Assembly (NCBI GenBank): GCA_026397595.1
Contig: JAPLUO010000292.1
Coordinates: 1-58,229 of the forward strand
Direction of reading: 5' to 3'
From: a candidate division WOR-3 bacterium
GTDB taxonomy: Bacteria > Hydrothermota > Tepidihabitantia > Tepidihabitantales > Tepidihabitantaceae
Length of the DNA: 58,229 nt
A program made the translations under genes and the position numbers. The notes below the pieces were generated by a model. The model made no database searches. It saw nothing but the letters and a program-made list of their open reading frames with translations, and was not told where the DNA came from. This document shows, one piece after another, positions 1-58,229 of this stretch (its first letter is position 1; the number at the start of each line of letters is the position of its first letter).

Positions 1-67
1 CCGCCCAGCCCTGAATCAGAACCTGCTCAATCGTCGCCTCGAAATCGCGCTCGGAGATGTCAGGCAT
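1..67 (-). CDS. hsdR: 5' end of probable type I restriction enzyme R subunit (runs off the window)
   Basis: ATG at 67 reads MPDISERDFEATIEQVLIQGWA, resembling the N-terminus of the second HsdR (MATDTSEKGLESLI); follows hsdM-hsdS in the same orientation. Confidence 0.6.
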   Translation of the reverse strand, partial: MPDISERDFEATIEQVLIQGWA

Positions 68-76
68 GCGTCACGC

Positions 77-712
77 CTATGCCTGGTTTGGCCATTCCCG
101 GTCCGAATGAACAAATGCCGGGTTGTTCACAATGTACTGCCGAATCCGGTCCAATTCCGCATCGGTGCGGACGATGTGTTCGTGGTAATTCCGTTGCCAC
201 AGACGGCGGTCGAACGCCGGCCAACCGTGATCACGGACGCCGGCGCGATAACGCGCCGTGGTGAACGATTTGAACCGGTGAACCGCATCCGGCAACGTCA
301 ACCGTCGCGCCCCCGTAGGGGCAACCCACTGCGGTTGCCCGTCATCCCGTGGTTGCCCGTCATCCTGCGGTTGCCCATCGTTCCCGTCGCGAACCACGCA
401 CGGGCAGGCGCGGGGGCCTGCCCCTACCGATTCGTCGTCCGTCAATATGATGATGCCGTGGACGTGGTCCGGCATCACCACGAACGCGTCAACATCAACG
501 CCGGGATAATGGGACGGCAATCCATCCCACGCATCATGCACCATTCGACCCGCATCGTTCATCCGCATCGTGCCGTCGGCAATCACACCGAACCGGTTCG
601 CCCGGTCCTGCGCACAGATGGTCACGAAATACGCCCCGGCCTGACCGTAATCATATCCAGACAGCCGGATGGAACGTCGGTCGTGCGCGACGATCGCGCT
701 CGGTTCGGTCAT
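77..712 (-). mobile_element. REP-associated tyrosine (Y1/HUH) transposase, RAYT-like
   Basis: RRSIRLSGYDY..GAYFVTIC N-terminus, HUH motif MPDHVHGII, C-terminal LWQRNYHEHIVR and YIVNNP; ATG overlaps the hsdS stop. Confidence 0.85.
315..427. repeat. Inverted pair of GTAG-hairpin REP-like units inside the RAYT gene, with 18-bp tandem partial copies between them
   Basis: GTAG-GGGCAACC-cactgc-GGTTGCCC at 315-340; reverse-strand GTAG-GGGCAGGC-ccccgc-GCCTGCCC at 402-427. Confidence 0.7.
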
Positions 713-1980
713 GCGACGTCTCTCACATCAATCTTCCCGGTCACGGCGGCGGAGATGAGGGCCGTGCGGTATTCCTTCAGCAGTTCGACGCTCCGGCGCA
801 CCTTCTCCACCATCACATCAATCCTCTGCGCCTCCCGGGTGAGGAACGCGGCAATGGAACGCTGCTCCTCAGGCTGCGGCAGCGCGAGTGGTATGCGACC
901 CAAGATACCCGTGTTCAGATTGTCCATTGTGGCACCGACGGACTCCAGCGAAAGCCAGTCCGCAACGCCCTTCGTGGAGAGGAGAATCGCACAGAACTGC
1001 GGGTCCGCTCTCCGTTGGTTAAGTCGAACACGCAGACTTCCAGTTCCGCAAAGCCAGCCTTCCTCTGCCTTTGTGACCAACGCACATCTGCCCAGTTCGC
1101 CCCTCCGCGCAAACAACACATCGCCCTGTTGCAGTTCGTGGCGCGCCAATCTGCGTGCGGTCTCCACGTCAACGGCACAGGCGCTGTCTGGGCATATCCG
1201 CCCGCGCTGGATGTTTGCGGGGTTGACAACCGGCGTACCCTCTGGTGTGTATTCGTCGCTATGCAACTGACTGCCAAAGGGCCCGGTCTGAAGGGAATGC
1301 GCTATGTCTCGGACTCGTAGGACCTCCCAATGTTCCGGTATCCTCCCCAGCCATTCGACGCCGGAGTCTTTCAGGCGGACGTTGGGCTCGAGGCCTTTGG
1401 TGACGGCGTGGCTGATGAGCGCGGTGCGTTGCTCCCGCAGTAGTTCAACCAGCCGTTCCTTCTTCTCCACCAGCGCATCAATCCGCTGCGTCTCCCGGTC
1501 CAGAAACGCGGCGATGGCACGCTGCTCTGCTGCATCTACAGCCGGCAGCCAGTGCGAATAGACGAAGTCCCGGCTCAGCCCTGGGACTGCGCTGTCCTCG
1601 GAGAACTCGTCCAAGCGTAGTAATGGCAGTGCGTACGAAAGCCACCGCACATCGACACTGCTGGTCCGCCTGTCTACAAAGTACGTCGTGTCGATGGCGA
1701 AGCACGGTACGTCCGAGTAGTTGATCTTGCCGTAAGACCCTTTGCGCCCGATGACCAGCGCAGGTGCGAGCGTGTTGGCGACCGTGTGCCGACCGACCTC
1801 GCCATTGGAGCCGAACACGGGGACCTCGCTTCCTTCACGGGCAGCGTCAGGCAGCGAGTCGCCGTAGGCCAAACGGGCAACGTGTTTCAGTCTCTTCACT
1901 TCCCATTTCACCGGTATCTTCCCCAGCCATTCGACGCCGGAGTCTTTGTAGGACGGGTAGGGGCGGAAGCGGGAGGTCAA
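709..1980 (-). CDS. hsdS: Type I R-M specificity subunit S
   Basis: Two TRDs with repeated conserved blocks (YKDSGVEWLG, EQRAIAAFLDRET, LKEYRTALISAAVTGKIDVR); likely TTG start at 1980 overlapping the upstream stop, rather than the ORF-track start at 2253. Confidence 0.92.
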   Translation of the reverse strand: MTSRFRPYPSYKDSGVEWLGKIPVKWEVKRLKHVARLAYGDSLPDAAREGSEVPVFGSNGEVGRHTVANTLAPALVIGRKGSYGKINYSDVPCFAIDTTYFVDRRTSSVDVRWLSYALPLLRLDEFSEDSAVPGLSRDFVYSHWLPAVDAAEQRAIAAFLDRETQRIDALVEKKERLVELLREQRTALISHAVTKGLEPNVRLKDSGVEWLGRIPEHWEVLRVRDIAHSLQTGPFGSQLHSDEYTPEGTPVVNPANIQRGRICPDSACAVDVETARRLARHELQQGDVLFARRGELGRCALVTKAEEGWLCGTGSLRVRLNQRRADPQFCAILLSTKGVADWLSLESVGATMDNLNTGILGRIPLALPQPEEQRSIAAFLTREAQRIDVMVEKVRRSVELLKEYRTALISAAVTGKIDVRDVA

Positions 1981-2552
1981 GCTGGCTTTGCTCCCCTTGG
2001 CGACTTGGCTCGCTCTGCCAACCGCGCCCTGGTCATGCGCTCGCGCAGACCGCCCTCTTCGACAAACGCCTTCTCTAGTTGACGTATCTGCTGGTCGAGG
2101 AGGTAGCACGCCACCTTGATAAGCCCGATGATGACGTTCGCGGCGATGGCGGGGTCCGCGTGCTCCAGCCCGGCCTTGAACGTGTCGTAGTTCGCACCCG
2201 GCGTGCGAACGAGTTCTCTTAGTCGCCGAGCGCGCGGGTCCTCTTTGGTCCATTCCTTGAACCCTCGCACCCGCAGGTAGTCGCCGTAGTCGGCCAGCAG
2301 TTCCTCCAGGCTCGCCCGGGCGACGTTCGTCAGTTTGATTTCCGTTTCCTTAGACGTGCCGGACGCCATGCTGCCTTCAATGATGTTCTGCTTGCCCGAA
2401 CGCGCCGCCTGTATCATCTGGTCAACTGTGCGGTCGCGGCGGTCCATGAACCGGTTGCAGAACCGAACCGTGGCGTCGTACACAACTTCGGCCCGCTGGT
2501 AGGAAAGCAGCTTGCGATAGCCGCCATGTGCGGGAATGAAGCGCTCGGTCAA
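1977..2552 (-). CDS. Four-helix-bundle (23S rRNA IVP/Avd-like) protein with suffix domain
   Basis: GGYRKLLSYQ, DQMIQAARSGKQNIIEG, ARASLEELLADY, EEGGLRERMTRAR; probable TTG start at 2552. Confidence 0.85.
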   Translation of the reverse strand: MTERFIPAHGGYRKLLSYQRAEVVYDATVRFCNRFMDRRDRTVDQMIQAARSGKQNIIEGSMASGTSKETEIKLTNVARASLEELLADYGDYLRVRGFKEWTKEDPRARRLRELVRTPGANYDTFKAGLEHADPAIAANVIIGLIKVACYLLDQQIRQLEKAFVEEGGLRERMTRARLAERAKSPRGAKPA

Positions 2553-2564
2553 AGGCCGGGTCTC

Positions 2565-2662
2565 CAAGGCACAGACCAAAGGGACGAGAGGGACCAACGT
2601 GACGGCGCGTGAACCGTCGCACCCGGATTGTCCTTTGTGTCCCTTTCGTCGCTCATGTCCCA
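2565..2662. repeat. Inverted 9-bp tandem repeat element
   Basis: AAAGGGAC-like units facing GTCCTTT/GTCCC units between hsdM and the four-helix-bundle gene. Confidence 0.55.
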
Positions 2663-4704
2663 CCTGACCTTTCGCCGAGCATCTCCGCAATCTCCGTCTC
2701 CACTTTCTCTATATCGGCCTCGATGTCATCCAGCGGCCTTGGCGGGACGTACTTGTAGAAGTAGCGGTTGAAGTTGACCTCGTACCCGACCTTGCCGACT
2801 TCGCCGTCCTTCTCGTCGCGGACCTGCGTGTTGACCCACGCATCCGGCACGTGCGGCTCGACTTCGCGCTTGAAGTAGGAGTTGATGTCCTCGCCGAGCG
2901 GGACGTTCTCGTAGTCGCGGAGTTCCGAGTCAGGCTCGGGGTTGCCGTCTTTGTCGAGGCAGATTTCGGCCTCTTCATCGCGCTCGGACAGGGCGCTCAG
3001 GACTGCCTTGCGCACCGGCGCGGCGAGGCTGATCTCGGCTTTCTCTTCGGCCTCGTCCAGCGCGGCAAGGAACCGGACTCGGTCTTTGTACAACCTCTTG
3101 GGCATCGTCTCAAACATGGCGCGAATCGCCTGCTGAAGCTTGCGGCCTTCCTTTTCCTCGGCCGCCTTTGCCGTCTTGTCCTTCTTCTTGCTCTCGGCCA
3201 GCTTGCGGAACGCGGACTCATCTTCGAGCCGCTTGATACGCTCAGGGCTGGCCTGGAAGTTGAGACGGAGGGGTCGTTCGATTGTCACCTTGCGGTAGCC
3301 GAACGCTTCGGACGGGAACAGCTTGCAGCGCTCGCTCTCGGTGGACGCGGTGTACAGGTCCACAATCTGCTGCGCCTGTTCTGTGGTTATCATCCGGCGC
3401 TTGTCGCCGAGGCTCTTGCGCATCGGAATCCAGATGTCAGTCGCGTTGATGAGCTGCACCTTGCCCCGGCGCTTCTCCGGCTTGCGGTTGGAGAGCACCC
3501 AGACATAGGTCGCTATACCGGTGTTGTAGAACATCTGCTCGGGCAGGGCGACCAGCGCTTCCAGCCAGTCGTTCTCCAGTATCCAGCGCCGGATTTCACT
3601 CTCGCCCGAGCCGGCATCGCCGGTGAAGAACGGCGAGCCATTCATGATAATGCAGACGCGCGAGCCGCCGTCCTCCTTACTCTTCATCCGGCCAAGCATG
3701 TGCTGAAGGAAAAGCAGTTGTCCGTCCGAGATACGCGGCAGACCGGCGTAGAACCGTCCGCGCTCGCCCCGGTCGTATTCGGCACGTACCGCCTCTTCGT
3801 CTCTCTTCCAGTCGTAGCCGTAAGGCGGATTGGCGAGCATGTAGTCGAACCGCTTGCCCGAATGGCCGTCAGCCGAAAGCGTGCTGCCCTGAATGATGTT
3901 GTCCGCGTCGCGGCCGTCCGGGTTCATCATTAGGAGGTCGGCGACGCACACCGCCCACGTCTCTTCGTTCAGTTCCTGGCCGAATAGATGAACATCTGCG
4001 GTCGGGTTGTCCGCGAGGATGCGCGACTTGGCCACGGTGAGCATGCCACCGGTGCCGGGGCAGGGGTCGTAGAGCATGGGGGCGAAGTGCTCCTGTGCCA
4101 GCCGCCGCTTGTCCGGCGCGAGCAGGAGCCCGGCCATCAGGCTGACTACGTCGCGGGGCGTGAAGTGTTCGCCCGGGTTCTCGTCCAGCGCCTCGTTGAA
4201 CTTGCGGATAAGCTCTTCGAAGACCGAGCCCATCGTGTGGTTGTCCACCGTACTCGGGTGCAGGTCAATGTTCTTGAACCGCTCCATGACCATGTAGAGC
4301 AGGTTGTGCTTCTCCAGCGTCTTGATAGTCTCCTCAAACCTGAAGCGCTCCAGGGCGGTGCGCATGTTCTCGGAGAAGCCGTTGATGTAGGCCATCAGGT
4401 TCGTGGCGAGATTGCCGGCGTCGCCGAGCAGGGTCTCGAAGTCGTAGCGGGACGTGTTGTAGAACGAGAATCCGGAGGCGCGGCGGAGTTGCGGACCAAC
4501 GTCTTTGAGTCTGCCTTTGAGTTCGGCGTTTCGCTGCAGGACCTTCTGCTTGGTGGGTGCGAGCACGCAGTCAACGCGGCGCAGGACCGTGAAGGGCAGA
4601 ATTACGTCCTGGTACTTGCCGCGCCTGAACGGCCCGCGCAGCAGGTCCGCGATGCTCCAGATAAAGCTGGCTATCTCGCTGAAGTTGTTCATTCTGGCTG
4701 ACAT
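2653..4704 (-). CDS. hsdM: Type I R-M methyltransferase subunit M
   Basis: FIWSIADLLRG N-terminal domain, GEHFTPR, motif I DPCPGTGG, motif IV NPPY, FYNTGIATY; start may be the ATG at 4692. Confidence 0.95.
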   Translation of the reverse strand: MSARMNNFSEIASFIWSIADLLRGPFRRGKYQDVILPFTVLRRVDCVLAPTKQKVLQRNAELKGRLKDVGPQLRRASGFSFYNTSRYDFETLLGDAGNLATNLMAYINGFSENMRTALERFRFEETIKTLEKHNLLYMVMERFKNIDLHPSTVDNHTMGSVFEELIRKFNEALDENPGEHFTPRDVVSLMAGLLLAPDKRRLAQEHFAPMLYDPCPGTGGMLTVAKSRILADNPTADVHLFGQELNEETWAVCVADLLMMNPDGRDADNIIQGSTLSADGHSGKRFDYMLANPPYGYDWKRDEEAVRAEYDRGERGRFYAGLPRISDGQLLFLQHMLGRMKSKEDGGSRVCIIMNGSPFFTGDAGSGESEIRRWILENDWLEALVALPEQMFYNTGIATYVWVLSNRKPEKRRGKVQLINATDIWIPMRKSLGDKRRMITTEQAQQIVDLYTASTESERCKLFPSEAFGYRKVTIERPLRLNFQASPERIKRLEDESAFRKLAESKKKDKTAKAAEEKEGRKLQQAIRAMFETMPKRLYKDRVRFLAALDEAEEKAEISLAAPVRKAVLSALSERDEEAEICLDKDGNPEPDSELRDYENVPLGEDINSYFKREVEPHVPDAWVNTQVRDEKDGEVGKVGYEVNFNRYFYKYVPPRPLDDIEADIEKVETEIAEMLGERSGGT

Positions 4705-4744
4705 CCTCCAAGACTTACGTTACAGGCTCGGTCTAGCACGCCGG

Positions 4745-4773
4745 AGGTTAGCCGGAAAACGGTTCGGAGTCAA
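4745..4773 (-). promoter_or_regulatory. Sigma70-type promoter for R-M operon 1
   Basis: TTGACT-17 bp-TAACCT. Confidence 0.55.
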
Positions 4774-4915
4774 GCCGGCGCGGGCGCATCGGGGATTTCC
4801 GATTGACGATTGGCGAGTGACGATTGCCGGGCCCGGTTCGAATGGCGAAGGACGAATGACGGACGGCGGTCAGCGGCTGCGGGTCAGCGGCCGTAGCGGG
4901 CGCGGGCGCGGATAG

Positions 4916-4943
4916 TTGACAAAGCGAAGTTCAGCCCTACGCT
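4916..4943 (+). promoter_or_regulatory. Sigma70-type promoter for tldD
   Basis: TTGACA-16 bp-TACGCT. Confidence 0.5.
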
Positions 4944-4984
4944 TTTGAGGCTGAGAAGTTACTGATACCTGACCCGGAGTTGCC

Positions 4985-6358
4985 ATGGAGAGTCGAAAGC
5001 CTTTTCTTGCGGAGATTCTGAGCGGCGTGGCGAGCGACTACGCCGACATCCGGCTTGAGGAGTCCGAGCAGGCCCGGATTGTTTACCGTGGCCGCGACCT
5101 GGACGAAATCGGCCGGGCGTTTGAGCGGGGCGGTTGCATCCGTGTGTTCCACCACGGCAACTGGGGCTCAGCTAGCTTCAACAAGGTTGACGGCAGCCTG
5201 AAGGAACTGGCCCGGGACGTGGCCGCGCAGGTGGAGCGGATGCCGTCGCGGCCGGAAACCTTGGGCAAAATGGCGTCGTCCACTGTTGCCGTGACCGTTC
5301 CCGAAGACGAGGACCCGCGCAAAGTCCCGCTGGCCGACAAGCATGCTTTGATTCGCCGCTACAATGATATCCTGCTCAAGACTGCCGGCATCACGACGAC
5401 GCTGTCGATGTACCACGACGTGTTTCGCAAGACCTCGTTCCTGTCCACCGAGGACCGTTTCATCACGCAGGATTCGGTCTACACCGGCTTCATGTGCCGC
5501 GCCGTGGCGCGCGACGGTTCAAATGTCCAGAATTACTCCGATTCTTTCGGCAAGACCCAGGGGTTTGCGTCGCTTCAGAACCGGGAGCCGTTGGTGGAGC
5601 GAATCGGCAAAGTCGCGCTCGACCTGTTGAAAGCCGAGCCGGTGCAGGCCGGCAAGTACGACGTCGTCATCGACCCGCTGCTGGCCGGGGTCTTTGCCCA
5701 CGAGGCATTCGGTCACCTGAGCGAGGCCGACTTTCTGTCGGGGAATGAACGGCTGCTGGAGTTGATGAAGGTCGGAACGCGCTACGGGGTTGACGAGCTG
5801 ACGATAGTCGACGATGGGACGATGCCGGGCGAGCGCGGGAGCTACCGGTTTGATGACGAAGGTACGGAGTCCGCGCGCACGGAGTTGATTAAGGAGGGCG
5901 TCATTGCCGGGCACCTGCACGACCGGCAGAGCGCCCGGCGAATGGGCGAGGCGCCGACCGGGAACGCCCGCGCCGTTTCGTACCGGTTCTCGCCGATCGT
6001 CCGGATGAGCAATACTTTCATCGAGCCGCGTTCGGCGAACATCGAGGACATGATGGATTCGCTGGAGCACGGTCTTTACGTTTGCGGGTCCCGGGGCGGA
6101 ATGACCGAACTCGAATCGTTCACGTTTGCGTCCGAGTACGCGTGGCTGGTCGAGCATGGCCGGAAGACGAAGTTGGTGCGCGACGTGACGCTCTCCGGCA
6201 ACGTCTTTGAGACCCTGAAGAACATCGACCTTATCGGCGACGACCTCGTCATGTTCGGCGGCCTGGGAGGCTGCGGCAAGGGCGGTCAGTCGCCGCTGCC
6301 GGTCGGGCTCGGCGCTCCGCACGTCCGCATCCGGAACGTCGTTATCGGCGGCCGATAG
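4985..6358 (+). CDS. tldD: TldD family metalloprotease
   Basis: HEAFGH zinc motif, FDDEG, RMSNT, C-terminal GCGKGGQ. Confidence 0.92.
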   Translation: MESRKPFLAEILSGVASDYADIRLEESEQARIVYRGRDLDEIGRAFERGGCIRVFHHGNWGSASFNKVDGSLKELARDVAAQVERMPSRPETLGKMASSTVAVTVPEDEDPRKVPLADKHALIRRYNDILLKTAGITTTLSMYHDVFRKTSFLSTEDRFITQDSVYTGFMCRAVARDGSNVQNYSDSFGKTQGFASLQNREPLVERIGKVALDLLKAEPVQAGKYDVVIDPLLAGVFAHEAFGHLSEADFLSGNERLLELMKVGTRYGVDELTIVDDGTMPGERGSYRFDDEGTESARTELIKEGVIAGHLHDRQSARRMGEAPTGNARAVSYRFSPIVRMSNTFIEPRSANIEDMMDSLEHGLYVCGSRGGMTELESFTFASEYAWLVEHGRKTKLVRDVTLSGNVFETLKNIDLIGDDLVMFGGLGGCGKGGQSPLPVGLGAPHVRIRNVVIGGR

Positions 6359-6380
6359 GAGGGCCACCTGGAACCGGAAT

Positions 6381-6466
6381 TTAACCACAAAGGCACCAAG
6401 AACACCAAGCATACCAGGACACTTCCGGCCGCGGCCGACTTCGTGTCTTCGTGTCTTGGTGGTAAA
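6381..6466. repeat. Inverted 9-bp tandem repeat element
   Basis: ACACCAAG-like units followed by CTT(C/G)GTGT units ending GGTGGTAAA. Confidence 0.65.
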
Positions 6467-6493
6467 CTTCTGTCTCCGGATTCGGAGTCCTGA

Positions 6494-7795
6494 ATGGAAG
6501 ACAAAATCCTCTCGCTGGCGCAGGCACGACACGCACGGGCCGAGGTGTTCAGCGCGGACGTGAACCGCACCGTCGTCGAGTTCCGGGCGAACGAATTCCA
6601 CTCGCAGGAGAGCCGGTTGACTCGCGGTTATGGGCTACGGCTCGTGCGCGATGGCCGGGTCGGGTTCAGCTCGACCACCAACCCGGACGTGCTCGAAGAG
6701 CTGGTCGGGGCTGCGCTCGACACCGCCGCTCTCGGAAAACCGTGTCGGTTCGATTTTCCTGGGCCGGAGCCGAAGCCGGCGGTCACAACTTTCGATAACC
6801 GCGTCATCGTGCTGCCGGCGCTCAAGATGATCGACTGGGGCCGGGAGTTAATTGATGCGGTTCGGGCCCGGGTGCCGGACCTGAAACTGGACGTGACGTT
6901 TACCCGGACCTACCGGGAAACAGTGGTGGTGAACAGCGCGGGGCTGAACGTTCGGTTTTCCCGCTCCGCCTTCGACCTCTCGGTTACCGGGCTGCTGATT
7001 CACGACGGCTTGGTCTGGATACCCGACTACGAGAACCTCTCGTCGGGCGAGCCGCCGGCAATCGGGACGCTGGCCGACCGGATGGAACAGCGGGTTCTTT
7101 CCGCCCGGGCGCGGGCGCGGCTCGCCAGCGGTACATACCCGGTTATTTTCATGCCGACCGCGATACCGGACCTGCTCTATCCAATCGAAGTCGGCGTGAA
7201 CGGCAAGCAACTCGAAAAGGAGACTTCACCGCTTATCGGCAAGACCGGGCAGCGGTTGCTGGACGAGAAGATTACCATCGTCGACAACGGCCTACGCAAC
7301 TTCGGCCTCGCCTCCGGCCCGTTTGACGCGGAGGGCGTGCCGCGGCGTCGGACCGCGGTGTTTGACCGGGGCGTCTTCACCGGGTTTCTCTTCGACCTCG
7401 CGACGGCCGGGGCCTGCGGCGCGAAGACGACCGGATCGGCCGGCCGCGACTATTCGGCCCAGCCGCAGCCCGGCACCAGCAACGTCGAACTGGCGACCGG
7501 TACGGCACGGCTCGAAGAGACTATAAAGGGCGTACGCGATGGACTGCTGGTGTATGATTGCATCGGCGGCGGCCAGTCGAATGTGCTGGCCGGCGACGTC
7601 GCCCTCAACGTCTCGTCCGGCTACCGGATTGAGAACGGCGCGGTCACCGGCCGGGTCAAAGATGCGATGATCGCCGGCAACGTCTACGAGATGCTCCGGA
7701 ACGTTGAGGCGCTGGGCGACACTGAGCGCGACCTCGGCACGTATTTCGTGCCGTTCGTGAAGTTCCCGGGCCTGAAAGTCGCCACGCGCGACTAG
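6494..7795 (+). CDS. pmbA: TldE/PmbA family protein
   Basis: FDAEG, TTGSA, paralogous to TldD but lacks HExxH; adjacent to tldD. Confidence 0.88.
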   Translation: MEDKILSLAQARHARAEVFSADVNRTVVEFRANEFHSQESRLTRGYGLRLVRDGRVGFSSTTNPDVLEELVGAALDTAALGKPCRFDFPGPEPKPAVTTFDNRVIVLPALKMIDWGRELIDAVRARVPDLKLDVTFTRTYRETVVVNSAGLNVRFSRSAFDLSVTGLLIHDGLVWIPDYENLSSGEPPAIGTLADRMEQRVLSARARARLASGTYPVIFMPTAIPDLLYPIEVGVNGKQLEKETSPLIGKTGQRLLDEKITIVDNGLRNFGLASGPFDAEGVPRRRTAVFDRGVFTGFLFDLATAGACGAKTTGSAGRDYSAQPQPGTSNVELATGTARLEETIKGVRDGLLVYDCIGGGQSNVLAGDVALNVSSGYRIENGAVTGRVKDAMIAGNVYEMLRNVEALGDTERDLGTYFVPFVKFPGLKVATRD

Positions 7796-7810
7796 AAAGA
7801 GAGGCAAAGG

Positions 7811-10486
7811 ATGAAGGGAAAGAGCAAGAGAAGAACAAAGCGTTCACGGGTTCAGGGGTCCAAGGGTTCAGGTGACAGCAACCCCGAAGCCCCGGAACCC
7901 CGGAACCCCCGGACCCTGGAACCCCTCCGACGTTTCGAGGTCGCTCCGGACCGGCTCTGCTGGCACTGCACGTTAGACAATTTGACGTTCGACACGACCG
8001 ACGATATCGGGGTCTCGTCCGAGATAGTCGGCCAGCGCCGCGCGGTCGACGCGCTGAACATGGCGCTTGAAATCGAATCGGTCGGCTACAACGTTTTCGT
8101 TTCCGGCCGGGTCGGCACCGGCCGGACCACAACGGTCCAGAAGCTGCTGGAATCAACCAAGACCCGGCCCCGTGAGCTTGACGACAAGTGCTACGTAAAC
8201 AACTTCCGCGACGCGGACCAGCCGCGGCTGCTCAGGCTGCCCGCGGGCAAGGGACAGGAGTTCCGTCGCAACATGGACGAGTTCATCGATTACCTGGTCA
8301 AGAACGTGCCGCTTTTGTTCGAAAGCGACGCCTACCAGCAGCAACGGCAGGGGATTGTGGACGGGTTCAAGGAGCGTGGCGGCGCGCGGGTGCGGGAATT
8401 TGAGAAGCGGGTGGCGACCGAAGGGTTCGCGCTGGTCCAGACCGGGCCGTTCAATCGGCCCGAGCTGGCCCCGATTGTCGAGAAGCAGCCGGTCAAGTTT
8501 GACGCGCTCCCCGCCTTGGTCGAAGAGGGGAAGCTGACCGCGCAGCGCTCCGAGGAAATCAAGACGCGGTACGCGGAACTGGCCGCCGAACTCGCGGTCA
8601 TATTCAAAGACATCCGTGACCTGGAGAAGTCGGCCCGCGACGCGCTGGTGGAGCTGGACCAGAATATTCTCCGGCCGGTCGTCGAGGAGCGGCTGGCCGA
8701 CATCGAGGAACGCTGCAATAAGCGGAAGCGGGAACGTGCGGCCAAAGCAACGAAGGATCCGGTGCCGGCCCGCGCGAAGTGCTCTCCGCTCACCGACTAC
8801 CTGGCCGAAGTCAAGGACGCGATCCTGGCCCAGCCCGACGTCTTCCGCCAGAAACCGCCGGCGGAAGGCGAAGCCGCGGCTCCCGCACCGCCGCCGCCCG
8901 GCGGGCCCGACCCGTACTCGGACTTCCGGGTGAACGTGCTGGTCGACAACTCCAACGTCAAAACGGCGCCGGTGATTTTCGAGACCAACCCGAACTACAA
9001 GAACCTGTTCGGCTCGATTGACCGGGTCTGGGACCGGGCCGGGCAGTTGCGGGCGGACTTCACGAGAATCAAGGCCGGCTCGGTGCTTTGCGCGGACCAT
9101 GGGTTCCTCGTCATCAACGCGCTTGACGCCCTGGTGGAGCCGGGCGTCTGGCCGGCCCTGAAACGCACGCTGCGCAACCGGCAACTGGAGATTACCGGCG
9201 GCGATCCGTACTCCGCGCTGTTCGGCGCGGTTGGGTTGAAACCGGAACCGGTGGACATCGACCTGAAGGTCATCATGATCGGCGACCTGCAGATTTATTC
9301 GTTGCTGGCCGGCGCGGACGAGGACTTCAAGAAGGTCTTCAAAGTGCGGGCGGACTTCGACTCGGTGATGGACCTCGACAAGGCGGCGGTCGGCGAGTAC
9401 GTACAGGTTATCAAGACGCTTTGCGACAAGGAGAAGCTCCGGCCGTTTGACCGGTCGGGCGTGCGCGGCGTGATCGAGTACGGGGTCAGGCTGGCCGGCC
9501 GCTCAACCAAGCTCTCTACTCGTTTCAACGTCGTCAGCGAGCTTCTGACCGAGGCGAGCCACTGGGCGACAAAGGCCGGCGCCAAGTCCGTGAACTATGA
9601 ACACGTGCAGGAGGCAATCAACCGCTGGCGCGACCGGGCGCGGCTGCTTGAGGTGAAACTGCAGGAGGCGATTCGTGAAGGTACCATCTACATCGACGTG
9701 ACCGGCGCGAAGCCCGGGCAGGTGAACGGGCTGGCGGTCTACGAAACCGGGGAGTACGCGTTCGGCATCCCGACCCGGATTACGGCCAAGACCGGGGTCG
9801 GCTCGGCCGGCATCATCAACATCGAGCGGGAGGCCCAGCTTTCCGGGCCGACCCACGACAAGGGCGTCTACATACTTTCCGGCTACCTGCGTCATAAGTT
9901 CGCGCGCCGGCAGCCGCTGATCTTCTCCGCCTCAATCTGCTTCGAACAGTCCTACGGCGGTGTGGACGGCGACTCGGCCTCTTCGACCGAAGTCTACGCT
10001 CTGCTTTCGGACTTGTCGGGCCTGCCCATCCGGCAGGACCTGGCCGTGACTGGTTCGGTCAACCAGCAAGGCGAGGTTCAGCCCATCGGCGGCGTCAACT
10101 GGAAGGTCGAGGGATTCTTCGAGGCGTGCCAGGCGCGCGGCCTCACCGGGCAGCAGGGCGTCATTATCCCGAAATCGAACCTGCCGGAACTGATGCTGCG
10201 GCACGACGTGGTCGCTGCAGTTGAGGACGGCAAATTCCACGTCTACGCGGTGAGCACGATTGATGAAGGCATCGAACTACTGACCGGCGTTACCGCGGGT
10301 ACGCCCGATGCGAAGGGCAATTACCCGGCGGATACGGTCAACGGCCGGGTGATGAAGCGGCTGACCGAACTGGTCGAGTTGTACGAGAACCACCAGCCGA
10401 ACAGGAAGCGTCGGAAAGAGAAAGAACCGAAGCCGCGCCGGCCCAAGCCGCGGAAACCCAAGCCCGAGAAGAAACTGCGGCGCTAG
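7811..10486 (+). CDS. Lon-like (LonC-type) S16 protease with degenerate AAA module
   Basis: IVGQRRAV, GRVGTGRTT, GQVNGLAV, FEQSYGGVDGDSASS (catalytic Ser), GGVNWKVEGF (catalytic Lys). Confidence 0.88.
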   Translation: MKGKSKRRTKRSRVQGSKGSGDSNPEAPEPRNPRTLEPLRRFEVAPDRLCWHCTLDNLTFDTTDDIGVSSEIVGQRRAVDALNMALEIESVGYNVFVSGRVGTGRTTTVQKLLESTKTRPRELDDKCYVNNFRDADQPRLLRLPAGKGQEFRRNMDEFIDYLVKNVPLLFESDAYQQQRQGIVDGFKERGGARVREFEKRVATEGFALVQTGPFNRPELAPIVEKQPVKFDALPALVEEGKLTAQRSEEIKTRYAELAAELAVIFKDIRDLEKSARDALVELDQNILRPVVEERLADIEERCNKRKRERAAKATKDPVPARAKCSPLTDYLAEVKDAILAQPDVFRQKPPAEGEAAAPAPPPPGGPDPYSDFRVNVLVDNSNVKTAPVIFETNPNYKNLFGSIDRVWDRAGQLRADFTRIKAGSVLCADHGFLVINALDALVEPGVWPALKRTLRNRQLEITGGDPYSALFGAVGLKPEPVDIDLKVIMIGDLQIYSLLAGADEDFKKVFKVRADFDSVMDLDKAAVGEYVQVIKTLCDKEKLRPFDRSGVRGVIEYGVRLAGRSTKLSTRFNVVSELLTEASHWATKAGAKSVNYEHVQEAINRWRDRARLLEVKLQEAIREGTIYIDVTGAKPGQVNGLAVYETGEYAFGIPTRITAKTGVGSAGIINIEREAQLSGPTHDKGVYILSGYLRHKFARRQPLIFSASICFEQSYGGVDGDSASSTEVYALLSDLSGLPIRQDLAVTGSVNQQGEVQPIGGVNWKVEGFFEACQARGLTGQQGVIIPKSNLPELMLRHDVVAAVEDGKFHVYAVSTIDEGIELLTGVTAGTPDAKGNYPADTVNGRVMKRLTELVELYENHQPNRKRRKEKEPKPRRPKPRKPKPEKKLRR

Positions 10487-10669
10487 CCGCACAAGCACGA
10501 AGCCGTAGGCCTCAAGCTGCAAGCTGCGTACCGTCCGCGAGGTCGTGCGGACCGAATAGAGCAGCGGGTAGTTCGGTCCCTCCGGCCGTGAAACCGGCAT
10601 CGGCCGGGGCGAGTCTAATGTGTTGGTAAAGGTTGGTCCATAGCGCAGCGCGTTCAAACGTGTAGCCGG

Positions 10670-10995
10670 AGCCATAGCTGCATCCGCAATCGGGCCGGCA
10701 ATGGACAGAGCATCTCGGAGAGCAACTTGGAGAGCAACTCCGGAAGCTACTCTACCAGCAATCGGGAGAGCAACGGTCAGAGCAACGGGGAGAGCAACGA
10801 GGACGGCGACTCAGACCGCAATGGTCAGAGCGCCCGGCAGAGCAACGGGTGGAGCAACGGAGAGAGCAACTGGGACTGCGATTCGGACAGCTACCGGTAG
10901 ACCAACCGGGCAAGCGATTCCGAGGGCAATCGGGACAGCGATTCACCAGACAACTTGCATAGCGATTCGGAGAGCAGCCCCCGGAGCTGCTCCGG
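10670..10995. repeat. Degenerate 12-bp-period tandem array
   Basis: AGAGCAAC/GCAAT/GCGAT cores recurring every 12 bp. Confidence 0.75.
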
Positions 10996-11194
10996 GGATG
11001 GGGCTCTGAGTTAGGTGCTTTGCGCCTAACATCTCAAACCACCAGCAGATAGGCCCTGAAACCCGCCCGACTGCGTGTATCCTTTATTGGATACAAGCCT
11101 GAGCCGGGTCAGCCTCGAGCAGCCATCCATTCGCAGGTGTCATCAACCGCTGCAGGGTCAATCTCTCACCTCGGCCGCAGGCATGGCTTACAAC

Positions 11195-11226
11195 GACAGC
11201 CGCCCGGCTCTCACCGGGCGGCCGTC
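11195..11226. terminator. GC-rich hairpin, probable terminator of the 1608-aa gene
   Basis: GACaGCCGCCCGG-loop-CCGGGCGGCcGTC just past the stop; U-tract weak. Confidence 0.45.
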
Positions 11227-11257
11227 TTCTACTTCCTTCTCGCCCTTGCTTCCTTGC

Positions 11258-14200
11258 TTACTCGGTCAGAACCACCTTTCGGCTGAATCGCTTGTTCTCA
11301 GCACTCAACGTGCAGAAGTAGACGCCACAGGCAACGCTGCGGCCTTTCGCATCCTGCCGGTTCCAGGTCAGGTTGTAGTAGCCCGGCTTCTGGTCGCCGC
11401 TCGCAAGCGTGGTCACCAGCTTGCCCGCGATGTCGTAGAGTCTGACGCTGACTCGGGTCTGTCTGGGCAGGGCATAGTTGATGGAAAGCCTTGTCCTTGC
11501 CGGGTTCGGGAAGGGCTGAGCCAGGCTCAGGAGCTTGGGCAGGTTGAGCTTGCTTCCGGACTGCACGCCACCGGGGACGCTGTCGTCGCTCTGGATACGG
11601 AGCTTGTGCACCATATTCGGTTGCGGGGCGAGCGCGAACACGCTGTGCCCGTTCTCGCTTGGAACCAGTCCCCGGAGCTTGCTGCCGCCTGATGCCGTAA
11701 TGGCAACGATGCTGCCGCCCAATGGCGTGATGCCTTTGAGCTTGCCGTCAGAGCCGTCGGTGAGGTAGATTGCGCCTGAATCCGTGACCATGACCGCGGT
11801 CGGGCTACTGAAGTCGCCGGTGATGCTGCCTTGGAAGTTGCCGGACGTATCCCAGACCGCAATCCTACTACTCCCAGCGTCGGCGACGTAGACCAAGTCG
11901 TTCTTGACCGCGATGGCCTCAGGTGAGTTCAGGTTGGTTGAATCTCTGCCCTGTCCGCCTCTTGTGAAGACCAACGTGCCGTCCCGGCGGAACTTACCGA
12001 TTCGGTCGAGCCCTTTATCTACCAGCCAGAAGTTGCCGTTGTCGTCTCTCGTAACGTCAATCGGGAGCGACAGACCGGATACCAGCCTTCTGCCTTTCTG
12101 GCCGTTTCGGTGCAGCTTGTGGATGCGCTTATTGCGAGCATCAAGGACCAGCAGGCTGTCGTCGCCGACCTCAAGGATGGCGGTCACGTAGGCATTGGAG
12201 CCCGAGTCCGTCACCTGGAAACAATCGAGCGAGTCCAAGTCATCGCTCAGATGCAGAATCTGGCCGGTGCTGGAACCGACGTAGACCGATCCTTCGCCCA
12301 TACCTGACCCGCCGCCCGGAGGTCCGGCGCGGAAGTCGTCGCCGGTGGTATCATTGAAGACCACGACCCAGGTGGTCTGGCTGGATAGATGGCCGACCGA
12401 ATCGGTGCCTGCCGACATGACGTAGTAGTTGCCGTTCGGGACCAATTCGGTGTTCCAGTACCCGAGGTGGACTGCCGGAGTCAGGAAGTTGTTCCAGTTG
12501 GGATAGGCGGGAACGCACGAAACGCTGTCCGGCTGCACGGGCAGCCAGTTGGTCGAGTCGACGTGCCTGAAGAACAACCGCCGGGCCGCAAACCAGGTGT
12601 CGCTGGCCACTTCAATCGAGTCGTATGCCCATCCGGTTATCTCGGTCGTCCCGCTGACGAATTGCCCGAGCTGGGGCAAGCTGACGTGCACGGTCGGCGC
12701 TGTCGGGTCGAGGATGACGGTGTCGGCAAGGGCGACTCCGGTCTCTGCGCCAGCAGAGTCGATAAGAAGTTCACGGATAATGTGCTGGCCGGCTGTACTA
12801 CCCATATTCCATGCAGCCAGCGTGTCGTAGGCGCCCCACCACGTGCAGCCCGACTGCGGCTGGAACAGGTTCAAGGCCACATTGTCGGTCCAGACGTGTC
12901 CGGTCCCGTTCACAAGTCCCTGAGCCCGGACTTTCACCATCCCGCCGCGCCAGACCCAACCCGGGTACGTGCTTGGCGGAGCCAGCAGGAACCGGGCCGA
13001 CAGGTTGTACCGGCCGGTCAGCGAAATCACGTCGCCTGAGTACGATGCCGACCCGAGGGAGAGCCAGACCGTATCATGCAGCATCGTGTCAGTTCTTGTC
13101 CTCCAGTACCAGAACGACACGTCGCCGCCGGCATTGCCGCCGTGCATGTGAGCGAGGATGCTTGCCTCCAGCACACACGAATCACCGTAGTGAGCCGAAA
13201 TGGACTCGACCGGCACGAACTGCCCTGCCCGGGACTCTGCCGACGGGCTGACCGAGAACACTGCCATCTGGAGGAGTGAGTCATACCCGCCGCCACTAAA
13301 ACTCCATGAACCGTCTGTCGCCGCGAACGTGCCGTTTCGGACCAGATTCACCAGGGTCCGGTTGGAGAAGCGCATCCCATACACCCCTGATGCCGAGTCA
13401 CAGGCAGCCAGCCGCAGGGTGCAGTTCGCGTTCGGTGCAAATCGAGCCCCGGCGTTGACGACGACGCTGCCGGACGGCCCGGTCGTGTCGAACACCACGA
13501 ACGGATGGGTGGTATCAGGAATCAGGTCGCTCACACTCCAGCTATCCTTCAGTTGAAGGAACAGCTTGTACTTGCCCTGGCCGGACAGGTATAGCCAACT
13601 CGTATCGAGCAACACTGCCTGATTCACGTAGAACCACGCGGTCGTATCGCCGCCGTGCACTACCGTGTCATTGATGCCATACCACCACTGGACCAGGCGG
13701 GCAGAGTCGCACGGGGTCTGGCCTGTGGTGTCGGCTTCTTTGGAATGGGATTCGAGCCTTAGCAGAGCCAGCGGCGCGTTACTGTAACTGCCGCAGACCA
13801 CGCCAATCAAACCATCGGGCCGCCGTGATGATGACGTCCGTATGTACCCGCAGTTGTCGTCAGTGCTGACCTTCTCCACATACTCCTGTAGGGGGTTGGC
13901 TTCGGCCTTCAGCAGACCGCTTCCATGCACCCATTGCGGGATGTAGCCACCGAGGACAATGCCCCAGCGACCTTGCTCCTTCGGTATAGTATCGCACGTC
14001 ACGGTGGTCAGCAGCGAGTCGTTCCAATAGATATTGACCAGTACCGGCCCCGGTGTGCTCTTGTTACCGTTGTTCTTTACGAAGACCTCGAACGACGACG
14101 GCTCGCCCACGCGCAACGGCAGTGGCTGCACCCGGAAGCTGTCCACCACCAAGTCCGGCCGATTGACAGCACTGGTTTCCGAAATGAAGACAGGACGCTT

Positions 14201-16084
14201 ATCCAAGGTCTGTGGAAGCCAACCATTCGCATTGGCGTAGACGGTGCCCGACTGCTGCAGCGGTGCATACGCCAGAACGTCACTGCTGAGCGTATCGACC
14301 GTCGCGGGCAGGTCGACGTTGACCCCGCCCTGTCCTTGGCCGCCGTTCTTCCAGCACACCCATGTCCGCCGGTGCAGCGTGTCGTTCGTCTCAAACTCGT
14401 ATACCCGCACCGAATCGTCCCGCGTGTCACCCGTCATCACCCGCCCATTGAGCCGCTTGCCGAGTAGTTGCGTCGCGGTTTGCCCACAGGCATACAGCGC
14501 CGCGTGGGGTTTCCCAACTGAATCCGTCAGGCCCCAACTACCCTCGCCCGGACGCCGACGCAGCAGCCACCAGTAGTTGCGGTCAAAGCACCCTCCTGGC
14601 AACGCCTTCATGCCCTCGGCCGTTGTGAAGGTTTGGCTGCAATAGTCGGCATCTTGTTGCTCGGTGGTGATTGTATCGTGTCCGTTGTGCCTATACATCG
14701 TATCCCACCAGGGAAAGGCGGGGATACTGAACTCCGTGTTCCAAAGCTCTCCTTGGTCGCTGTGCTCTCGCATGATGCCGCGCAACGTTTCCGCTTCGGC
14801 CTCGAGCAGTTGAGGTTTGAACGGCATGGTCATGTCTGGGTACCAAGGTACAGTCTCTTGATACGGATGCGCTGAGATCGCATCCCAGAACGGCGTGATT
14901 CCATCAGTCACCTCGTAGAACTCCCGGAGCCACGCTTTGCCAGAAAAGCCGCGCGCCTGGTCGGTGTTGACCCAGTTCACTGAATTCACTGCAATGCGGT
15001 CATGCAGGTGGCTAGAGTCATAGCCCCTGATCGCGGAGTCCACCACCGATGCATAGCGCACGTACAGACCGCACATCGAATGGATATCCGGACCTACGTA
15101 CTTGGAACCAGTGTAATAACGGTTTGGATGTCGCCACACGCTGGCGCTGTTCGGCCATGTGTCTTCATTGTTCACTTCATTAAGCACTTCCCAATCGTGA
15201 ATCGCAAAACCACTATTATCGCAGTGGGCCAGAAGTCCCTTGATGAAATGAGCCAGGTAGTTTGAGTCGTGATTGACAGAGTAATCCAGACAGCGTGGCG
15301 GACTCCATCTCAGCCCTGTGTCGCTGGATGGCCAGGTGTCGCCGCGCCGCGTCTCGGCCCATTCCGGTGGCTGGACGAGTATTCCCATGATCTGACACCC
15401 CGCGGTCTTGTCCAGTGCATTCATGGAAGAGTCGAAAAACTGGAAATCCCAGCTATTCCATCCGCCGCGCTGTATGGAGTCCCAGTCGATGTCGAGCCGC
15501 AACGTTCTTACGTTGGCGGTCTCGGCTCGGTGGGCAAACGCCCCAGGGTCGAAGCCGTAGTTCGGTATCGTATACCACGAGCACTCATCCGCCCCGAAAT
15601 CTAGAGAATCCACCGCATTCATCCGCCCGTAGACCCGCATACAGAGATCGGCGAAGTTTGGGGCGATGTCATTCGGCATCGAGCCGTATTTGTAGGGGTC
15701 GTTCCCGCTGTAGTAGTACTGAAGGCTGTCTCCTCCGCCCCGGGTGAACCGGATGGTCAGGGTCTTCCCCTTCGTGAACGCAACAGTATCGGTCCACTGG
15801 TCGAACTTCACCCATCGGCAGTCGAAGTCCTGATAGCCGACACTTTGCATCACCGGGTCGCCATCCTCCAGAACCTGGGCTGTGTACGCCCCGCCGCTGC
15901 CTTTCGCGCCCGCAAACAGCTCTACCCGTTCGAGACTGTCCCAGCAGGCCACCACCGATTGGGCCACGCCGTCTTCCGGGTCGGCGAGTCCCGACCATGA
16001 GGCTTTGACCGGCTCGATGTGATATCCGGCTACGCTCGCAAAAGCCACCCCTGCAATCAGGAGCAGCAGTACTGCACCTTTCAT
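11258..16084 (-). CDS. Large secreted multidomain protein: clan GH-A-like glycoside hydrolase, CARDB/Ig domains, NHL-type propeller, FlgD-Ig/T9SS-type CTD
   Basis: Signal peptide; LRLDIDW, WEVLNEVN, DAISAHPY, LWNTEF; PDLVVDS..VKNNGN; LNSPEAIAV repeats; PFPNP..IYD-like..WNRQD..GVYF..KVV. Confidence 0.75.
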   Translation of the reverse strand: MKGAVLLLLIAGVAFASVAGYHIEPVKASWSGLADPEDGVAQSVVACWDSLERVELFAGAKGSGGAYTAQVLEDGDPVMQSVGYQDFDCRWVKFDQWTDTVAFTKGKTLTIRFTRGGGDSLQYYYSGNDPYKYGSMPNDIAPNFADLCMRVYGRMNAVDSLDFGADECSWYTIPNYGFDPGAFAHRAETANVRTLRLDIDWDSIQRGGWNSWDFQFFDSSMNALDKTAGCQIMGILVQPPEWAETRRGDTWPSSDTGLRWSPPRCLDYSVNHDSNYLAHFIKGLLAHCDNSGFAIHDWEVLNEVNNEDTWPNSASVWRHPNRYYTGSKYVGPDIHSMCGLYVRYASVVDSAIRGYDSSHLHDRIAVNSVNWVNTDQARGFSGKAWLREFYEVTDGITPFWDAISAHPYQETVPWYPDMTMPFKPQLLEAEAETLRGIMREHSDQGELWNTEFSIPAFPWWDTMYRHNGHDTITTEQQDADYCSQTFTTAEGMKALPGGCFDRNYWWLLRRRPGEGSWGLTDSVGKPHAALYACGQTATQLLGKRLNGRVMTGDTRDDSVRVYEFETNDTLHRRTWVCWKNGGQGQGGVNVDLPATVDTLSSDVLAYAPLQQSGTVYANANGWLPQTLDKRPVFISETSAVNRPDLVVDSFRVQPLPLRVGEPSSFEVFVKNNGNKSTPGPVLVNIYWNDSLLTTVTCDTIPKEQGRWGIVLGGYIPQWVHGSGLLKAEANPLQEYVEKVSTDDNCGYIRTSSSRRPDGLIGVVCGSYSNAPLALLRLESHSKEADTTGQTPCDSARLVQWWYGINDTVVHGGDTTAWFYVNQAVLLDTSWLYLSGQGKYKLFLQLKDSWSVSDLIPDTTHPFVVFDTTGPSGSVVVNAGARFAPNANCTLRLAACDSASGVYGMRFSNRTLVNLVRNGTFAATDGSWSFSGGGYDSLLQMAVFSVSPSAESRAGQFVPVESISAHYGDSCVLEASILAHMHGGNAGGDVSFWYWRTRTDTMLHDTVWLSLGSASYSGDVISLTGRYNLSARFLLAPPSTYPGWVWRGGMVKVRAQGLVNGTGHVWTDNVALNLFQPQSGCTWWGAYDTLAAWNMGSTAGQHIIRELLIDSAGAETGVALADTVILDPTAPTVHVSLPQLGQFVSGTTEITGWAYDSIEVASDTWFAARRLFFRHVDSTNWLPVQPDSVSCVPAYPNWNNFLTPAVHLGYWNTELVPNGNYYVMSAGTDSVGHLSSQTTWVVVFNDTTGDDFRAGPPGGGSGMGEGSVYVGSSTGQILHLSDDLDSLDCFQVTDSGSNAYVTAILEVGDDSLLVLDARNKRIHKLHRNGQKGRRLVSGLSLPIDVTRDDNGNFWLVDKGLDRIGKFRRDGTLVFTRGGQGRDSTNLNSPEAIAVKNDLVYVADAGSSRIAVWDTSGNFQGSITGDFSSPTAVMVTDSGAIYLTDGSDGKLKGITPLGGSIVAITASGGSKLRGLVPSENGHSVFALAPQPNMVHKLRIQSDDSVPGGVQSGSKLNLPKLLSLAQPFPNPARTRLSINYALPRQTRVSVRLYDIAGKLVTTLASGDQKPGYYNLTWNRQDAKGRSVACGVYFCTLSAENKRFSRKVVLTE

Positions 16085-16087
16085 GCT

Positions 16088-18343
16088 TTACCTCCTATTC
16101 GTCTTCACGACCTTGGCCGTGAAGCTCTTCCTTTCTGCTTCGACCTTGACAACGTACACGCCGGCAGCAAGACCAGACAGGTCTATTACGCCTTCAGTGG
16201 CACCTCCTTTCACAGTAACCTGCTGGCGCACGTTCCCAAGTCGCTTTCCAGACACGTCATAGACTGCAATGTCAGTGCTCCGCGCCGTCACATCCAACGT
16301 GAAATGCACTTCTCCGTCTGTTAGCCCTGGCCGGAGATGAAGCGTCGCCGGTCTGTGTCTCGTGGGAGCTTGCTCAGCAACTCCGACCGCCGTCGTCTCG
16401 TAGATGGCGACGCCGGCCTCGAGGCATGCCGCGTAGAGATACGGCGACGAGTACGCCAGCCTTTGTGCAAGGTAAGGCGGTGACACAGACGCCCGCACCG
16501 TCAGATTGGCTGGGTTAGTTATGTCGACAGTCAGCACACGCTCTCCGCCAACGTATGCACGCGAACCGCTCACCGCGACATCATTCCACCACAGCGTGTC
16601 GGTGAGGGACAGGGAGTCAATCATCCGTGGAGACGACGGGTCGGCCATGCTGAGCGAAACCAACCCCGTGTACGGCCCGGCCACATATGCGATGGTGTCG
16701 CTGAGTGATACACCACTGCTGCGTCCGCCCCAGCTACCGACGATCGATGGGGCAGCGGGATCGCTGACGCTGATGCACGCAAGGCCGCCGCTTCCCATAG
16801 CTACGTATGCGACGCTGTCGCGTAAAGCGATGTTGCGAGCATTGATGCCCACCCCCCCGCAGCTCCCTACCCGCACCGGCTCCCTCGGCCGGGCGACGTT
16901 GAAGACCTGGAACTCATTCATCTCGGCGCAGTAGAGCAGGCTGTCGCGCAGCACCATGTCTTGTAGCGGATTCCGGCATGACTCCTCCGCAGCAAACGTG
17001 GGTGAAGCCGGATCAGTAACGTCCAGGACGCGCAGGAACCGCCTATTGCTCCCCCAGAAACCGATGAACGCAAACGAATCCCGGACCTGCACCGTGGTGG
17101 TAGTCTTCGCGCCAACCAAGTCATAGATGCCAAGCGAATTCGGGTTCGACGGATTTGTGACATCGATTATCTGCAGGCCCGACTCGTCGTTGGCGACATT
17201 AGCACGGCCATCGTCGATGTCGATGTCCAGTGACCTGCAAGCCTCGTAACCCGACCATGCCTCACTAATGGAATTGACGTTGTGGATGTCCACAGTCACC
17301 AGCCCGCCATAGTCCGAGGCCAGGTATCCGTATGACAGGGCCACGGGCACGTACGGGTCCCAGTTCGTAGTGCCATCGGGATTGAGGCTGTCTCGCAACT
17401 GAGGGTCGGCGGGATTCGTGATGTCGACTACGAAGATGCCATCGTGGTCGTAGCTGCAGCTCAGGTAGGCAAAGTAGTCATCGGCGTACAGTGCGTGGCC
17501 ACCGTATCCGTCGATGCGGCCGACCTCATGGATTGAAGTAGGGACGCTGATGTCCAGAATCGAGAAGTAGGAGGGCTGCACCGATGTCCGGAACAGCAGT
17601 TGCCCGCGCACAAATAGCGCTAGTTGAACCCCGCCCAAGGTGTTGACGAGCGTCGGTGAGTGCGGGCTTCGCACATCGTAGACATTGAGGCCCGTACCGA
17701 ATGACCCGCAGCCGACGTATGCATAGCCGTTCGCCTGGACGATGACGTCGCCGCTGTCACGAATCGCGCCCGCAAGTCTGGGCAGGGCTGGATTGGATAC
17801 ATCGTAGATGCGCAGGCTGTCCCCGCCCACCGCGTAGCAGAAGGTGTCTTTGACGCAGAGGTCGCTGATTACCGCATCCATCGAGCCAAGCTCGCGCGGA
17901 TTGGCCGGGTCGGCAACCGAGTAGACTTGCGCGCCCCACGAACCGCAGGCTACAAAGAGCAGCGAATCTTGGACGACAACCTGGCTGACCAGCCCTCGCG
18001 CATTGACTTGGCCCAGCATTCTCGGCTGCACCGAATCGGCTATGGAGAGAATCCGTACGCCCGAGCCGGACCCGAGATACACGAACGTATCTCTACCCGC
18101 AAGTTCCCAGCTTGGCCCCCAAGGCCAGCGGCCGATGCAGGCTAATCCTGTGCTCTCCGGCCTACGGAATGTCGTGTAGTACGAGTCATCCAGCCCGTGC
18201 GCCCTCAGCCAACTGGCCCGCATCCTCGGATGCACGCGGGATAGCGACTCCTGCACCGCCGCGTGTTCCTGGAACGACAGCCTGCCGCCAAAGGCCACTG
18301 CCGCCGCGAACAGGAGAAGGATGCTCCACCGCCACGTTCTCAT
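16088..18343 (-). CDS. Secreted LVIVD-repeat protein with T9SS-type CTD
   Basis: Signal peptide, repeated GLQIIDVTNPSNP-like units, terminal GVYVVKV..KVVK. Confidence 0.8.
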   Translation of the reverse strand: MRTWRWSILLLFAAAVAFGGRLSFQEHAAVQESLSRVHPRMRASWLRAHGLDDSYYTTFRRPESTGLACIGRWPWGPSWELAGRDTFVYLGSGSGVRILSIADSVQPRMLGQVNARGLVSQVVVQDSLLFVACGSWGAQVYSVADPANPRELGSMDAVISDLCVKDTFCYAVGGDSLRIYDVSNPALPRLAGAIRDSGDVIVQANGYAYVGCGSFGTGLNVYDVRSPHSPTLVNTLGGVQLALFVRGQLLFRTSVQPSYFSILDISVPTSIHEVGRIDGYGGHALYADDYFAYLSCSYDHDGIFVVDITNPADPQLRDSLNPDGTTNWDPYVPVALSYGYLASDYGGLVTVDIHNVNSISEAWSGYEACRSLDIDIDDGRANVANDESGLQIIDVTNPSNPNSLGIYDLVGAKTTTTVQVRDSFAFIGFWGSNRRFLRVLDVTDPASPTFAAEESCRNPLQDMVLRDSLLYCAEMNEFQVFNVARPREPVRVGSCGGVGINARNIALRDSVAYVAMGSGGLACISVSDPAAPSIVGSWGGRSSGVSLSDTIAYVAGPYTGLVSLSMADPSSPRMIDSLSLTDTLWWNDVAVSGSRAYVGGERVLTVDITNPANLTVRASVSPPYLAQRLAYSSPYLYAACLEAGVAIYETTAVGVAEQAPTRHRPATLHLRPGLTDGEVHFTLDVTARSTDIAVYDVSGKRLGNVRQQVTVKGGATEGVIDLSGLAAGVYVVKVEAERKSFTAKVVKTNRR

Positions 18344-18352
18344 GGCGCCCAG

Positions 18353-18380
18353 ATTGTATACCTGGAAGTCAGGTTGTCAA
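18353..18380 (-). promoter_or_regulatory. Promoter, leaderless-type
   Basis: TTGACA-16 bp-TACAAT, 9 nt before ATG 18343, no Shine-Dalgarno. Confidence 0.65.
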
Positions 18381-18784
18381 ACCGCATGGTTGTCATGATT
18401 GTCATTCCCTCCCCGCGTGAACCGGATGGTCAGGGTCTTCCCCTTCGTGAACGCGACCTGTTGGTCCCAGTCCTCGAATCGCACCCAACGGCAGTCATGA
18501 TCTTGAGACCCGTCGCTGGTCATGAGCTGCGTGTTCCCGTCGTACACCGTAGCCGTATAGGTTCCGCTATCGCCCTTCGCTCCCGCAAACAGCTCCACAT
18601 AGCTTAGACTGTCGAAGTTGCAGGTCACGGTCTGGGCGACGTAGTTGTTCGGCGGGATAGTATCGGTGTGGCCGGACCATGAGGCCTTGACAGGCTCCAC
18701 ATGGTAGCCAACTACTGAGGCCGAGGCGAGCCCGCACATCATCGCCATCGCCACGGCCAGCTTGAGCATCTGCCTTTCTATCAT
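18377..18784 (-). pseudogene. Truncated 5' copy of the 1608-aa gene
   Basis: Shares GYH(I/V)EPVKASWSG, VELFAGAKG, DCRWV, AFTKGKTLTIRFTRGG, then ends abruptly. Confidence 0.75.
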
Positions 18785-18793
18785 GCTCTCCTC

Positions 18794-21004
18794 CTATTGC
18801 TTAACGAACTTCACCCTTACTGAAATCGCGCCGGCCTTGCTCTCGACAAAGTAGACCCCAGGCGGTTTTGCCGCCATGTTGAGTACTACCTCGCCACTCG
18901 CCCGGCGCTTGGTCGCGCACCGCACGACTCTACCGGCGATGTCGCGAACGGTCACCGTCCCCGGCGACTCGCCGAATACCGAGAGAACGGCATTCGTCGT
19001 CACCGGATTCGGCCTGACGGACAGCTCTGTATGCTCACCACCTCCTTTCATCGGTTCGCTCACCGCAACCTGTGTCGATTCGTATATACTCACGCCTGCT
19101 TCCCAGCAGGCGGCGTAAACGTACGGCGACTTGTAGGTCAGCCGATTCACTGTGTACGGCGCTGGGCAGAAGCCTCGGACACGCATGTCATGAATGTCAG
19201 CCGCGTCTACGACTCGCACACCGTCTCGATTCCCAGTGTAGAGTAGCGTTCCGACTGCCTCAACCCAATACGTGTTTGGCCCAACGCTGACCGAATCCAG
19301 CAACCGGGGCCGGCTGGGGTCGGCTACGCTGTAGACGAGAACGCCTCCTGACGACAGGAACAGGAACGTATCGCGAACCGTCCCGTTCCACGCACCGCGA
19401 GAAATCGTTGAGATGATGATCGGGCTTGAGGGCTGACCGACATCGATGATGGCAAACGGGTAGTTAGCCACGTATGCCAGCGAATTTACGATGCACAGAC
19501 CGTACGCTTGCTCCTGCGTATTGCAGCTCCCCACCCGCGCCGGCTCTCTCGGCCGGGCGACGTTGAAGATCTGAAACATGTATGCTTCGACCACGTACAG
19601 GAGCGAATCACGCAGCACATAGTCCTGTGGCCAGTTGTAGCACGATTCCTGCGCCACAAGCGTCGGGTTTGACGGGTCGAGCACATTCAGTACTCGAAGG
19701 AACCGGCGTCCGGTGATGCCGTCCATGCCGATGAAGGCGAAGGAGTCACGCGCCGTCGCCGTTCGCGTGGCCTTGGAGCCTATCGTATCGAATAGGCCGA
19801 GCGACACCGGGTTGGCTGGGTCGGCAATATCAAGTATCTGTAGCCCGGAACGCATGTCAGCTACATAGGCCAGCTGGCCGTCGACATGTATGTCCTCCGA
19901 CCGGTCGGCCTTGTACCCGGACCACGCCTCGGAGATGGAGTTGACGTTATGCAGGTCCACGGTTACAAGCCCGCCGTAATCGGAGGCAAGATACCCATAC
20001 GACAGTGGCACCGGCACGTATGGGTCCCAGTTATCAGTACCCTCCGGGTTAAGGCTATCCCTCAGTTGTGGGTTCGCAGGGTTTGCGATGTCGATTACGA
20101 AGATGCCTTGGTGGTCATAGGCGCAACTCAAGTAGGCAAAGTCGTCGTCTGCGTACAGCCCGTGGCCGCCATAACCGCTCAAGTTACCGACTTGCCGGAT
20201 ATCAAGAGGGTCACTGACGTCCAGCACGGCGAAGTACGATGGCTGGACGTCGGAGCAGAACAACAGCGTGTCCCGAATGAAAAGCGTTGCATACGACCCG
20301 CCCCTGGAGTTGACAAGCTGTGGTGAAGATGGGTTTGAGACATCGTACACGTTCATTCCCGCATCGCTTGCCAGGAAGGCGTGAGAGCCCTCGAGCAATA
20401 TCAGGCTACGAGTGTCGTACTCGGCGCCTAGTTGCCTTGGCGTGTACGGGTCGGCAACGTTGTAGATTCGGAAGCTGTCGCCGCCGACCGCATAGCAGAA
20501 GGTGTCCTTCACGCATACGTCGCCGATGACCGCGTCCATTGAGCCGAGTTCTCTTGGTCGGGCCGGGTCGGATACCGAGTATATCTGAGCACCCCAACTG
20601 CCACAGGCGACGAAGAGTAGGGAGTCTTGCACCACGACTTGGCTGACTAGCCCGCGCGCGTTGATCTGGCCGAGCATTCTGGGATGCACGGAATCGGCTA
20701 TGGAGAGAATACGGACGCCGGAGCCTGAACCGAGGTAAAGAAACGTATCCCTTCCCGCAAGCTCCCAGCTCGGCCCCCAAGGCCAGCGCCCGATGCACGA
20801 AAGTCCGGTGCTCTCCGGTCGCTGGAACGTCGTGTAGTACGAATCGTCCAGCCCGCGCTCTCGCAGCCAACTAGCCCGCATCCTCGGATGCACGCGCGAC
20901 AGCGATTCCTGCACCGCCGCGTGCTCCTGAAACGAGAGGTCGCGACCAAGAGCAACCGCCGCCCCGAACAGCAAGAGAAGGACGGCCAACCACCGCAGGC
21001 TCAT
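18794..21004 (-). CDS. Secreted LVIVD-repeat protein with T9SS-type CTD (paralogue of 16088..18343)
   Basis: Near-identical N-terminal region (LSFQEHAAVQESLSRVHPRMRASWLR), LVIVD repeats, PNP..GVYFV..KFVK. Confidence 0.8.
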   Translation of the reverse strand: MSLRWLAVLLLLFGAAVALGRDLSFQEHAAVQESLSRVHPRMRASWLRERGLDDSYYTTFQRPESTGLSCIGRWPWGPSWELAGRDTFLYLGSGSGVRILSIADSVHPRMLGQINARGLVSQVVVQDSLLFVACGSWGAQIYSVSDPARPRELGSMDAVIGDVCVKDTFCYAVGGDSFRIYNVADPYTPRQLGAEYDTRSLILLEGSHAFLASDAGMNVYDVSNPSSPQLVNSRGGSYATLFIRDTLLFCSDVQPSYFAVLDVSDPLDIRQVGNLSGYGGHGLYADDDFAYLSCAYDHQGIFVIDIANPANPQLRDSLNPEGTDNWDPYVPVPLSYGYLASDYGGLVTVDLHNVNSISEAWSGYKADRSEDIHVDGQLAYVADMRSGLQILDIADPANPVSLGLFDTIGSKATRTATARDSFAFIGMDGITGRRFLRVLNVLDPSNPTLVAQESCYNWPQDYVLRDSLLYVVEAYMFQIFNVARPREPARVGSCNTQEQAYGLCIVNSLAYVANYPFAIIDVGQPSSPIIISTISRGAWNGTVRDTFLFLSSGGVLVYSVADPSRPRLLDSVSVGPNTYWVEAVGTLLYTGNRDGVRVVDAADIHDMRVRGFCPAPYTVNRLTYKSPYVYAACWEAGVSIYESTQVAVSEPMKGGGEHTELSVRPNPVTTNAVLSVFGESPGTVTVRDIAGRVVRCATKRRASGEVVLNMAAKPPGVYFVESKAGAISVRVKFVKQ

Positions 21005-21010
21005 GGCCTG

Positions 21011-21038
21011 ATTGTAGAACTCAACATCAGGAAGTCAA
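21011..21038 (-). promoter_or_regulatory. Promoter, leaderless-type
   Basis: TTGACT-16 bp-TACAAT, 6 nt before ATG 21004. Confidence 0.65.
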
Positions 21039-21309
21039 GCCGCAGTCGCTGCGTCCCGAGTTCCGGGGCATCAGCGTCTCGCCGAATCCGTTCAGTCAGA
21101 GCGTGGCGGTCGCTTGGCGTTCGCCCGCGAGAGGCGGTGATGCTGCGCGTGTGTATGCGCAGGACGGAAGGTTGGTTAGCCAGACCCAGATTCCGGCAGG
21201 CGAGTCCCGCTGGGTCTGGGACGGCCGGGACGAGCGGAGCCGGGTTGTGCCTCCGGGCGTGTATGTCCTGGCCGCACCGGGCGGAGTCCGTGTAAAGGCC
21301 GTCAAGTAG
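21031..21309 (+). pseudogene. Orphan C-terminal FlgD-Ig/T9SS-type domain remnant
   Basis: Frame reads ..GISVSPNPFSQSV..VYAQDGRLV..WVWDGRDERSRVVPPGVY..KAVK*, with no upstream body or signal peptide. Confidence 0.6.
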
Positions 21310-21375
21310 CTGCGGCGTTAGCCGCACAAGCCGAGACCCGAGAAGAGACCGCGCGGCTCGACGCCGGCGGCGCGG

Positions 21376-22002
21376 TCAGGCTCCGGCCTCGGGCCGGACG
21401 AGGTAGCCGATGTTTGCGGGCCTGATGACGCCGCCGGAGATGATGAGCTTCAGGCCGGCCTCAATCGATATGCTGGTTTCGGTAACCTCGTCCTCGGGAA
21501 TCAACGCGAGCCAGCCGGTGGTCGGGGACGGCGTGGTCGGAAAGAAGACGAAGAGCGCCTTGCGGCCGTCGGCCAGCGCAATCCGGTCCTCGCTCGTCAG
21601 GAACCCGACCGCGAACATGCCCTGGCGCGGGTACTGGGCGATGACGGTCTTGCGGAATGTGTCGCGGCTGACGAAGACCGCGTCGGTGAACTGGCGCGCC
21701 GAGGAGTAGATAATCTTGACAATCGGCACCCGCTTCATGAGTTTGTCGAGCCAGCCGAGCACGAGCCGGCCGATGATGCCGGACGCGAGCGCGCCGACGA
21801 CCAGCACGATAATGAGAAAGAAAACGAACCCGGCGAGCGTCGCGCCCCAGCCGGGCACGCGCTCAAGCCACGGGTGGATCCTGAACAGCGGGAGGAACAG
21901 GTTGCCGAGCCGGACGACGATGAACCAGAAGATGAACACGGTGACGCTCAACGGCAGCATCGTCGCGACGCCGGTGAGGAAGTAGCGGCGCAATTCTTTC
22001 AA
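21376..22002 (-). CDS. DUF502 family membrane protein
   Basis: RRYFLTG, RVPIVKIIYSS, VFFPTTPSPTTGW, LKLIISGG; TTG start after GAAGGAG. Confidence 0.85.
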   Translation of the reverse strand: MKELRRYFLTGVATMLPLSVTVFIFWFIVVRLGNLFLPLFRIHPWLERVPGWGATLAGFVFFLIIVLVVGALASGIIGRLVLGWLDKLMKRVPIVKIIYSSARQFTDAVFVSRDTFRKTVIAQYPRQGMFAVGFLTSEDRIALADGRKALFVFFPTTPSPTTGWLALIPEDEVTETSISIEAGLKLIISGGVIRPANIGYLVRPEAGA

Positions 22003-22015
22003 TGTGACTCCTTCG

Positions 22016-22597
22016 TTATGACGCTGGAACCCACGGGTCGCCGGTAACGGTCCTCTGCCGGGCGATGTCGGCGAGCAGGTCCTTGCGGCAGCGCAGCAGG
22101 AATTCCCTGCAGACGTCGGTCTGATAGTCCGGGTAGGTCCAGGGCAGCGGCTGGAACTTGCCGGCCTGGAAGAGAAGCGTAATCTCGGCATAGACGCCGT
22201 CGCGCAGGCAGATGCGGTGGGCGAAGCCTTTGGTCGAGGCCAGCACCAGGTTGTGCAGTGACAGCAGGCCCGGGTCGAGGTTCACGCGGCGCCGGCCGTC
22301 CGGCCCGCGGAAACGTTTCTCCAGAAGACCGGCCTGAAGCTTGAAATCGCTGAGTTGGTCGGGCTCGACCAAGCCTTCGAACCCCACCCATTGTCGAGTC
22401 AGGTTCGGCCCCATCTCTTTCTCGTAGTAGTCCGTGAAGTTGAACGGAATCTCCGGGCTCTTCACGGTTATGGTCCCGAACCCTTCGACCAGCGCGGAGT
22501 GTGCCTGCGACAGCAGGTTCCGCTCCGACGACAGGAGTCCAACCACCAGTTTCGCCGGGTCGGGAGTCGGCCGTCCTTCTTTTAGTCGTTCAAACAT
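22016..22597 (-). CDS. DUF4416 family protein
   Basis: FTDYYEKEMG, RRVNLDPG, LASTK, PWTYPDY. Confidence 0.8.
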   Translation of the reverse strand: MFERLKEGRPTPDPAKLVVGLLSSERNLLSQAHSALVEGFGTITVKSPEIPFNFTDYYEKEMGPNLTRQWVGFEGLVEPDQLSDFKLQAGLLEKRFRGPDGRRRVNLDPGLLSLHNLVLASTKGFAHRICLRDGVYAEITLLFQAGKFQPLPWTYPDYQTDVCREFLLRCRKDLLADIARQRTVTGDPWVPAS

Positions 22598-22603
22598 AGT
22601 TGT

Positions 22604-23533
22604 CTACCTCGCATCCTCCGGCGCCGTATCCTTGTGGCCGCCGTCCATTGCCAGTGAGTCGTACTGCTTAACAGGGGCCGCTGCGGCCGGCTGTTCAACC
22701 TGGGCCGTTGTCTCGGCCTTGTCCGGTTCGCCGGCGTCCGGACCGGCCTCGCGCCGGGCCAGGAATTCGCCGATTTCTTCCATTCGCGGCAGGTCCTCGA
22801 CTCCGGCCAGCCCGAAATAGCGCAGGAACTCGGGCGTGGTCCGGTAGAGGAATGGATTGCCGGGCCGGCTGGCGCGACCGTAGGTCGCAATCAGCCGCCG
22901 TTCGAGCAGTGTAACAAGCGGGCCCGAACAGTCAACTCCGCGCAGTTGCTCGATCTCGGGCCGCGTGACCGGTTGCTTGTACGCGACAATCGCCAGCACC
23001 TCTAGAGCGGCCCGCGACAGCCGGTGCGTGTACTGGTGCTGGTAGAGCCGGCGCACGAACTCGGCGTATGCCGGCATCGTGTAGAGTTGAAAGCCCTGTG
23101 CCACACGCTGGACCCGGAACGTCCGGCCGGTTTCCTCGTATGTCGCGTTCAGGTCGTCAATCACCGACCGCGCGGTTTCGGGCGATGCTTCCGCCAGTTC
23201 GGCCAGCCGGTCAAGCTTCACCGGTGAGTCGGCGGCAAAAAGCAAGGCCTCAATCACCTGCGCCGGAGGAAGCGGCGCCGGCGCAGGAATCTCCGAATGA
23301 CGAAGGTCCAATGACGAATCGTCAGAGGGAGTCGGGAGTGGGGAGTCGGGAGTGGCGATTGCCGATTCGTCTCCGACGGGAGGCGGAACGATGTGCGCTT
23401 CGGGTTTCAGTTCTTCCAATGCGGATTCCGGAGCAGGGCCAACGCTCGGGTCCGGACGCGTGTCTTCCATTTCCTCCTCTTGTTCACTCGATCCCTCGAT
23501 CCCTTGATCACTCAGCTTGACGTTCTCGCTCAT
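22604..23533 (-). CDS. scpB: SMC-Scp complex subunit ScpB with acidic/Pro-rich N-terminal extension
   Basis: IEALLFA, LSRAALEVLAIVAYKQPVTRPEIEQLRGV, LYRTTPEFLRYFGL; ATG coupled to the lysC stop. Confidence 0.92.
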   Translation of the reverse strand: MSENVKLSDQGIEGSSEQEEEMEDTRPDPSVGPAPESALEELKPEAHIVPPPVGDESAIATPDSPLPTPSDDSSLDLRHSEIPAPAPLPPAQVIEALLFAADSPVKLDRLAELAEASPETARSVIDDLNATYEETGRTFRVQRVAQGFQLYTMPAYAEFVRRLYQHQYTHRLSRAALEVLAIVAYKQPVTRPEIEQLRGVDCSGPLVTLLERRLIATYGRASRPGNPFLYRTTPEFLRYFGLAGVEDLPRMEEIGEFLARREAGPDAGEPDKAETTAQVEQPAAAAPVKQYDSLAMDGGHKDTAPEDAR

Positions 23534-24741
23534 CACTTCAGCCTGAACCGCGCCAGCAGCGCGGCCGCGGCGAGGCGCAGGTCCTTCCGGTCCATGAAAC
23601 ACGACAGCCTCGTTTCCGACGTCGAGAACGCGTCAAGGTGGACCCCGACCCGGTGCAGCGTTTCGAGCGTGCCGGAGAGGATTTCCGGGTCCGAACCCAC
23701 GCCCGGCCCGACCACCGAGACCGAACAGAGGCTCTCCTTCATTTCGAGGCGCACGGCGCGGACCTGTTTCGCAAGTCGCGCCAGTATCGCCTTCGCCGGT
23801 GCAAGCTGCTCTTCCGGGATGATGAACGACAGGTCGAACCGGTCGCCGTGAACCACGCCGTGGTTGAAGAACACAATCGGCACCCGGGCCTCAGCCAGTT
23901 GGGTCACGACCTGGTGCAGGCAGTGCTTCTTCTTCGGCACGTCGACGAGCGACAGCCGTACCAGCTTGTGGTTGTGGGTCATCGCCCGGACAAAAGCCTT
24001 TTCCATCTTCTCAAGTTTAGCCACAGTCGTACCTCGCTTATCGTTGAATGAGGACCGGATGGAGAGTTGCACCCGGTACTTCTCCGCGAGCGCGCACGCC
24101 CGCGGGTGAATCACCTCGGAGCCCGAGCCGGCCAGTTCGGCCAGTTCTTCAAAACTGAGCCGCGGCACCAGCCGCACGCCCGGGAACTCGGCCGGGTTTT
24201 CGGTGTGCACCCCGTCCACGTCCTTATACAGTTCGCACCGGTCCGCGCCGAGCACCGCGGCCAGCGCCACCGCGGTTACGTCCGAACCGCCACGGCCGAG
24301 CGTAGTTATCTCGCGCTCCGCGCTTACGCCCTGGAACCCCGCGACAATCGGAATCACTTGTCCGCGCAGGGCCCGACGGAGCCGGTCGCCACGGATTTCC
24401 TCGATTCGCGCATCCGAGTGAAACCGGTCGGTGATGATGCCGACCTGCGAGCCGGTAAACGAAACCGCCTGCAACCCCTCGTGCATGATTGCAAGTGATA
24501 CCAGCGCCATCGCTTCGCGTTCGCCCGCGGTCAGCAGCATATCGAGCTCGCGCCGCTGCGGGCTCGGCGTAATCTCGTGCGCCATCTTCGTGAGCGCATC
24601 GGTGGTCCCGCCCATCGCCGATACTACGACCACCACGCGGTTCCCGGCAGCGCGCGTCGCCACCACCCGGCGCGCGACCCGGCGGATTCCCTTGATGTCG
24701 GCAACCGAACTCCCGCCGTACTTCTGGACGACTAGCGGCAT
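23533..24741 (-). CDS. lysC: Aspartate kinase
   Basis: [28 protein letters not shown], two ACT-like domains. Confidence 0.93.
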
Positions 24742-24850
24742 GTGAGGAAAGAGTGAATCATAAACGGTGAAGCCAAAGTGGAAAGTAGAAAATCCAAAGT
24801 CGGGACTTTGCCATTTCCACTTTCTCCTTTCTCCTTCACTATTCTCCGCC

Positions 24851-26029
24851 TCATGTGAGCCAGCGGCCGATTCGCTTCGCGGCTTCCTTGAGCCGCTGCT
24901 CCGGCGCGACGAGCGCGAACCGGACGAACCCCTCGCCGTACTGGCCGAACCCGGTTCCGGGCGCGCACATCACACGGCAATTCGAGAGCATCTTGCGCGA
25001 GAAGTTGAGCGACACAGACTCGCCGGCCGGCGCGGTGTCGTACCCGGCCGGCACCCGGGTCCAAACGTAGAAGGTCGCGTCCGGCAGCGCTACGCCCCAG
25101 CCGTGCCGGACCAATTCTCCGCAGAACGCGTTCCGTCGCCGCTTGTACATTGCGCGGTTTGCCGCGGCGAACTTCGCGCCGTTCTGCAGGGCGAAGATTG
25201 CGGCATCCTGGATGGCGCCGAACGGGCCGGAATCGGTGTTCTGCTTTATCTTCAGCAGCGCCTTAATCAATTGTGCGTTGCCGACCGCCATGCCGATGCG
25301 CCACCCGGCCATGTTGAACGTCTTGGAGAGCGAATGGAACTCGACGCATCGCTCCTTCGCCCCGGGCACCTCGAGGATGCTCGGTGGCTTCACCTTGCCG
25401 AAATAGAGTTCGGAATAGACGTTGTCGTTGATGACGAAGAACCCATGCCGTTCAGCCAGGGCGACCACGGCCCGGTAGAACTCAATCGGCGCGACCGCAG
25501 CGGTCGGATTGCCCGGGAAGTTCAGGCAGAGCAGCTTGATGCGGGGGGCGATACGCGACAGCCAGTCGAGATCGGGGAGGAAGTCGGTCTTCTCCTCAAG
25601 CGGCACCGGGATCGGCGCTGCCCCGCACAACCGCGACTGGTTCTGGTAGACCGGGTACCCGGGGTCGGATACCGCGACGGTGTCGCCGGGCCCGCACGTC
25701 CCCCAAATCAGGTGCGCGACGCCCTCCTTTGACCCGAGCAGCATCGTAACCTCGGTCTCCGGGTCAAGCTCCACGCGGAAGCGCCGGCGGTACCATGCGG
25801 CCACGGCCGCGCGGGCGGACAGCTTGCCGGGATAACTCGGGTAGCGGTGGTTCTCGGTGTCTTTCAACGCCCGCGTGAGCGCGGCGGAAATGGCCTTGGG
25901 CGCGGGTTGGTCCGGGCTGCCCTCGCCCAAGTCAATCAAATCCCCGCCGGTGCGGGCTTTCAAGTCGTCAAGTTCCTGAAACAGGTAGGGTGGAATTCGG
26001 CGTAGTCTTGCCGCGGACGGCTCGCGCAT
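24851..26029 (-). CDS. dapL: PLP-dependent class I/II aminotransferase, probably LL-diaminopimelate aminotransferase
   Basis: [40 protein letters not shown]; adjacent to lysC. Confidence 0.75.
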
Positions 26030-26037
26030 CTACGACC

Positions 26038-26066
26038 ATTATGCACACAAAATCACGAATTGTCAA
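26038..26066 (-). promoter_or_regulatory. Promoter, leaderless-type
   Basis: TTGACA-17 bp-CATAAT, 8 nt before ATG 26029. Confidence 0.65.
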
Positions 26067-26187
26067 GCTCTTGTGGAATCATACCCCTATGATTCGAGCG
26101 TGAAGTGTCAAGCAGCCCGCTCCCGCCTGACGTTTCGGACTCGTCCGACCCGTCGGACTTGGCCGACCATCGGCGCGGCCCCGCCTG

Positions 26188-26215
26188 TTGACAGCTTCCG
26201 GCCCGAGGTTAGAAT
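26188..26215 (+). promoter_or_regulatory. Sigma70-type promoter
   Basis: TTGACA-16 bp-TAGAAT, followed by GGAGG and ATG 26233. Confidence 0.65.
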
Positions 26216-26232
26216 ACTACCCGGAGGTTGTT

Positions 26233-27252
26233 ATGATCAAACTTCTGGTCTGCTTGCTCTTCGCGGCAGCCATGGTTGCCGCCAATCCAGTCGTGGAGAC
26301 GTACCTGAGCGAAGTCGGCGTTGACCCAGCTCATCAGTTCGTCGAACTCCGCTTCGCTCCAATCTATCATGAGCCAGTCGACTTGACCCACTGGCGGATT
26401 ATCACGTCCTCTTCGGCCTGTACTCTTACGTGCCAGCTCGGGTACGGTGAGTTCCTTGTGGTTGACTCGGAAGCACTGGCCGGCGGCGACGTCGGCTTCG
26501 GCGCCGTCCGTATCAATCCGCTCGGCGACAGCGTCATGCTCGTCACTGACTCGGGCCCAATCGCGGACCGGGTTTACTATCCAAGGTACCCGACCGATTA
26601 CGAGAGCGCTCCGTTGCCGCCATCCACCGGTAGCATCGCTTTCTGGAACTACGACGACGCTGAGGGCCAGTCGATGAACTGGTACGTCGATTCGACTCCG
26701 ACGCCGGGCTGGGAGAATGATGACTACAGCAGCATTGCCGGCACTGTGACCGTAGTCGGCGGAGACACCTTAAACGAGGTCTACGTAGTCGCGTCAGGTA
26801 CGAAAGGACACTGCTCCTGCGGCCTCTATCAAGAGACGGACTACGACGTCGCCGGGCTCGGCGCAGGTGAATACGAGGTTACGGCCTATGCACGCCACGA
26901 TGGCGAGTGGTACGAGGGCACGTATCCTGAGTCGGTAGTCGTGGGCTACAGCCAGACCATCGGCGGGATAAACATCGTCATTCCTGTGGCCGGCGTGGCT
27001 GAGATGCCGTCTACGCCTCTACTGCCGCCAATGCGCGTCTCGGGTCGAAGCCTGCTGCTGTCCGGCGACGGCACCGCGCCGGTGAACGTGCAGCTCTACA
27101 ACCAGCTTGGCTCGCGTGTAGCCACGTTCCCCCTCGGCACAGTCAATGGCGAGAGGAGGGTTGAGCTTCCGGCAACGCTTGCGCCCGGCGTCTACTTCGC
27201 CGAGGCTCGGGAGGGACCGTACCGAAGCGCAGTCAAAGTGGCTCTTTGGTAA
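26233..27252 (+). CDS. Secreted protein (lamin-tail-like N domain, carboxypeptidase-regulatory-like domain, T9SS-type CTD), copy 1
   Basis: Signal peptide ..ANP, YLSEV..FVEL, PTPGWEND, GVYF. Confidence 0.65.
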   Translation: MIKLLVCLLFAAAMVAANPVVETYLSEVGVDPAHQFVELRFAPIYHEPVDLTHWRIITSSSACTLTCQLGYGEFLVVDSEALAGGDVGFGAVRINPLGDSVMLVTDSGPIADRVYYPRYPTDYESAPLPPSTGSIAFWNYDDAEGQSMNWYVDSTPTPGWENDDYSSIAGTVTVVGGDTLNEVYVVASGTKGHCSCGLYQETDYDVAGLGAGEYEVTAYARHDGEWYEGTYPESVVVGYSQTIGGINIVIPVAGVAEMPSTPLLPPMRVSGRSLLLSGDGTAPVNVQLYNQLGSRVATFPLGTVNGERRVELPATLAPGVYFAEAREGPYRSAVKVALW

Positions 27253-27262
27253 GGAGGCTTGC

Positions 27263-28294
27263 ATGACAAGAGTCGCAGCCTTCCTGATAATGCTCGTGGC
27301 CATCGCAGTGGCCAATCCGGTAATGACGGTAGTGTTCAGTGAGATTCAGACAGCACCCGACTCGCTTGAACGCATCGAGCTGCATATGTATTCAGGGTTG
27401 CATGGGTACGACCTCTCAGGCGCCCAACTCATCACCCGGGCCGGAACAGCGGTCATAGACTCGGGCCTGGCCATCGGCTACGACAGCACCTACGTCGTGA
27501 TTGACCGGTCCAACACGACAGGCGTTTTCAGCCTTGGTGACGACTCCGACTACGTGCGGTTGTGCATCCCGGGGAGCTACGAGACCCTCAGCGTTCGCTA
27601 CCCGGCCAATCCTTTTCGGGCTCATGATGCATCTTGGGCGCCGCCATTCGGTGCGTCCGCGTCGATCCTTCAGTGGTGGGAATGGCAGAATGGCGAGTGG
27701 TTTGACTACTACACCTGGTATGTTGACGAGACCCCGACCTTCGGTGCAGCTAACGACGACGCGTCAGGTGGCATCTGCGGCTACATCCGGGACGATCGCG
27801 GGCTGCCCATCAATGGCGCAACCGTCAGTATCTCCGCAGCGCAAGGTTCAGTGCAAATGGCAAGTCGCGGCGTCTGGTTCTGGCCCGACGGCTACTTCGA
27901 GCAGAAGCCGACCGGTCCGGGAACGTTCACGGTGACCGCCGAATGCCCGGACCATCTACCCGGCGCGTATCCGGACCCGATTGTCCTGACTCCAAACGAA
28001 CTGCGCGAGATAACCATCACTCTCGACCGCGTGGGCATGACCGAGGAAGCGGCCGACAAGGCATCGTGCGTCGGACTGCATCAACACGGTCAGACGCTCG
28101 TCGTGACTGCGGACCGGCCCGGAACGGCGTTCGTGACGGTCTACGACAATCTCGGGCGGGTCAGGATGTCCGAGAAGGTTACGTTGGTTTCCGGCAGCAG
28201 CGAGGTGCCGCTGTCCGGCCTCCAGAGCGGCGTCTACTTCGCCGAGGCGCGGAAAGGGCCGTACCGAAGCAGAGTCAAAGTGATCCTTTGGTAA
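27263..28294 (+). CDS. Secreted paralogue, copy 2
   Basis: GGAGG RBS, signal peptide, FSEI..RIEL, PTFGAAND, GYIRDDRGLPINGATV, YDNLGRV, GVYF. Confidence 0.65.
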   Translation: MTRVAAFLIMLVAIAVANPVMTVVFSEIQTAPDSLERIELHMYSGLHGYDLSGAQLITRAGTAVIDSGLAIGYDSTYVVIDRSNTTGVFSLGDDSDYVRLCIPGSYETLSVRYPANPFRAHDASWAPPFGASASILQWWEWQNGEWFDYYTWYVDETPTFGAANDDASGGICGYIRDDRGLPINGATVSISAAQGSVQMASRGVWFWPDGYFEQKPTGPGTFTVTAECPDHLPGAYPDPIVLTPNELREITITLDRVGMTEEAADKASCVGLHQHGQTLVVTADRPGTAFVTVYDNLGRVRMSEKVTLVSGSSEVPLSGLQSGVYFAEARKGPYRSRVKVILW

Positions 28295-28304
28295 GGGGGT
28301 TTTC

Positions 28305-29357
28305 ATGACAAGAGTCGCAGCCTTCCTGATAATGCTCGTGGCCATCGCAGTGGCCAACCCGATTCTGGAGAAAGTGTATATCAGCGAATTCCAAACCTCT
28401 CCTGATTCGCTTGAGCGCATCGAACTGCGCCCGGAGTTGGACCCGAGTCGATACCCATTCGAGATCGGCGGAGCCCAGATCGTCACGAACGCCGGTACGG
28501 CAACTGTAGACTCCGGCGTGTGCTTCGAAACGTGGAACAGCCTGGTGGTCATAGACAGCACGAATACAACCGGCACGTTCAGCCTCGGGGATGACTCCGA
28601 CTATATCAGGCTGTACGTACCCTGCGACAACGATACCTTGAGCTTCAGCGTCCGCTATCCAGGGAATCCTCATTGGACAAGCGCCGGCTCTTGGGTTCCG
28701 CCGATGGACGCATCTGCTTCGTTGTACTCCTGGGACGTGTACATTCCTCCCTATGAGGACCCGCTAACTCTCTACACTTGGTACATTGACAGAACCCCGA
28801 CGTTCGGCGCCGGTAACGACGACTATGGGGGCGGTATTTGGGGTGGGGTCTTCGACCAAGATACCCAAGCGATTTCCGGCGCGACTGTGCGAGTCATGTC
28901 TGCATACGGCACTTCCACGATGCAGACTGGCGAACCATGGTGGTATGGGCCCAGCTCCTTCGAGCAGAGACCGACTGGTCCAGGTACGTTCACTGTGACT
29001 GCCGAATGCCCAGGCTATCTGCCGTATACGTATCCTGAGTCAATAGAGCTGGCGCCTAACGAGGGACGCGAGATATACATCTTTCTCGACCCCGTCGGCG
29101 GGACCGAGGAAGCCGCCGGCAAAGCATTGTGCGTCGGACTCCATCAGCGCGGCCGGACGCTTGTCCTGACCGCGAACCAGCCCGGAACAGCACTCGTGAC
29201 GGTCCATGACAATCTCGGCCGGGTCATGGTGTCCGAGAAAGTGGCGCTGGTGTCAGGCAGCAATCAACTGGCGCTACCCCGTCTGAGTAGCGGCGTCTAT
29301 TTCGCCGGTTGCCGGTTCGGGGAACAGACACTCAATACGAAGTTCGTGCTCTACTGA
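28305..29357 (+). CDS. Secreted paralogue, copy 3
   Basis: Signal peptide identical to copy 2 and the same domain order. Confidence 0.65.
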   Translation: MTRVAAFLIMLVAIAVANPILEKVYISEFQTSPDSLERIELRPELDPSRYPFEIGGAQIVTNAGTATVDSGVCFETWNSLVVIDSTNTTGTFSLGDDSDYIRLYVPCDNDTLSFSVRYPGNPHWTSAGSWVPPMDASASLYSWDVYIPPYEDPLTLYTWYIDRTPTFGAGNDDYGGGIWGGVFDQDTQAISGATVRVMSAYGTSTMQTGEPWWYGPSSFEQRPTGPGTFTVTAECPGYLPYTYPESIELAPNEGREIYIFLDPVGGTEEAAGKALCVGLHQRGRTLVLTANQPGTALVTVHDNLGRVMVSEKVALVSGSNQLALPRLSSGVYFAGCRFGEQTLNTKFVLY

Positions 29358-29408
29358 GCGCCAAACGCAGGCTTGAAGAGCAGGGGCGGCTTGTGTCAGT
29401 CACCCATG

Positions 29409-29479
29409 CTTTGGACTGCGTGCAGCGTGAGCTGCCGCTTTTCCGGAAAGGCGGGAGCTGTCGCTCCCGCACTCCAAAG
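29409..29479. repeat. REP-doublet-like palindrome
   Basis: CTTTGGAcTGCG...CGCAcTCCAAAG ends, each arm with an internal hairpin; lies between convergent genes. Confidence 0.6.
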
Positions 29480-29484
29480 GCGCT

Positions 29485-30048
29485 TCAGCGCCACGTGACA
29501 GTCACATCTTTGTCCGGGTAGAACTTCTTGCGGGTGAAGAAGCACGATACGGTGCTGTCTGACAGCACCACGCTGTCCGGATTGAACGTCAGCCTCACGT
29601 CCTTGAAACCGGCGGGAACGGTCACGCGGAACCGCGCGAGGTCAATTGGCCGCTTCCACTTGCGAGTCGTGGTGACGATGTAGGTCGCCGAGTTCGCCCT
29701 GAGCGGCTGGCGGTAGTACGCGAAGAAAGAATCCTCGGCTTCGGGCCGGAACCGCATCCGGAACGCGACGCCCGAATCCTGCCGCTCGAATGCGTGCTGC
29801 CTGATTTCGATTGAGTCCGGGTACAGGTGCGTTGAGTCGAGTGGGAACGGGTAGAATACTGAAGCAACGAGCGGCTCTTTGGCCGAGCACGTGAAGTGAT
29901 ACATCCCGCGCACCTCAAGCGTACCCGGCCTCACGTCTATCGCTATTTCCTCCCGTGCAAAGTGCACCGGCGATACCGGCGCAGCCTTGCGGCAGGACAC
30001 CGAAGCCAGGACAGCGTACAGAACAGCGAGTACGAACCGTGTCGGCAC
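29485..30048 (-). CDS. Hypothetical exported protein or lipoprotein
   Basis: GTG 30048 lies 6 nt after TTGACA-17 bp-GATATT; hydrophobic leader ending ASVSC. Confidence 0.6.
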   Translation of the reverse strand: MPTRFVLAVLYAVLASVSCRKAAPVSPVHFAREEIAIDVRPGTLEVRGMYHFTCSAKEPLVASVFYPFPLDSTHLYPDSIEIRQHAFERQDSGVAFRMRFRPEAEDSFFAYYRQPLRANSATYIVTTTRKWKRPIDLARFRVTVPAGFKDVRLTFNPDSVVLSDSTVSCFFTRKKFYPDKDVTVTWR

Positions 30049-30215
30049 GCAAGGAATATCCCTGACAGCACCGCCGTTGTCAAGCGCGCGCGGTTGCGGC
30101 TCGACTGCGATATCCACGTCCGCGACCAAGCTGCCTGCCTCCGACCGGCGCGGCGGCGGCACCCCCGCCGGCTGGCGGCCTTGATTTCAGGGCCTTTTTG
30201 GCTACAGTGTAATTC

Positions 30216-30965
30216 GTGATTCCTGAAGAACAGCCTGTTCCGCCCCCGCCTAACCGGCGGCCGCCGTCGCGGCGACGGCCACGGCCCCAGAGCCGCGCGC
30301 CGCGCGGCCAGATCGCCCCGCCGAAGAATCCCGAGGCAGTCAGTTTCCTTTGCGACGTGATGCTCGGCAAACTGGCGCGTGAGTTGCGTCTGCTCGGGCT
30401 TGACGTCGAGTATGACCGGAACCTCGGCGGGCTGCCGGCCTACAAGGTTGCGCGACAGAGCGGCCGGATACTACTTACACGTACCAACAAACTGCGCGGG
30501 CTGCCTGGGACGATTTACGTGCCGGGCCAGCTTGCGCCCGAGCAGGTGGCGCAGGTCAAGGCCGAAATCGACGCCGGCCTGAAGCCGGTTGCGCCGGTTG
30601 TGGAGGAAGTCCCGGCCACACCGGAACCGGCGGCCAAAGCGGCCCCGCCCCGCCCCAGCCCGGTTTCTACGCCCTCGCCGGTCCATCAGGTTGCGCCGCC
30701 GGCCGAGAAGATTGCCGCGTACGGCCGTTGCCTGCAGTGCAACGTGCCGCTGGAGAAGATTACGAGAGAGCAGGCACGGCCATCGGTGCCGTTCTTCATC
30801 TACCAGATTCACCACGATTTCCGGGGTTGCCCCAAATGCCGCAAGGTCTTCTGGCCGGGCAACCACGTCGAGCAGATGGCGCAGCGGGCCGGGCCGCCGC
30901 CGCGACCACGCCGGTTGTTCCGCGGCGGGCCCCGCAGACAGCAGAACACGGGAGAGACAAAGTAG
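30216..30965 (+). CDS. Mut7-C RNase (PIN plus Zn ribbon) domain protein
   Basis: FLCDVMLGKLARELRLLG, RCLQCN, CPKCRKVFWPGNH; promoter TTGATT-16 bp-TACAGT 7 nt upstream. Confidence 0.85.
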   Translation: MIPEEQPVPPPPNRRPPSRRRPRPQSRAPRGQIAPPKNPEAVSFLCDVMLGKLARELRLLGLDVEYDRNLGGLPAYKVARQSGRILLTRTNKLRGLPGTIYVPGQLAPEQVAQVKAEIDAGLKPVAPVVEEVPATPEPAAKAAPPRPSPVSTPSPVHQVAPPAEKIAAYGRCLQCNVPLEKITREQARPSVPFFIYQIHHDFRGCPKCRKVFWPGNHVEQMAQRAGPPPRPRRLFRGGPRRQQNTGETK

Positions 30966-30986
30966 TGACCCGGGTTTGTACGGCAA

Positions 30987-31070
30987 TGTCATTCCGAGAA
31001 GTCCGACGACGAGGAATCTCGTCTGCCCCCGGGCGTTAAGGCGAGATTCCTCGCTACGCTCGGAATGACA
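30987..31070. repeat. TGTCATT...AATGACA palindromic element
   Basis: TGTCATTCCGAG..CGAGGAATCT spacer AGATTCCTCG..CTCGGAATGACA; relatives at 47162-47200 and 52901-53000. Confidence 0.75.
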
Positions 31071-31104
31071 ACTCGGCCGGGCCACTTTTCATGGAGGTAA
31101 CCAG

Positions 31105-32628
31105 ATGGCGGTTGTACTAGACGGCAAAAACCTGAAGATTGAAGACATCGTCCGCGTGGCGCGCCGGCGCGAAAAGGTCGAGCTCACCCCGGCGGCGAAG
31201 ACAAGAATCAACCACTGCCGCGCGTTCATCGAGGAGAAGGTCAAGGCGCGGGCGGTAATGTACGGCATCACGACCGGCATCGGCGAGCTGTCCGAGACCA
31301 TCCTCACCCCGGAGCAGACCGAGCAGTTCCAGCGCTACATCGTCTACTCGCACTCGGCCGGCTGCGGCGTGCCGCTGCCCGAGGAGACCGTGCGGGCGGC
31401 CGTCTGCTCGCGCATCAACGTCCTCTCCAACGGCAATTCGGGTATCCGGCTGAAGGTCGTCGAGTGCATGATCGACATGCTCAACAAGGGCGTGACGCCG
31501 GTCGTGTTCGACAAGGGCTCGGTCGGCGCATGCGGCGACCTCTCGCCGATGAGCCAGATGGCGCTCGTGCTGCTGGGCGAAGGCGAGGCGTTTTACCAGG
31601 GCAAGCGGATGCCGGGCGCCGAGGCGATGAAGGCCGCGGGCGTGGCGCCTATCCAGTTCGAGGCGCGCGACGGGCTTGCCTGCATCAACGGCTCCAACAT
31701 GACCGCGGGCTGGGGCGCAATCCACCTGCTTGACGCCGACCATTACTATAAGGTGTCCGAGATCGCCGCCGCGCTGACGCTCGAAGTCGTCAACGCCAAC
31801 ATGGTGGCGTACGACGAGCGGATTCACAAGCTGCGCGGATTTCCGGGCGCGGTTACCTGCGCCGAGAATGTCCGGCGCCTGACCGCGGACTCGGAAATGC
31901 TCAAGCAGCCGGGCAAGAAAGTGCAGGACGCGTACAGCCTGCGCTCGACGCCGCAGGTCGTGGGCGGGGCCAAAGATGCGCTCAAGTGGGCGCGCTACAT
32001 GTTCGAAATCGAGCTGAACGGCGTGGGCGACAACCCGCTGTTCTTCCCGGACGAGAAGGCGTACCTGACCGGCGCGAACTTCCAGGGCACGCCGCTCGGG
32101 CTCGCGCTCGACCTGACCGGCGAGTGCGTAACGATGATCGCGGTGCTCTCCGAGCGCCGGACCAACCGGTTGCTCAACCGGAACCTCTCCTGTGGCCTGC
32201 CCGCGTTTCTGACCAAAGGCGCGGGCATGTTCTCCGGCCTGATGCTCACCCAGTACACGCAGGGCATGCTGGTCTGCGAGGACCGCATCCTCTCCGCGCC
32301 GGCGTCAGTTGGCTCGATACCGGCCGCGGCCGACCAGGAAGATTTCGTGTCGATGGCATTCACCAGCGCCCTCAAGACGCGGCAGATCCTCGACAACGCC
32401 TGGTACGTGGTCGCCATCGAGCTGATGGCTGGTGCGCAGGCGGTCGAGTTCCGCAAGCCGCTCAAGGCAGGCAAAGGCACCCAGGTCGCCTACGATTTCG
32501 TGCGCAAGCACGTCAAAATGATGGTCGAAGACCGGCCGGTGCATGACGACATCAACAACCTGACTGCGGCCGTGAAGTCGGGCGAACTGCTCGACGCGGT
32601 CGAGCACGCGGTCGGGAAGCTTAACTAG
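31105..32628 (+). CDS. hutH: Histidine (aromatic amino acid) ammonia-lyase
   Basis: YGITTGIG, SH specificity pair (VYSHSAG), GSVGACGDL, INGS, VQDAYSLR, DNP, QEDFVSM. Confidence 0.85.
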   Translation: MAVVLDGKNLKIEDIVRVARRREKVELTPAAKTRINHCRAFIEEKVKARAVMYGITTGIGELSETILTPEQTEQFQRYIVYSHSAGCGVPLPEETVRAAVCSRINVLSNGNSGIRLKVVECMIDMLNKGVTPVVFDKGSVGACGDLSPMSQMALVLLGEGEAFYQGKRMPGAEAMKAAGVAPIQFEARDGLACINGSNMTAGWGAIHLLDADHYYKVSEIAAALTLEVVNANMVAYDERIHKLRGFPGAVTCAENVRRLTADSEMLKQPGKKVQDAYSLRSTPQVVGGAKDALKWARYMFEIELNGVGDNPLFFPDEKAYLTGANFQGTPLGLALDLTGECVTMIAVLSERRTNRLLNRNLSCGLPAFLTKGAGMFSGLMLTQYTQGMLVCEDRILSAPASVGSIPAAADQEDFVSMAFTSALKTRQILDNAWYVVAIELMAGAQAVEFRKPLKAGKGTQVAYDFVRKHVKMMVEDRPVHDDINNLTAAVKSGELLDAVEHAVGKLN

Positions 32629-32714
32629 GAAGTTAGGAGTTAAGAGTTAGCAGTTAGGAGTTCAGGCCCGGCCGGATTCCGACTGCTACCTCCCAACTGC
32701 TACCTGCTAACTTC
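32629..32714. repeat. Inverted 7-bp tandem repeat element
   Basis: GTTAGGA/GTTAGCA units facing TGCTAAC/TGCTACC units; a related element lies at 53033-53087. Confidence 0.7.
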
Positions 32715-32718
32715 TCCT

Positions 32719-33078
32719 ATGTTCATCAAGAAACTGAGGGATTGCGCGGAAATCACGGCCGGCGACCAGACCCGGTTGCGCGAGTTGCTCCATCCTGACC
32801 ACGACCCGGCAAAGATACGTTACTCTCTGGCCGTCGCCTGGCTTGCCGCCGGCGCGCGGTCACGGGCCCACAAACTAAAGACAGCCGAAGTCTACTACCT
32901 TGTCCGGGGAGCCGGCGTGATGCACATCGGCGAAGGGTCGGCTCAAATCACGGCCGGCGACGCGGTCTACATTCCGCCCGCTTCAGTTCAATGGCTGGAG
33001 AATACGGGGAAAGAGGAAATCGAATTCCTCTGCATAGTTGACCCGGCCTGGCGGCCGGAAGACGAAGAGACCCTTTAG
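32719..33078 (+). CDS. Cupin domain protein
   Basis: LRELLHP, HKLKTAEVYY, GDAVYIPP, FLCIVDPAW. Confidence 0.85.
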   Translation: MFIKKLRDCAEITAGDQTRLRELLHPDHDPAKIRYSLAVAWLAAGARSRAHKLKTAEVYYLVRGAGVMHIGEGSAQITAGDAVYIPPASVQWLENTGKEEIEFLCIVDPAWRPEDEETL

Positions 33079-33111
33079 AAAAACACCGGGCCCAACCTTT
33101 GCTGGGCCCGG
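33079..33111 (-). terminator. Intrinsic terminator
   Basis: CCGGGCCCAGC-AAAG-GTTGGGCCCGG then TGTTTTT on the minus strand. Confidence 0.7.
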
Positions 33112-33150
33112 GCTGAGGTTCTCTCGGATCAACCAACTTAACCCATCGAC
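33079..33150 (-). ncRNA. Candidate ~72-nt small RNA
   Basis: Promoter TTGACG-17 bp-CATAAT (33185-33157) followed by a hairpin plus U-tract in the same orientation, with no substantial ORF. Confidence 0.45.
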
Positions 33151-33242
33151 TGTACAATTATGCCTGTTCCGACGCCGCCCGTCAAGTCCTGTCGGCGTGG
33201 ACCGCAAACCGTGACCCGCTGACCGCCGACCGCAGAAAAGAT

Positions 33243-33490
33243 AACCGCCAGGACGCCAAGAGACGCCAAGACCCGGAATGACTATCCGCAGATTACGCTG
33301 ATTACACAGATTCCGGTCCGCTCTCCGCCATCCGCACTTCTTACTTCCAACCTCTAGCTTCTGACATCTGATTTCGATTGTCCCTCACTCGACCCCTCGA
33401 ATCCTAGACCCCTAGCGTCTCCTATCCTGTTTGAATTGGCGGGCGCAGACCGCTGATGCGTCAGGAATCGCATAGTGAATCCCCAAGACT
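33243..33490 (+). repeat. Composite non-coding arm, copy A (direct repeat of 34149-34612)
   Basis: Shared blocks AACCGCCA..CGCCAAGAGACGCCAAGACCC, GACTATCCGCAGATTACGC, CACAGATTCCGGTCCGCTCTCCGCC, CTTCTTACTTC..CCTCTAGC..CTGACATCTGA, GCGTCAGGAATCGC. Confidence 0.8.
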
Positions 33491-33533
33491 GGTGCCGTTT
33501 AACACGGCCTGTTCCTCTGCTAGCACACGTTAC

Positions 33534-34127
33534 ATGCCAGAGACAAATCCGCCGGTTCTGATGCGTCACGTCGAACAGGCGATACTGGTCATCCGTGGGC
33601 ATCGGGTCATGACCAGCAGCGACCTTGCCGCGCTCTACGGCGTCGAACCCAAGGTTCTGATTCAGGCGGTGAAGCGAAACATCGAGCGATTCCCGGACGA
33701 CTTCATGTTCCAGTTGACCGGGGACGAGCATCGCATCTTGAAGTCACAATCTGTGACTTCAAGTTGGGGCGGGGCGCGCCGAGCGCTGCCGTACGCTTTC
33801 ACCGAGCAGGGCGTGGCGATGCTGTCGAGCGTGCTGCGCAGCAAGCGCGCAGTCCAGGTCAACGTCGAGATAATGCGTGCGTTCGTCCGCCTGCGGCGAA
33901 TTCTGGCCGAGAATGCCGGCCTCGCCCGGAGGCTGGATGAACTGGAGAAGAAGAACGACGTCCAGTTCAAGGTTGTCTTCGATGCCATCCGCAGCCTGAT
34001 GCAGCCGCCCGAACCGAAGAAGAAGCGCATCGGCTTCGTCACCGACGACGACAAACCCGGCCAGACCGGCAGAGGTTCGGACTTCGTCGCTCGCGACCGA
34101 CCTGCCCGGGAGCGCCGCGGCCGCTGA
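33534..34127 (+). CDS. ORF6N (KilA-N-like DNA-binding) domain protein
   Basis: IRGHRVM..DLAALYGV, QAVKRNIERFPDDFMFQL, PYAFTEQGVAMLSSVL, KRIGF; start uncertain. Confidence 0.9.
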   Translation: MPETNPPVLMRHVEQAILVIRGHRVMTSSDLAALYGVEPKVLIQAVKRNIERFPDDFMFQLTGDEHRILKSQSVTSSWGGARRALPYAFTEQGVAMLSSVLRSKRAVQVNVEIMRAFVRLRRILAENAGLARRLDELEKKNDVQFKVVFDAIRSLMQPPEPKKKRIGFVTDDDKPGQTGRGSDFVARDRPARERRGR

Positions 34128-34148
34128 CCGACCGTCCGTAGCCAAAAC

Positions 34149-34612
34149 AACCGCCAAGGCCGCCAAGAGACGCCAAGACCCCGAACGACTATCCGCAGAT
34201 TACGCAGACGACACGGAGTGTCGCCCCGACGCTGAGGAGGGGTCTCGGCTGACCGGAGCCAGAGGAAACCCGCAGATTGCACAGATTCCGGTCCGCTCTC
34301 CGCCGTCCGCCGTCCGCACTTCCGACTTCTCACATCTCTCATCTGACTTCTGACTTGGCCTCAGCGGCCCCTGTCAGACAGTGCGTCCGCCCGACACTCT
34401 CTCCCTTTATCCCTTTGTCCCTCTCTCCCTTTCTTTCTCCCTCCCCGCTTCTTACTTCTAGCCTCTAGCCTCTGACATCTGACTTCGTTTGACTGCCCGC
34501 CATCCGCACCTCTGACCTCGTCTGCCAGACGACACTCTCCCGTCTCCAGCCCGCCTGACCGCTGCCTGAGGCCGCCGCGCGTCAGGAATCGCTTATCGCG
34601 TTCTTGGGATTA
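34149..34612 (+). repeat. Composite non-coding arm, copy B (left flank of the defence operon)
   Basis: 9-mer block, 81-bp block at 34193-34273, 7-mer blocks, 37-bp motif at 34576-34612. Confidence 0.8.
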
Positions 34613-34634
34613 CCCGGCAACCGCCAGGGTCGCG

Positions 34635-37625
34635 TCACGCCGCGCCTGCCCGGTAGGTCAGCGCGAATACGGCGTCTGTGAGCCAGCGCCGGAATGACTC
34701 GTTGTCAGAGAACCGCGCGTAGAGTTCGGTGTCATCCTTGAGGATGGTTGTCATCACCCGGTCCAGCGCCTTGTCATGCTCGATTCGCGCGTTCTGCTCA
34801 TCCGAGTTCTCGCGCGCGTTCCGGTAGGCGGTGTCCGCCGAGACCATCGCCGGTATCTGTTCGGTGACCAACTTGCGCACGCGGTCAGCGTCGGTCCATG
34901 GGACGTCGCCGAAACGGTCGTTGAACCCCTTGAGGATGTTGGACAGGCGGTCTATCTCGGGTTCGGGCTTCATGCTGGGGTCGCCGAACGGCGCCGGTCC
35001 GATTTCGCTGTCGCCGTCGGGAAGCCGGATTGCGACTGCCGCCTGTTTCTCGACCCGGTAGCTGTCCATGTCTATCACTTGCAGAATGCCGCGAGCCAGG
35101 TCCTCATCCGGCGGCGCGGGGAGTTTGGGGATGAGGAAGTTCAGGAATACCGACAGCTTCTCCCATGCGGCATTCGTGTAGGGCAGGAGCGACGCCAGGA
35201 AGTCGTAGGTGCGCACGAATGCCTTGGCTTTGCCCTTGAAGTCCACCTGTCCATTCTCGTCGAGTTGCGTGGAGTAGACCGCCACACATGCGTCGAGAAT
35301 CGGGTCGAGCCGTTCCCGACCGGCGCCGCCGAGATAGTGCTCGACGAACTGCACCACCTGCTCCGGAGAATAGACCTGTGCGCCGTCGAGCGCGGACTTT
35401 AGGTCGTGCAGCTTGTTCGGGTCAGTCTCCTCGCTGAGAATCGTTGTGCGGTGGTAGTCAGCGAACGCATACTGGATGACGTCGGCATCGTTCATGAAGT
35501 CAAGCACGAAGACGTCGTGTTTCTGCGGATGCGCGCGGTCTAGCCGCGAGAGCGTCTGCACCGCCTTGATACCGGACAGTATCTTGTCCACGTACATCGT
35601 GTGCAATAGCGGCTCGTCGTAGCCGGTCTGGAACTTGTCGGCGCAGATGAGGAACCGGTAAGGGTCCTCCTGGATATTGTCCGATATCTTGGAGGACGGG
35701 AAGCCGTTCAGCGACGCCTCGGTTACCTTCACGCCGCCGTATTCATGTTCGCCTGAGAAAGCAACGATGGCCTTGTGCGGGCTCTTGGTCTCCAGCAGAT
35801 ACTCGCTGATGGCGTGGTAATACTGAATGGCCCGCTCGATGCCGCTGGTCACCACCATCGCCCGTGCCTGACCGCCGATCTTGTTCAAGCCGATGACCTG
35901 CTCGCGAAAGTGGTCCACCATTATCTCGGCCTTGAGCCGGATGGCATGGTCATGGCTTTCGACATAGCGCCGCAGCTTCTTCCTTGCCCGCCGGGTGTCG
36001 AACTCCGGGTCGGCTTCGACGGTCTTTACCAGCTTGTAGTAACTGTTGACCGGCGTGTAGTACTTTAGCACGTCGAGGATGAAGCCTTCATCTATCGCCT
36101 GCTTCATCGTATAGCTGTGGAACGGCAGGTGCTTCACCTTGCCGTCCGGCTGCGGCGCGGGATAGCCGAACATCTCCAGCGTCTTGCTCTTGGGCGTGGC
36201 GGTGAAGGCGAAGTAACTGGCGTTGGTGAGCATCTTGCGCGCCAGCATCCGCTTCTCCAGCGCGTCGTTCACCGTGTCCTCGGGGTCGGCCAGCGCCGCG
36301 CTCATAGCGGACGACGTCTTGCCGCCCTGGCTGGAGTGCGCCTCGTCAATGATGATGGCGAACTTCCGCTTCCGCTGCTCGGCTTCAATCTCGTCGAGGA
36401 TGAACGGGAACTTCTGCACCGTCGAGATGATTATCTTCTTACCGCCCTCGATGAACTTCCGCAGGTCTCCCGAGCCCTCGGCGTGGCCCACGGTCGCGCT
36501 CACCTGCGCAAACTGCTTGACGGTGTCGCGTATCTGCTTGTCGAGCAGGATGCGGTCAGTGACGACGACAATCGAGTCGACCAGCGGGGCGTCGTCCTTG
36601 CGCAGACCGATGAGTTGGTGCGCCAGCCACGCGATTGAATTCGACTTGCCGCTACCGGCCGAGTGCTGGATGAGGTAGCGCTTGCCCACACCATCCGTCG
36701 CGGCGGCAGCCAGCAGCTTCCGCACCACGTCCAGTTGGTGATACCGCGGGAATATCTGTGTCCGCTTCTTCCTGCCGGTCTTCTCGTCCCTCTTCTCGAC
36801 AACCTGCGCGTAGTTCTCGATGATATCGGTCAGCCCGCGCGGTGTCAGGATGCGCTTCCACAGATAGTCGGTCTTCAGACCGTTCGGGTTCGGCGGATTG
36901 CCTGCGCCGTCGTTGAACCCTTGGTTGAACGGCAGGAACCACGATACCTTGCCCTTCAGGTGGGTGCAGAACCGCGCCTCGTTGTCGTCCAGGGCAAAGT
37001 GAGTGATGCAGCGGCCGAACTGGAACAGCAATTCGTTCGGGTTCCGGTCGCGCTTATACTGCTCCTCCGCGTCAGCGGCTGTCTGCTTGGTCAGGCTGTT
37101 CTTTAGCTCAAAGGTGATGACCGGCAGGCCGTTGATGAACAGACACAGGTCAAGCGCACGCTGCGTTTCATCCTGGCTGTAACGCAACTGGCGCGTCACG
37201 CTGAACCGATTGGCTGCAAACAACTCTGCCGCCATCTCGTTCCCCGGCGACGGCGTGCCGAAGAACAGGTCAAGCTGATACTGGCCGTGCTTCAAGCCAT
37301 GGCGCAGAACGTCAATCACCCCGCGCCTGGCTATCTCGCCCTGCAACCGGACGAGGAACTTCCGCCGCGTTGGGCTGTCGTTCCCAAGGTCAAGCGCCTC
37401 GACCACCTCGGGTTGGGTCGCGTGGATGAAGGCCGACAACTGCGCCAGGTCAACCGCATACTCGCGGTCGTATGTCTCGGGTTCACCTTGAATCCATCCT
37501 GCCGGTCCGACGACCTGCGATGCGTCGCCAGCCGTGCCGGTCGCGGTCGGCGCAACCGTCGACCGCCCGGTCATGTCGGCGACAATCAGGCTTTCGAGGC
37601 CCTTTTCGCTGGTGTCGGTGGCCAT
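34635..37625 (-). CDS. hsdR: Type I restriction enzyme R subunit
   Basis: LDLCLFINGLP..ELKN nuclease motif, HSAGSGKS, DEAH, FTATP, QTLSRLDR. Confidence 0.95.
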   Translation of the reverse strand: MATDTSEKGLESLIVADMTGRSTVAPTATGTAGDASQVVGPAGWIQGEPETYDREYAVDLAQLSAFIHATQPEVVEALDLGNDSPTRRKFLVRLQGEIARRGVIDVLRHGLKHGQYQLDLFFGTPSPGNEMAAELFAANRFSVTRQLRYSQDETQRALDLCLFINGLPVITFELKNSLTKQTAADAEEQYKRDRNPNELLFQFGRCITHFALDDNEARFCTHLKGKVSWFLPFNQGFNDGAGNPPNPNGLKTDYLWKRILTPRGLTDIIENYAQVVEKRDEKTGRKKRTQIFPRYHQLDVVRKLLAAAATDGVGKRYLIQHSAGSGKSNSIAWLAHQLIGLRKDDAPLVDSIVVVTDRILLDKQIRDTVKQFAQVSATVGHAEGSGDLRKFIEGGKKIIISTVQKFPFILDEIEAEQRKRKFAIIIDEAHSSQGGKTSSAMSAALADPEDTVNDALEKRMLARKMLTNASYFAFTATPKSKTLEMFGYPAPQPDGKVKHLPFHSYTMKQAIDEGFILDVLKYYTPVNSYYKLVKTVEADPEFDTRRARKKLRRYVESHDHAIRLKAEIMVDHFREQVIGLNKIGGQARAMVVTSGIERAIQYYHAISEYLLETKSPHKAIVAFSGEHEYGGVKVTEASLNGFPSSKISDNIQEDPYRFLICADKFQTGYDEPLLHTMYVDKILSGIKAVQTLSRLDRAHPQKHDVFVLDFMNDADVIQYAFADYHRTTILSEETDPNKLHDLKSALDGAQVYSPEQVVQFVEHYLGGAGRERLDPILDACVAVYSTQLDENGQVDFKGKAKAFVRTYDFLASLLPYTNAAWEKLSVFLNFLIPKLPAPPDEDLARGILQVIDMDSYRVEKQAAVAIRLPDGDSEIGPAPFGDPSMKPEPEIDRLSNILKGFNDRFGDVPWTDADRVRKLVTEQIPAMVSADTAYRNARENSDEQNARIEHDKALDRVMTTILKDDTELYARFSDNESFRRWLTDAVFALTYRAGAA

Positions 37626-37636
37626 TCCGACCAGCC

Positions 37637-38680
37637 TCAGCTGGCCGAAAGCCAGTGTTTCTGTTGGAGAACGGACAGCGCCAGGTGTATCTGCTCGGGC
37701 GAGAATCGCTTCTTCCTCGGCCCCCACGCGTAGGTCTTCGCTACGACGTCATCCTCTGTCGCGGCGCCATCCTTCTTCGCAACCCAATGTACAGTGGAAA
37801 GGAGCTCAAGGCCGAATGGAGACTCGAAACCTTCGACAAGGTCAGCTACGCGCTCGACGCGGGTGCGGGTGTCCGGCTGGTCGCTCAATTGCGCGTCTGC
37901 GTCTTTCAGCGCCCCGGGTACTAGCTGCAGTGCCATGCCGGGCCTCTCGCTTCCGTTGACCATACCGGTGATGTAGTAACCGTCAATCTCGTGCAGTACG
38001 AACTTGAGATTCTCGGCATACGGACCGTACGGGGCTGGCTTGTAGCGCAGTTCCAGCGGCTCTCCTGCCTCCTGCATGAAGTACATCAGCTTGTGCACTT
38101 CAAGCAAGGTGACGAACGGGTCAAGCAGACCGGCCAGGTAGCGCCGCATCAATGCCAGCAACGCCGCGCGTCCTGGAGTCATGTGTGCAACGGCTCGCTC
38201 TGCTCTGTCTGGCTTGTGCTGGACGCCTGCCGCTGGCTCGAACACGACCACGCGGACGTCATGCAGCGTCTGGAGTTCCCGCACTATCCTCCGCCGGACT
38301 TCGGCCCAGTTGAGCCCGCCCAGCCCGCTGCCGAGAGGCGGAAGCGCTACGGACCGAATGCCACGCGACTCGATTTCCTGCTTCAGCGAGTGCAGCCCGG
38401 CCTCGATATCCTCGATACGGCTCTTTCCCTGCCAATGACGCTTGGTCGGGAAGTTGATGATATAGCGTGGGTAGGTGAGGTGCCCGGTCTCGTGCACAAA
38501 CATCTTGCCCGGCACAACCTCTTCGCGCCGACAAGCCGCCGCGTACTCCTTGAAATTGGCCGGGAAGGCCAGCTTGAACTGAAGCGCCACGCCTTTGCCC
38601 ATGACGCCGACGCAGTTGACTGTGTTGACCAGTGCTTCTGCGTCCTCGTTGAGGATGTCGCCGCGCTTGAACTCAATCAT
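37637..38680 (-). CDS. darG: DarG-type macrodomain antitoxin
   Basis: GDIL, NTVNCVGVMGKGVA, INFPTKRHW, LGSGLGGLNW, plus C-terminal domain (YGPYAENL, FGLELLSTVHW). Confidence 0.9.
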   Translation of the reverse strand: MIEFKRGDILNEDAEALVNTVNCVGVMGKGVALQFKLAFPANFKEYAAACRREEVVPGKMFVHETGHLTYPRYIINFPTKRHWQGKSRIEDIEAGLHSLKQEIESRGIRSVALPPLGSGLGGLNWAEVRRRIVRELQTLHDVRVVVFEPAAGVQHKPDRAERAVAHMTPGRAALLALMRRYLAGLLDPFVTLLEVHKLMYFMQEAGEPLELRYKPAPYGPYAENLKFVLHEIDGYYITGMVNGSERPGMALQLVPGALKDADAQLSDQPDTRTRVERVADLVEGFESPFGLELLSTVHWVAKKDGAATEDDVVAKTYAWGPRKKRFSPEQIHLALSVLQQKHWLSAS

Positions 38681-38694
38681 GGCTGCCTTTCTGG

Positions 38695-39345
38695 TTAATA
38701 GTACCAATCCGGCCGCACCTCTACAAGAGGCACATGCTCGCATCCGCGCAGCAGCTCCTGCACCCGTTTCCTGATGTTCTCGGAGTGAGTACCGATGCGA
38801 GAAACCAGCTTGAGCGGGAACTGCTCGTGCACGAGGAACTCGGCCTGCTTAGCCTCTTTCACTTCAGCGCGGTAGAAGTCTGTCGCCTGTATGTGTGGCC
38901 AATCGAGTTCCGTCAGTTGCTCGACCTGGGCTCGGAACTGCGCATAGAATGAGCCGGCGTTAGATAACGAGAATGCCCAGCGCTTCTCGTGTCTGTCGGC
39001 CCACGCGACAACTTCGTGCAGGTCGGCCTCCAAGTGGACTATCGGGCCTTCTCCGCCGCGGTAGGTCAGGCTCGGGTGATTCGCCATGTGTATCACGTAG
39101 AGCATTACGGACCGAGGGCAGAAGTAGAAAGGCACGTAATCGCCGACCTTCGTGCCGGGGTGACAAGACACCTCCAGAGACTCTATCCTCCTCTTTTTGA
39201 TCTCCGACATCCCAATGACAACGGCAGGTCCGCCTCGGGCGACTATCGTCGCGTCCGACACAAGACAACCGTCCGCAAGCATACCAGGAAGGTTGTCCAC
39301 TGGCGTGATGTGGTATATCTTCGGCTGCGCCGGGACTCTACTCAA
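38695..39345 (-). CDS. darT: DarT-type (DUF4433) DNA ADP-ribosyltransferase toxin
   Basis: IYHIT, DYVPFYFCPRSVMLY, SNAG, KQAEFLV with the catalytic Glu; directly upstream of the macrodomain gene. Confidence 0.9.
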   Translation of the reverse strand: MSRVPAQPKIYHITPVDNLPGMLADGCLVSDATIVARGGPAVVIGMSEIKKRRIESLEVSCHPGTKVGDYVPFYFCPRSVMLYVIHMANHPSLTYRGGEGPIVHLEADLHEVVAWADRHEKRWAFSLSNAGSFYAQFRAQVEQLTELDWPHIQATDFYRAEVKEAKQAEFLVHEQFPLKLVSRIGTHSENIRKRVQELLRGCEHVPLVEVRPDWYY

Positions 39346-40778
39346 TCCGCTACCTCCGTGTCTTCGCCACCGGCGTCCTCAACATCCTCCTCAGGTTCCT
39401 CATCGACCGGTAATTCCGGCTCCTCGACTTCCTCCGCCTCCTGCGGCAACCCGGCCGCAGCCTCGCGCACGTCCAGCTTCCCGGTCACGACGTCCGCCAC
39501 CAGCCGCGTGCGGTACTCGCGTACGAGACCTACAGCCCGCCTTGCGGACTGAAGACTCCGTTCGATCTCCGTGCATTCTACCCCGATCGCGCTGATAATC
39601 TGCTCTTGCTCTCCCCAGCGTGGTCTCGGCAAGTAGAAGGCACCGAAGTCACTGTATCGCACGCGCGGTGCTCTTTCGCGGACAGACGGACACAACACTA
39701 CGAAGAGACCACGCAGAGCCAGGCTCCGCAGTAGGAGCGCGTAGTACTTCACGACGACATCTGCGCTTCGGGGCTCGCAAATGACGTACTCAGGCGAACA
39801 CTTACCCTCCGAGTCTGAAACACCAATTGCTCCAGCAAAGGCGTCCATTGAGTGGAGAACTAGTTGGCCAGCCTTGATACCCTGATAGCCAAGCTCCTTG
39901 ATTGCGTTGGTGAACCCCGCGACCCGCCGGTTCCGTCGCAGCGTGACCTGCCCGTCCCTGAAGCACGTGACCATCTCTGCGTTCGCTGGTATCGGCGACG
40001 CGACTTGACGTAGAAGCAGCTTCGCACGATAGAGTGTCCAATGCTGCGGCACATCCCCCATCCAGGCCACACCGGAGGGCTTGAGCTTCACGTCTGGGTC
40101 GAGGCCGCGAGTGACGGCCTTGTGGATGACGGCCTGCTTCTGCTCGTTCAGCAGGGCAATCAGCTTCTGCTTTGCCCGGATGTACTTCCGAATCCGCCGG
40201 TCCATGTAGTCGAGGAACCGCACGATGGCCGATTGCTCGGATGGCGACGGAACTAGGCATGGCAGGTACTTGAAGTCAACCCAATCCAGATTCTGCCTAA
40301 GTCCAGAGCCAAGTCCGTAGAAGACCTTGAGCAGGTCATACGTATGCAGCAGTTGGAAGCCGAACTCGCGGGACAGCTTGCCGTCGGTATGGAAGCACAA
40401 GTAAGCGGACGTGATGATGCCACGATGATTGGAGAGGCCGAAGCGCAGGCTGTTCCAGTCATTCTGAAGGTCCGTCGGCCTGCAGACGATGTCTCCCGGT
40501 TCGACTATCTGGTACGTCTCGAACGAAGCGGGCACAAGTCCGTGGAGTTTCTCAGGTGGTCTGACGACAATTCTCCCGTAGCTCAAAGACAGCACCGTCT
40601 TCTCCTGCATACCGGTGTTGGAAGTGCACTTCTCGCGATAGCAGGCTCGACCCGGAAGAATATCCCATCCTGCCGGCACGTCTCCCAACCACGGCACGCC
40701 GGAGGGCTTGTAGGAAGGGTAAGGCTTGAGGCTTGATCTCCGGCAGGTGGAAGCGTCCCGAAGCGTTACCTTGGTCAT
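39342..40778 (-). CDS. hsdS: Type I R-M specificity subunit S with acidic tail
   Basis: KPYPSYKPSGVPWLG, EQSAIVRFLD, AVTRGLDPDVKLKPSG, EYRTRLVADVVTGKLDVR. Confidence 0.92.
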   Translation of the reverse strand: MTKVTLRDASTCRRSSLKPYPSYKPSGVPWLGDVPAGWDILPGRACYREKCTSNTGMQEKTVLSLSYGRIVVRPPEKLHGLVPASFETYQIVEPGDIVCRPTDLQNDWNSLRFGLSNHRGIITSAYLCFHTDGKLSREFGFQLLHTYDLLKVFYGLGSGLRQNLDWVDFKYLPCLVPSPSEQSAIVRFLDYMDRRIRKYIRAKQKLIALLNEQKQAVIHKAVTRGLDPDVKLKPSGVAWMGDVPQHWTLYRAKLLLRQVASPIPANAEMVTCFRDGQVTLRRNRRVAGFTNAIKELGYQGIKAGQLVLHSMDAFAGAIGVSDSEGKCSPEYVICEPRSADVVVKYYALLLRSLALRGLFVVLCPSVRERAPRVRYSDFGAFYLPRPRWGEQEQIISAIGVECTEIERSLQSARRAVGLVREYRTRLVADVVTGKLDVREAAAGLPQEAEEVEEPELPVDEEPEEDVEDAGGEDTEVAD

Positions 40779-40987
40779 GCGCGCGCGTATCGGAATGCCC
40801 CCTTTATGCTAAGCGCCAAGAACTGTCCTTTGGAGGGCGCGGTCTTCATCTGCTCAAAGACGTTCAGGGGAACATCGTAGTACTGATAGACGTTTCCGCT
40901 CTTGAACTCAACGGATAGCACCTGGTTCGCCTCGTCATAGCCAAACCGGGCAATGTTTGTGGACTCCGGCGACTCAATCCAATTTAC
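40775..40987 (-). CDS. KTSC domain protein, 70 codons, non-canonical GTA start (or start-loss pseudogene)
   Basis: Manual translation VNWIESPESTNIARFGYDEANQVLSVEFKSGNVYQYYDVPLNVFEQMKTAPSKGQFLALSIKGAFRYARA*; GGAGG 7 nt upstream; stop overlaps the hsdS ATG. Confidence 0.85.
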   Translation of the reverse strand, partial: VNWIESPESTNIARFGYDEANQVLSVEFKSGNVYQYYDVPLNVFEQMKTAPSKGQFLALSIKGAFRYARA

Positions 40988-42906
40988 GATTTGGCCTCCT
41001 TGTCTTTAGGTTGTCTGGCATCCTTAGTGGACGCCTCCTTGTGGTCGTAATGTGGGTTTTGTCTTCGCCACAGGCGTACGACGGCGGCATAGTCCTGGGT
41101 ATCCCGTTTCTGATTCCAGCCGCCCGCTCCGTCGAACCCATCGCGTTGGAGACTCCCTCGCACGACTACGCGCGGGTCTTCGCTGTCCGGCTTGCGGTTC
41201 TTGGCGGGAGGGTCAATCAACGTGCGTATTGGCAGCGACACGGCTTCACCGACGATAATTGCCTCCCCCGTGCGCAGGGCAGGCAGCATGTCGAACAGAC
41301 CCTTGAGGTTGTCAGATGCGGCGCTTGTGACCTGGCCACGGTCCGTCTCATTGGCCAGTCGCATAGCGAAGAGGGTACCACACTGGGATAGAATCGTCGG
41401 GTCGATTTCTGATGGGCGTTGGCTGACAAGCATGATACCCACCCCATACTTGCGGCCCTCCTTGGCGATTCGGCGAACGGCTGCGGCCGCGGCCCCGGAG
41501 TTCTCTTTGCCAAGATAGGCGTGGGCCTCCTCAAGAACAACAAGCAAGGGACGTTCCCGCCCGCCTTCGGGTAGCTTTCTTGCCCAGAACAACGCATCAT
41601 AGAGAATCCGCAACAACGCGCCGATCAGGTCGTTCAGTACCGACGATGGAATGCCCGACAGATCCAAGATCGTTATTGGGCTCTTCCCACCGATCCACTT
41701 CTCCAGAAGGCTATCCAAGTCCTTCGTGGTCTTGCCGTCGAGATCGGGCAGCCAATCGCCAGGTCTAAACAGGAAGCCGAAACGGGGATCACGGAGCTTC
41801 GATGCTAATCCCGCCAGTTGCTGGCGAACCCCAATCCCCTCGTTCGTATACTGCACGCGCTCTTCTGGTTTGCCAGTCGTCTTGACGTTGCGGAAAAGAG
41901 GCGGCGTGACAGACATTGCATCGCCGGTCTGAACCGGCTTGCCCTGATCGTCCAACACATAGGCTGGCATCCGCTCATCCGCACTGCCTCCGGGTTTGGG
42001 CACGACAGTCACGTACTCGCGTCGGTGCAGTTCAAGCCACATCTTGTGGATACAGAATGGAACAGGTGAGTCGACCGTGACCGTGTCCGCGGTCACGCCA
42101 TCGCGTGGTTGACTGGTCAGAGATTCCCTCTTGAGCTGGAACACAAAGTCGGAAATCGTAGCCGCTTTCTGGCCATCAAGACCTCCGAAGCCGACCGAAA
42201 CCAACTCGTCGAAACTCAATGCCCAGAAGGGAATGTGGAGCGGACGTTCTCTTGCGGATTCCTCTGCACCGACACGGAAGACGGAGCAGAGACCATGGAG
42301 AGCCTTTGCGTATTCACCGTGGATGTCGAGGATAAGAATGCGAGCCGACGGATATCGCGTGGAATCGGCAAGAGACGAAAGAAGCCCGGCGACGGTCGTG
42401 GACTTACCCGCGCCTGTTGTGCCGACCACGGCAGCATGGCGGGTCACGAGTGCGTTGATGTTGATGAGCGATGGAATGGCCTCCGAACTCGCCAAATGAC
42501 CAACAGGAACGAAATCATCTGGATCACCCGACCCATAGATGGTTCGCAAGTCCTGCTCGGTGACAAGATGCGCCTCATCGCCGATGGTCGGGTACTGCGA
42601 GATGCCGCGTTGGAACTTAGCTGACCGCTGGCCTTCCCCGACGAGCTGCACCTTCAGCCATCGGTAGCCGAAGGGTTCGACTTTGGCCAACGCTTCCGGT
42701 ACCGCTCCCGCGCCGACCTGCGACACGATCCCGAAGAGATTGGTAAGTCCGATAGGTATGCGGACGAAACTCCCGACTTGGCCGATGCGATAGCCGTGGC
42801 CGTCAATGAACGCTAGCCCGGACACTGTGTCCTTGTCGAGTGCAATGCTGATGGTCGCGCCCTGGACGTCCTGTACTGTCCCCAGGTAGGTCGGACTATT
42901 GGGCAT
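40984..42906 (-). CDS. herA: HerA/DUF87 family ATPase with HAS barrel
   Basis: GQVGSFVRI barrel, GTTGAGKS, DIHGEY, VLEEAH, KEGRKYG, SQRPSE; ATG at 42906. Confidence 0.9.
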   Translation of the reverse strand: MPNSPTYLGTVQDVQGATISIALDKDTVSGLAFIDGHGYRIGQVGSFVRIPIGLTNLFGIVSQVGAGAVPEALAKVEPFGYRWLKVQLVGEGQRSAKFQRGISQYPTIGDEAHLVTEQDLRTIYGSGDPDDFVPVGHLASSEAIPSLININALVTRHAAVVGTTGAGKSTTVAGLLSSLADSTRYPSARILILDIHGEYAKALHGLCSVFRVGAEESARERPLHIPFWALSFDELVSVGFGGLDGQKAATISDFVFQLKRESLTSQPRDGVTADTVTVDSPVPFCIHKMWLELHRREYVTVVPKPGGSADERMPAYVLDDQGKPVQTGDAMSVTPPLFRNVKTTGKPEERVQYTNEGIGVRQQLAGLASKLRDPRFGFLFRPGDWLPDLDGKTTKDLDSLLEKWIGGKSPITILDLSGIPSSVLNDLIGALLRILYDALFWARKLPEGGRERPLLVVLEEAHAYLGKENSGAAAAAVRRIAKEGRKYGVGIMLVSQRPSEIDPTILSQCGTLFAMRLANETDRGQVTSAASDNLKGLFDMLPALRTGEAIIVGEAVSLPIRTLIDPPAKNRKPDSEDPRVVVRGSLQRDGFDGAGGWNQKRDTQDYAAVVRLWRRQNPHYDHKEASTKDARQPKDKEAKS

Positions 42907-44116
42907 TGGCGACCTCGGGCGGCTGACGCACATTGCCTGCCAATTCCTTGAGGAACTCCCCGAAAACAGCGAAATCCCCGAGGGTGAAATTGGCCGTTCG
43001 CTTGCCGTTTTCATTTGCCGGATCAATCGGCATCCACTTGACCCACTCGTCATTGTCTGCCGACACGGTCTCCGCGTCTCTTTCCGGCCACCTGGATTCT
43101 TGGCCGCCGATGACCGCGCCGTCGCGCGCTAGAATAATGAGATTGGAGCGTTTGGAGGCAAGAGAGACAGCCTGCGAGTACTCTGCAATCACGTCAAAGA
43201 GCAGTGCAAAGGCAACAGCGGTCTGCGTGCATTCAAGCCCCTGCACGATAACCTCGTTGATGTGTTGGTCGCGGAAGGAGTAGCCGCAGAGGAAAAGCGT
43301 GGCGGTAGGGAGCTTGAGGAACGCCCGCAGTCGGTCGATCATGGCGAGGTAGGGCATCCGCCTGCTCTCCTGGTATTTCAGATACGAGGGATGAATGACG
43401 CGCCTTGAGCCTTCGTCCCCTTGGGTCGTTCCACGACATACACCTTTATTGGGAACCTGGTACCAATTGATCGAGCCGTGCAGTTTCCACAAACGCGCCC
43501 AGCGCGGCGGAAGTAGATCTTCCTCCATTGCCCGAAGGTCGAAGAACGGCTTCCGTACCCCTGCGAAACCGTCGAAGTACGGAACGCAGGAATCCTCGAA
43601 CGCCTGCTCCATCAGCAAATCATAGTTGGTCGTGAATACCTCAACAGGGTTCTCGCGACGGACTGCATCCACCCAAGTTGCGATGCGATGGTAGGGCGTC
43701 TCTGTACCAGGGAGCGTCTTGTCTGCGATTTGCTGGATGAGTTGGCAGATTCTGTCATCCAACTGATCCAGTTTCCCGGCGGTCAGGCCGCGCACAACGT
43801 CTTTACCCGCGACGGCGCGGAGGGCACGGATGTGGGTGAGCATGTCTTCCACGGTCGTGTCCGTACGCTCATCTTTCTTGAAGTGCTCCTCGATGGTCTT
43901 CAGGAGGGGGCCGCAGTCCTTGCACTTGGCCAGATCACCGCGGACCAACTTGGTGATCCCGGCGATGTCGGGAATCAGTGGCGACTCTCCGTCAGCGCCC
44001 ACTCTTACAGCCACGGGGCAGCCGGCGCCGAGGAGAAACCCGAGCGGTTTCTTGTCGCTGGACAGGCATTGTTGCAGGTAACCAACTTGCCTCTTGGGAT
44101 CTTGAATGCAGTTCAT
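42896..44116 (-). CDS. SIR2-like (SIR2_2) protein, predicted NADase
   Basis: LLGAGC, FTTNYDLLME, KLHGSINW, GYSFRDQHIN. Confidence 0.9.
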   Translation of the reverse strand: MNCIQDPKRQVGYLQQCLSSDKKPLGFLLGAGCPVAVRVGADGESPLIPDIAGITKLVRGDLAKCKDCGPLLKTIEEHFKKDERTDTTVEDMLTHIRALRAVAGKDVVRGLTAGKLDQLDDRICQLIQQIADKTLPGTETPYHRIATWVDAVRRENPVEVFTTNYDLLMEQAFEDSCVPYFDGFAGVRKPFFDLRAMEEDLLPPRWARLWKLHGSINWYQVPNKGVCRGTTQGDEGSRRVIHPSYLKYQESRRMPYLAMIDRLRAFLKLPTATLFLCGYSFRDQHINEVIVQGLECTQTAVAFALLFDVIAEYSQAVSLASKRSNLIILARDGAVIGGQESRWPERDAETVSADNDEWVKWMPIDPANENGKRTANFTLGDFAVFGEFLKELAGNVRQPPEVANAQ

Positions 44117-46092
44117 TGTCCACCTCTCTCAGTGATCTCGTCGAGCAATCCCTCTGTCTTCTCCTGAACCGCCCTGATGTCGGCGCGGATTTCTTCGAGC
44201 GTGCGGAGCGGCTGGGGCTTGTAGAAGTAGCGGGTGAAGCTGATTTCGTAGCCGGTCTTGGTGCTGGGTTCGTCAATCCAGGCGTCCGGCGCGTAGGGCA
44301 GCACTTCGCGGCGGATGAAAGCCTCGACGCCACCCTCTTCCAGCAAAGGAATCTGCTCGGTGTCGCGCAGGTCCGGGTCGGGCTCGTACTCGACCGCGCA
44401 CTTCTTGCCGCCGATGGTGGCCTCGAAGAAACCTCGCAGTGGGTCAGGCTGCATCTTGCCCGGCTTGTGAATCTTCACGATGACCGGCGGGGCGTCCGTG
44501 TCGCGCTCGCTGCTCTCTTTGAGCGCCTTGATTTCCTTCGGCGTGTAGGCGCGGTTCGGGTCAATGCCCTTCAGGCGCAGTGGCCGCTCGACCGTCACCT
44601 TCCAGTAGCCAAAGGCCGCGTTCGGGAATATCTTCGACTGTTTGGTCTCCTTGAAGGCGAGGAAGGTGTCGCAGATGCGTTTGATGTCTTCTTCCGCCAG
44701 TTCGCAGTTCTTCTTGCCGAGGTTCTTGCGCAACGGCTTGAACCACTGCGTTGCGTCAATGAGTTGCACCTTGCCTTTGCGATGCTCAGGCTTGCGGTTG
44801 GAGAGCACCCAGATGTAGGTCGCGATGCCGGTGTTGTAGAACATGTTGAGCGGCAAGGCGACGATGGCCTCAAGCCAGTCGCTCTCGATAATCCAGCGCC
44901 GGATGTTGCTCTCGCCCTGGCCCGCGTCGCCGGTGAAGAGCGACGAGCCGTTGTGCACCTCGGCGATGCGGCTGCCGAGCTTGGTGTTGTGCTTCATCTT
45001 GGAGAGCATGTTGGCGAGGAAGAGCATCTGGCCGTCGCTGGAGCGCGTGATTAGCGAGTATTCCGCGTCACCCGCACGCGTGATGAGGAAGCGCGGGTCC
45101 TTGATGCCCTCTTTGCCGCCCATCCGTTCGAGGTCGGTCTTCCAGCTTTTGCCGTAGGGCGGGTTAGAGAGCATGAAGTCGAACTTGCGCGACCGGAAGG
45201 CGTCGGCCGAAAGCGTCGAATGCTCCGGCCCGCCGATGATGTTGTCGGCAGCAGACCCCTCGCCTTTGAGCAGCAGGTCGGCTTTGGCGATAGCGTAGGT
45301 CTCGGAGTTGATCTCCTGACCGTACAGGTGAATGGAGACTTGCTTGCCACGGTCCTTGGCGAGCTGCTTGAGCGTTTCCTCGGCCACGGTGAGCATGCCG
45401 AGGGTGCCGCACGCGCCGTCATACAAGAGGTAGGTGCCGGACTCCAACTTGTCCGCAATCGGCATGAAGATGAGCCGCGCCATCAGCTTGACCGCATCGC
45501 GCGGAGTCCAGTGCTCGCCCGCTTCCTCGTTGTTCTCTTCGTTGAAGCGGCGGACAAGCTCCTCGAAAACCGTGCCCATTCCGTGGTTGTCGAGGCCGGG
45601 CAGCCTCACCGAGCCGTCCGCGTTCAAGACCGGGTCCGGGCTCAAGTTGATGTCGTGGTCCAGGTACTTCTCAATCAGCGTACCGAGCGCGTCGGCTTTG
45701 GACAGGCGCGGAATCTGGTTGCGGAACTCGAAGCATTCGAGGACATCCTGCACGTTGGGCGAGAAGCCGTTGAGATAGGCCTCGAAGTCGGTGCGAAGCT
45801 GTTGCTGGCTGGCGCGGGCGCGCAGGTCACGGAGCGTGAACGATGATGTGTTGTAGAAGTCCTGGCCGGCCGCGCCTCGCAGCGCGCGGTCCTTGTTGGT
45901 GATGCGTGCCTTGTCGAGCGTGGCGTTCATTTCGAGCACGGCCTGTTTGGTCGGTTCGAGAACCCCGTCGAGCCTTCGCAGCACCGTCATCGGCAGAATC
46001 ACGTCGCGGTACTTCCCGCGAACGTACAAGTCGCGGAGCACGTCATCGGCGATGCCCCAGATGAAGTTGGCGATTCCGTTCAGGTCGTACAT
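44113..46092 (-). CDS. hsdM: Type I R-M methyltransferase subunit M
   Basis: FIWGIADDVLRD, GEHWTPRD, DGACGT, NPPY, FYNTGIATY. Confidence 0.95.
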   Translation of the reverse strand: MYDLNGIANFIWGIADDVLRDLYVRGKYRDVILPMTVLRRLDGVLEPTKQAVLEMNATLDKARITNKDRALRGAAGQDFYNTSSFTLRDLRARASQQQLRTDFEAYLNGFSPNVQDVLECFEFRNQIPRLSKADALGTLIEKYLDHDINLSPDPVLNADGSVRLPGLDNHGMGTVFEELVRRFNEENNEEAGEHWTPRDAVKLMARLIFMPIADKLESGTYLLYDGACGTLGMLTVAEETLKQLAKDRGKQVSIHLYGQEINSETYAIAKADLLLKGEGSAADNIIGGPEHSTLSADAFRSRKFDFMLSNPPYGKSWKTDLERMGGKEGIKDPRFLITRAGDAEYSLITRSSDGQMLFLANMLSKMKHNTKLGSRIAEVHNGSSLFTGDAGQGESNIRRWIIESDWLEAIVALPLNMFYNTGIATYIWVLSNRKPEHRKGKVQLIDATQWFKPLRKNLGKKNCELAEEDIKRICDTFLAFKETKQSKIFPNAAFGYWKVTVERPLRLKGIDPNRAYTPKEIKALKESSERDTDAPPVIVKIHKPGKMQPDPLRGFFEATIGGKKCAVEYEPDPDLRDTEQIPLLEEGGVEAFIRREVLPYAPDAWIDEPSTKTGYEISFTRYFYKPQPLRTLEEIRADIRAVQEKTEGLLDEITERGGQ

Positions 46093-46134
46093 GTCACCTC
46101 ACGCCGGCATTACAGTCTGCAACATAGACGCGGT

Positions 46135-46162
46135 ATCTTAAGTGCAGGCGGACAGAAGTCAA
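46135..46162 (-). promoter_or_regulatory. Sigma70-type promoter for the defence operon
   Basis: TTGACT-16 bp-TAAGAT; GAGGTG RBS before ATG 46092. Confidence 0.6.
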
Positions 46163-46224
46163 GCCAGCGCGCGGGCCGGTGTCAAACCGGTGCACGGACG
46201 CAGGGCGCAACGGGTGGGCTGAGC

Positions 46225-46515
46225 TAATTCGCGAAGGTTGTGGTGGCTGTTGTTGCAGTAGTTGCCACGATGCCTGCAAAGGGTATCGCGAGGAAGGTCG
46301 CCGCGGTTGTTGTCAGATGACTTGTGCCGTGCATATTCAGCGGACTTTCCGCGATAGCCGCAGGGACTGAAATCAGGATGGTTCCAGCGAGTCTTGTCGC
46401 AGGTATTGTCGGGAGTACCGCAGGAACCGAATCAGTGATGGTTGTGCCATAGGTCTTCGCAAGAGCCTTGTCAGTACTTACGGCAGCACCTTCAGACGTA
46501 CTTGTGCCGAGGGTC
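46225..46515. repeat. Highly degenerate 12-bp-period array
   Basis: Minus frame gives a Thr/Ala-rich four-residue periodicity. Confidence 0.45.
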
Positions 46516-46604
46516 ATGACTCACTCAATGGCCCGGGGGAAGGCTGCCGACAGAAGCGATAGAGCGATAAGCGATGAGCGAGGAGGGAGTTAGACAATTC
46601 AGAA

Positions 46605-47233
46605 TAATCCCGGGGACGCAATGAGCAATTCCTGACGCGCGAGCGGCCGGTTCCCGATAACCCATATGTAGTGGTCGGGCAGAGCCGAAACCACAATTCT
46701 CCCGTGGAGTGGGCGGCCCAGGGACTGCCCGGGGGGCTACAATTGAGTAAGGAAAAGGTTAAGGTTCAGGTTAAGGTTCAGACGGAGGTTCGAACTGAGC
46801 TTTGACGCGAGCGACGACGCGCTGGGCTTCCTGAACGGCTCTGCGAACAGCACGCGGTTCAGCACCGGATACGGCCCAAGGTTCAGGGTGAGGTTGAGGT
46901 CGAGATTCAGGTGGAGACGCACGTGCCGACGCCGGTCACGACGCAGGTCGGCATACGTTCAGACGAACACCGGGATACACTTCGAGAGACACAAGGAGTT
47001 TTCCGGCGAGCCACGGCGGAAGCTGTTGCGAGTAGCTGAAGGCGGAGAGCGGCCCGGAATTGGTGTCGTCAGCGGATTTCCTCTAGCTCCGGCCAGCCGA
47101 GACCCCTCCTCAGCGTCGGGGCGACACTCCGTATCGTCTGCGTAATCTGCGGCGGTCCTGAGAGATTCCTCCACTCCGCTTCGCTCCGGTCGGAATGACA
47201 GTCCTCTTGGCGGTCTTGGCGAGCTTGGCGGTT
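46605..47233 (-). repeat. Composite non-coding arm, copy C (inverted; right flank of the defence operon)
   Basis: 37-bp motif 46605-46641 (31/37 match to 34576-34612), 81-bp block 47072-47152 (77/81 match to 34193-34273), CTTGGCG 9-mers at 47206-47233. Confidence 0.8.
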
Positions 47234-47300
47234 CGTTCGAGTTCCGACTTGCAGTTGTCGGCTGGCGAACGGCGGGCGGCGCGCTGTGAGGTGCCGGCGA

Positions 47301-47410
47301 TTGATAGCGGGCTGATTGTTGGTATTCTTGTGACAATCATGGAAGGCTTTGCGTCCCGCGTCGGCGTGGTCCGTAGCCTGGCCGCGTTGCCGGGCGCTGA
47401 GCGGAGCTGA
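47301..47410 (+). pseudogene. Degenerate copy of the rbsK promoter and first ~14 codons
   Basis: TTGATA-16 bp-TATTCT then MEGFASRVGVVRSL, versus TTGATA-16 bp-TATCCT then MKGKRPGVCVVGSF at 47805 onward. Confidence 0.6.
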
Positions 47411-47424
47411 TTGAAGGAGGAAAC

Positions 47425-47793
47425 ATGAGACTTGTCATCCGGTGGCTGATTTCGGCGCTTGCCCTGTTCCTTGCCGCGTGGATTGTGCCGGGCATCCATG
47501 TCGCGCCTAATGCGTGGTGGATTTACGCGGTCATGGCGGTCGTCCTCGGCCTCGTGAACGCGCTCGTAAGGCCGGTGCTTAAGCTGCTTTCCTGCGGGCT
47601 CATCATCCTGACGCTCGGCCTGTTCACGCTAGTCATCAACGCCCTTACGCTGTGGCTTTCGTCGGCCATCGCCGTCCATTGGTTCCACGTCGACTTCTAC
47701 GTGCGCGGGTTCTGGGCCGCGTTCTGGGGTGCGCTCATCGTCAGCATCGCCACGGTCATCATGTCGGCGTTGTTCAAGGACAAGGGAGAGTAG
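47425..47793 (+). CDS. Phage holin superfamily IV (YvlD-like) 4-TM membrane protein
   Basis: VLGLVNALVRPVLKLLS..LTLGLFTLVINA, GFWAAFWGALIVS; AAGGAGG RBS. Confidence 0.85.
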   Translation: MRLVIRWLISALALFLAAWIVPGIHVAPNAWWIYAVMAVVLGLVNALVRPVLKLLSCGLIILTLGLFTLVINALTLWLSSAIAVHWFHVDFYVRGFWAAFWGALIVSIATVIMSALFKDKGE

Positions 47794-47841
47794 GTCTCCA
47801 GCGGTTGATAGTCGGCTGATTCCGGGTATCCTCTCGACACC

Positions 47842-48840
47842 ATGAAAGGCAAACGCCCTGGCGTCTGCGTGGTCGGCAGCTTCGTGCTGGACCTCGTATT
47901 CAAGGTGGACCACCGGCCCGGGCCGGGCGAGACGATGCTGGCGCGTGACTTCGGGATGTTCCTCGGCGGCAAAGGGTTCAACCAGGCGATTGCGGCGCGC
48001 AGGCTGGGCGCGGACGTGAGCATGGTCGGCAGGTTGGGCGGCGATACGTTCGGGGACATGTTCATGGCGAAGCTGGAGCAGGAGGGGATTGACTCAAGCC
48101 GCGTGACGCGCGACCCGGAGGCGGGAACCGCGATTGCCTCGCCGGTGATAGACGCAGGCGGGGAGAACAGCATCATCGCCGCGCCGCGGGCCAACATGCG
48201 CGTGACGCCCGAAGACGCAGAGGCGGCAGAGGAACAGATTGCCGCGGCCGACGTACTGATGCTGCAGTTTGAGATACCGCCGGCCGCGTCGAGAAGAGCC
48301 GCCGAGATTGCACGCAAGCACGACACGCTGGTCCTGCTCGACCCCGCTCCGGTCAGCCACGGCGGGCCGGTCGAAGTCAGAAGCCAGAGCACAGAAGCCG
48401 GAGCGCAGAGTTCCGACACACCGGACCACTGGACCACTAGACCCCTTGACCACTTCTCTATCGACTACCTCGTGCCGAACGAAATCGAAGCACATATGCT
48501 GACCGGAAAGATGACGCCGGAAGAAGCCGCGGCCGTACTGCTGCCGGAGACGCGGCATGGCGTGGTTATCTCTCTCGGCGAGCAGGGGGCGATGGCGGTT
48601 GACCGCGCCGCGTTGTTCCGCTTCCCTGCGTACAAGGTGAAAACGGTTGACACCACCGGCGCGGGCGACGCGTTCCGGGCCGGGTTGGCCGTGATGCTGG
48701 CGCAGGACAAGTCGCTCGACGACGCGGTCCGGTTCGCCAACGCCTGCGGCGCTCTGGCCTGCACGGTCATGGGCGCGGAGCCGTCGATGCCAAGACGTCA
48801 GGTGGTGGAGATGTTCTTGAAGGAGGGTGACAAGCCATGA
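47842..48840 (+). CDS. rbsK: Ribokinase (PfkB family) with an internal in-frame insertion
   Basis: GGKGFNQAIA, PNEIE, VDTTGAGDAF, ANACGAL. Confidence 0.88.
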   Translation: MKGKRPGVCVVGSFVLDLVFKVDHRPGPGETMLARDFGMFLGGKGFNQAIAARRLGADVSMVGRLGGDTFGDMFMAKLEQEGIDSSRVTRDPEAGTAIASPVIDAGGENSIIAAPRANMRVTPEDAEAAEEQIAAADVLMLQFEIPPAASRRAAEIARKHDTLVLLDPAPVSHGGPVEVRSQSTEAGAQSSDTPDHWTTRPLDHFSIDYLVPNEIEAHMLTGKMTPEEAAAVLLPETRHGVVISLGEQGAMAVDRAALFRFPAYKVKTVDTTGAGDAFRAGLAVMLAQDKSLDDAVRFANACGALACTVMGAEPSMPRRQVVEMFLKEGDKP

Positions 48841-50018
48841 GGCCGATTATCCTCTTTGTCATCTCTCTCTTTGTCAGCGCAGTCGCCAGCGACACCATAA
48901 AGCCGCTGTTCGAGACCGATTCAGTCGCTGCCTACAACCGGTGGCTCGAAGAGCATCGCGATCAGTATCCTAGATTCCGACCGGTTCTTACCAAGGCCGA
49001 CCTCTCGACCGATTCGGCGGCTGGACCCACGCGCCAAATGCGTCGAGACGCAGTAGTACCTTTGAGCGAGCTGGTGGGGCTGCAAGTGGGCTTCCGCGAC
49101 TTCTTTGAGGACGGAGACCACTGCGTTGTGTATCATCGAGATGGCCGGGCAGTCACAAGCACGGCCTATGACCGGTACGGCCGCAAGCTGTTCGAAACCT
49201 CCGGGTACATTCAACATCGGTTTAACCTGTGGTTCAAGGATACCACGGCCCAAGACTCCGTTCCCGAGCAACAGCCATGGCGGAGACATGATCAGATGGC
49301 TGAGTCGACAGAAGTGCTCAACGATGAGGGGGAGGTTGTCGGCGTCCTTCCTGGGCTGTCCATTCAAGGCGCGAGCAGTCACGGAGACACTCTGATTGTG
49401 GCCGTTTCCCGAAGCGGAACCGTGGTCTTCGACCGCAGGGCTAGAATCCGCTGGCGAGACAGCATGTTTGGTACCGCTGCCCGTGTTGCGGCCATTTCAC
49501 CTGATGGGCGCAGGGTTGCGGTTGTCACGCAAGATTCCGTGGGGCTGCATGACTTGCTGATTGGCAGGAACAAGACCCTGGGCATTCGTCCCGGGACAGC
49601 GACCCGCTTTCGAGCTAACAAAGTCGTCTGGTCCGACGATAGTCGCCATTTCGCGGTGTACCGAGCCGACGGGCACGTCCTCGACACGGCTCTGCTGTGG
49701 ACGTTTACCAGTGATGGTGAGGGGGCAGTCAAGCCCCGGAGACTGAAGGCGAACTGCGATGGGAGGCCTTTCTGGATGGGAGATACGGTAGTACTGATCG
49801 AATCTCCCTACTACACCGACCTACACTGGACCGCCAACAAACAGCCGCCTGCGGGCCCGTGCAGAGTCACGGCGGTGCCACGGCGCGGCCGAGTGCAGAC
49901 GTGGATGGTAAAGGGGCGGTTTGGAGAGGGCAGCAACTGGTTCCAGCAAGGGCGATATCTCGCCAGTGTAAACAAGTCTGGGGGCGATGTAGTTGTGTTT
50001 CAGGTACCAGTCAAGTAG
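48837..50018 (+). CDS. Secreted hypothetical protein, probable beta-propeller
   Basis: Signal peptide, AISPDGRRVAV, VWSDDSRHFAV. Confidence 0.6.
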   Translation: MRPIILFVISLFVSAVASDTIKPLFETDSVAAYNRWLEEHRDQYPRFRPVLTKADLSTDSAAGPTRQMRRDAVVPLSELVGLQVGFRDFFEDGDHCVVYHRDGRAVTSTAYDRYGRKLFETSGYIQHRFNLWFKDTTAQDSVPEQQPWRRHDQMAESTEVLNDEGEVVGVLPGLSIQGASSHGDTLIVAVSRSGTVVFDRRARIRWRDSMFGTAARVAAISPDGRRVAVVTQDSVGLHDLLIGRNKTLGIRPGTATRFRANKVVWSDDSRHFAVYRADGHVLDTALLWTFTSDGEGAVKPRRLKANCDGRPFWMGDTVVLIESPYYTDLHWTANKQPPAGPCRVTAVPRRGRVQTWMVKGRFGEGSNWFQQGRYLASVNKSGGDVVVFQVPVK

Positions 50019-50029
50019 CGAGGAGCACG

Positions 50030-50137
50030 ATGGGACTATTCTTGGACAGCGTGGAGATTGAGGAAGTGAAGCAGGCGGTTGAGCTTGGGTTTCTGGCGCG
50101 CAGTTCCTTCTTCCTTGAAATGAGAGGGCGGGAGTGA
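50030..50137 (+). pseudogene. 5' stub of the fsa/transaldolase gene
   Basis: MGLFLDSVEIEEVKQAVELGFLA versus MGLLLDSAKIEEVRQAVELGFVA at 51387; has its own AGGAG RBS. Confidence 0.8.
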
Positions 50138-50146
50138 AGGTTTGAT

Positions 50147-51385
50147 ATGAGACTGCTGTTGATTCTGGTTGTCACGGCGGCGGCGATTGCCGTGGCTGCC
50201 GATTCCGCGTTGGTCACGCTGGCCTTCAGCGGACGTGGCGCGTCCGCGTATGACAAGTGGCTCCACCAGAACGCGAAGGAATACCCAGGGCTCTCGCCGA
50301 TATACGTCCAGATTGACAACGAGGCAAAGAGTGCACACCGGACATATTCGTACTGGGTCAGTTTCCTCGATGACAGCGGCGCGGTTGTCCGCAAGCGCAC
50401 GTTCACGGGCGTGCGTGACCCGCGATCCGTAAACGGGCACGTCAAGTCGTACTATGCCTACACACCTGGCGGCGGCGATGCGCTGCTCGTCTGTCCGGAG
50501 GTGGGGCTCACGACCGCGTACAACCGGTCCGGCGATAGCGTATTCACTTCAACCGCTGGCGACATCCAGGGAGACGGCGGGTTGTACCTCAGGCAGTTCC
50601 TGGACGAGGAAGGGTGCGTATGCAAGGACGCTATCGAGGTGCTCGATACGCGCGGGGCAGTGGCGAGCACGATTCGCGGGCCTGTGGGACCCAGCGTCTA
50701 TGCGCACGTCTGGTCTCGTGACAAGGTCCACGCGCTGTGCATCTCGGACACTGTGGGCCAGGTCATGGTTATGGACAAGGGAGGCAAGACACTCTGGCAG
50801 GGCGGGCTCGGGTCCGCAACTGCTGCCGACGTCGCGATTTCCGATGACGGCCGATTCGTGGCCGCGGCAACCTGGGACTCGCTGATTATCCGCGACATAC
50901 AGGCGGGCAAAACTGTCGCCCGTCCGCTGCGCGAGGGCGGGCCGGGGAGATTCCTCGGACCCAAGGTCGCGATATCGCCGGACGACCGCTACGTTGCCGT
51001 TGCCCGATTTCACGCCATGGCGCACGACTCCATCCTGCTTGACGTCTTCACTACCGACGGAGCCGCAGCCTGTACCACACTCGCCCTGCGCACCGGCATG
51101 GTGATGGGCGTCGGGTTCGTTGAAGGAAACGTCTGGATGGTCGCCCGGGCACCTGAGAACACAGGAACGGGTGTTCTGCACATGCCGCGCCGAACCCAAT
51201 CATCGGATGAACCGTACCGCGTCGTTATGGTTGGACTGAATGGGCAGATGCGGACATGGGACGGCGTTGGTCCGTCGCACCCGCATCCGCCGTTGAAGCT
51301 TGCCGGTAATGCCCTGGTGTTCTATGGCAGGGACAGCATGTCGGTCTATCGCATCCAGGCCGGTACGACCGAGGAAAGGAAATGA
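50147..51385 (+). CDS. Secreted hypothetical protein, probable beta-propeller; distant paralogue of 48837..50018
   Basis: Signal peptide, AYDKWLHQNAKEYP versus AYNRWLEEHRDQYP, AISDDGRFVA, AISPDDRYVA. Confidence 0.6.
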   Translation: MRLLLILVVTAAAIAVAADSALVTLAFSGRGASAYDKWLHQNAKEYPGLSPIYVQIDNEAKSAHRTYSYWVSFLDDSGAVVRKRTFTGVRDPRSVNGHVKSYYAYTPGGGDALLVCPEVGLTTAYNRSGDSVFTSTAGDIQGDGGLYLRQFLDEEGCVCKDAIEVLDTRGAVASTIRGPVGPSVYAHVWSRDKVHALCISDTVGQVMVMDKGGKTLWQGGLGSATAADVAISDDGRFVAAATWDSLIIRDIQAGKTVARPLREGGPGRFLGPKVAISPDDRYVAVARFHAMAHDSILLDVFTTDGAAACTTLALRTGMVMGVGFVEGNVWMVARAPENTGTGVLHMPRRTQSSDEPYRVVMVGLNGQMRTWDGVGPSHPHPPLKLAGNALVFYGRDSMSVYRIQAGTTEERK

Positions 51386-51386
51386 C

Positions 51387-52043
51387 ATGGGGCTTCTCCT
51401 GGACAGCGCGAAGATTGAGGAAGTAAGGCAGGCGGTCGAGCTCGGGTTTGTTGCCGGTGTGACCACGAACCCTACCATCATGGCAAAGGCCAAGGGCGAG
51501 CCGAAGGAGATTATTCGGCAGATATGCGCGATTGCGCCCGGGCCGGTGTTTTACCAGGTGACGGCGAAGACGGTCGCGGAACGGGAGCGCGAGGGCAGAG
51601 AGTTCTTCAGCATCAGCCCGGAGAAGGTCGTGCTTAAGATCCCCGCCACAACCGAGAACATGGCACTCATGGTCAGGCTCTCAGGGGAGATTCCCTGCGC
51701 CGCGACTGCGGTGTACAGCGGTTACCAGACGCTCGTGGCCTGCGAGGCGGGCGCGCGCTACGTGATACCGTACGTGAACCGGACGACGCGGCTGCTGGGC
51801 GATGGGTGTAAGCTGGTAGCCGAGATGGCGGCAGTGATTAGGGCGACTGGGAAGCGGGCGCAGATTCTGGCCGCAAGCATCAAGACGGCCGAGGAAGCAG
51901 CACAGGCAGTGCTGGCCGGCGCGAATCACCTGACGTTACCCATGGACATCCTGCTGAGCCTTGGCAACCACCCGCTCTCGGACGCGGCTATCGAGGAGTT
52001 TTCGCGCGCCGCTACCCAGGCGAATTCAGAAGTCAGAAGCTAG
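51387..52043 (+). CDS. fsa: Transaldolase family protein, fructose-6-phosphate aldolase type
   Basis: GVTTNPT, LKIP Schiff-base Lys, FYQV and PYVNR (Gln/Tyr signature of FSA rather than Glu/Phe of Tal). Confidence 0.8.
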   Translation: MGLLLDSAKIEEVRQAVELGFVAGVTTNPTIMAKAKGEPKEIIRQICAIAPGPVFYQVTAKTVAEREREGREFFSISPEKVVLKIPATTENMALMVRLSGEIPCAATAVYSGYQTLVACEAGARYVIPYVNRTTRLLGDGCKLVAEMAAVIRATGKRAQILAASIKTAEEAAQAVLAGANHLTLPMDILLSLGNHPLSDAAIEEFSRAATQANSEVRS

Positions 52044-52078
52044 ACTGCAGAAGTCAGGACTTCGGACCGGAAGCCCGG

Positions 52079-52870
52079 TCAGCTTTGTGTCTTGGTGTCT
52101 TGGTGGTTAGCCGGCCCTTTTTGATTCTGCTCTGCGTTCTTGGCTTCTTCGGCTGAGTCGCGGTGGAGCTCTGCCAGCGTCGGGTGTTTGTAGGGCGACT
52201 GCTCGGATAGCTTCCGGGTCGCCTTAAAGAAGATAACCCAGAAGAGAATCACCATAGTAATCAGGCTCACGACCATCAGCGGCGCTTTGTCGAGCGAGAA
52301 GACGATGAAGTCGTATAGCCCGTGGGCCGTGACCGCCAGCCCGAAACCAAGCGCGGACAGCCAATTGCCGACCCGGTCGTCGCGGGCGAACTTGGCCTCG
52401 CCGAGGAAGTAACCCATCAGCACGCCGTCAAAGGCGTGGCTCGGTATCGAGAGCAGCGCGCGCAGGACGCCGGCGCCGGCGCCGTTGGAGAAGACATAGA
52501 TGATGTTCTCGACCGTGGCGAAGCCGAGCGCGGCCATGACCGAGTACATAATTCCGTCGTATGGTTCGTCGAACTCGGGCCGGTGAAAGGCGTAGAACCG
52601 GACGACGGTGAACTTCGCTCCCTCCTCGACCAGGCCGACAATGATCATCGCGCCCAGAAAGGCGTGGAGCAGGTTGGGCGTATCGGAGTGCCAGCCGGTC
52701 AGCTTCTGAAGCGACAGCGACGTAAGCGCCGCGGGCACAAGCGAAGCTGCACCGAGCCCGAAGGTCACAAGCATCACGCCGATTGGTTCCTTCCGGTATT
52801 TGTCACGGGCGTAGAAGAAAAGAAACAGCGCGACGGCGGGAGCGATGGCGAGGACGAGTAGCCCGAGCAC
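52079..52870 (-). CDS. prsW: PrsW family intramembrane metalloprotease
   Basis: EEGAKF, FDEPYDG, LGFATVEN, PSHA, HGLYD. Confidence 0.9.
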   Translation of the reverse strand: MLGLLVLAIAPAVALFLFFYARDKYRKEPIGVMLVTFGLGAASLVPAALTSLSLQKLTGWHSDTPNLLHAFLGAMIIVGLVEEGAKFTVVRFYAFHRPEFDEPYDGIMYSVMAALGFATVENIIYVFSNGAGAGVLRALLSIPSHAFDGVLMGYFLGEAKFARDDRVGNWLSALGFGLAVTAHGLYDFIVFSLDKAPLMVVSLITMVILFWVIFFKATRKLSEQSPYKHPTLAELHRDSAEEAKNAEQNQKGPANHQDTKTQS

Positions 52871-52900
52871 TAGCAGTTACTAATGAGAGCAGGAAATGTT

Positions 52901-53000
52901 TGTCATTCTGAGGCGTTCGACGCCGAAGAATCTTCGAGTGCAAAGACCCTTCGCTGCGCTCAGGGTGACATAAAGACCCTTCGCTGCGCTCAGGGTGACA
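52901..53000. repeat. TGTCA..TGACA palindromic element with duplicated right arm
   Basis: AAAGACCCTTCGCTGCGCTCAGGGTGACAT occurs twice in tandem. Confidence 0.75.
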
Positions 53001-53097
53001 TCAAGAACTGTCCAGTATTTCATGCTCTCCGTAATAGCAGTTAGGAGTTGGTAGGCTCCTAACTCCTAACCTACTAACAGCTAACTCCCCTGGATGG

Positions 53098-53769
53098 CTA
53101 GACGATAGGTTCGAACAGGTACTCGGGCCTGCCTGTGCGTGCCCGCACGCAGACAGGCCGGCCGGTCGGTGGCCGTCCTCGCAGGAACGTCACTTGGAAC
53201 GATATCGGGCCGGCGTGGGCGAATTCGAACCGGAGGCGACCGTTGCGGAGTTGGTACTCGCCTTCATCGAGCATGTAGGGTCTGCTCCGGGGCGGCGCAG
53301 CCTCGGCTGAAGGGTGGATCCGGCCGGGACGGATGAAAGCCGCGTAGAGCCGCGAGCACGGCACGGTACCGCCGTCATGCACCAGCACCGGCCAGCGGTT
53401 TTCAAGGAAGAGCGGCGCGCTGTTGAAGCTGAGAGTCACGCAATCCGCGCTGCGCCCGAGCAGGACCCGGCCGAGTTGCGGCCTGGCCTTGGAATAGGTT
53501 TGGACCGTGGCGCTGCCGTGGAGCGGGGGAAGCTGGTCGATCCGGACGCTGCCGGCCGGCTGCTTCGTGCCGCGCCGGGGCGGGAAAAGGTGATGGATTT
53601 CCTCGACGATCTCGTCCAGGCTCAGGTGCCGGGTAATCGCGTCGGCCAGCGCGGCACGGGCGCGGGGCACGACAATGTCCAGCTTGCCGCGCGTGACCAT
53701 GCGCGACAGTTCCGTATGGGTGAAATTCTCCAAGAGGCCGCGGGCGGGTTCGAGGCGGATTCCCTTCAT
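53098..53769 (-). CDS. Hypothetical protein
   Basis: 223-aa ORF with promoter TTGACC-16 bp-TATACT 6 nt before the ATG. Confidence 0.6.
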   Translation of the reverse strand: MKGIRLEPARGLLENFTHTELSRMVTRGKLDIVVPRARAALADAITRHLSLDEIVEEIHHLFPPRRGTKQPAGSVRIDQLPPLHGSATVQTYSKARPQLGRVLLGRSADCVTLSFNSAPLFLENRWPVLVHDGGTVPCSRLYAAFIRPGRIHPSAEAAPPRSRPYMLDEGEYQLRNGRLRFEFAHAGPISFQVTFLRGRPPTGRPVCVRARTGRPEYLFEPIV

Positions 53770-53825
53770 GAACTGAGTATACGAGGCCGGTGGCGGCGGT
53801 CAAGCCGCGTCGCACCAAGACATCA

Positions 53826-53942
53826 AGGATGAGGGATGAAGGATGAGGGATGAAGGATGAGTCAAGCCGAACCCCCGACTTCGGTCCTTGCCCTTCCGCT
53901 GGCCGCCCCCTCCTTGGCGTTCTTGGCGTCCTTGGCGGTTTG
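53826..53942. repeat. 7-bp (A/G)GGATGA tandem and CTTGGCG 9-mer blocks
   Basis: AGGATGA/GGGATGA five times; CTTGGCG three times. Confidence 0.65.
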
Positions 53943-53958
53943 AGTTTCGTGTCAGGGA

Positions 53959-55935
53959 CTATCGGCCGAGCTTGGCCCGGGCGCGGGCCGCCACGGTTTT
54001 GGCCCAGGGATGGCCGGGCACGAGCTTCAGCACCTGCTCGGCCCGGTCAAGCGCAACCTGGTAGTGACCGGCATTGAGCGCGGCGAGCGAGAGGTTGAAG
54101 AGCAGCGCCGGGTCGTCAGGAAATCGCCGCACCGCACGACTGAGCATGTCGAATGCCGTCTCATGCTGCTTCCGCGCGCCCAGCAGGCCGCCGAGCATCA
54201 GGTAGGCGTCACGGCTGGAGGAGTCGGCGGCCAAAGTCTCGGACAGCCGGACGATTGCCGACGCAGTGTCTGCCTGCGCGAGCGCTGCCCGGGCGAGCTC
54301 CAGCCGGTGGGGGCCGAATTCCGGCAGGGCGAGTCCGGTATTGAACGCCGCCGCCTCGCGAACCATGGCTTGGGCAAGGTCTTGCCTTTCGCTCTGGGCA
54401 TAGAGTCGCGCCAGCAGGACGCACGTCTCAGCCTGCGCCAGCCTTTCCTGGCGACTGGCCGGGTCGACGTTCTTTTCATAGATATCGACCGCCGTGCGGT
54501 ATGCCGCCTCCGCCTTCTGTGGTTGGCTCGAGCCGTATTGCCAGACCTCGGCCAGGTTGCGGTACGCCCCGGCGCGCAGCAGTTCCGAGCCGCGCCGCAG
54601 GGGCAGCGTGAAGGCCACGGTCGAAAGCAACAACAGGGCTACACCAACCACAACCGGCAATGGCCGGAGCTTTCGGAATCGCGCCGCCCGCCAGAGCTTG
54701 TACGCACCGGCTCCAGCCAGCGCCGCCAGCGCCGGGTATGCGGGCAGGCGATAGCGGTCGGCCACGTAGAAAATCAGCAGGGCTGCCAGCGTGCCGAGCA
54801 GGACCGCGTACAACGGCCAGTAGCGCCGTTCGCGCGAGAGCAGTGGCCCGGTAACGGCCAGGGCGAGCAGCAACCCGAAGCGGACAGATGCGAGGCGCAA
54901 AGGCCAGACCATATGCAGTTCCAAGTCAAGGTTGTAGTCTGACGGTGATTCGTAGTCGGACAGGGCAAGCACCAGCTTGCGGCCCAGCAGCAGTGCGAAT
55001 GCGCCGGGGTTGTGAACGACCCAGGATACAGCCCGCCCGGCCCAGAAGGCGGAAACTTGCGACGGCCGGAGTGCGTGCCCGGCAAGCGATTCCGCGTACA
55101 GCTTCTCGAACTGCTCCTGTTCGGCAATCGCGGTCAGGAAACGGCCTTCGTGCTTGAACTCGAACATCTCCGGCGGCTGGGCAAGGGTGCCGGCGGCAAG
55201 GCGGTTGTTACCTTGGTAAAGGGTGAAGCCGCCGTTGGAACTGATGGGGACAAAGTCCTGCCCGGCCGTGGCGTTGCGCACCGTCACCACGCCGACGACC
55301 AGCAGGCAGCCGGCAATCCCGAGCCAGACGCCCTTGCGTCCGGCGGTCCGGCCCGCAACCGCCCAAATGCAGGCGAGCGCGAAGATGATACCGGCACCGG
55401 CCCAGGCGACCGCCGCCGCGCCGAAGACGATGCCGGCCGGCAGCCAGATCCAGCGCTGTCGCCGGTCGCCGACCAGCAAGAGCAGGTAGCTCCCGAGCGT
55501 GATGAGGAAGACTACGAGTGTGGCCGAGAGCAACTTGCTCTCAAAGAATGGCAGGGGCGCCGCGAGCGCGGCCAACGCGAGCGCAATCAGCGCGGCCGTC
55601 GGGCCGAACAGCCGGCGGGCGATGTAATAGACCAGGAGTATCGTCGCCAGCCCGAGTACCACTTGCACGATGTAGACCGGCCACACGCCCGCGCCGGTCT
55701 TGATGGCCAGCGCGACGAAGTACGGATACAGAGGCGCGCGATAGAAGACCCCGGTGGTCTGGACGCCCGCGGCAATCTGCCCGGCCCAGTCAAGATAGAT
55801 CTCGGCGTCGCCGAGCGGGTGAGCGTGGAACGGCAGGTTGCGGAGGTAGCAGACAAAGTAGGCGGCCCGCAAGACCGCCGCCCCGAAGAGAATCAGCGCC
55901 GGCGGCCACCACCGGTTCGCCGCCGGCCGGCTCAC
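53959..55935 (-). CDS. GT-C (PMT/ArnT-like) membrane glycosyltransferase with C-terminal TPRs
   Basis: DAEIYLDWA, RAPLYPYF, many TM helices, GFTLYQGNN, RYRLP, TPR helices; probable GTG start at 55935. Confidence 0.75.
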   Translation of the reverse strand: MSRPAANRWWPPALILFGAAVLRAAYFVCYLRNLPFHAHPLGDAEIYLDWAGQIAAGVQTTGVFYRAPLYPYFVALAIKTGAGVWPVYIVQVVLGLATILLVYYIARRLFGPTAALIALALAALAAPLPFFESKLLSATLVVFLITLGSYLLLLVGDRRQRWIWLPAGIVFGAAAVAWAGAGIIFALACIWAVAGRTAGRKGVWLGIAGCLLVVGVVTVRNATAGQDFVPISSNGGFTLYQGNNRLAAGTLAQPPEMFEFKHEGRFLTAIAEQEQFEKLYAESLAGHALRPSQVSAFWAGRAVSWVVHNPGAFALLLGRKLVLALSDYESPSDYNLDLELHMVWPLRLASVRFGLLLALAVTGPLLSRERRYWPLYAVLLGTLAALLIFYVADRYRLPAYPALAALAGAGAYKLWRAARFRKLRPLPVVVGVALLLLSTVAFTLPLRRGSELLRAGAYRNLAEVWQYGSSQPQKAEAAYRTAVDIYEKNVDPASRQERLAQAETCVLLARLYAQSERQDLAQAMVREAAAFNTGLALPEFGPHRLELARAALAQADTASAIVRLSETLAADSSSRDAYLMLGGLLGARKQHETAFDMLSRAVRRFPDDPALLFNLSLAALNAGHYQVALDRAEQVLKLVPGHPWAKTVAARARAKLGR

Positions 55936-55970
55936 GTTCCGGTGAGCAGTTGCCGGCACTAGCGCAATAT

Positions 55971-56168
55971 GGGGTATTCCCTTCACTCAAGTACGTACTA
56001 CCGGTTGTGTTGGCAGCGACTTGGCAAACCGCGAATGCCTCTGACCATCGCCGTGAAGGGTGCGGGCTTCACCGTGACTGCCTGCTCCAACAGCCGGTAG
56101 AAGAGCCTGCGAGGGTACTCGCAGCAGGCCTCCTCGGCAGTGAAAAGAGTCTCCACAGGGCATACCCC
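55971..56168 (-). mobile_element. Internally deleted IS1595-like remnant (MITE-sized)
   Basis: Terminal IRs GGGGTATTCCCT and AGGGCATACCCC; 52-codon ORF 56156-55998 joins FTAEEACCEY to LFYRLLEQAVTVKPAP..HNR. Confidence 0.65.
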
Positions 56169-56184
56169 ATATTCGGAAAGTCCC

Positions 56185-56490
56185 GGCCCTCTAGCCAGCC
56201 CCTATCCCAGCACACGTCACAGCACCATGCCCTTGCCTCGCAGCGACCATCGTTCCGGCCCTCGTCCCAGCGCCCGTGACAGCATCCGGCCCTCGTCTCG
56301 CAACAGCCGCCGCTCCAACCCTTGTCCCAGCACCTGCAACAGCACCCAGCCCTCGTCTCGCAACAGCCGTCGTTCCAGCCCTCGCCACAGCACCCGCAAC
56401 AGCAGCTGCTCCTGCCGCCGCAACGGCGCTTGCTCCGGCCCCTGTAACAGGTCAACCACCAGCAGCCGCCCCAGCTCCTGCAACAGCACG
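56185..56490. repeat. 12-bp-period array with 60-bp higher-order units
   Basis: Units at 56221, 56281, 56341 and 56401 align column for column. Confidence 0.8.
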
Positions 56491-56623
56491 ACCGCCGCGC
56501 CTCCGGCGCGCCGGCGGTGATGCTGCCGGTGCGGACGCTGAAGCTGACGCGAGGCACCGGGCCCGCGCTGCACACGTACTGGACCGGTTACTGAACCCTG
56601 ACGCCGTAGCGGACAGCGTTCGT

Positions 56624-56655
56624 AAGGAAAGGCCGCGCCCCAGAGGCGCGGCCTT
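56624..56655 (-). terminator. Intrinsic terminator
   Basis: AAGGCCGCGCC-loop-GGCGCGGCCTT followed by TCCTT on the minus strand. Confidence 0.6.
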
Positions 56656-56671
56656 GCTGTAGAGCCGGCCT

Positions 56672-57973
56672 CTAGTTGAACAAGACCGACTTGCTCGACA
56701 CCGTTCTGCCGTCAATGGTCAGGCGGTAGAAGTACGTGCCGTTGGCAACGCGGCGACCATCCGAGTTGGTGCGGTCCCAGGTCGCGCTCTGGCTGCCCGG
56801 CTCAAGCGTGCCGTTCACCAGCGTGCGAACCGGCGAGCCGGTCGCGTCATACACACCCAGGCTCACTCTGCACCGTCGGGCAACCGTGAAGTTGATGCGG
56901 ACGCGGTCGCGCACCAGGGTTGGTAGCACATTGTCGATCAAACCGCCGAGCTTCGTGCGTTGTTCTTCGACAGCCGCAGGCTGGGGCCGGACCGAGACCG
57001 ACGCGTACGCAGTGTCGTTGTGATAGATCGAGTCCTCGGGCAGTTTCGTGAACATCGTTACTTTGTAGTCACTCCCGACGGCTCCGGTCCAACTCTTGGG
57101 GAAGGTTACGTCCGCAGACTCGGACGGCGCGAGCGGGCCCGTATAGATGGCCGTGTCAGTGAAGACGACGTGGATGGATTCTCCAACAACCGAGTCAATC
57201 TGGCAGATCACCGGGACGTTACTCACGGGATTGGAGCCGAAGTTGCGGATGCGGGCCATGGGCGCGATTTGCCCCGGCACGACAGTGTCTATCGGCGCCA
57301 GAACCAACTCTGCGCCAACATCGTGGGCCGGGATACCGCCGCGGCCCAGGAACGCCCGGATGTGCCAGTTCACGTTGAAGCCGACGCTGCTCACCTGTAT
57401 CCACCGGCCATCGCTGTTTATCCAGCCACCGCGGTCCGCCACGGCCGGGCCATCGTCTATCCCCAGTGGGTAGGTTCCGGCCCCGTGGTTTATCCGTGGA
57501 CCGATCCAGATGTCGTCACTTGAGCCCGCCAGCGGCACCAGGACCGGCAGGTTAATTGTATGCCAAGCCATCGTAGTCGCGCCGGAGTAGGGCACCGACT
57601 CGATTATCGCACCGGGTGTCGTGGACGTGCCCTTGCCCCATACGAACAAGTAGTCGTCGTTGGACGAATCCCTTTTGTAGAAAACCACCGTCGCGACCGT
57701 GCATGCCACGGTTGGAGTCAGGCGGGCAGCCGTATAGAAAACGCCGCCGGCCGTCAGACCCAGAGCGTTGTTGAACGCCTCAAGGTCCACGTGCAGCGTG
57801 TCGCCGGGCAGATCAGTCCTGGGCGAGGGCCCGGGAATGGCGATAGCCTCAGACGGACGGCGCAGCGAACTCAGGACGCCGGCACCGGACGGCACGTTCG
57901 TATCAGCGGTCTGCGCTGCCAGAGAGAGCCCGACAAGAAGCAGCAGGCCTAAGATCGTAGTACCAATTCTCAC
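56672..57973 (-). CDS. Secreted protein with CARDB-like domain and FlgD-Ig/T9SS-type CTD
   Basis: Signal peptide, HDVG..IRNFG, VYDATG..WDRTNSDGRRVANGTYFYRL. Confidence 0.75.
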   Translation of the reverse strand: MRIGTTILGLLLLVGLSLAAQTADTNVPSGAGVLSSLRRPSEAIAIPGPSPRTDLPGDTLHVDLEAFNNALGLTAGGVFYTAARLTPTVACTVATVVFYKRDSSNDDYLFVWGKGTSTTPGAIIESVPYSGATTMAWHTINLPVLVPLAGSSDDIWIGPRINHGAGTYPLGIDDGPAVADRGGWINSDGRWIQVSSVGFNVNWHIRAFLGRGGIPAHDVGAELVLAPIDTVVPGQIAPMARIRNFGSNPVSNVPVICQIDSVVGESIHVVFTDTAIYTGPLAPSESADVTFPKSWTGAVGSDYKVTMFTKLPEDSIYHNDTAYASVSVRPQPAAVEEQRTKLGGLIDNVLPTLVRDRVRINFTVARRCRVSLGVYDATGSPVRTLVNGTLEPGSQSATWDRTNSDGRRVANGTYFYRLTIDGRTVSSKSVLFN

Positions 57974-58091
57974 ACGTTCCTCCTCAGTTGTTTCGAACTG
58001 TCTCGCTGCCTGCGATACCGCAGTAGCGCGTCTCTGATAGGCCTCAAGAATGAGGGAGTTTACCTACCGCCTACGGCAAGTCAAGCGGGCG

Positions 58092-58229
58092 CGTTGCCTC
58101 ACCAGAAATCTATACGAAACGGGGTCGTTGCCTCACGTAAGGAATCTAGCTGAAAGGAGTCATAATCTGACCTTCCCCGGACCTAAAAGGAGATGGCCAG
58201 ATGGTACTAACCATGCGTGAGAAGCAAGC
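58092..58229 (+). mobile_element. Probable left end of an IS with the start of an integrase-core (rve/DDE) transposase, cut by the window edge
   Basis: CGTTGCCTCAC..AATCTA twice (58092, 58126), AAGGAG RBS, ATG 58201 reading MVLTMREKQ. Confidence 0.4.

What the first reader, a model, noticed from the sequence alone, without database searches (positions are those of the whole stretch)
34635..46092. Single-operon layered defence: hsdM-SIR2-HerA-KTSC-hsdS-darT-darG-hsdR
Seen: eight genes behind one predicted promoter, five junctions overlapping and two with gaps of 14 and 11 nt, with catalytic motifs intact. Known: SIR2-HerA depletes NAD+ on infection, DarT uses NAD+ to ADP-ribosylate DNA and DarG reverses it, and PrrC is a precedent for an effector nested in a type I operon that guards it. 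Inference: two NAD+-dependent back-up modules are wired into a type I enzyme, perhaps triggered by anti-restriction proteins, with KTSC as an extra component. I do not know this combination as a described system, though each module is known separately.
Basis: partly seen in the sequence, partly recalled or inferred. Interest (0 to 1): 0.85.

Follow-up and report, generated by a model that had tools for sequence, protein, structure and literature searches.

The report
Restriction operon carrying two defence cassettes

Summary
Eight co-directional genes lie on the minus strand, 46092-34635: hsdM, SIR2, HerA, KTSC, hsdS, darT, darG, hsdR.

The interpretation of two back-up modules wired into the enzyme is not supported. 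Sister species whose hsdM and hsdR are 91-96% identical carry different cargo at the same two positions: PsyrTA, an Mrr-like nuclease, a Schlafen-like protein, an ATPase. In 80 metagenomic loci of this type I family, 44 of 62 have an insert between hsdM and hsdS, and 25 of 45 have one between hsdS and hsdR. Compact, cargo-free operons also exist.

The SIR2-HerA-KTSC cassette occurs in 15 loci from other phyla with no type I system around it. DarTG inserted in type I operons is published (PMC5179494, PMC12255303), as is embedding of defence genes in general (bioRxiv 10.1101/2024.01.29.577857).

KTSC is not an extra component. It matches the C-terminal domain of the structurally solved Paenibacillus HerA (PDB 8wiv), here encoded as a separate ORF that lacks a canonical start codon.

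One metagenomic locus (L045) repeats the SIR2-HerA plus DarTG combination with a different SIR2-HerA subtype, which is compatible with chance. Verdict: a new member of a known kind, of modest interest.

The parts
46135..46162 (-). Sigma-70-like promoter match (TTGACT-16-TAAGAT) 43 nt upstream of the hsdM ATG
   Evidence: 9 of 12 consensus positions, a pattern match only. DNA similarity to congeners ends at about 46185, so this region belongs to the conserved backbone.
44113..46092 (-). hsdM, type I methyltransferase subunit, 659 aa
   Evidence: N6_Mtase 3.4e-51, HsdM_N 7.6e-22, PADLOC MTase_I PDLC03029 2.9e-243. NPPY at residue 310. 91-94% identical in four congeners.
42896..44116 (-). SIR2 NADase of the Paenibacillus-type SIR2-HerA system, 406 aa (cargo, hsdM|hsdS slot)
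   Evidence: PDLC04094 2.3e-132. PDB 8w9l 2.8e-102, with N164/D166/H213 aligned to catalytic N163/D165/H212. ATGA overlap with the hsdM stop.
40984..42906 (-). HerA ATPase, 640 aa (cargo, hsdM|hsdS slot)
   Evidence: PDLC04105 2.6e-158. PDB 8wiv 3.9e-221, residues 3-605 aligned to chain 9-592. Walker A GTTGAGKS and Walker B LLVVLEE. The ATG at 42906 overlaps the SIR2 stop by 11 nt.
40775..40990 (-). KTSC-domain ORF (71 codons from ATC 40990): the detached C-terminal domain of HerA. It has no canonical start codon.
   Evidence: PF13619 1e-22; matches 8wiv residues 634-695 at 2.9e-9; 15 of 15 related loci have a separate 69-aa ORF with ATG, 7 of them overlapping the HerA stop as ATGA. The window reads ATCGTAA at that place.
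39342..40778 (-). hsdS, specificity subunit, 478 aa
   Evidence: Specificity_I PDLC03072 1.4e-81 over residues 16-441. The central region 40038-40238 is 86-88% identical to congeners, while the rest of hsdS gave no DNA hit and the proteins are 35-38% identical.
38695..39345 (-). darT, DNA ADP-ribosyltransferase toxin, 216 aa, TTG start (cargo, hsdS|hsdR slot)
   Evidence: PF14487 1.2e-63, NCBIfam toxin_DarT 235 bits (cut-off 150). Thermus DarT 7omv 3.2e-31. E169 in the AEFL motif.
37637..38680 (-). darG, macrodomain antitoxin with a C-terminal DarT-binding domain, 347 aa (cargo, hsdS|hsdR slot)
   Evidence: antitoxin_DarG 438 bits (cut-off 250); macrodomain 5m31 2.5e-49 (residues 1-151), C-terminal domain 7yk3_B 5.9e-25 (residues 167-336).
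34635..37625 (-). hsdR, restriction subunit, 996 aa from ATG 37625
   Evidence: HSDR_N 1e-18, SWI2_SNF2 9.3e-29, ResIII 3e-17, T1R_D3-like 3.6e-11. DEAH, GSGKS and D..ELK motifs. 96% identical in congener G006. Homologues align from residue 35 of the longest ORF.

Best explanation
This is a type I restriction-modification operon of a horizontally mobile family (HsdM about 660 aa). The family has two cargo slots, one between hsdM and hsdS and one between hsdS and hsdR.

In this genome the first slot holds a Paenibacillus-type SIR2-HerA abortive-infection system, whose HerA C-terminal KTSC domain is encoded as a separate small ORF. The second slot holds a macrodomain-type DarTG toxin-antitoxin system.

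Each of the three systems is self-contained:
- The Hsd enzyme cuts unmodified incoming DNA.
- The SIR2-HerA complex depletes NAD+, and has nuclease, ATPase and helicase activities.
- DarT ADP-ribosylates single-stranded DNA unless DarG reverses the modification or sequesters DarT.

What the cassettes share is transcription and translational coupling from the hsdM promoter, and joint inheritance. Cassettes are exchanged by recombination that uses the conserved hsdM and hsdR genes, and the conserved centre of hsdS, as homology arms.

Shown here: the gene identities, the junctions, the variable cargo in conserved backbones, and the occurrence of the cassettes elsewhere. Inferred: co-transcription, the recombination route, and all activities, which are taken from published homologues.
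For: (1) Identities and layout.

(2) Congeners. hsdM orthologues occur in 7 of 10 congeners and in none of 30 more distant relatives. The window's SIR2 has no orthologue in the 40 relatives; the only matches are two weak partial hits at 1e-6 to 1e-7.
- G006 (hsdM 94%, hsdR 96% identical) has hsdM-PsyrT-PsyrA-hsdS-macro-NYN-hsdR.
- G005 has hsdM-Mrr_cat/HARE-HTH-hsdS-Schlafen/HATPase_c_4-two small ORFs-hsdR.
- G010 has an AAA_15/AAA_21 ATPase after hsdM.
- DNA similarity between the window and G006 stops within about 20 nt of the hsdM stop and the hsdR start.

(3) Census of 80 metagenomic loci (hsdM 66-85% identical):
- 44 of 62 have more than 700 bp between hsdM and hsdS; 16 of 62 have at most 150 bp.
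- 25 of 45 have more than 700 bp between hsdS and hsdR; 20 of 45 have at most 200 bp.
- Cargo clusters are slot-specific. Three GmrSD-like clusters (19 ORFs), Hypoth_Ymh (6) and YhcG (4) are all in the hsdM|hsdS slot. The Schlafen-like cluster is in the hsdS|hsdR slot for 9 of 10 ORFs. Complete DarTG occupies the hsdS|hsdR slot in L045, L052, L080 and L082.
- One representative per cluster was annotated.

(4) Named records with the same backbone:
- Meiothermus taiwanensis pMtWR-220 (HsdM 78%, HsdR 72% identical): hsdM-DUF262-hsdS-DarT-DarG-AAA-DUF4276-hsdR.
- Synechocystis PCC 6803 pSYSG (HsdM 69%, HsdR 66%): hsdM-DUF433-PIN-hsdS-NTase-zeta-hypothetical-DarT-DarG-hsdR.

(5) Cassette independence.
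- 15 of 15 loci with a SIR2 at least 39% identical, and with sequence available beyond HerA, carry SIR2-HerA-KTSC.
- Type I genes were found near only one of L001-L018, namely L004, and there downstream rather than enclosing the cassette.
- DarTG is stand-alone on the Xanthobacter and Bradyrhizobium plasmids.
- In the DarG tree, embedded L082 pairs with the stand-alone Xanthobacter protein at 78% identity (support 94/92, below the tool's star threshold).

(6) Literature (passages read):
- The EPEC rptR-hsdM-hsdS-darT-darG-hsdR-M48 island is a functional defence island with an active promoter shown upstream, repressed by RptR. The authors call the hsdS|hsdR site a potential recombination hotspot (PMC12255303).
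- Type I, BREX and DISARM systems frequently contain embedded genes; across these and Hma, embedded genes share the host system's orientation in 96.7% of cases (bioRxiv 10.1101/2024.01.29.577857).
- The Paenibacillus SIR2-HerA structure and activities are described in PMC11472057.
Against: - No expression data. No run on record as RNA holds the stretch, and promoter-like matches also lie inside the operon, so a single transcript is not shown.
- One metagenomic locus (L045) repeats hsdM-SIR2-HerA-hsdS-darT-darG-hsdR with a different SIR2-HerA subtype, PDLC04079/PDLC04098. This could hint at selection for the pairing.
- DarTG recurs in the same slot across phyla, and cargo is strongly slot-specific. 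Some functional constraint beyond shared transcription is therefore not excluded.
- KTSC has no canonical start codon, so the SIR2-HerA module may be impaired here.
- The census rests on tblastn hit boundaries and on one annotated representative per cargo cluster.
- The window comes from a MAG with 6.6% estimated contamination.
Confidence: 0.8

Rival explanations
1. SIR2-HerA(-KTSC) and DarTG are functionally wired to the type I enzyme as guards. They would be triggered when phage anti-restriction proteins disable it, as PrrC is linked to EcoprrI.
For: - The genes are tightly coupled in one orientation.
- The same combination recurs in L045 with another SIR2-HerA subtype.
- DarTG recurs between hsdS and hsdR in Meiothermus, Synechocystis and four metagenomic loci, and in EPEC (PMC12255303).
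- Jankevicius et al. raised possible crosstalk between methylation and ADP-ribosylation.
Against: - Both cassettes occur without a type I system.
- Backbones occur without cargo, or with unrelated cargo, in near-identical sister operons.
- Homologous SIR2-HerA and DarTG systems defend on their own in heterologous hosts, as stated in PMC11514289 and PMC12255303.
- The co-occurrence is not beyond chance. One of 2 SIR2-HerA loci has DarTG, against 3 of the other 43. The probability of at least one overlap is 0.17 (my hand calculation from the, 30 counts).
- SIR2-driven NAD+ depletion would remove DarT's own substrate, which argues against cooperation (inference).
Confidence: 0.08
2. The embedded cassettes act mainly as addiction modules that stabilise the type I operon, or its mobile carrier, against loss. 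Phage defence would be secondary.
For: - Jankevicius et al. proposed this for DarTG in type I operons (PMC5179494).
- Toxin-antitoxin-like cargo is frequent in the slots: PsyrTA in G006, and PIN-like and zeta-toxin genes in Synechocystis pSYSG.
- The backbone is found on plasmids.
Against: - Much of the cargo is not toxin-antitoxin-like: GmrSD-type nucleases, YhcG, OLD, Schlafen-like proteins.
- SIR2-HerA is not known as an addiction module.
- The EPEC island with DarTG does protect against phages.
- This rival is not exclusive of the best explanation.
Confidence: 0.1
3. The arrangement is an assembly chimera of a metagenome-assembled genome and does not exist on one DNA molecule.
For: The genome is a 494-contig MAG with 6.6% estimated contamination.
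Against: - Contigs of other public runs bridge several junctions. X9 (another study) bridges hsdM|SIR2 at about 95% identity. X7 (another study) bridges SIR2|HerA and HerA|KTSC. X6 bridges hsdS|darT, darT|darG and darG|hsdR with no differences, though X6 shares a study with a possible source sample.
- Overlapping start and stop codons at four junctions would not arise from mis-joins.
- L045 and the named plasmids show the same architecture.
Confidence: 0.01

Closest known systems
EPEC E2348/69 RRDM island (rptR-hsdM-hsdS-darT2-darG2-hsdR-M48), PMC12255303
   Same: DarTG lies between hsdS and hsdR of a type I operon, all in one orientation and read from upstream of hsdM. The island is a functional anti-phage island. 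The authors call the site a potential recombination hotspot.
   Different: - No M48 peptidase was found downstream here.
- An RptR homologue could not be tested, because I had no RptR sequence. The 97-aa ORF upstream has no Pfam hit and no match in the related loci.
- The window also fills the hsdM|hsdS slot.
- I did not compare the EPEC Hsd proteins with the window's.
Meiothermus taiwanensis pMtWR-220 and Synechocystis sp. PCC 6803 pSYSG type I loci (public plasmid records)
   Same: Same type I family: HsdM 78% and 69% identical, HsdR 72% and 66% identical. Both slots are filled, and DarT-DarG (54-61% identical) sits between hsdS and hsdR.
   Different: The hsdM|hsdS slot holds a DUF262 protein (Meiothermus) or a DUF433/PIN pair (Synechocystis) instead of SIR2-HerA. 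Further genes share the hsdS|hsdR slot: AAA plus DUF4276 in Meiothermus, NTase plus zeta toxin in Synechocystis.
Paenibacillus sp. 453MF SIR2-HerA (PDB 8w9l, 8wiv, 8wld; PMC11472057)
   Same: Same subtype: SIR2 2.8e-102 and HerA 3.9e-221 against the solved chains. The catalytic N/D/H are conserved. The KTSC sequence matches HerA residues 634-695, inside what the paper calls the C-terminal arm domain (aa 576-696).
   Different: - Here, and in 15 of 15 related loci, the KTSC domain is a separate 69-71 codon ORF rather than fused.
- The window's copy lacks ATG, GTG or TTG.
- The Paenibacillus system was characterised as a two-gene system. Its genomic context was not examined here.
Embedded defence systems ('guilt-by-embedding'), Payne et al., bioRxiv 10.1101/2024.01.29.577857
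   Same: Defence genes nested inside type I RM operons in the host system's orientation. GmrSD-like proteins are frequent cargo, as in my census.
   Different: The main text I searched does not mention DarTG, SIR2 or hsdS (0 occurrences each). Figures and supplements were not available. It does not describe the two-slot, slot-specific pattern of this one family.
PrrC / EcoprrI
   Same: An abortive-infection effector encoded inside a type I operon.
   Different: PrrC is reported as almost exclusively embedded in type I systems. It is known to be held latent by the Hsd proteins (recalled, not from a call). The window's cassettes are common outside type I systems.

Membership tests
Type I restriction-modification system | HsdM with an N6-adenine methyltransferase domain and an HsdM N-terminal domain | tested here: met
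   N6_Mtase 3.4e-51, HsdM_N 7.6e-22. NPPY at residue 310. The NCBIfam hsdM equivalog scores below its cut-off (93 bits against 242.75), so this is a divergent family.
Type I restriction-modification system | HsdS specificity subunit with two target-recognition halves | tested here: met
   Specificity_I 1.4e-81 over residues 16-441 of 478. Pfam Methylase_S is only 0.024. tblastn in relatives matches both halves.
Type I restriction-modification system | HsdR with an N-terminal nuclease domain and an SF2 motor | tested here: met
   HSDR_N 1e-18, SWI2_SNF2 9.3e-29, ResIII 3e-17. DEAH, GSGKS and D..ELK motifs.
Type I restriction-modification system | Methylation and restriction activity | not testable with these tools
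   Needs methylome data or plaque assays.
SIR2-HerA (Gao19/Nezha), Paenibacillus subtype | SIR2 with the catalytic Asn/Asp/His | tested here: met
   N164/D166/H213 align to N163/D165/H212 of 8w9l. The residues are named in PMC11472057.
SIR2-HerA (Gao19/Nezha), Paenibacillus subtype | Adjacent HerA ATPase with Walker A and B | tested here: met
   8wiv 3.9e-221. GTTGAGKS and LLVVLEE. 11-nt overlap with SIR2.
SIR2-HerA (Gao19/Nezha), Paenibacillus subtype | HerA C-terminal arm including the KTSC-like end | tested here: inconclusive
   The domain is present but on a separate ORF without a canonical start. Whether it is made, and whether it binds HerA in trans, is unknown.
DarTG toxin-antitoxin (macrodomain type) | DarT fold with the catalytic Glu | tested here: met
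   toxin_DarT 235 bits (cut-off 150); aligned end to end with Thermus DarT 7omv. The window has E169 where the deposited chain has A. That this chain is the E-to-A mutant is recalled, not from a call.
DarTG toxin-antitoxin (macrodomain type) | DarG with a macrodomain plus a C-terminal DarT-binding domain, encoded directly after darT | tested here: met
   antitoxin_DarG 438 bits (cut-off 250); 5m31 (residues 1-151) and 7yk3_B (residues 167-336). 14-nt gap after darT.
PrrC-like guard wired to a type I enzyme | The effector family is found almost only inside type I operons | tested here: not met
   SIR2-HerA-KTSC: none of the 11 loci with at least 2 kb of upstream sequence has hsdM upstream. DarTG: 2 of 4 plasmid loci are stand-alone.
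PrrC-like guard wired to a type I enzyme | Physical or regulatory dependence on the Hsd subunits | not testable with these tools
   Needs pull-downs and assays with anti-restriction proteins.
RptR-regulated RMS-DarTG island (RRDM) | rptR repressor gene upstream and M48 peptidase gene downstream | tested here: inconclusive
   No M48 domain in the downstream ORFs. The upstream 97-aa ORF has no Pfam hit and no match in the related loci. No RptR sequence was available to compare.

The most novel reading that the evidence does not exclude
This mobile type I family may act as a dedicated two-slot cassette platform with slot-specific cargo. On that reading, SIR2-HerA in the first slot paired with DarTG in the second is selected rather than accidental. 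The pairing is seen in the window and, with an unrelated SIR2-HerA subtype, in L045. The reason could be that the two NAD+-using systems interact. For example, SIR2-driven NAD+ depletion could cap DarT self-toxicity, or both could respond to failure of restriction.
Probability: 0.08. Interest if true: 0.6.

Novelty: new member of a known kind. Interest (0 to 1): 0.3.

Why it matters
The locus is a clean natural example of three defence layers (restriction, NAD+ depletion, DNA ADP-ribosylation) packed into one tightly coupled operon.

The comparison with sister species shows directly how such layers are exchanged. The whole segment between hsdM and hsdR is replaced, while the flanking genes stay 91-96% identical.

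The census adds a family-level picture: two slots, filled in most members, each with its own cargo repertoire. That picture could guide the search for new defence genes among the unannotated cargo, for example the 268-aa cluster in the hsdS|hsdR slot.

It also corrects a tempting misreading. The KTSC gene is a detached HerA domain, not a new component. This offers a natural split/fused pair for asking what the C-terminal end of this HerA does.

Tried and rejected

- RNA evidence. The look-up of sequencing runs listed no holder on record as RNA. In read laying one 254-nt contig of a metatranscriptomic library (X22) matched 42710-42963 without differences, across the SIR2|HerA junction. DNA carry-over cannot be excluded, so I do not count it as expression. 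The other X22 pieces were short and mostly ran on unlike. Parts of the stretch without cover in X7 and X9 are not interpreted.

- HerA-KTSC fusions. My script appeared to show fused HerA-KTSC ORFs in L013, L014 and L017. That was my error: the stop search began beyond the stop codon. One search shows separate ORFs in all 15 loci. The only fused form I saw is the deposited Paenibacillus chain 8wiv.

- Programmed -1 frameshift joining HerA to KTSC. I read the HerA|KTSC junction sequence printed by eye and found no slippery heptamer there; no pattern scan was run. The idea was dropped.

- Co-occurrence of SIR2-HerA and DarTG beyond chance. There is one overlap among 45 loci with 2 and 4 carriers. 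The probability of at least one overlap is 0.17 (hand calculation), which is not significant. The window itself cannot be counted because it was chosen for this feature.

- DarG tree. It is star-like, with 0 of 6 inner branches starred. Only the L082/Xanthobacter pair has moderate support, so it is used as a weak hint.

- Literature for this exact combination. The search 'SIR2-HerA' + 'embedded' + 'restriction-modification' gave 6 papers. I opened two, and both use 'embedded' in other senses. The search 'KTSC' + 'HerA' gave 3 papers. One of them, PMC9503650, notes as an unpublished observation that some HerA-like ATPases are coupled to a KTSC gene and an endoDNase in place of the sirtuin. I found no paper that names the KTSC domain in the Paenibacillus HerA: 'KTSC' occurs 0 times in PMC11472057 and PMC11514289.

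- Complex prediction, structure prediction and the large protein searches were not used. The solved fused homologue answered the KTSC question, and a pass would have reflected likeness to that structure.

- Comparison with the EPEC Hsd or RptR proteins was not done, because no sequence was on hand.

Full report
**What is there.** The minus strand from 46092 to 34635 carries eight co-directional genes. Pfam, PADLOC and NCBIfam identify them as follows:
- hsdM (PADLOC MTase_I 2.9e-243)
- a SIR2 protein (PDLC04094, 2.3e-132)
- HerA (PDLC04105, 2.6e-158)
- a KTSC-domain ORF (PF13619, 1e-22)
- hsdS (PADLOC Specificity_I 1.4e-81; Pfam only 0.024)
- darT (NCBIfam 235 bits, cut-off 150)
- darG (438 bits, cut-off 250)
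- hsdR (HSDR_N 1e-18, SWI2_SNF2 9.3e-29)

There are ATGA or TTGA overlaps at hsdM|SIR2, KTSC|hsdS and hsdS|darT, an 11-nt overlap at SIR2|HerA, a 14-nt gap at darT|darG and an 11-nt gap at darG|hsdR. The true starts of HerA, darG and hsdR are internal ATGs of the longest ORFs. This is shown by where the family profiles and homologues begin.

A sigma-70-like match lies 43 nt upstream of hsdM (46162-46135). It is only a 9-of-12 consensus match, and similar matches lie inside the operon. One transcript is therefore inferred from spacing, not shown.

Catalytic motifs are present. For SIR2 the residues N164/D166/H213 align with the catalytic N163/D165/H212 of the solved Paenibacillus enzyme (PMC11472057, passages read).

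**The genome.** The window is a whole contig of a 494-contig metagenome-assembled genome, 94% complete with 6.6% contamination. Contigs of other public runs bridge several junctions of the operon, including hsdM|SIR2 at about 95% identity in a run of another study. The layout is therefore not an assembly artefact.

**The two insert positions are variable cargo slots.** Orthologues of the window's hsdM occur in 7 of 10 congeneric genomes and in none of 30 more distant relatives. The window's SIR2 has no orthologue in any of the 40 relatives.

I fetched the congeners' loci and annotated what lies between the hsd genes:
- G006 (hsdM 94%, hsdR 96% identical): hsdM-PsyrT-PsyrA-hsdS-(macrodomain only, 73% identical to the first 150 residues of the window's DarG)-NYN protein-hsdR.
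- G005 (hsdM 68% identical): an Mrr_cat/HARE-HTH nuclease in the first slot, and a Schlafen AlbA_2/HATPase_c_4 protein plus two small ORFs in the second.
- G010 (hsdM 93% identical): an AAA_15/AAA_21 ATPase follows hsdM.

DNA similarity between the window and G006 ends within about 20 nt of the hsdM stop and the hsdR start. Inside that span, only the centre of hsdS (201 nt, 86%) and the 5' half of darG (77-80%) still match. The whole inner segment has thus been exchanged between very similar hsdM and hsdR arms.

**Census of the family.** A metagenome scan with HsdM returned 80 loci at 66-85% identity. I mapped the window's eight proteins on them.
- Among 62 loci where hsdS is seen, 44 have more than 700 bp between hsdM and hsdS, and 16 have at most 150 bp.
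- Among 45 loci where hsdS and hsdR are both seen, 25 have more than 700 bp between them, and 20 have at most 200 bp.

These distances come from tblastn hit ends, so they are approximate.

I clustered 109 gap ORFs and annotated one representative of each larger cluster.
- First slot: three GmrSD-like clusters (9, 5 and 5 ORFs), a Hypoth_Ymh/PD-Lambda-3_B-like cluster (6), YhcG/DUF1016 (4), PRTase-CE (2), an OLD nuclease, and SIR2-HerA (L045, L078).
- Second slot: a Schlafen-like cluster (9 of its 10 ORFs), DarTG (L045, L052, L080, L082, with remnants in L046 and L085), an unannotated 268-aa cluster (4), and others.

Cargo is strikingly slot-specific. Compact hsdM-hsdS-hsdR operons with neither insert also exist, for example L058, L069, L096, L109, L116 and L120.

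**Named examples.** A tblastn search of DarG against plasmids, followed by annotated regions and protein mapping, shows the same backbone in cultured organisms:
- Meiothermus taiwanensis pMtWR-220 (HsdM 78%, HsdR 72% identical): hsdM-DUF262-hsdS-DarT-DarG-AAA ATPase-DUF4276-hsdR.
- Synechocystis sp. PCC 6803 pSYSG (HsdM 69%, HsdR 66% identical): hsdM-DUF433-PIN-like-hsdS-nucleotidyltransferase-zeta toxin-hypothetical-DarT-DarG-hsdR.

On the Xanthobacter and Bradyrhizobium plasmids, DarT-DarG stands alone.

**The cassettes on their own.** A genome scan with the window's SIR2 gave 22 loci.
- In all 15 loci whose SIR2 is at least 39% identical and whose sequence continues beyond HerA, the order is SIR2-HerA-KTSC. 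The record titles name Desulfobacteraceae, Syntrophobacteraceae, Opitutaceae, Acidobacteria, Burkholderiaceae, Treponemataceae, Nitrospirae, Calditrichaceae and three Bacteroidota genera.
- A sensitive tblastn with both of the window's type I systems found hsd genes near only one of L001-L018 (L004), and there downstream of the cassette, not around it.
- A small DarG tree is star-like. Its best-supported pair joins an embedded copy (L082) with the stand-alone Xanthobacter copy (78% identity, support 94/92).

**KTSC resolved.** The window's HerA matches the solved HerA of Paenibacillus sp. 453MF (8wiv, 696 aa) at 3.9e-221 over chain residues 9-592. The KTSC ORF matches residues 634-695 of the same chain at 2.9e-9. 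The SIR2 matches 8w9l at 2.8e-102.

The paper on these structures calls residues 576-696 a C-terminal arm domain, and its abstract says the C-terminal extension stabilises the split-spiral HerA hexamer. It never uses the name KTSC (PMC11472057). KTSC is therefore the C-terminal end of this HerA subtype, fused in Paenibacillus and split in the window and in 15 of 15 related loci.

My earlier reading of fusions in L013, L014 and L017 was a script error, corrected.

In the relatives the small ORF has 69 codons, an ATG and a GGAGG upstream, and 7 of 15 overlap the HerA stop as ATGA. The window reads ATCGTAA at that place. A single G-to-C difference would remove both the KTSC ATG and the HerA TGA. 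The ORF then has only ATC (40990) or ATT (40978) as possible starts. Whether it is translated is open.

Iyer, Aravind and colleagues mention, as an unpublished observation, HerA-like ATPases coupled to a KTSC gene (PMC9503650).

**DarTG.**
- DarT aligns end to end with Thermus DarT (7omv, 3.2e-31).
- DarG has both the macrodomain (5m31, 2.5e-49) and the C-terminal domain that matches the DarT-bound fragment 7yk3_B (5.9e-25).
- It is thus the macrodomain type, which PMC12255303 describes as thymidine-directed, with DarG both reversing the modification and sequestering DarT.

**What is already known.**
- Jankevicius et al. [quoted passage not shown] They offer crosstalk or operon stabilisation as explanations (PMC5179494).
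- The 2025 RptR paper shows that the EPEC island rptR-hsdM-hsdS-darT-darG-hsdR-M48 protects against phages and has an active promoter upstream that RptR represses. It calls the hsdS|hsdR site a potential recombination hotspot (PMC12255303).
- Payne et al. report that type I, BREX and DISARM systems frequently contain embedded genes, that across these and Hma the embedded genes share the host's orientation in 96.7% of cases, that GmrSD-like genes are frequent cargo, and that PrrC is almost exclusively embedded (bioRxiv 10.1101/2024.01.29.577857).

I saw passages of these papers, not figures or supplements.

**How it most likely works.** There are three self-contained layers under shared expression.
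- The Hsd complex methylates host DNA and cuts unmodified DNA.
- SIR2-HerA assembles into a large complex with NADase, nuclease, ATPase and helicase activities, and stops infection by NAD+ loss (PMC11472057 and PMC11514289).
- DarT ADP-ribosylates single-stranded DNA when DarG no longer contains it.

The activities are inferred from homologues. What is shown here is the anatomy and the population pattern.

The wiring idea fails the one test I could make. Unlike PrrC, neither cassette depends on a type I context for its occurrence. Because DarT needs NAD+, a fired SIR2 would starve it, so the two are more plausibly alternatives against different phages than partners (inference).

The one result in favour of a link is L045. 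It has the same gene order with a different SIR2-HerA subtype (PDLC04079/PDLC04098, no KTSC ORF). With 2 SIR2-HerA and 4 DarTG carriers among 45 loci, at least one overlap is expected 17% of the time (my arithmetic).

**Verdict.** The locus is a new member of a known kind, namely defence cassettes embedded in a type I operon. Its modest new content is:
- the two-slot, slot-specific cargo pattern of this mobile family;
- direct evidence of cassette replacement between sister species;
- the split KTSC end of HerA.

Interest 0.3.

Noticed in passing
window 40975-41001 (minus strand): The KTSC ORF has no ATG, GTG or TTG before its domain. It has only ATC (40990) or ATT (40978), downstream of an AAGGAGG. 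Relatives have ATGA at the HerA|KTSC junction, so one G-to-C difference would explain both the lost start and the HerA stop shifted by one codon.
   Followed up: partly
window 77-4704 (minus strand): A second type I locus lies on the same contig, with HsdM 43% identical to the first. Its order is hsdM (4704-2653), a 237-aa ORF with a weak 23S_rRNA_IVP match (2690-1977), hsdS (about 1974-709), then a weak Y1_Tnp-like ORF (712-77) at the contig end. No hsdR is seen.
   Followed up: partly
L039 13704-14899 (congener G006): Between hsdS and hsdR there is a macrodomain-only protein, 73% identical to the first 150 residues of the window's DarG, followed by an NYN-domain protein (HEC-09-like, 2.3e-11). 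There is no darT and no DarG C-terminal domain. This is either a DarTG remnant or a distinct macro-NYN pair.
   Followed up: partly
window 40038-40238: The centre of hsdS is 86-88% identical in DNA to congeners G006 and G005, while the rest of hsdS gave no DNA hit and the proteins are 35-38% identical. This is the pattern expected if target-recognition halves are swapped by recombination. A contig in run X9 likewise aligns only to the conserved parts of hsdS next to darT.
   Followed up: no
window 33456-34127 (plus strand): An ORF6N-domain gene (3.5e-33) lies convergent to hsdR. It is 84% identical at the protein level to a gene downstream of hsdR in congener G006, so the hsdR side of the locus is syntenic. 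Upstream of hsdM, similarity ends at about 46185.
   Followed up: partly
L049 15168-15974, L102, L112, L113 (hsdS|hsdR slot): A 267-305-aa protein family recurs in the second slot of four loci, with no Pfam or PADLOC match for its representative. It is a candidate unknown defence gene.
   Followed up: no
L127 1366-3303 (Synechocystis PCC 6803 pSYSG): The PLSDB gene table lists no gene where tblastn finds a full-length HsdM, 69% identical to the window's. This is probably a gap in that table rather than a missing gene.
   Followed up: no
window 4985-10486 (plus strand): Two adjacent PmbA/TldD-family metallopeptidase genes are followed by an 891-aa Lon-like protein (AAA_32, LonB_AAA-LID, LonC_helical, Lon_C). 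They lie next to the second type I locus.
   Followed up: no
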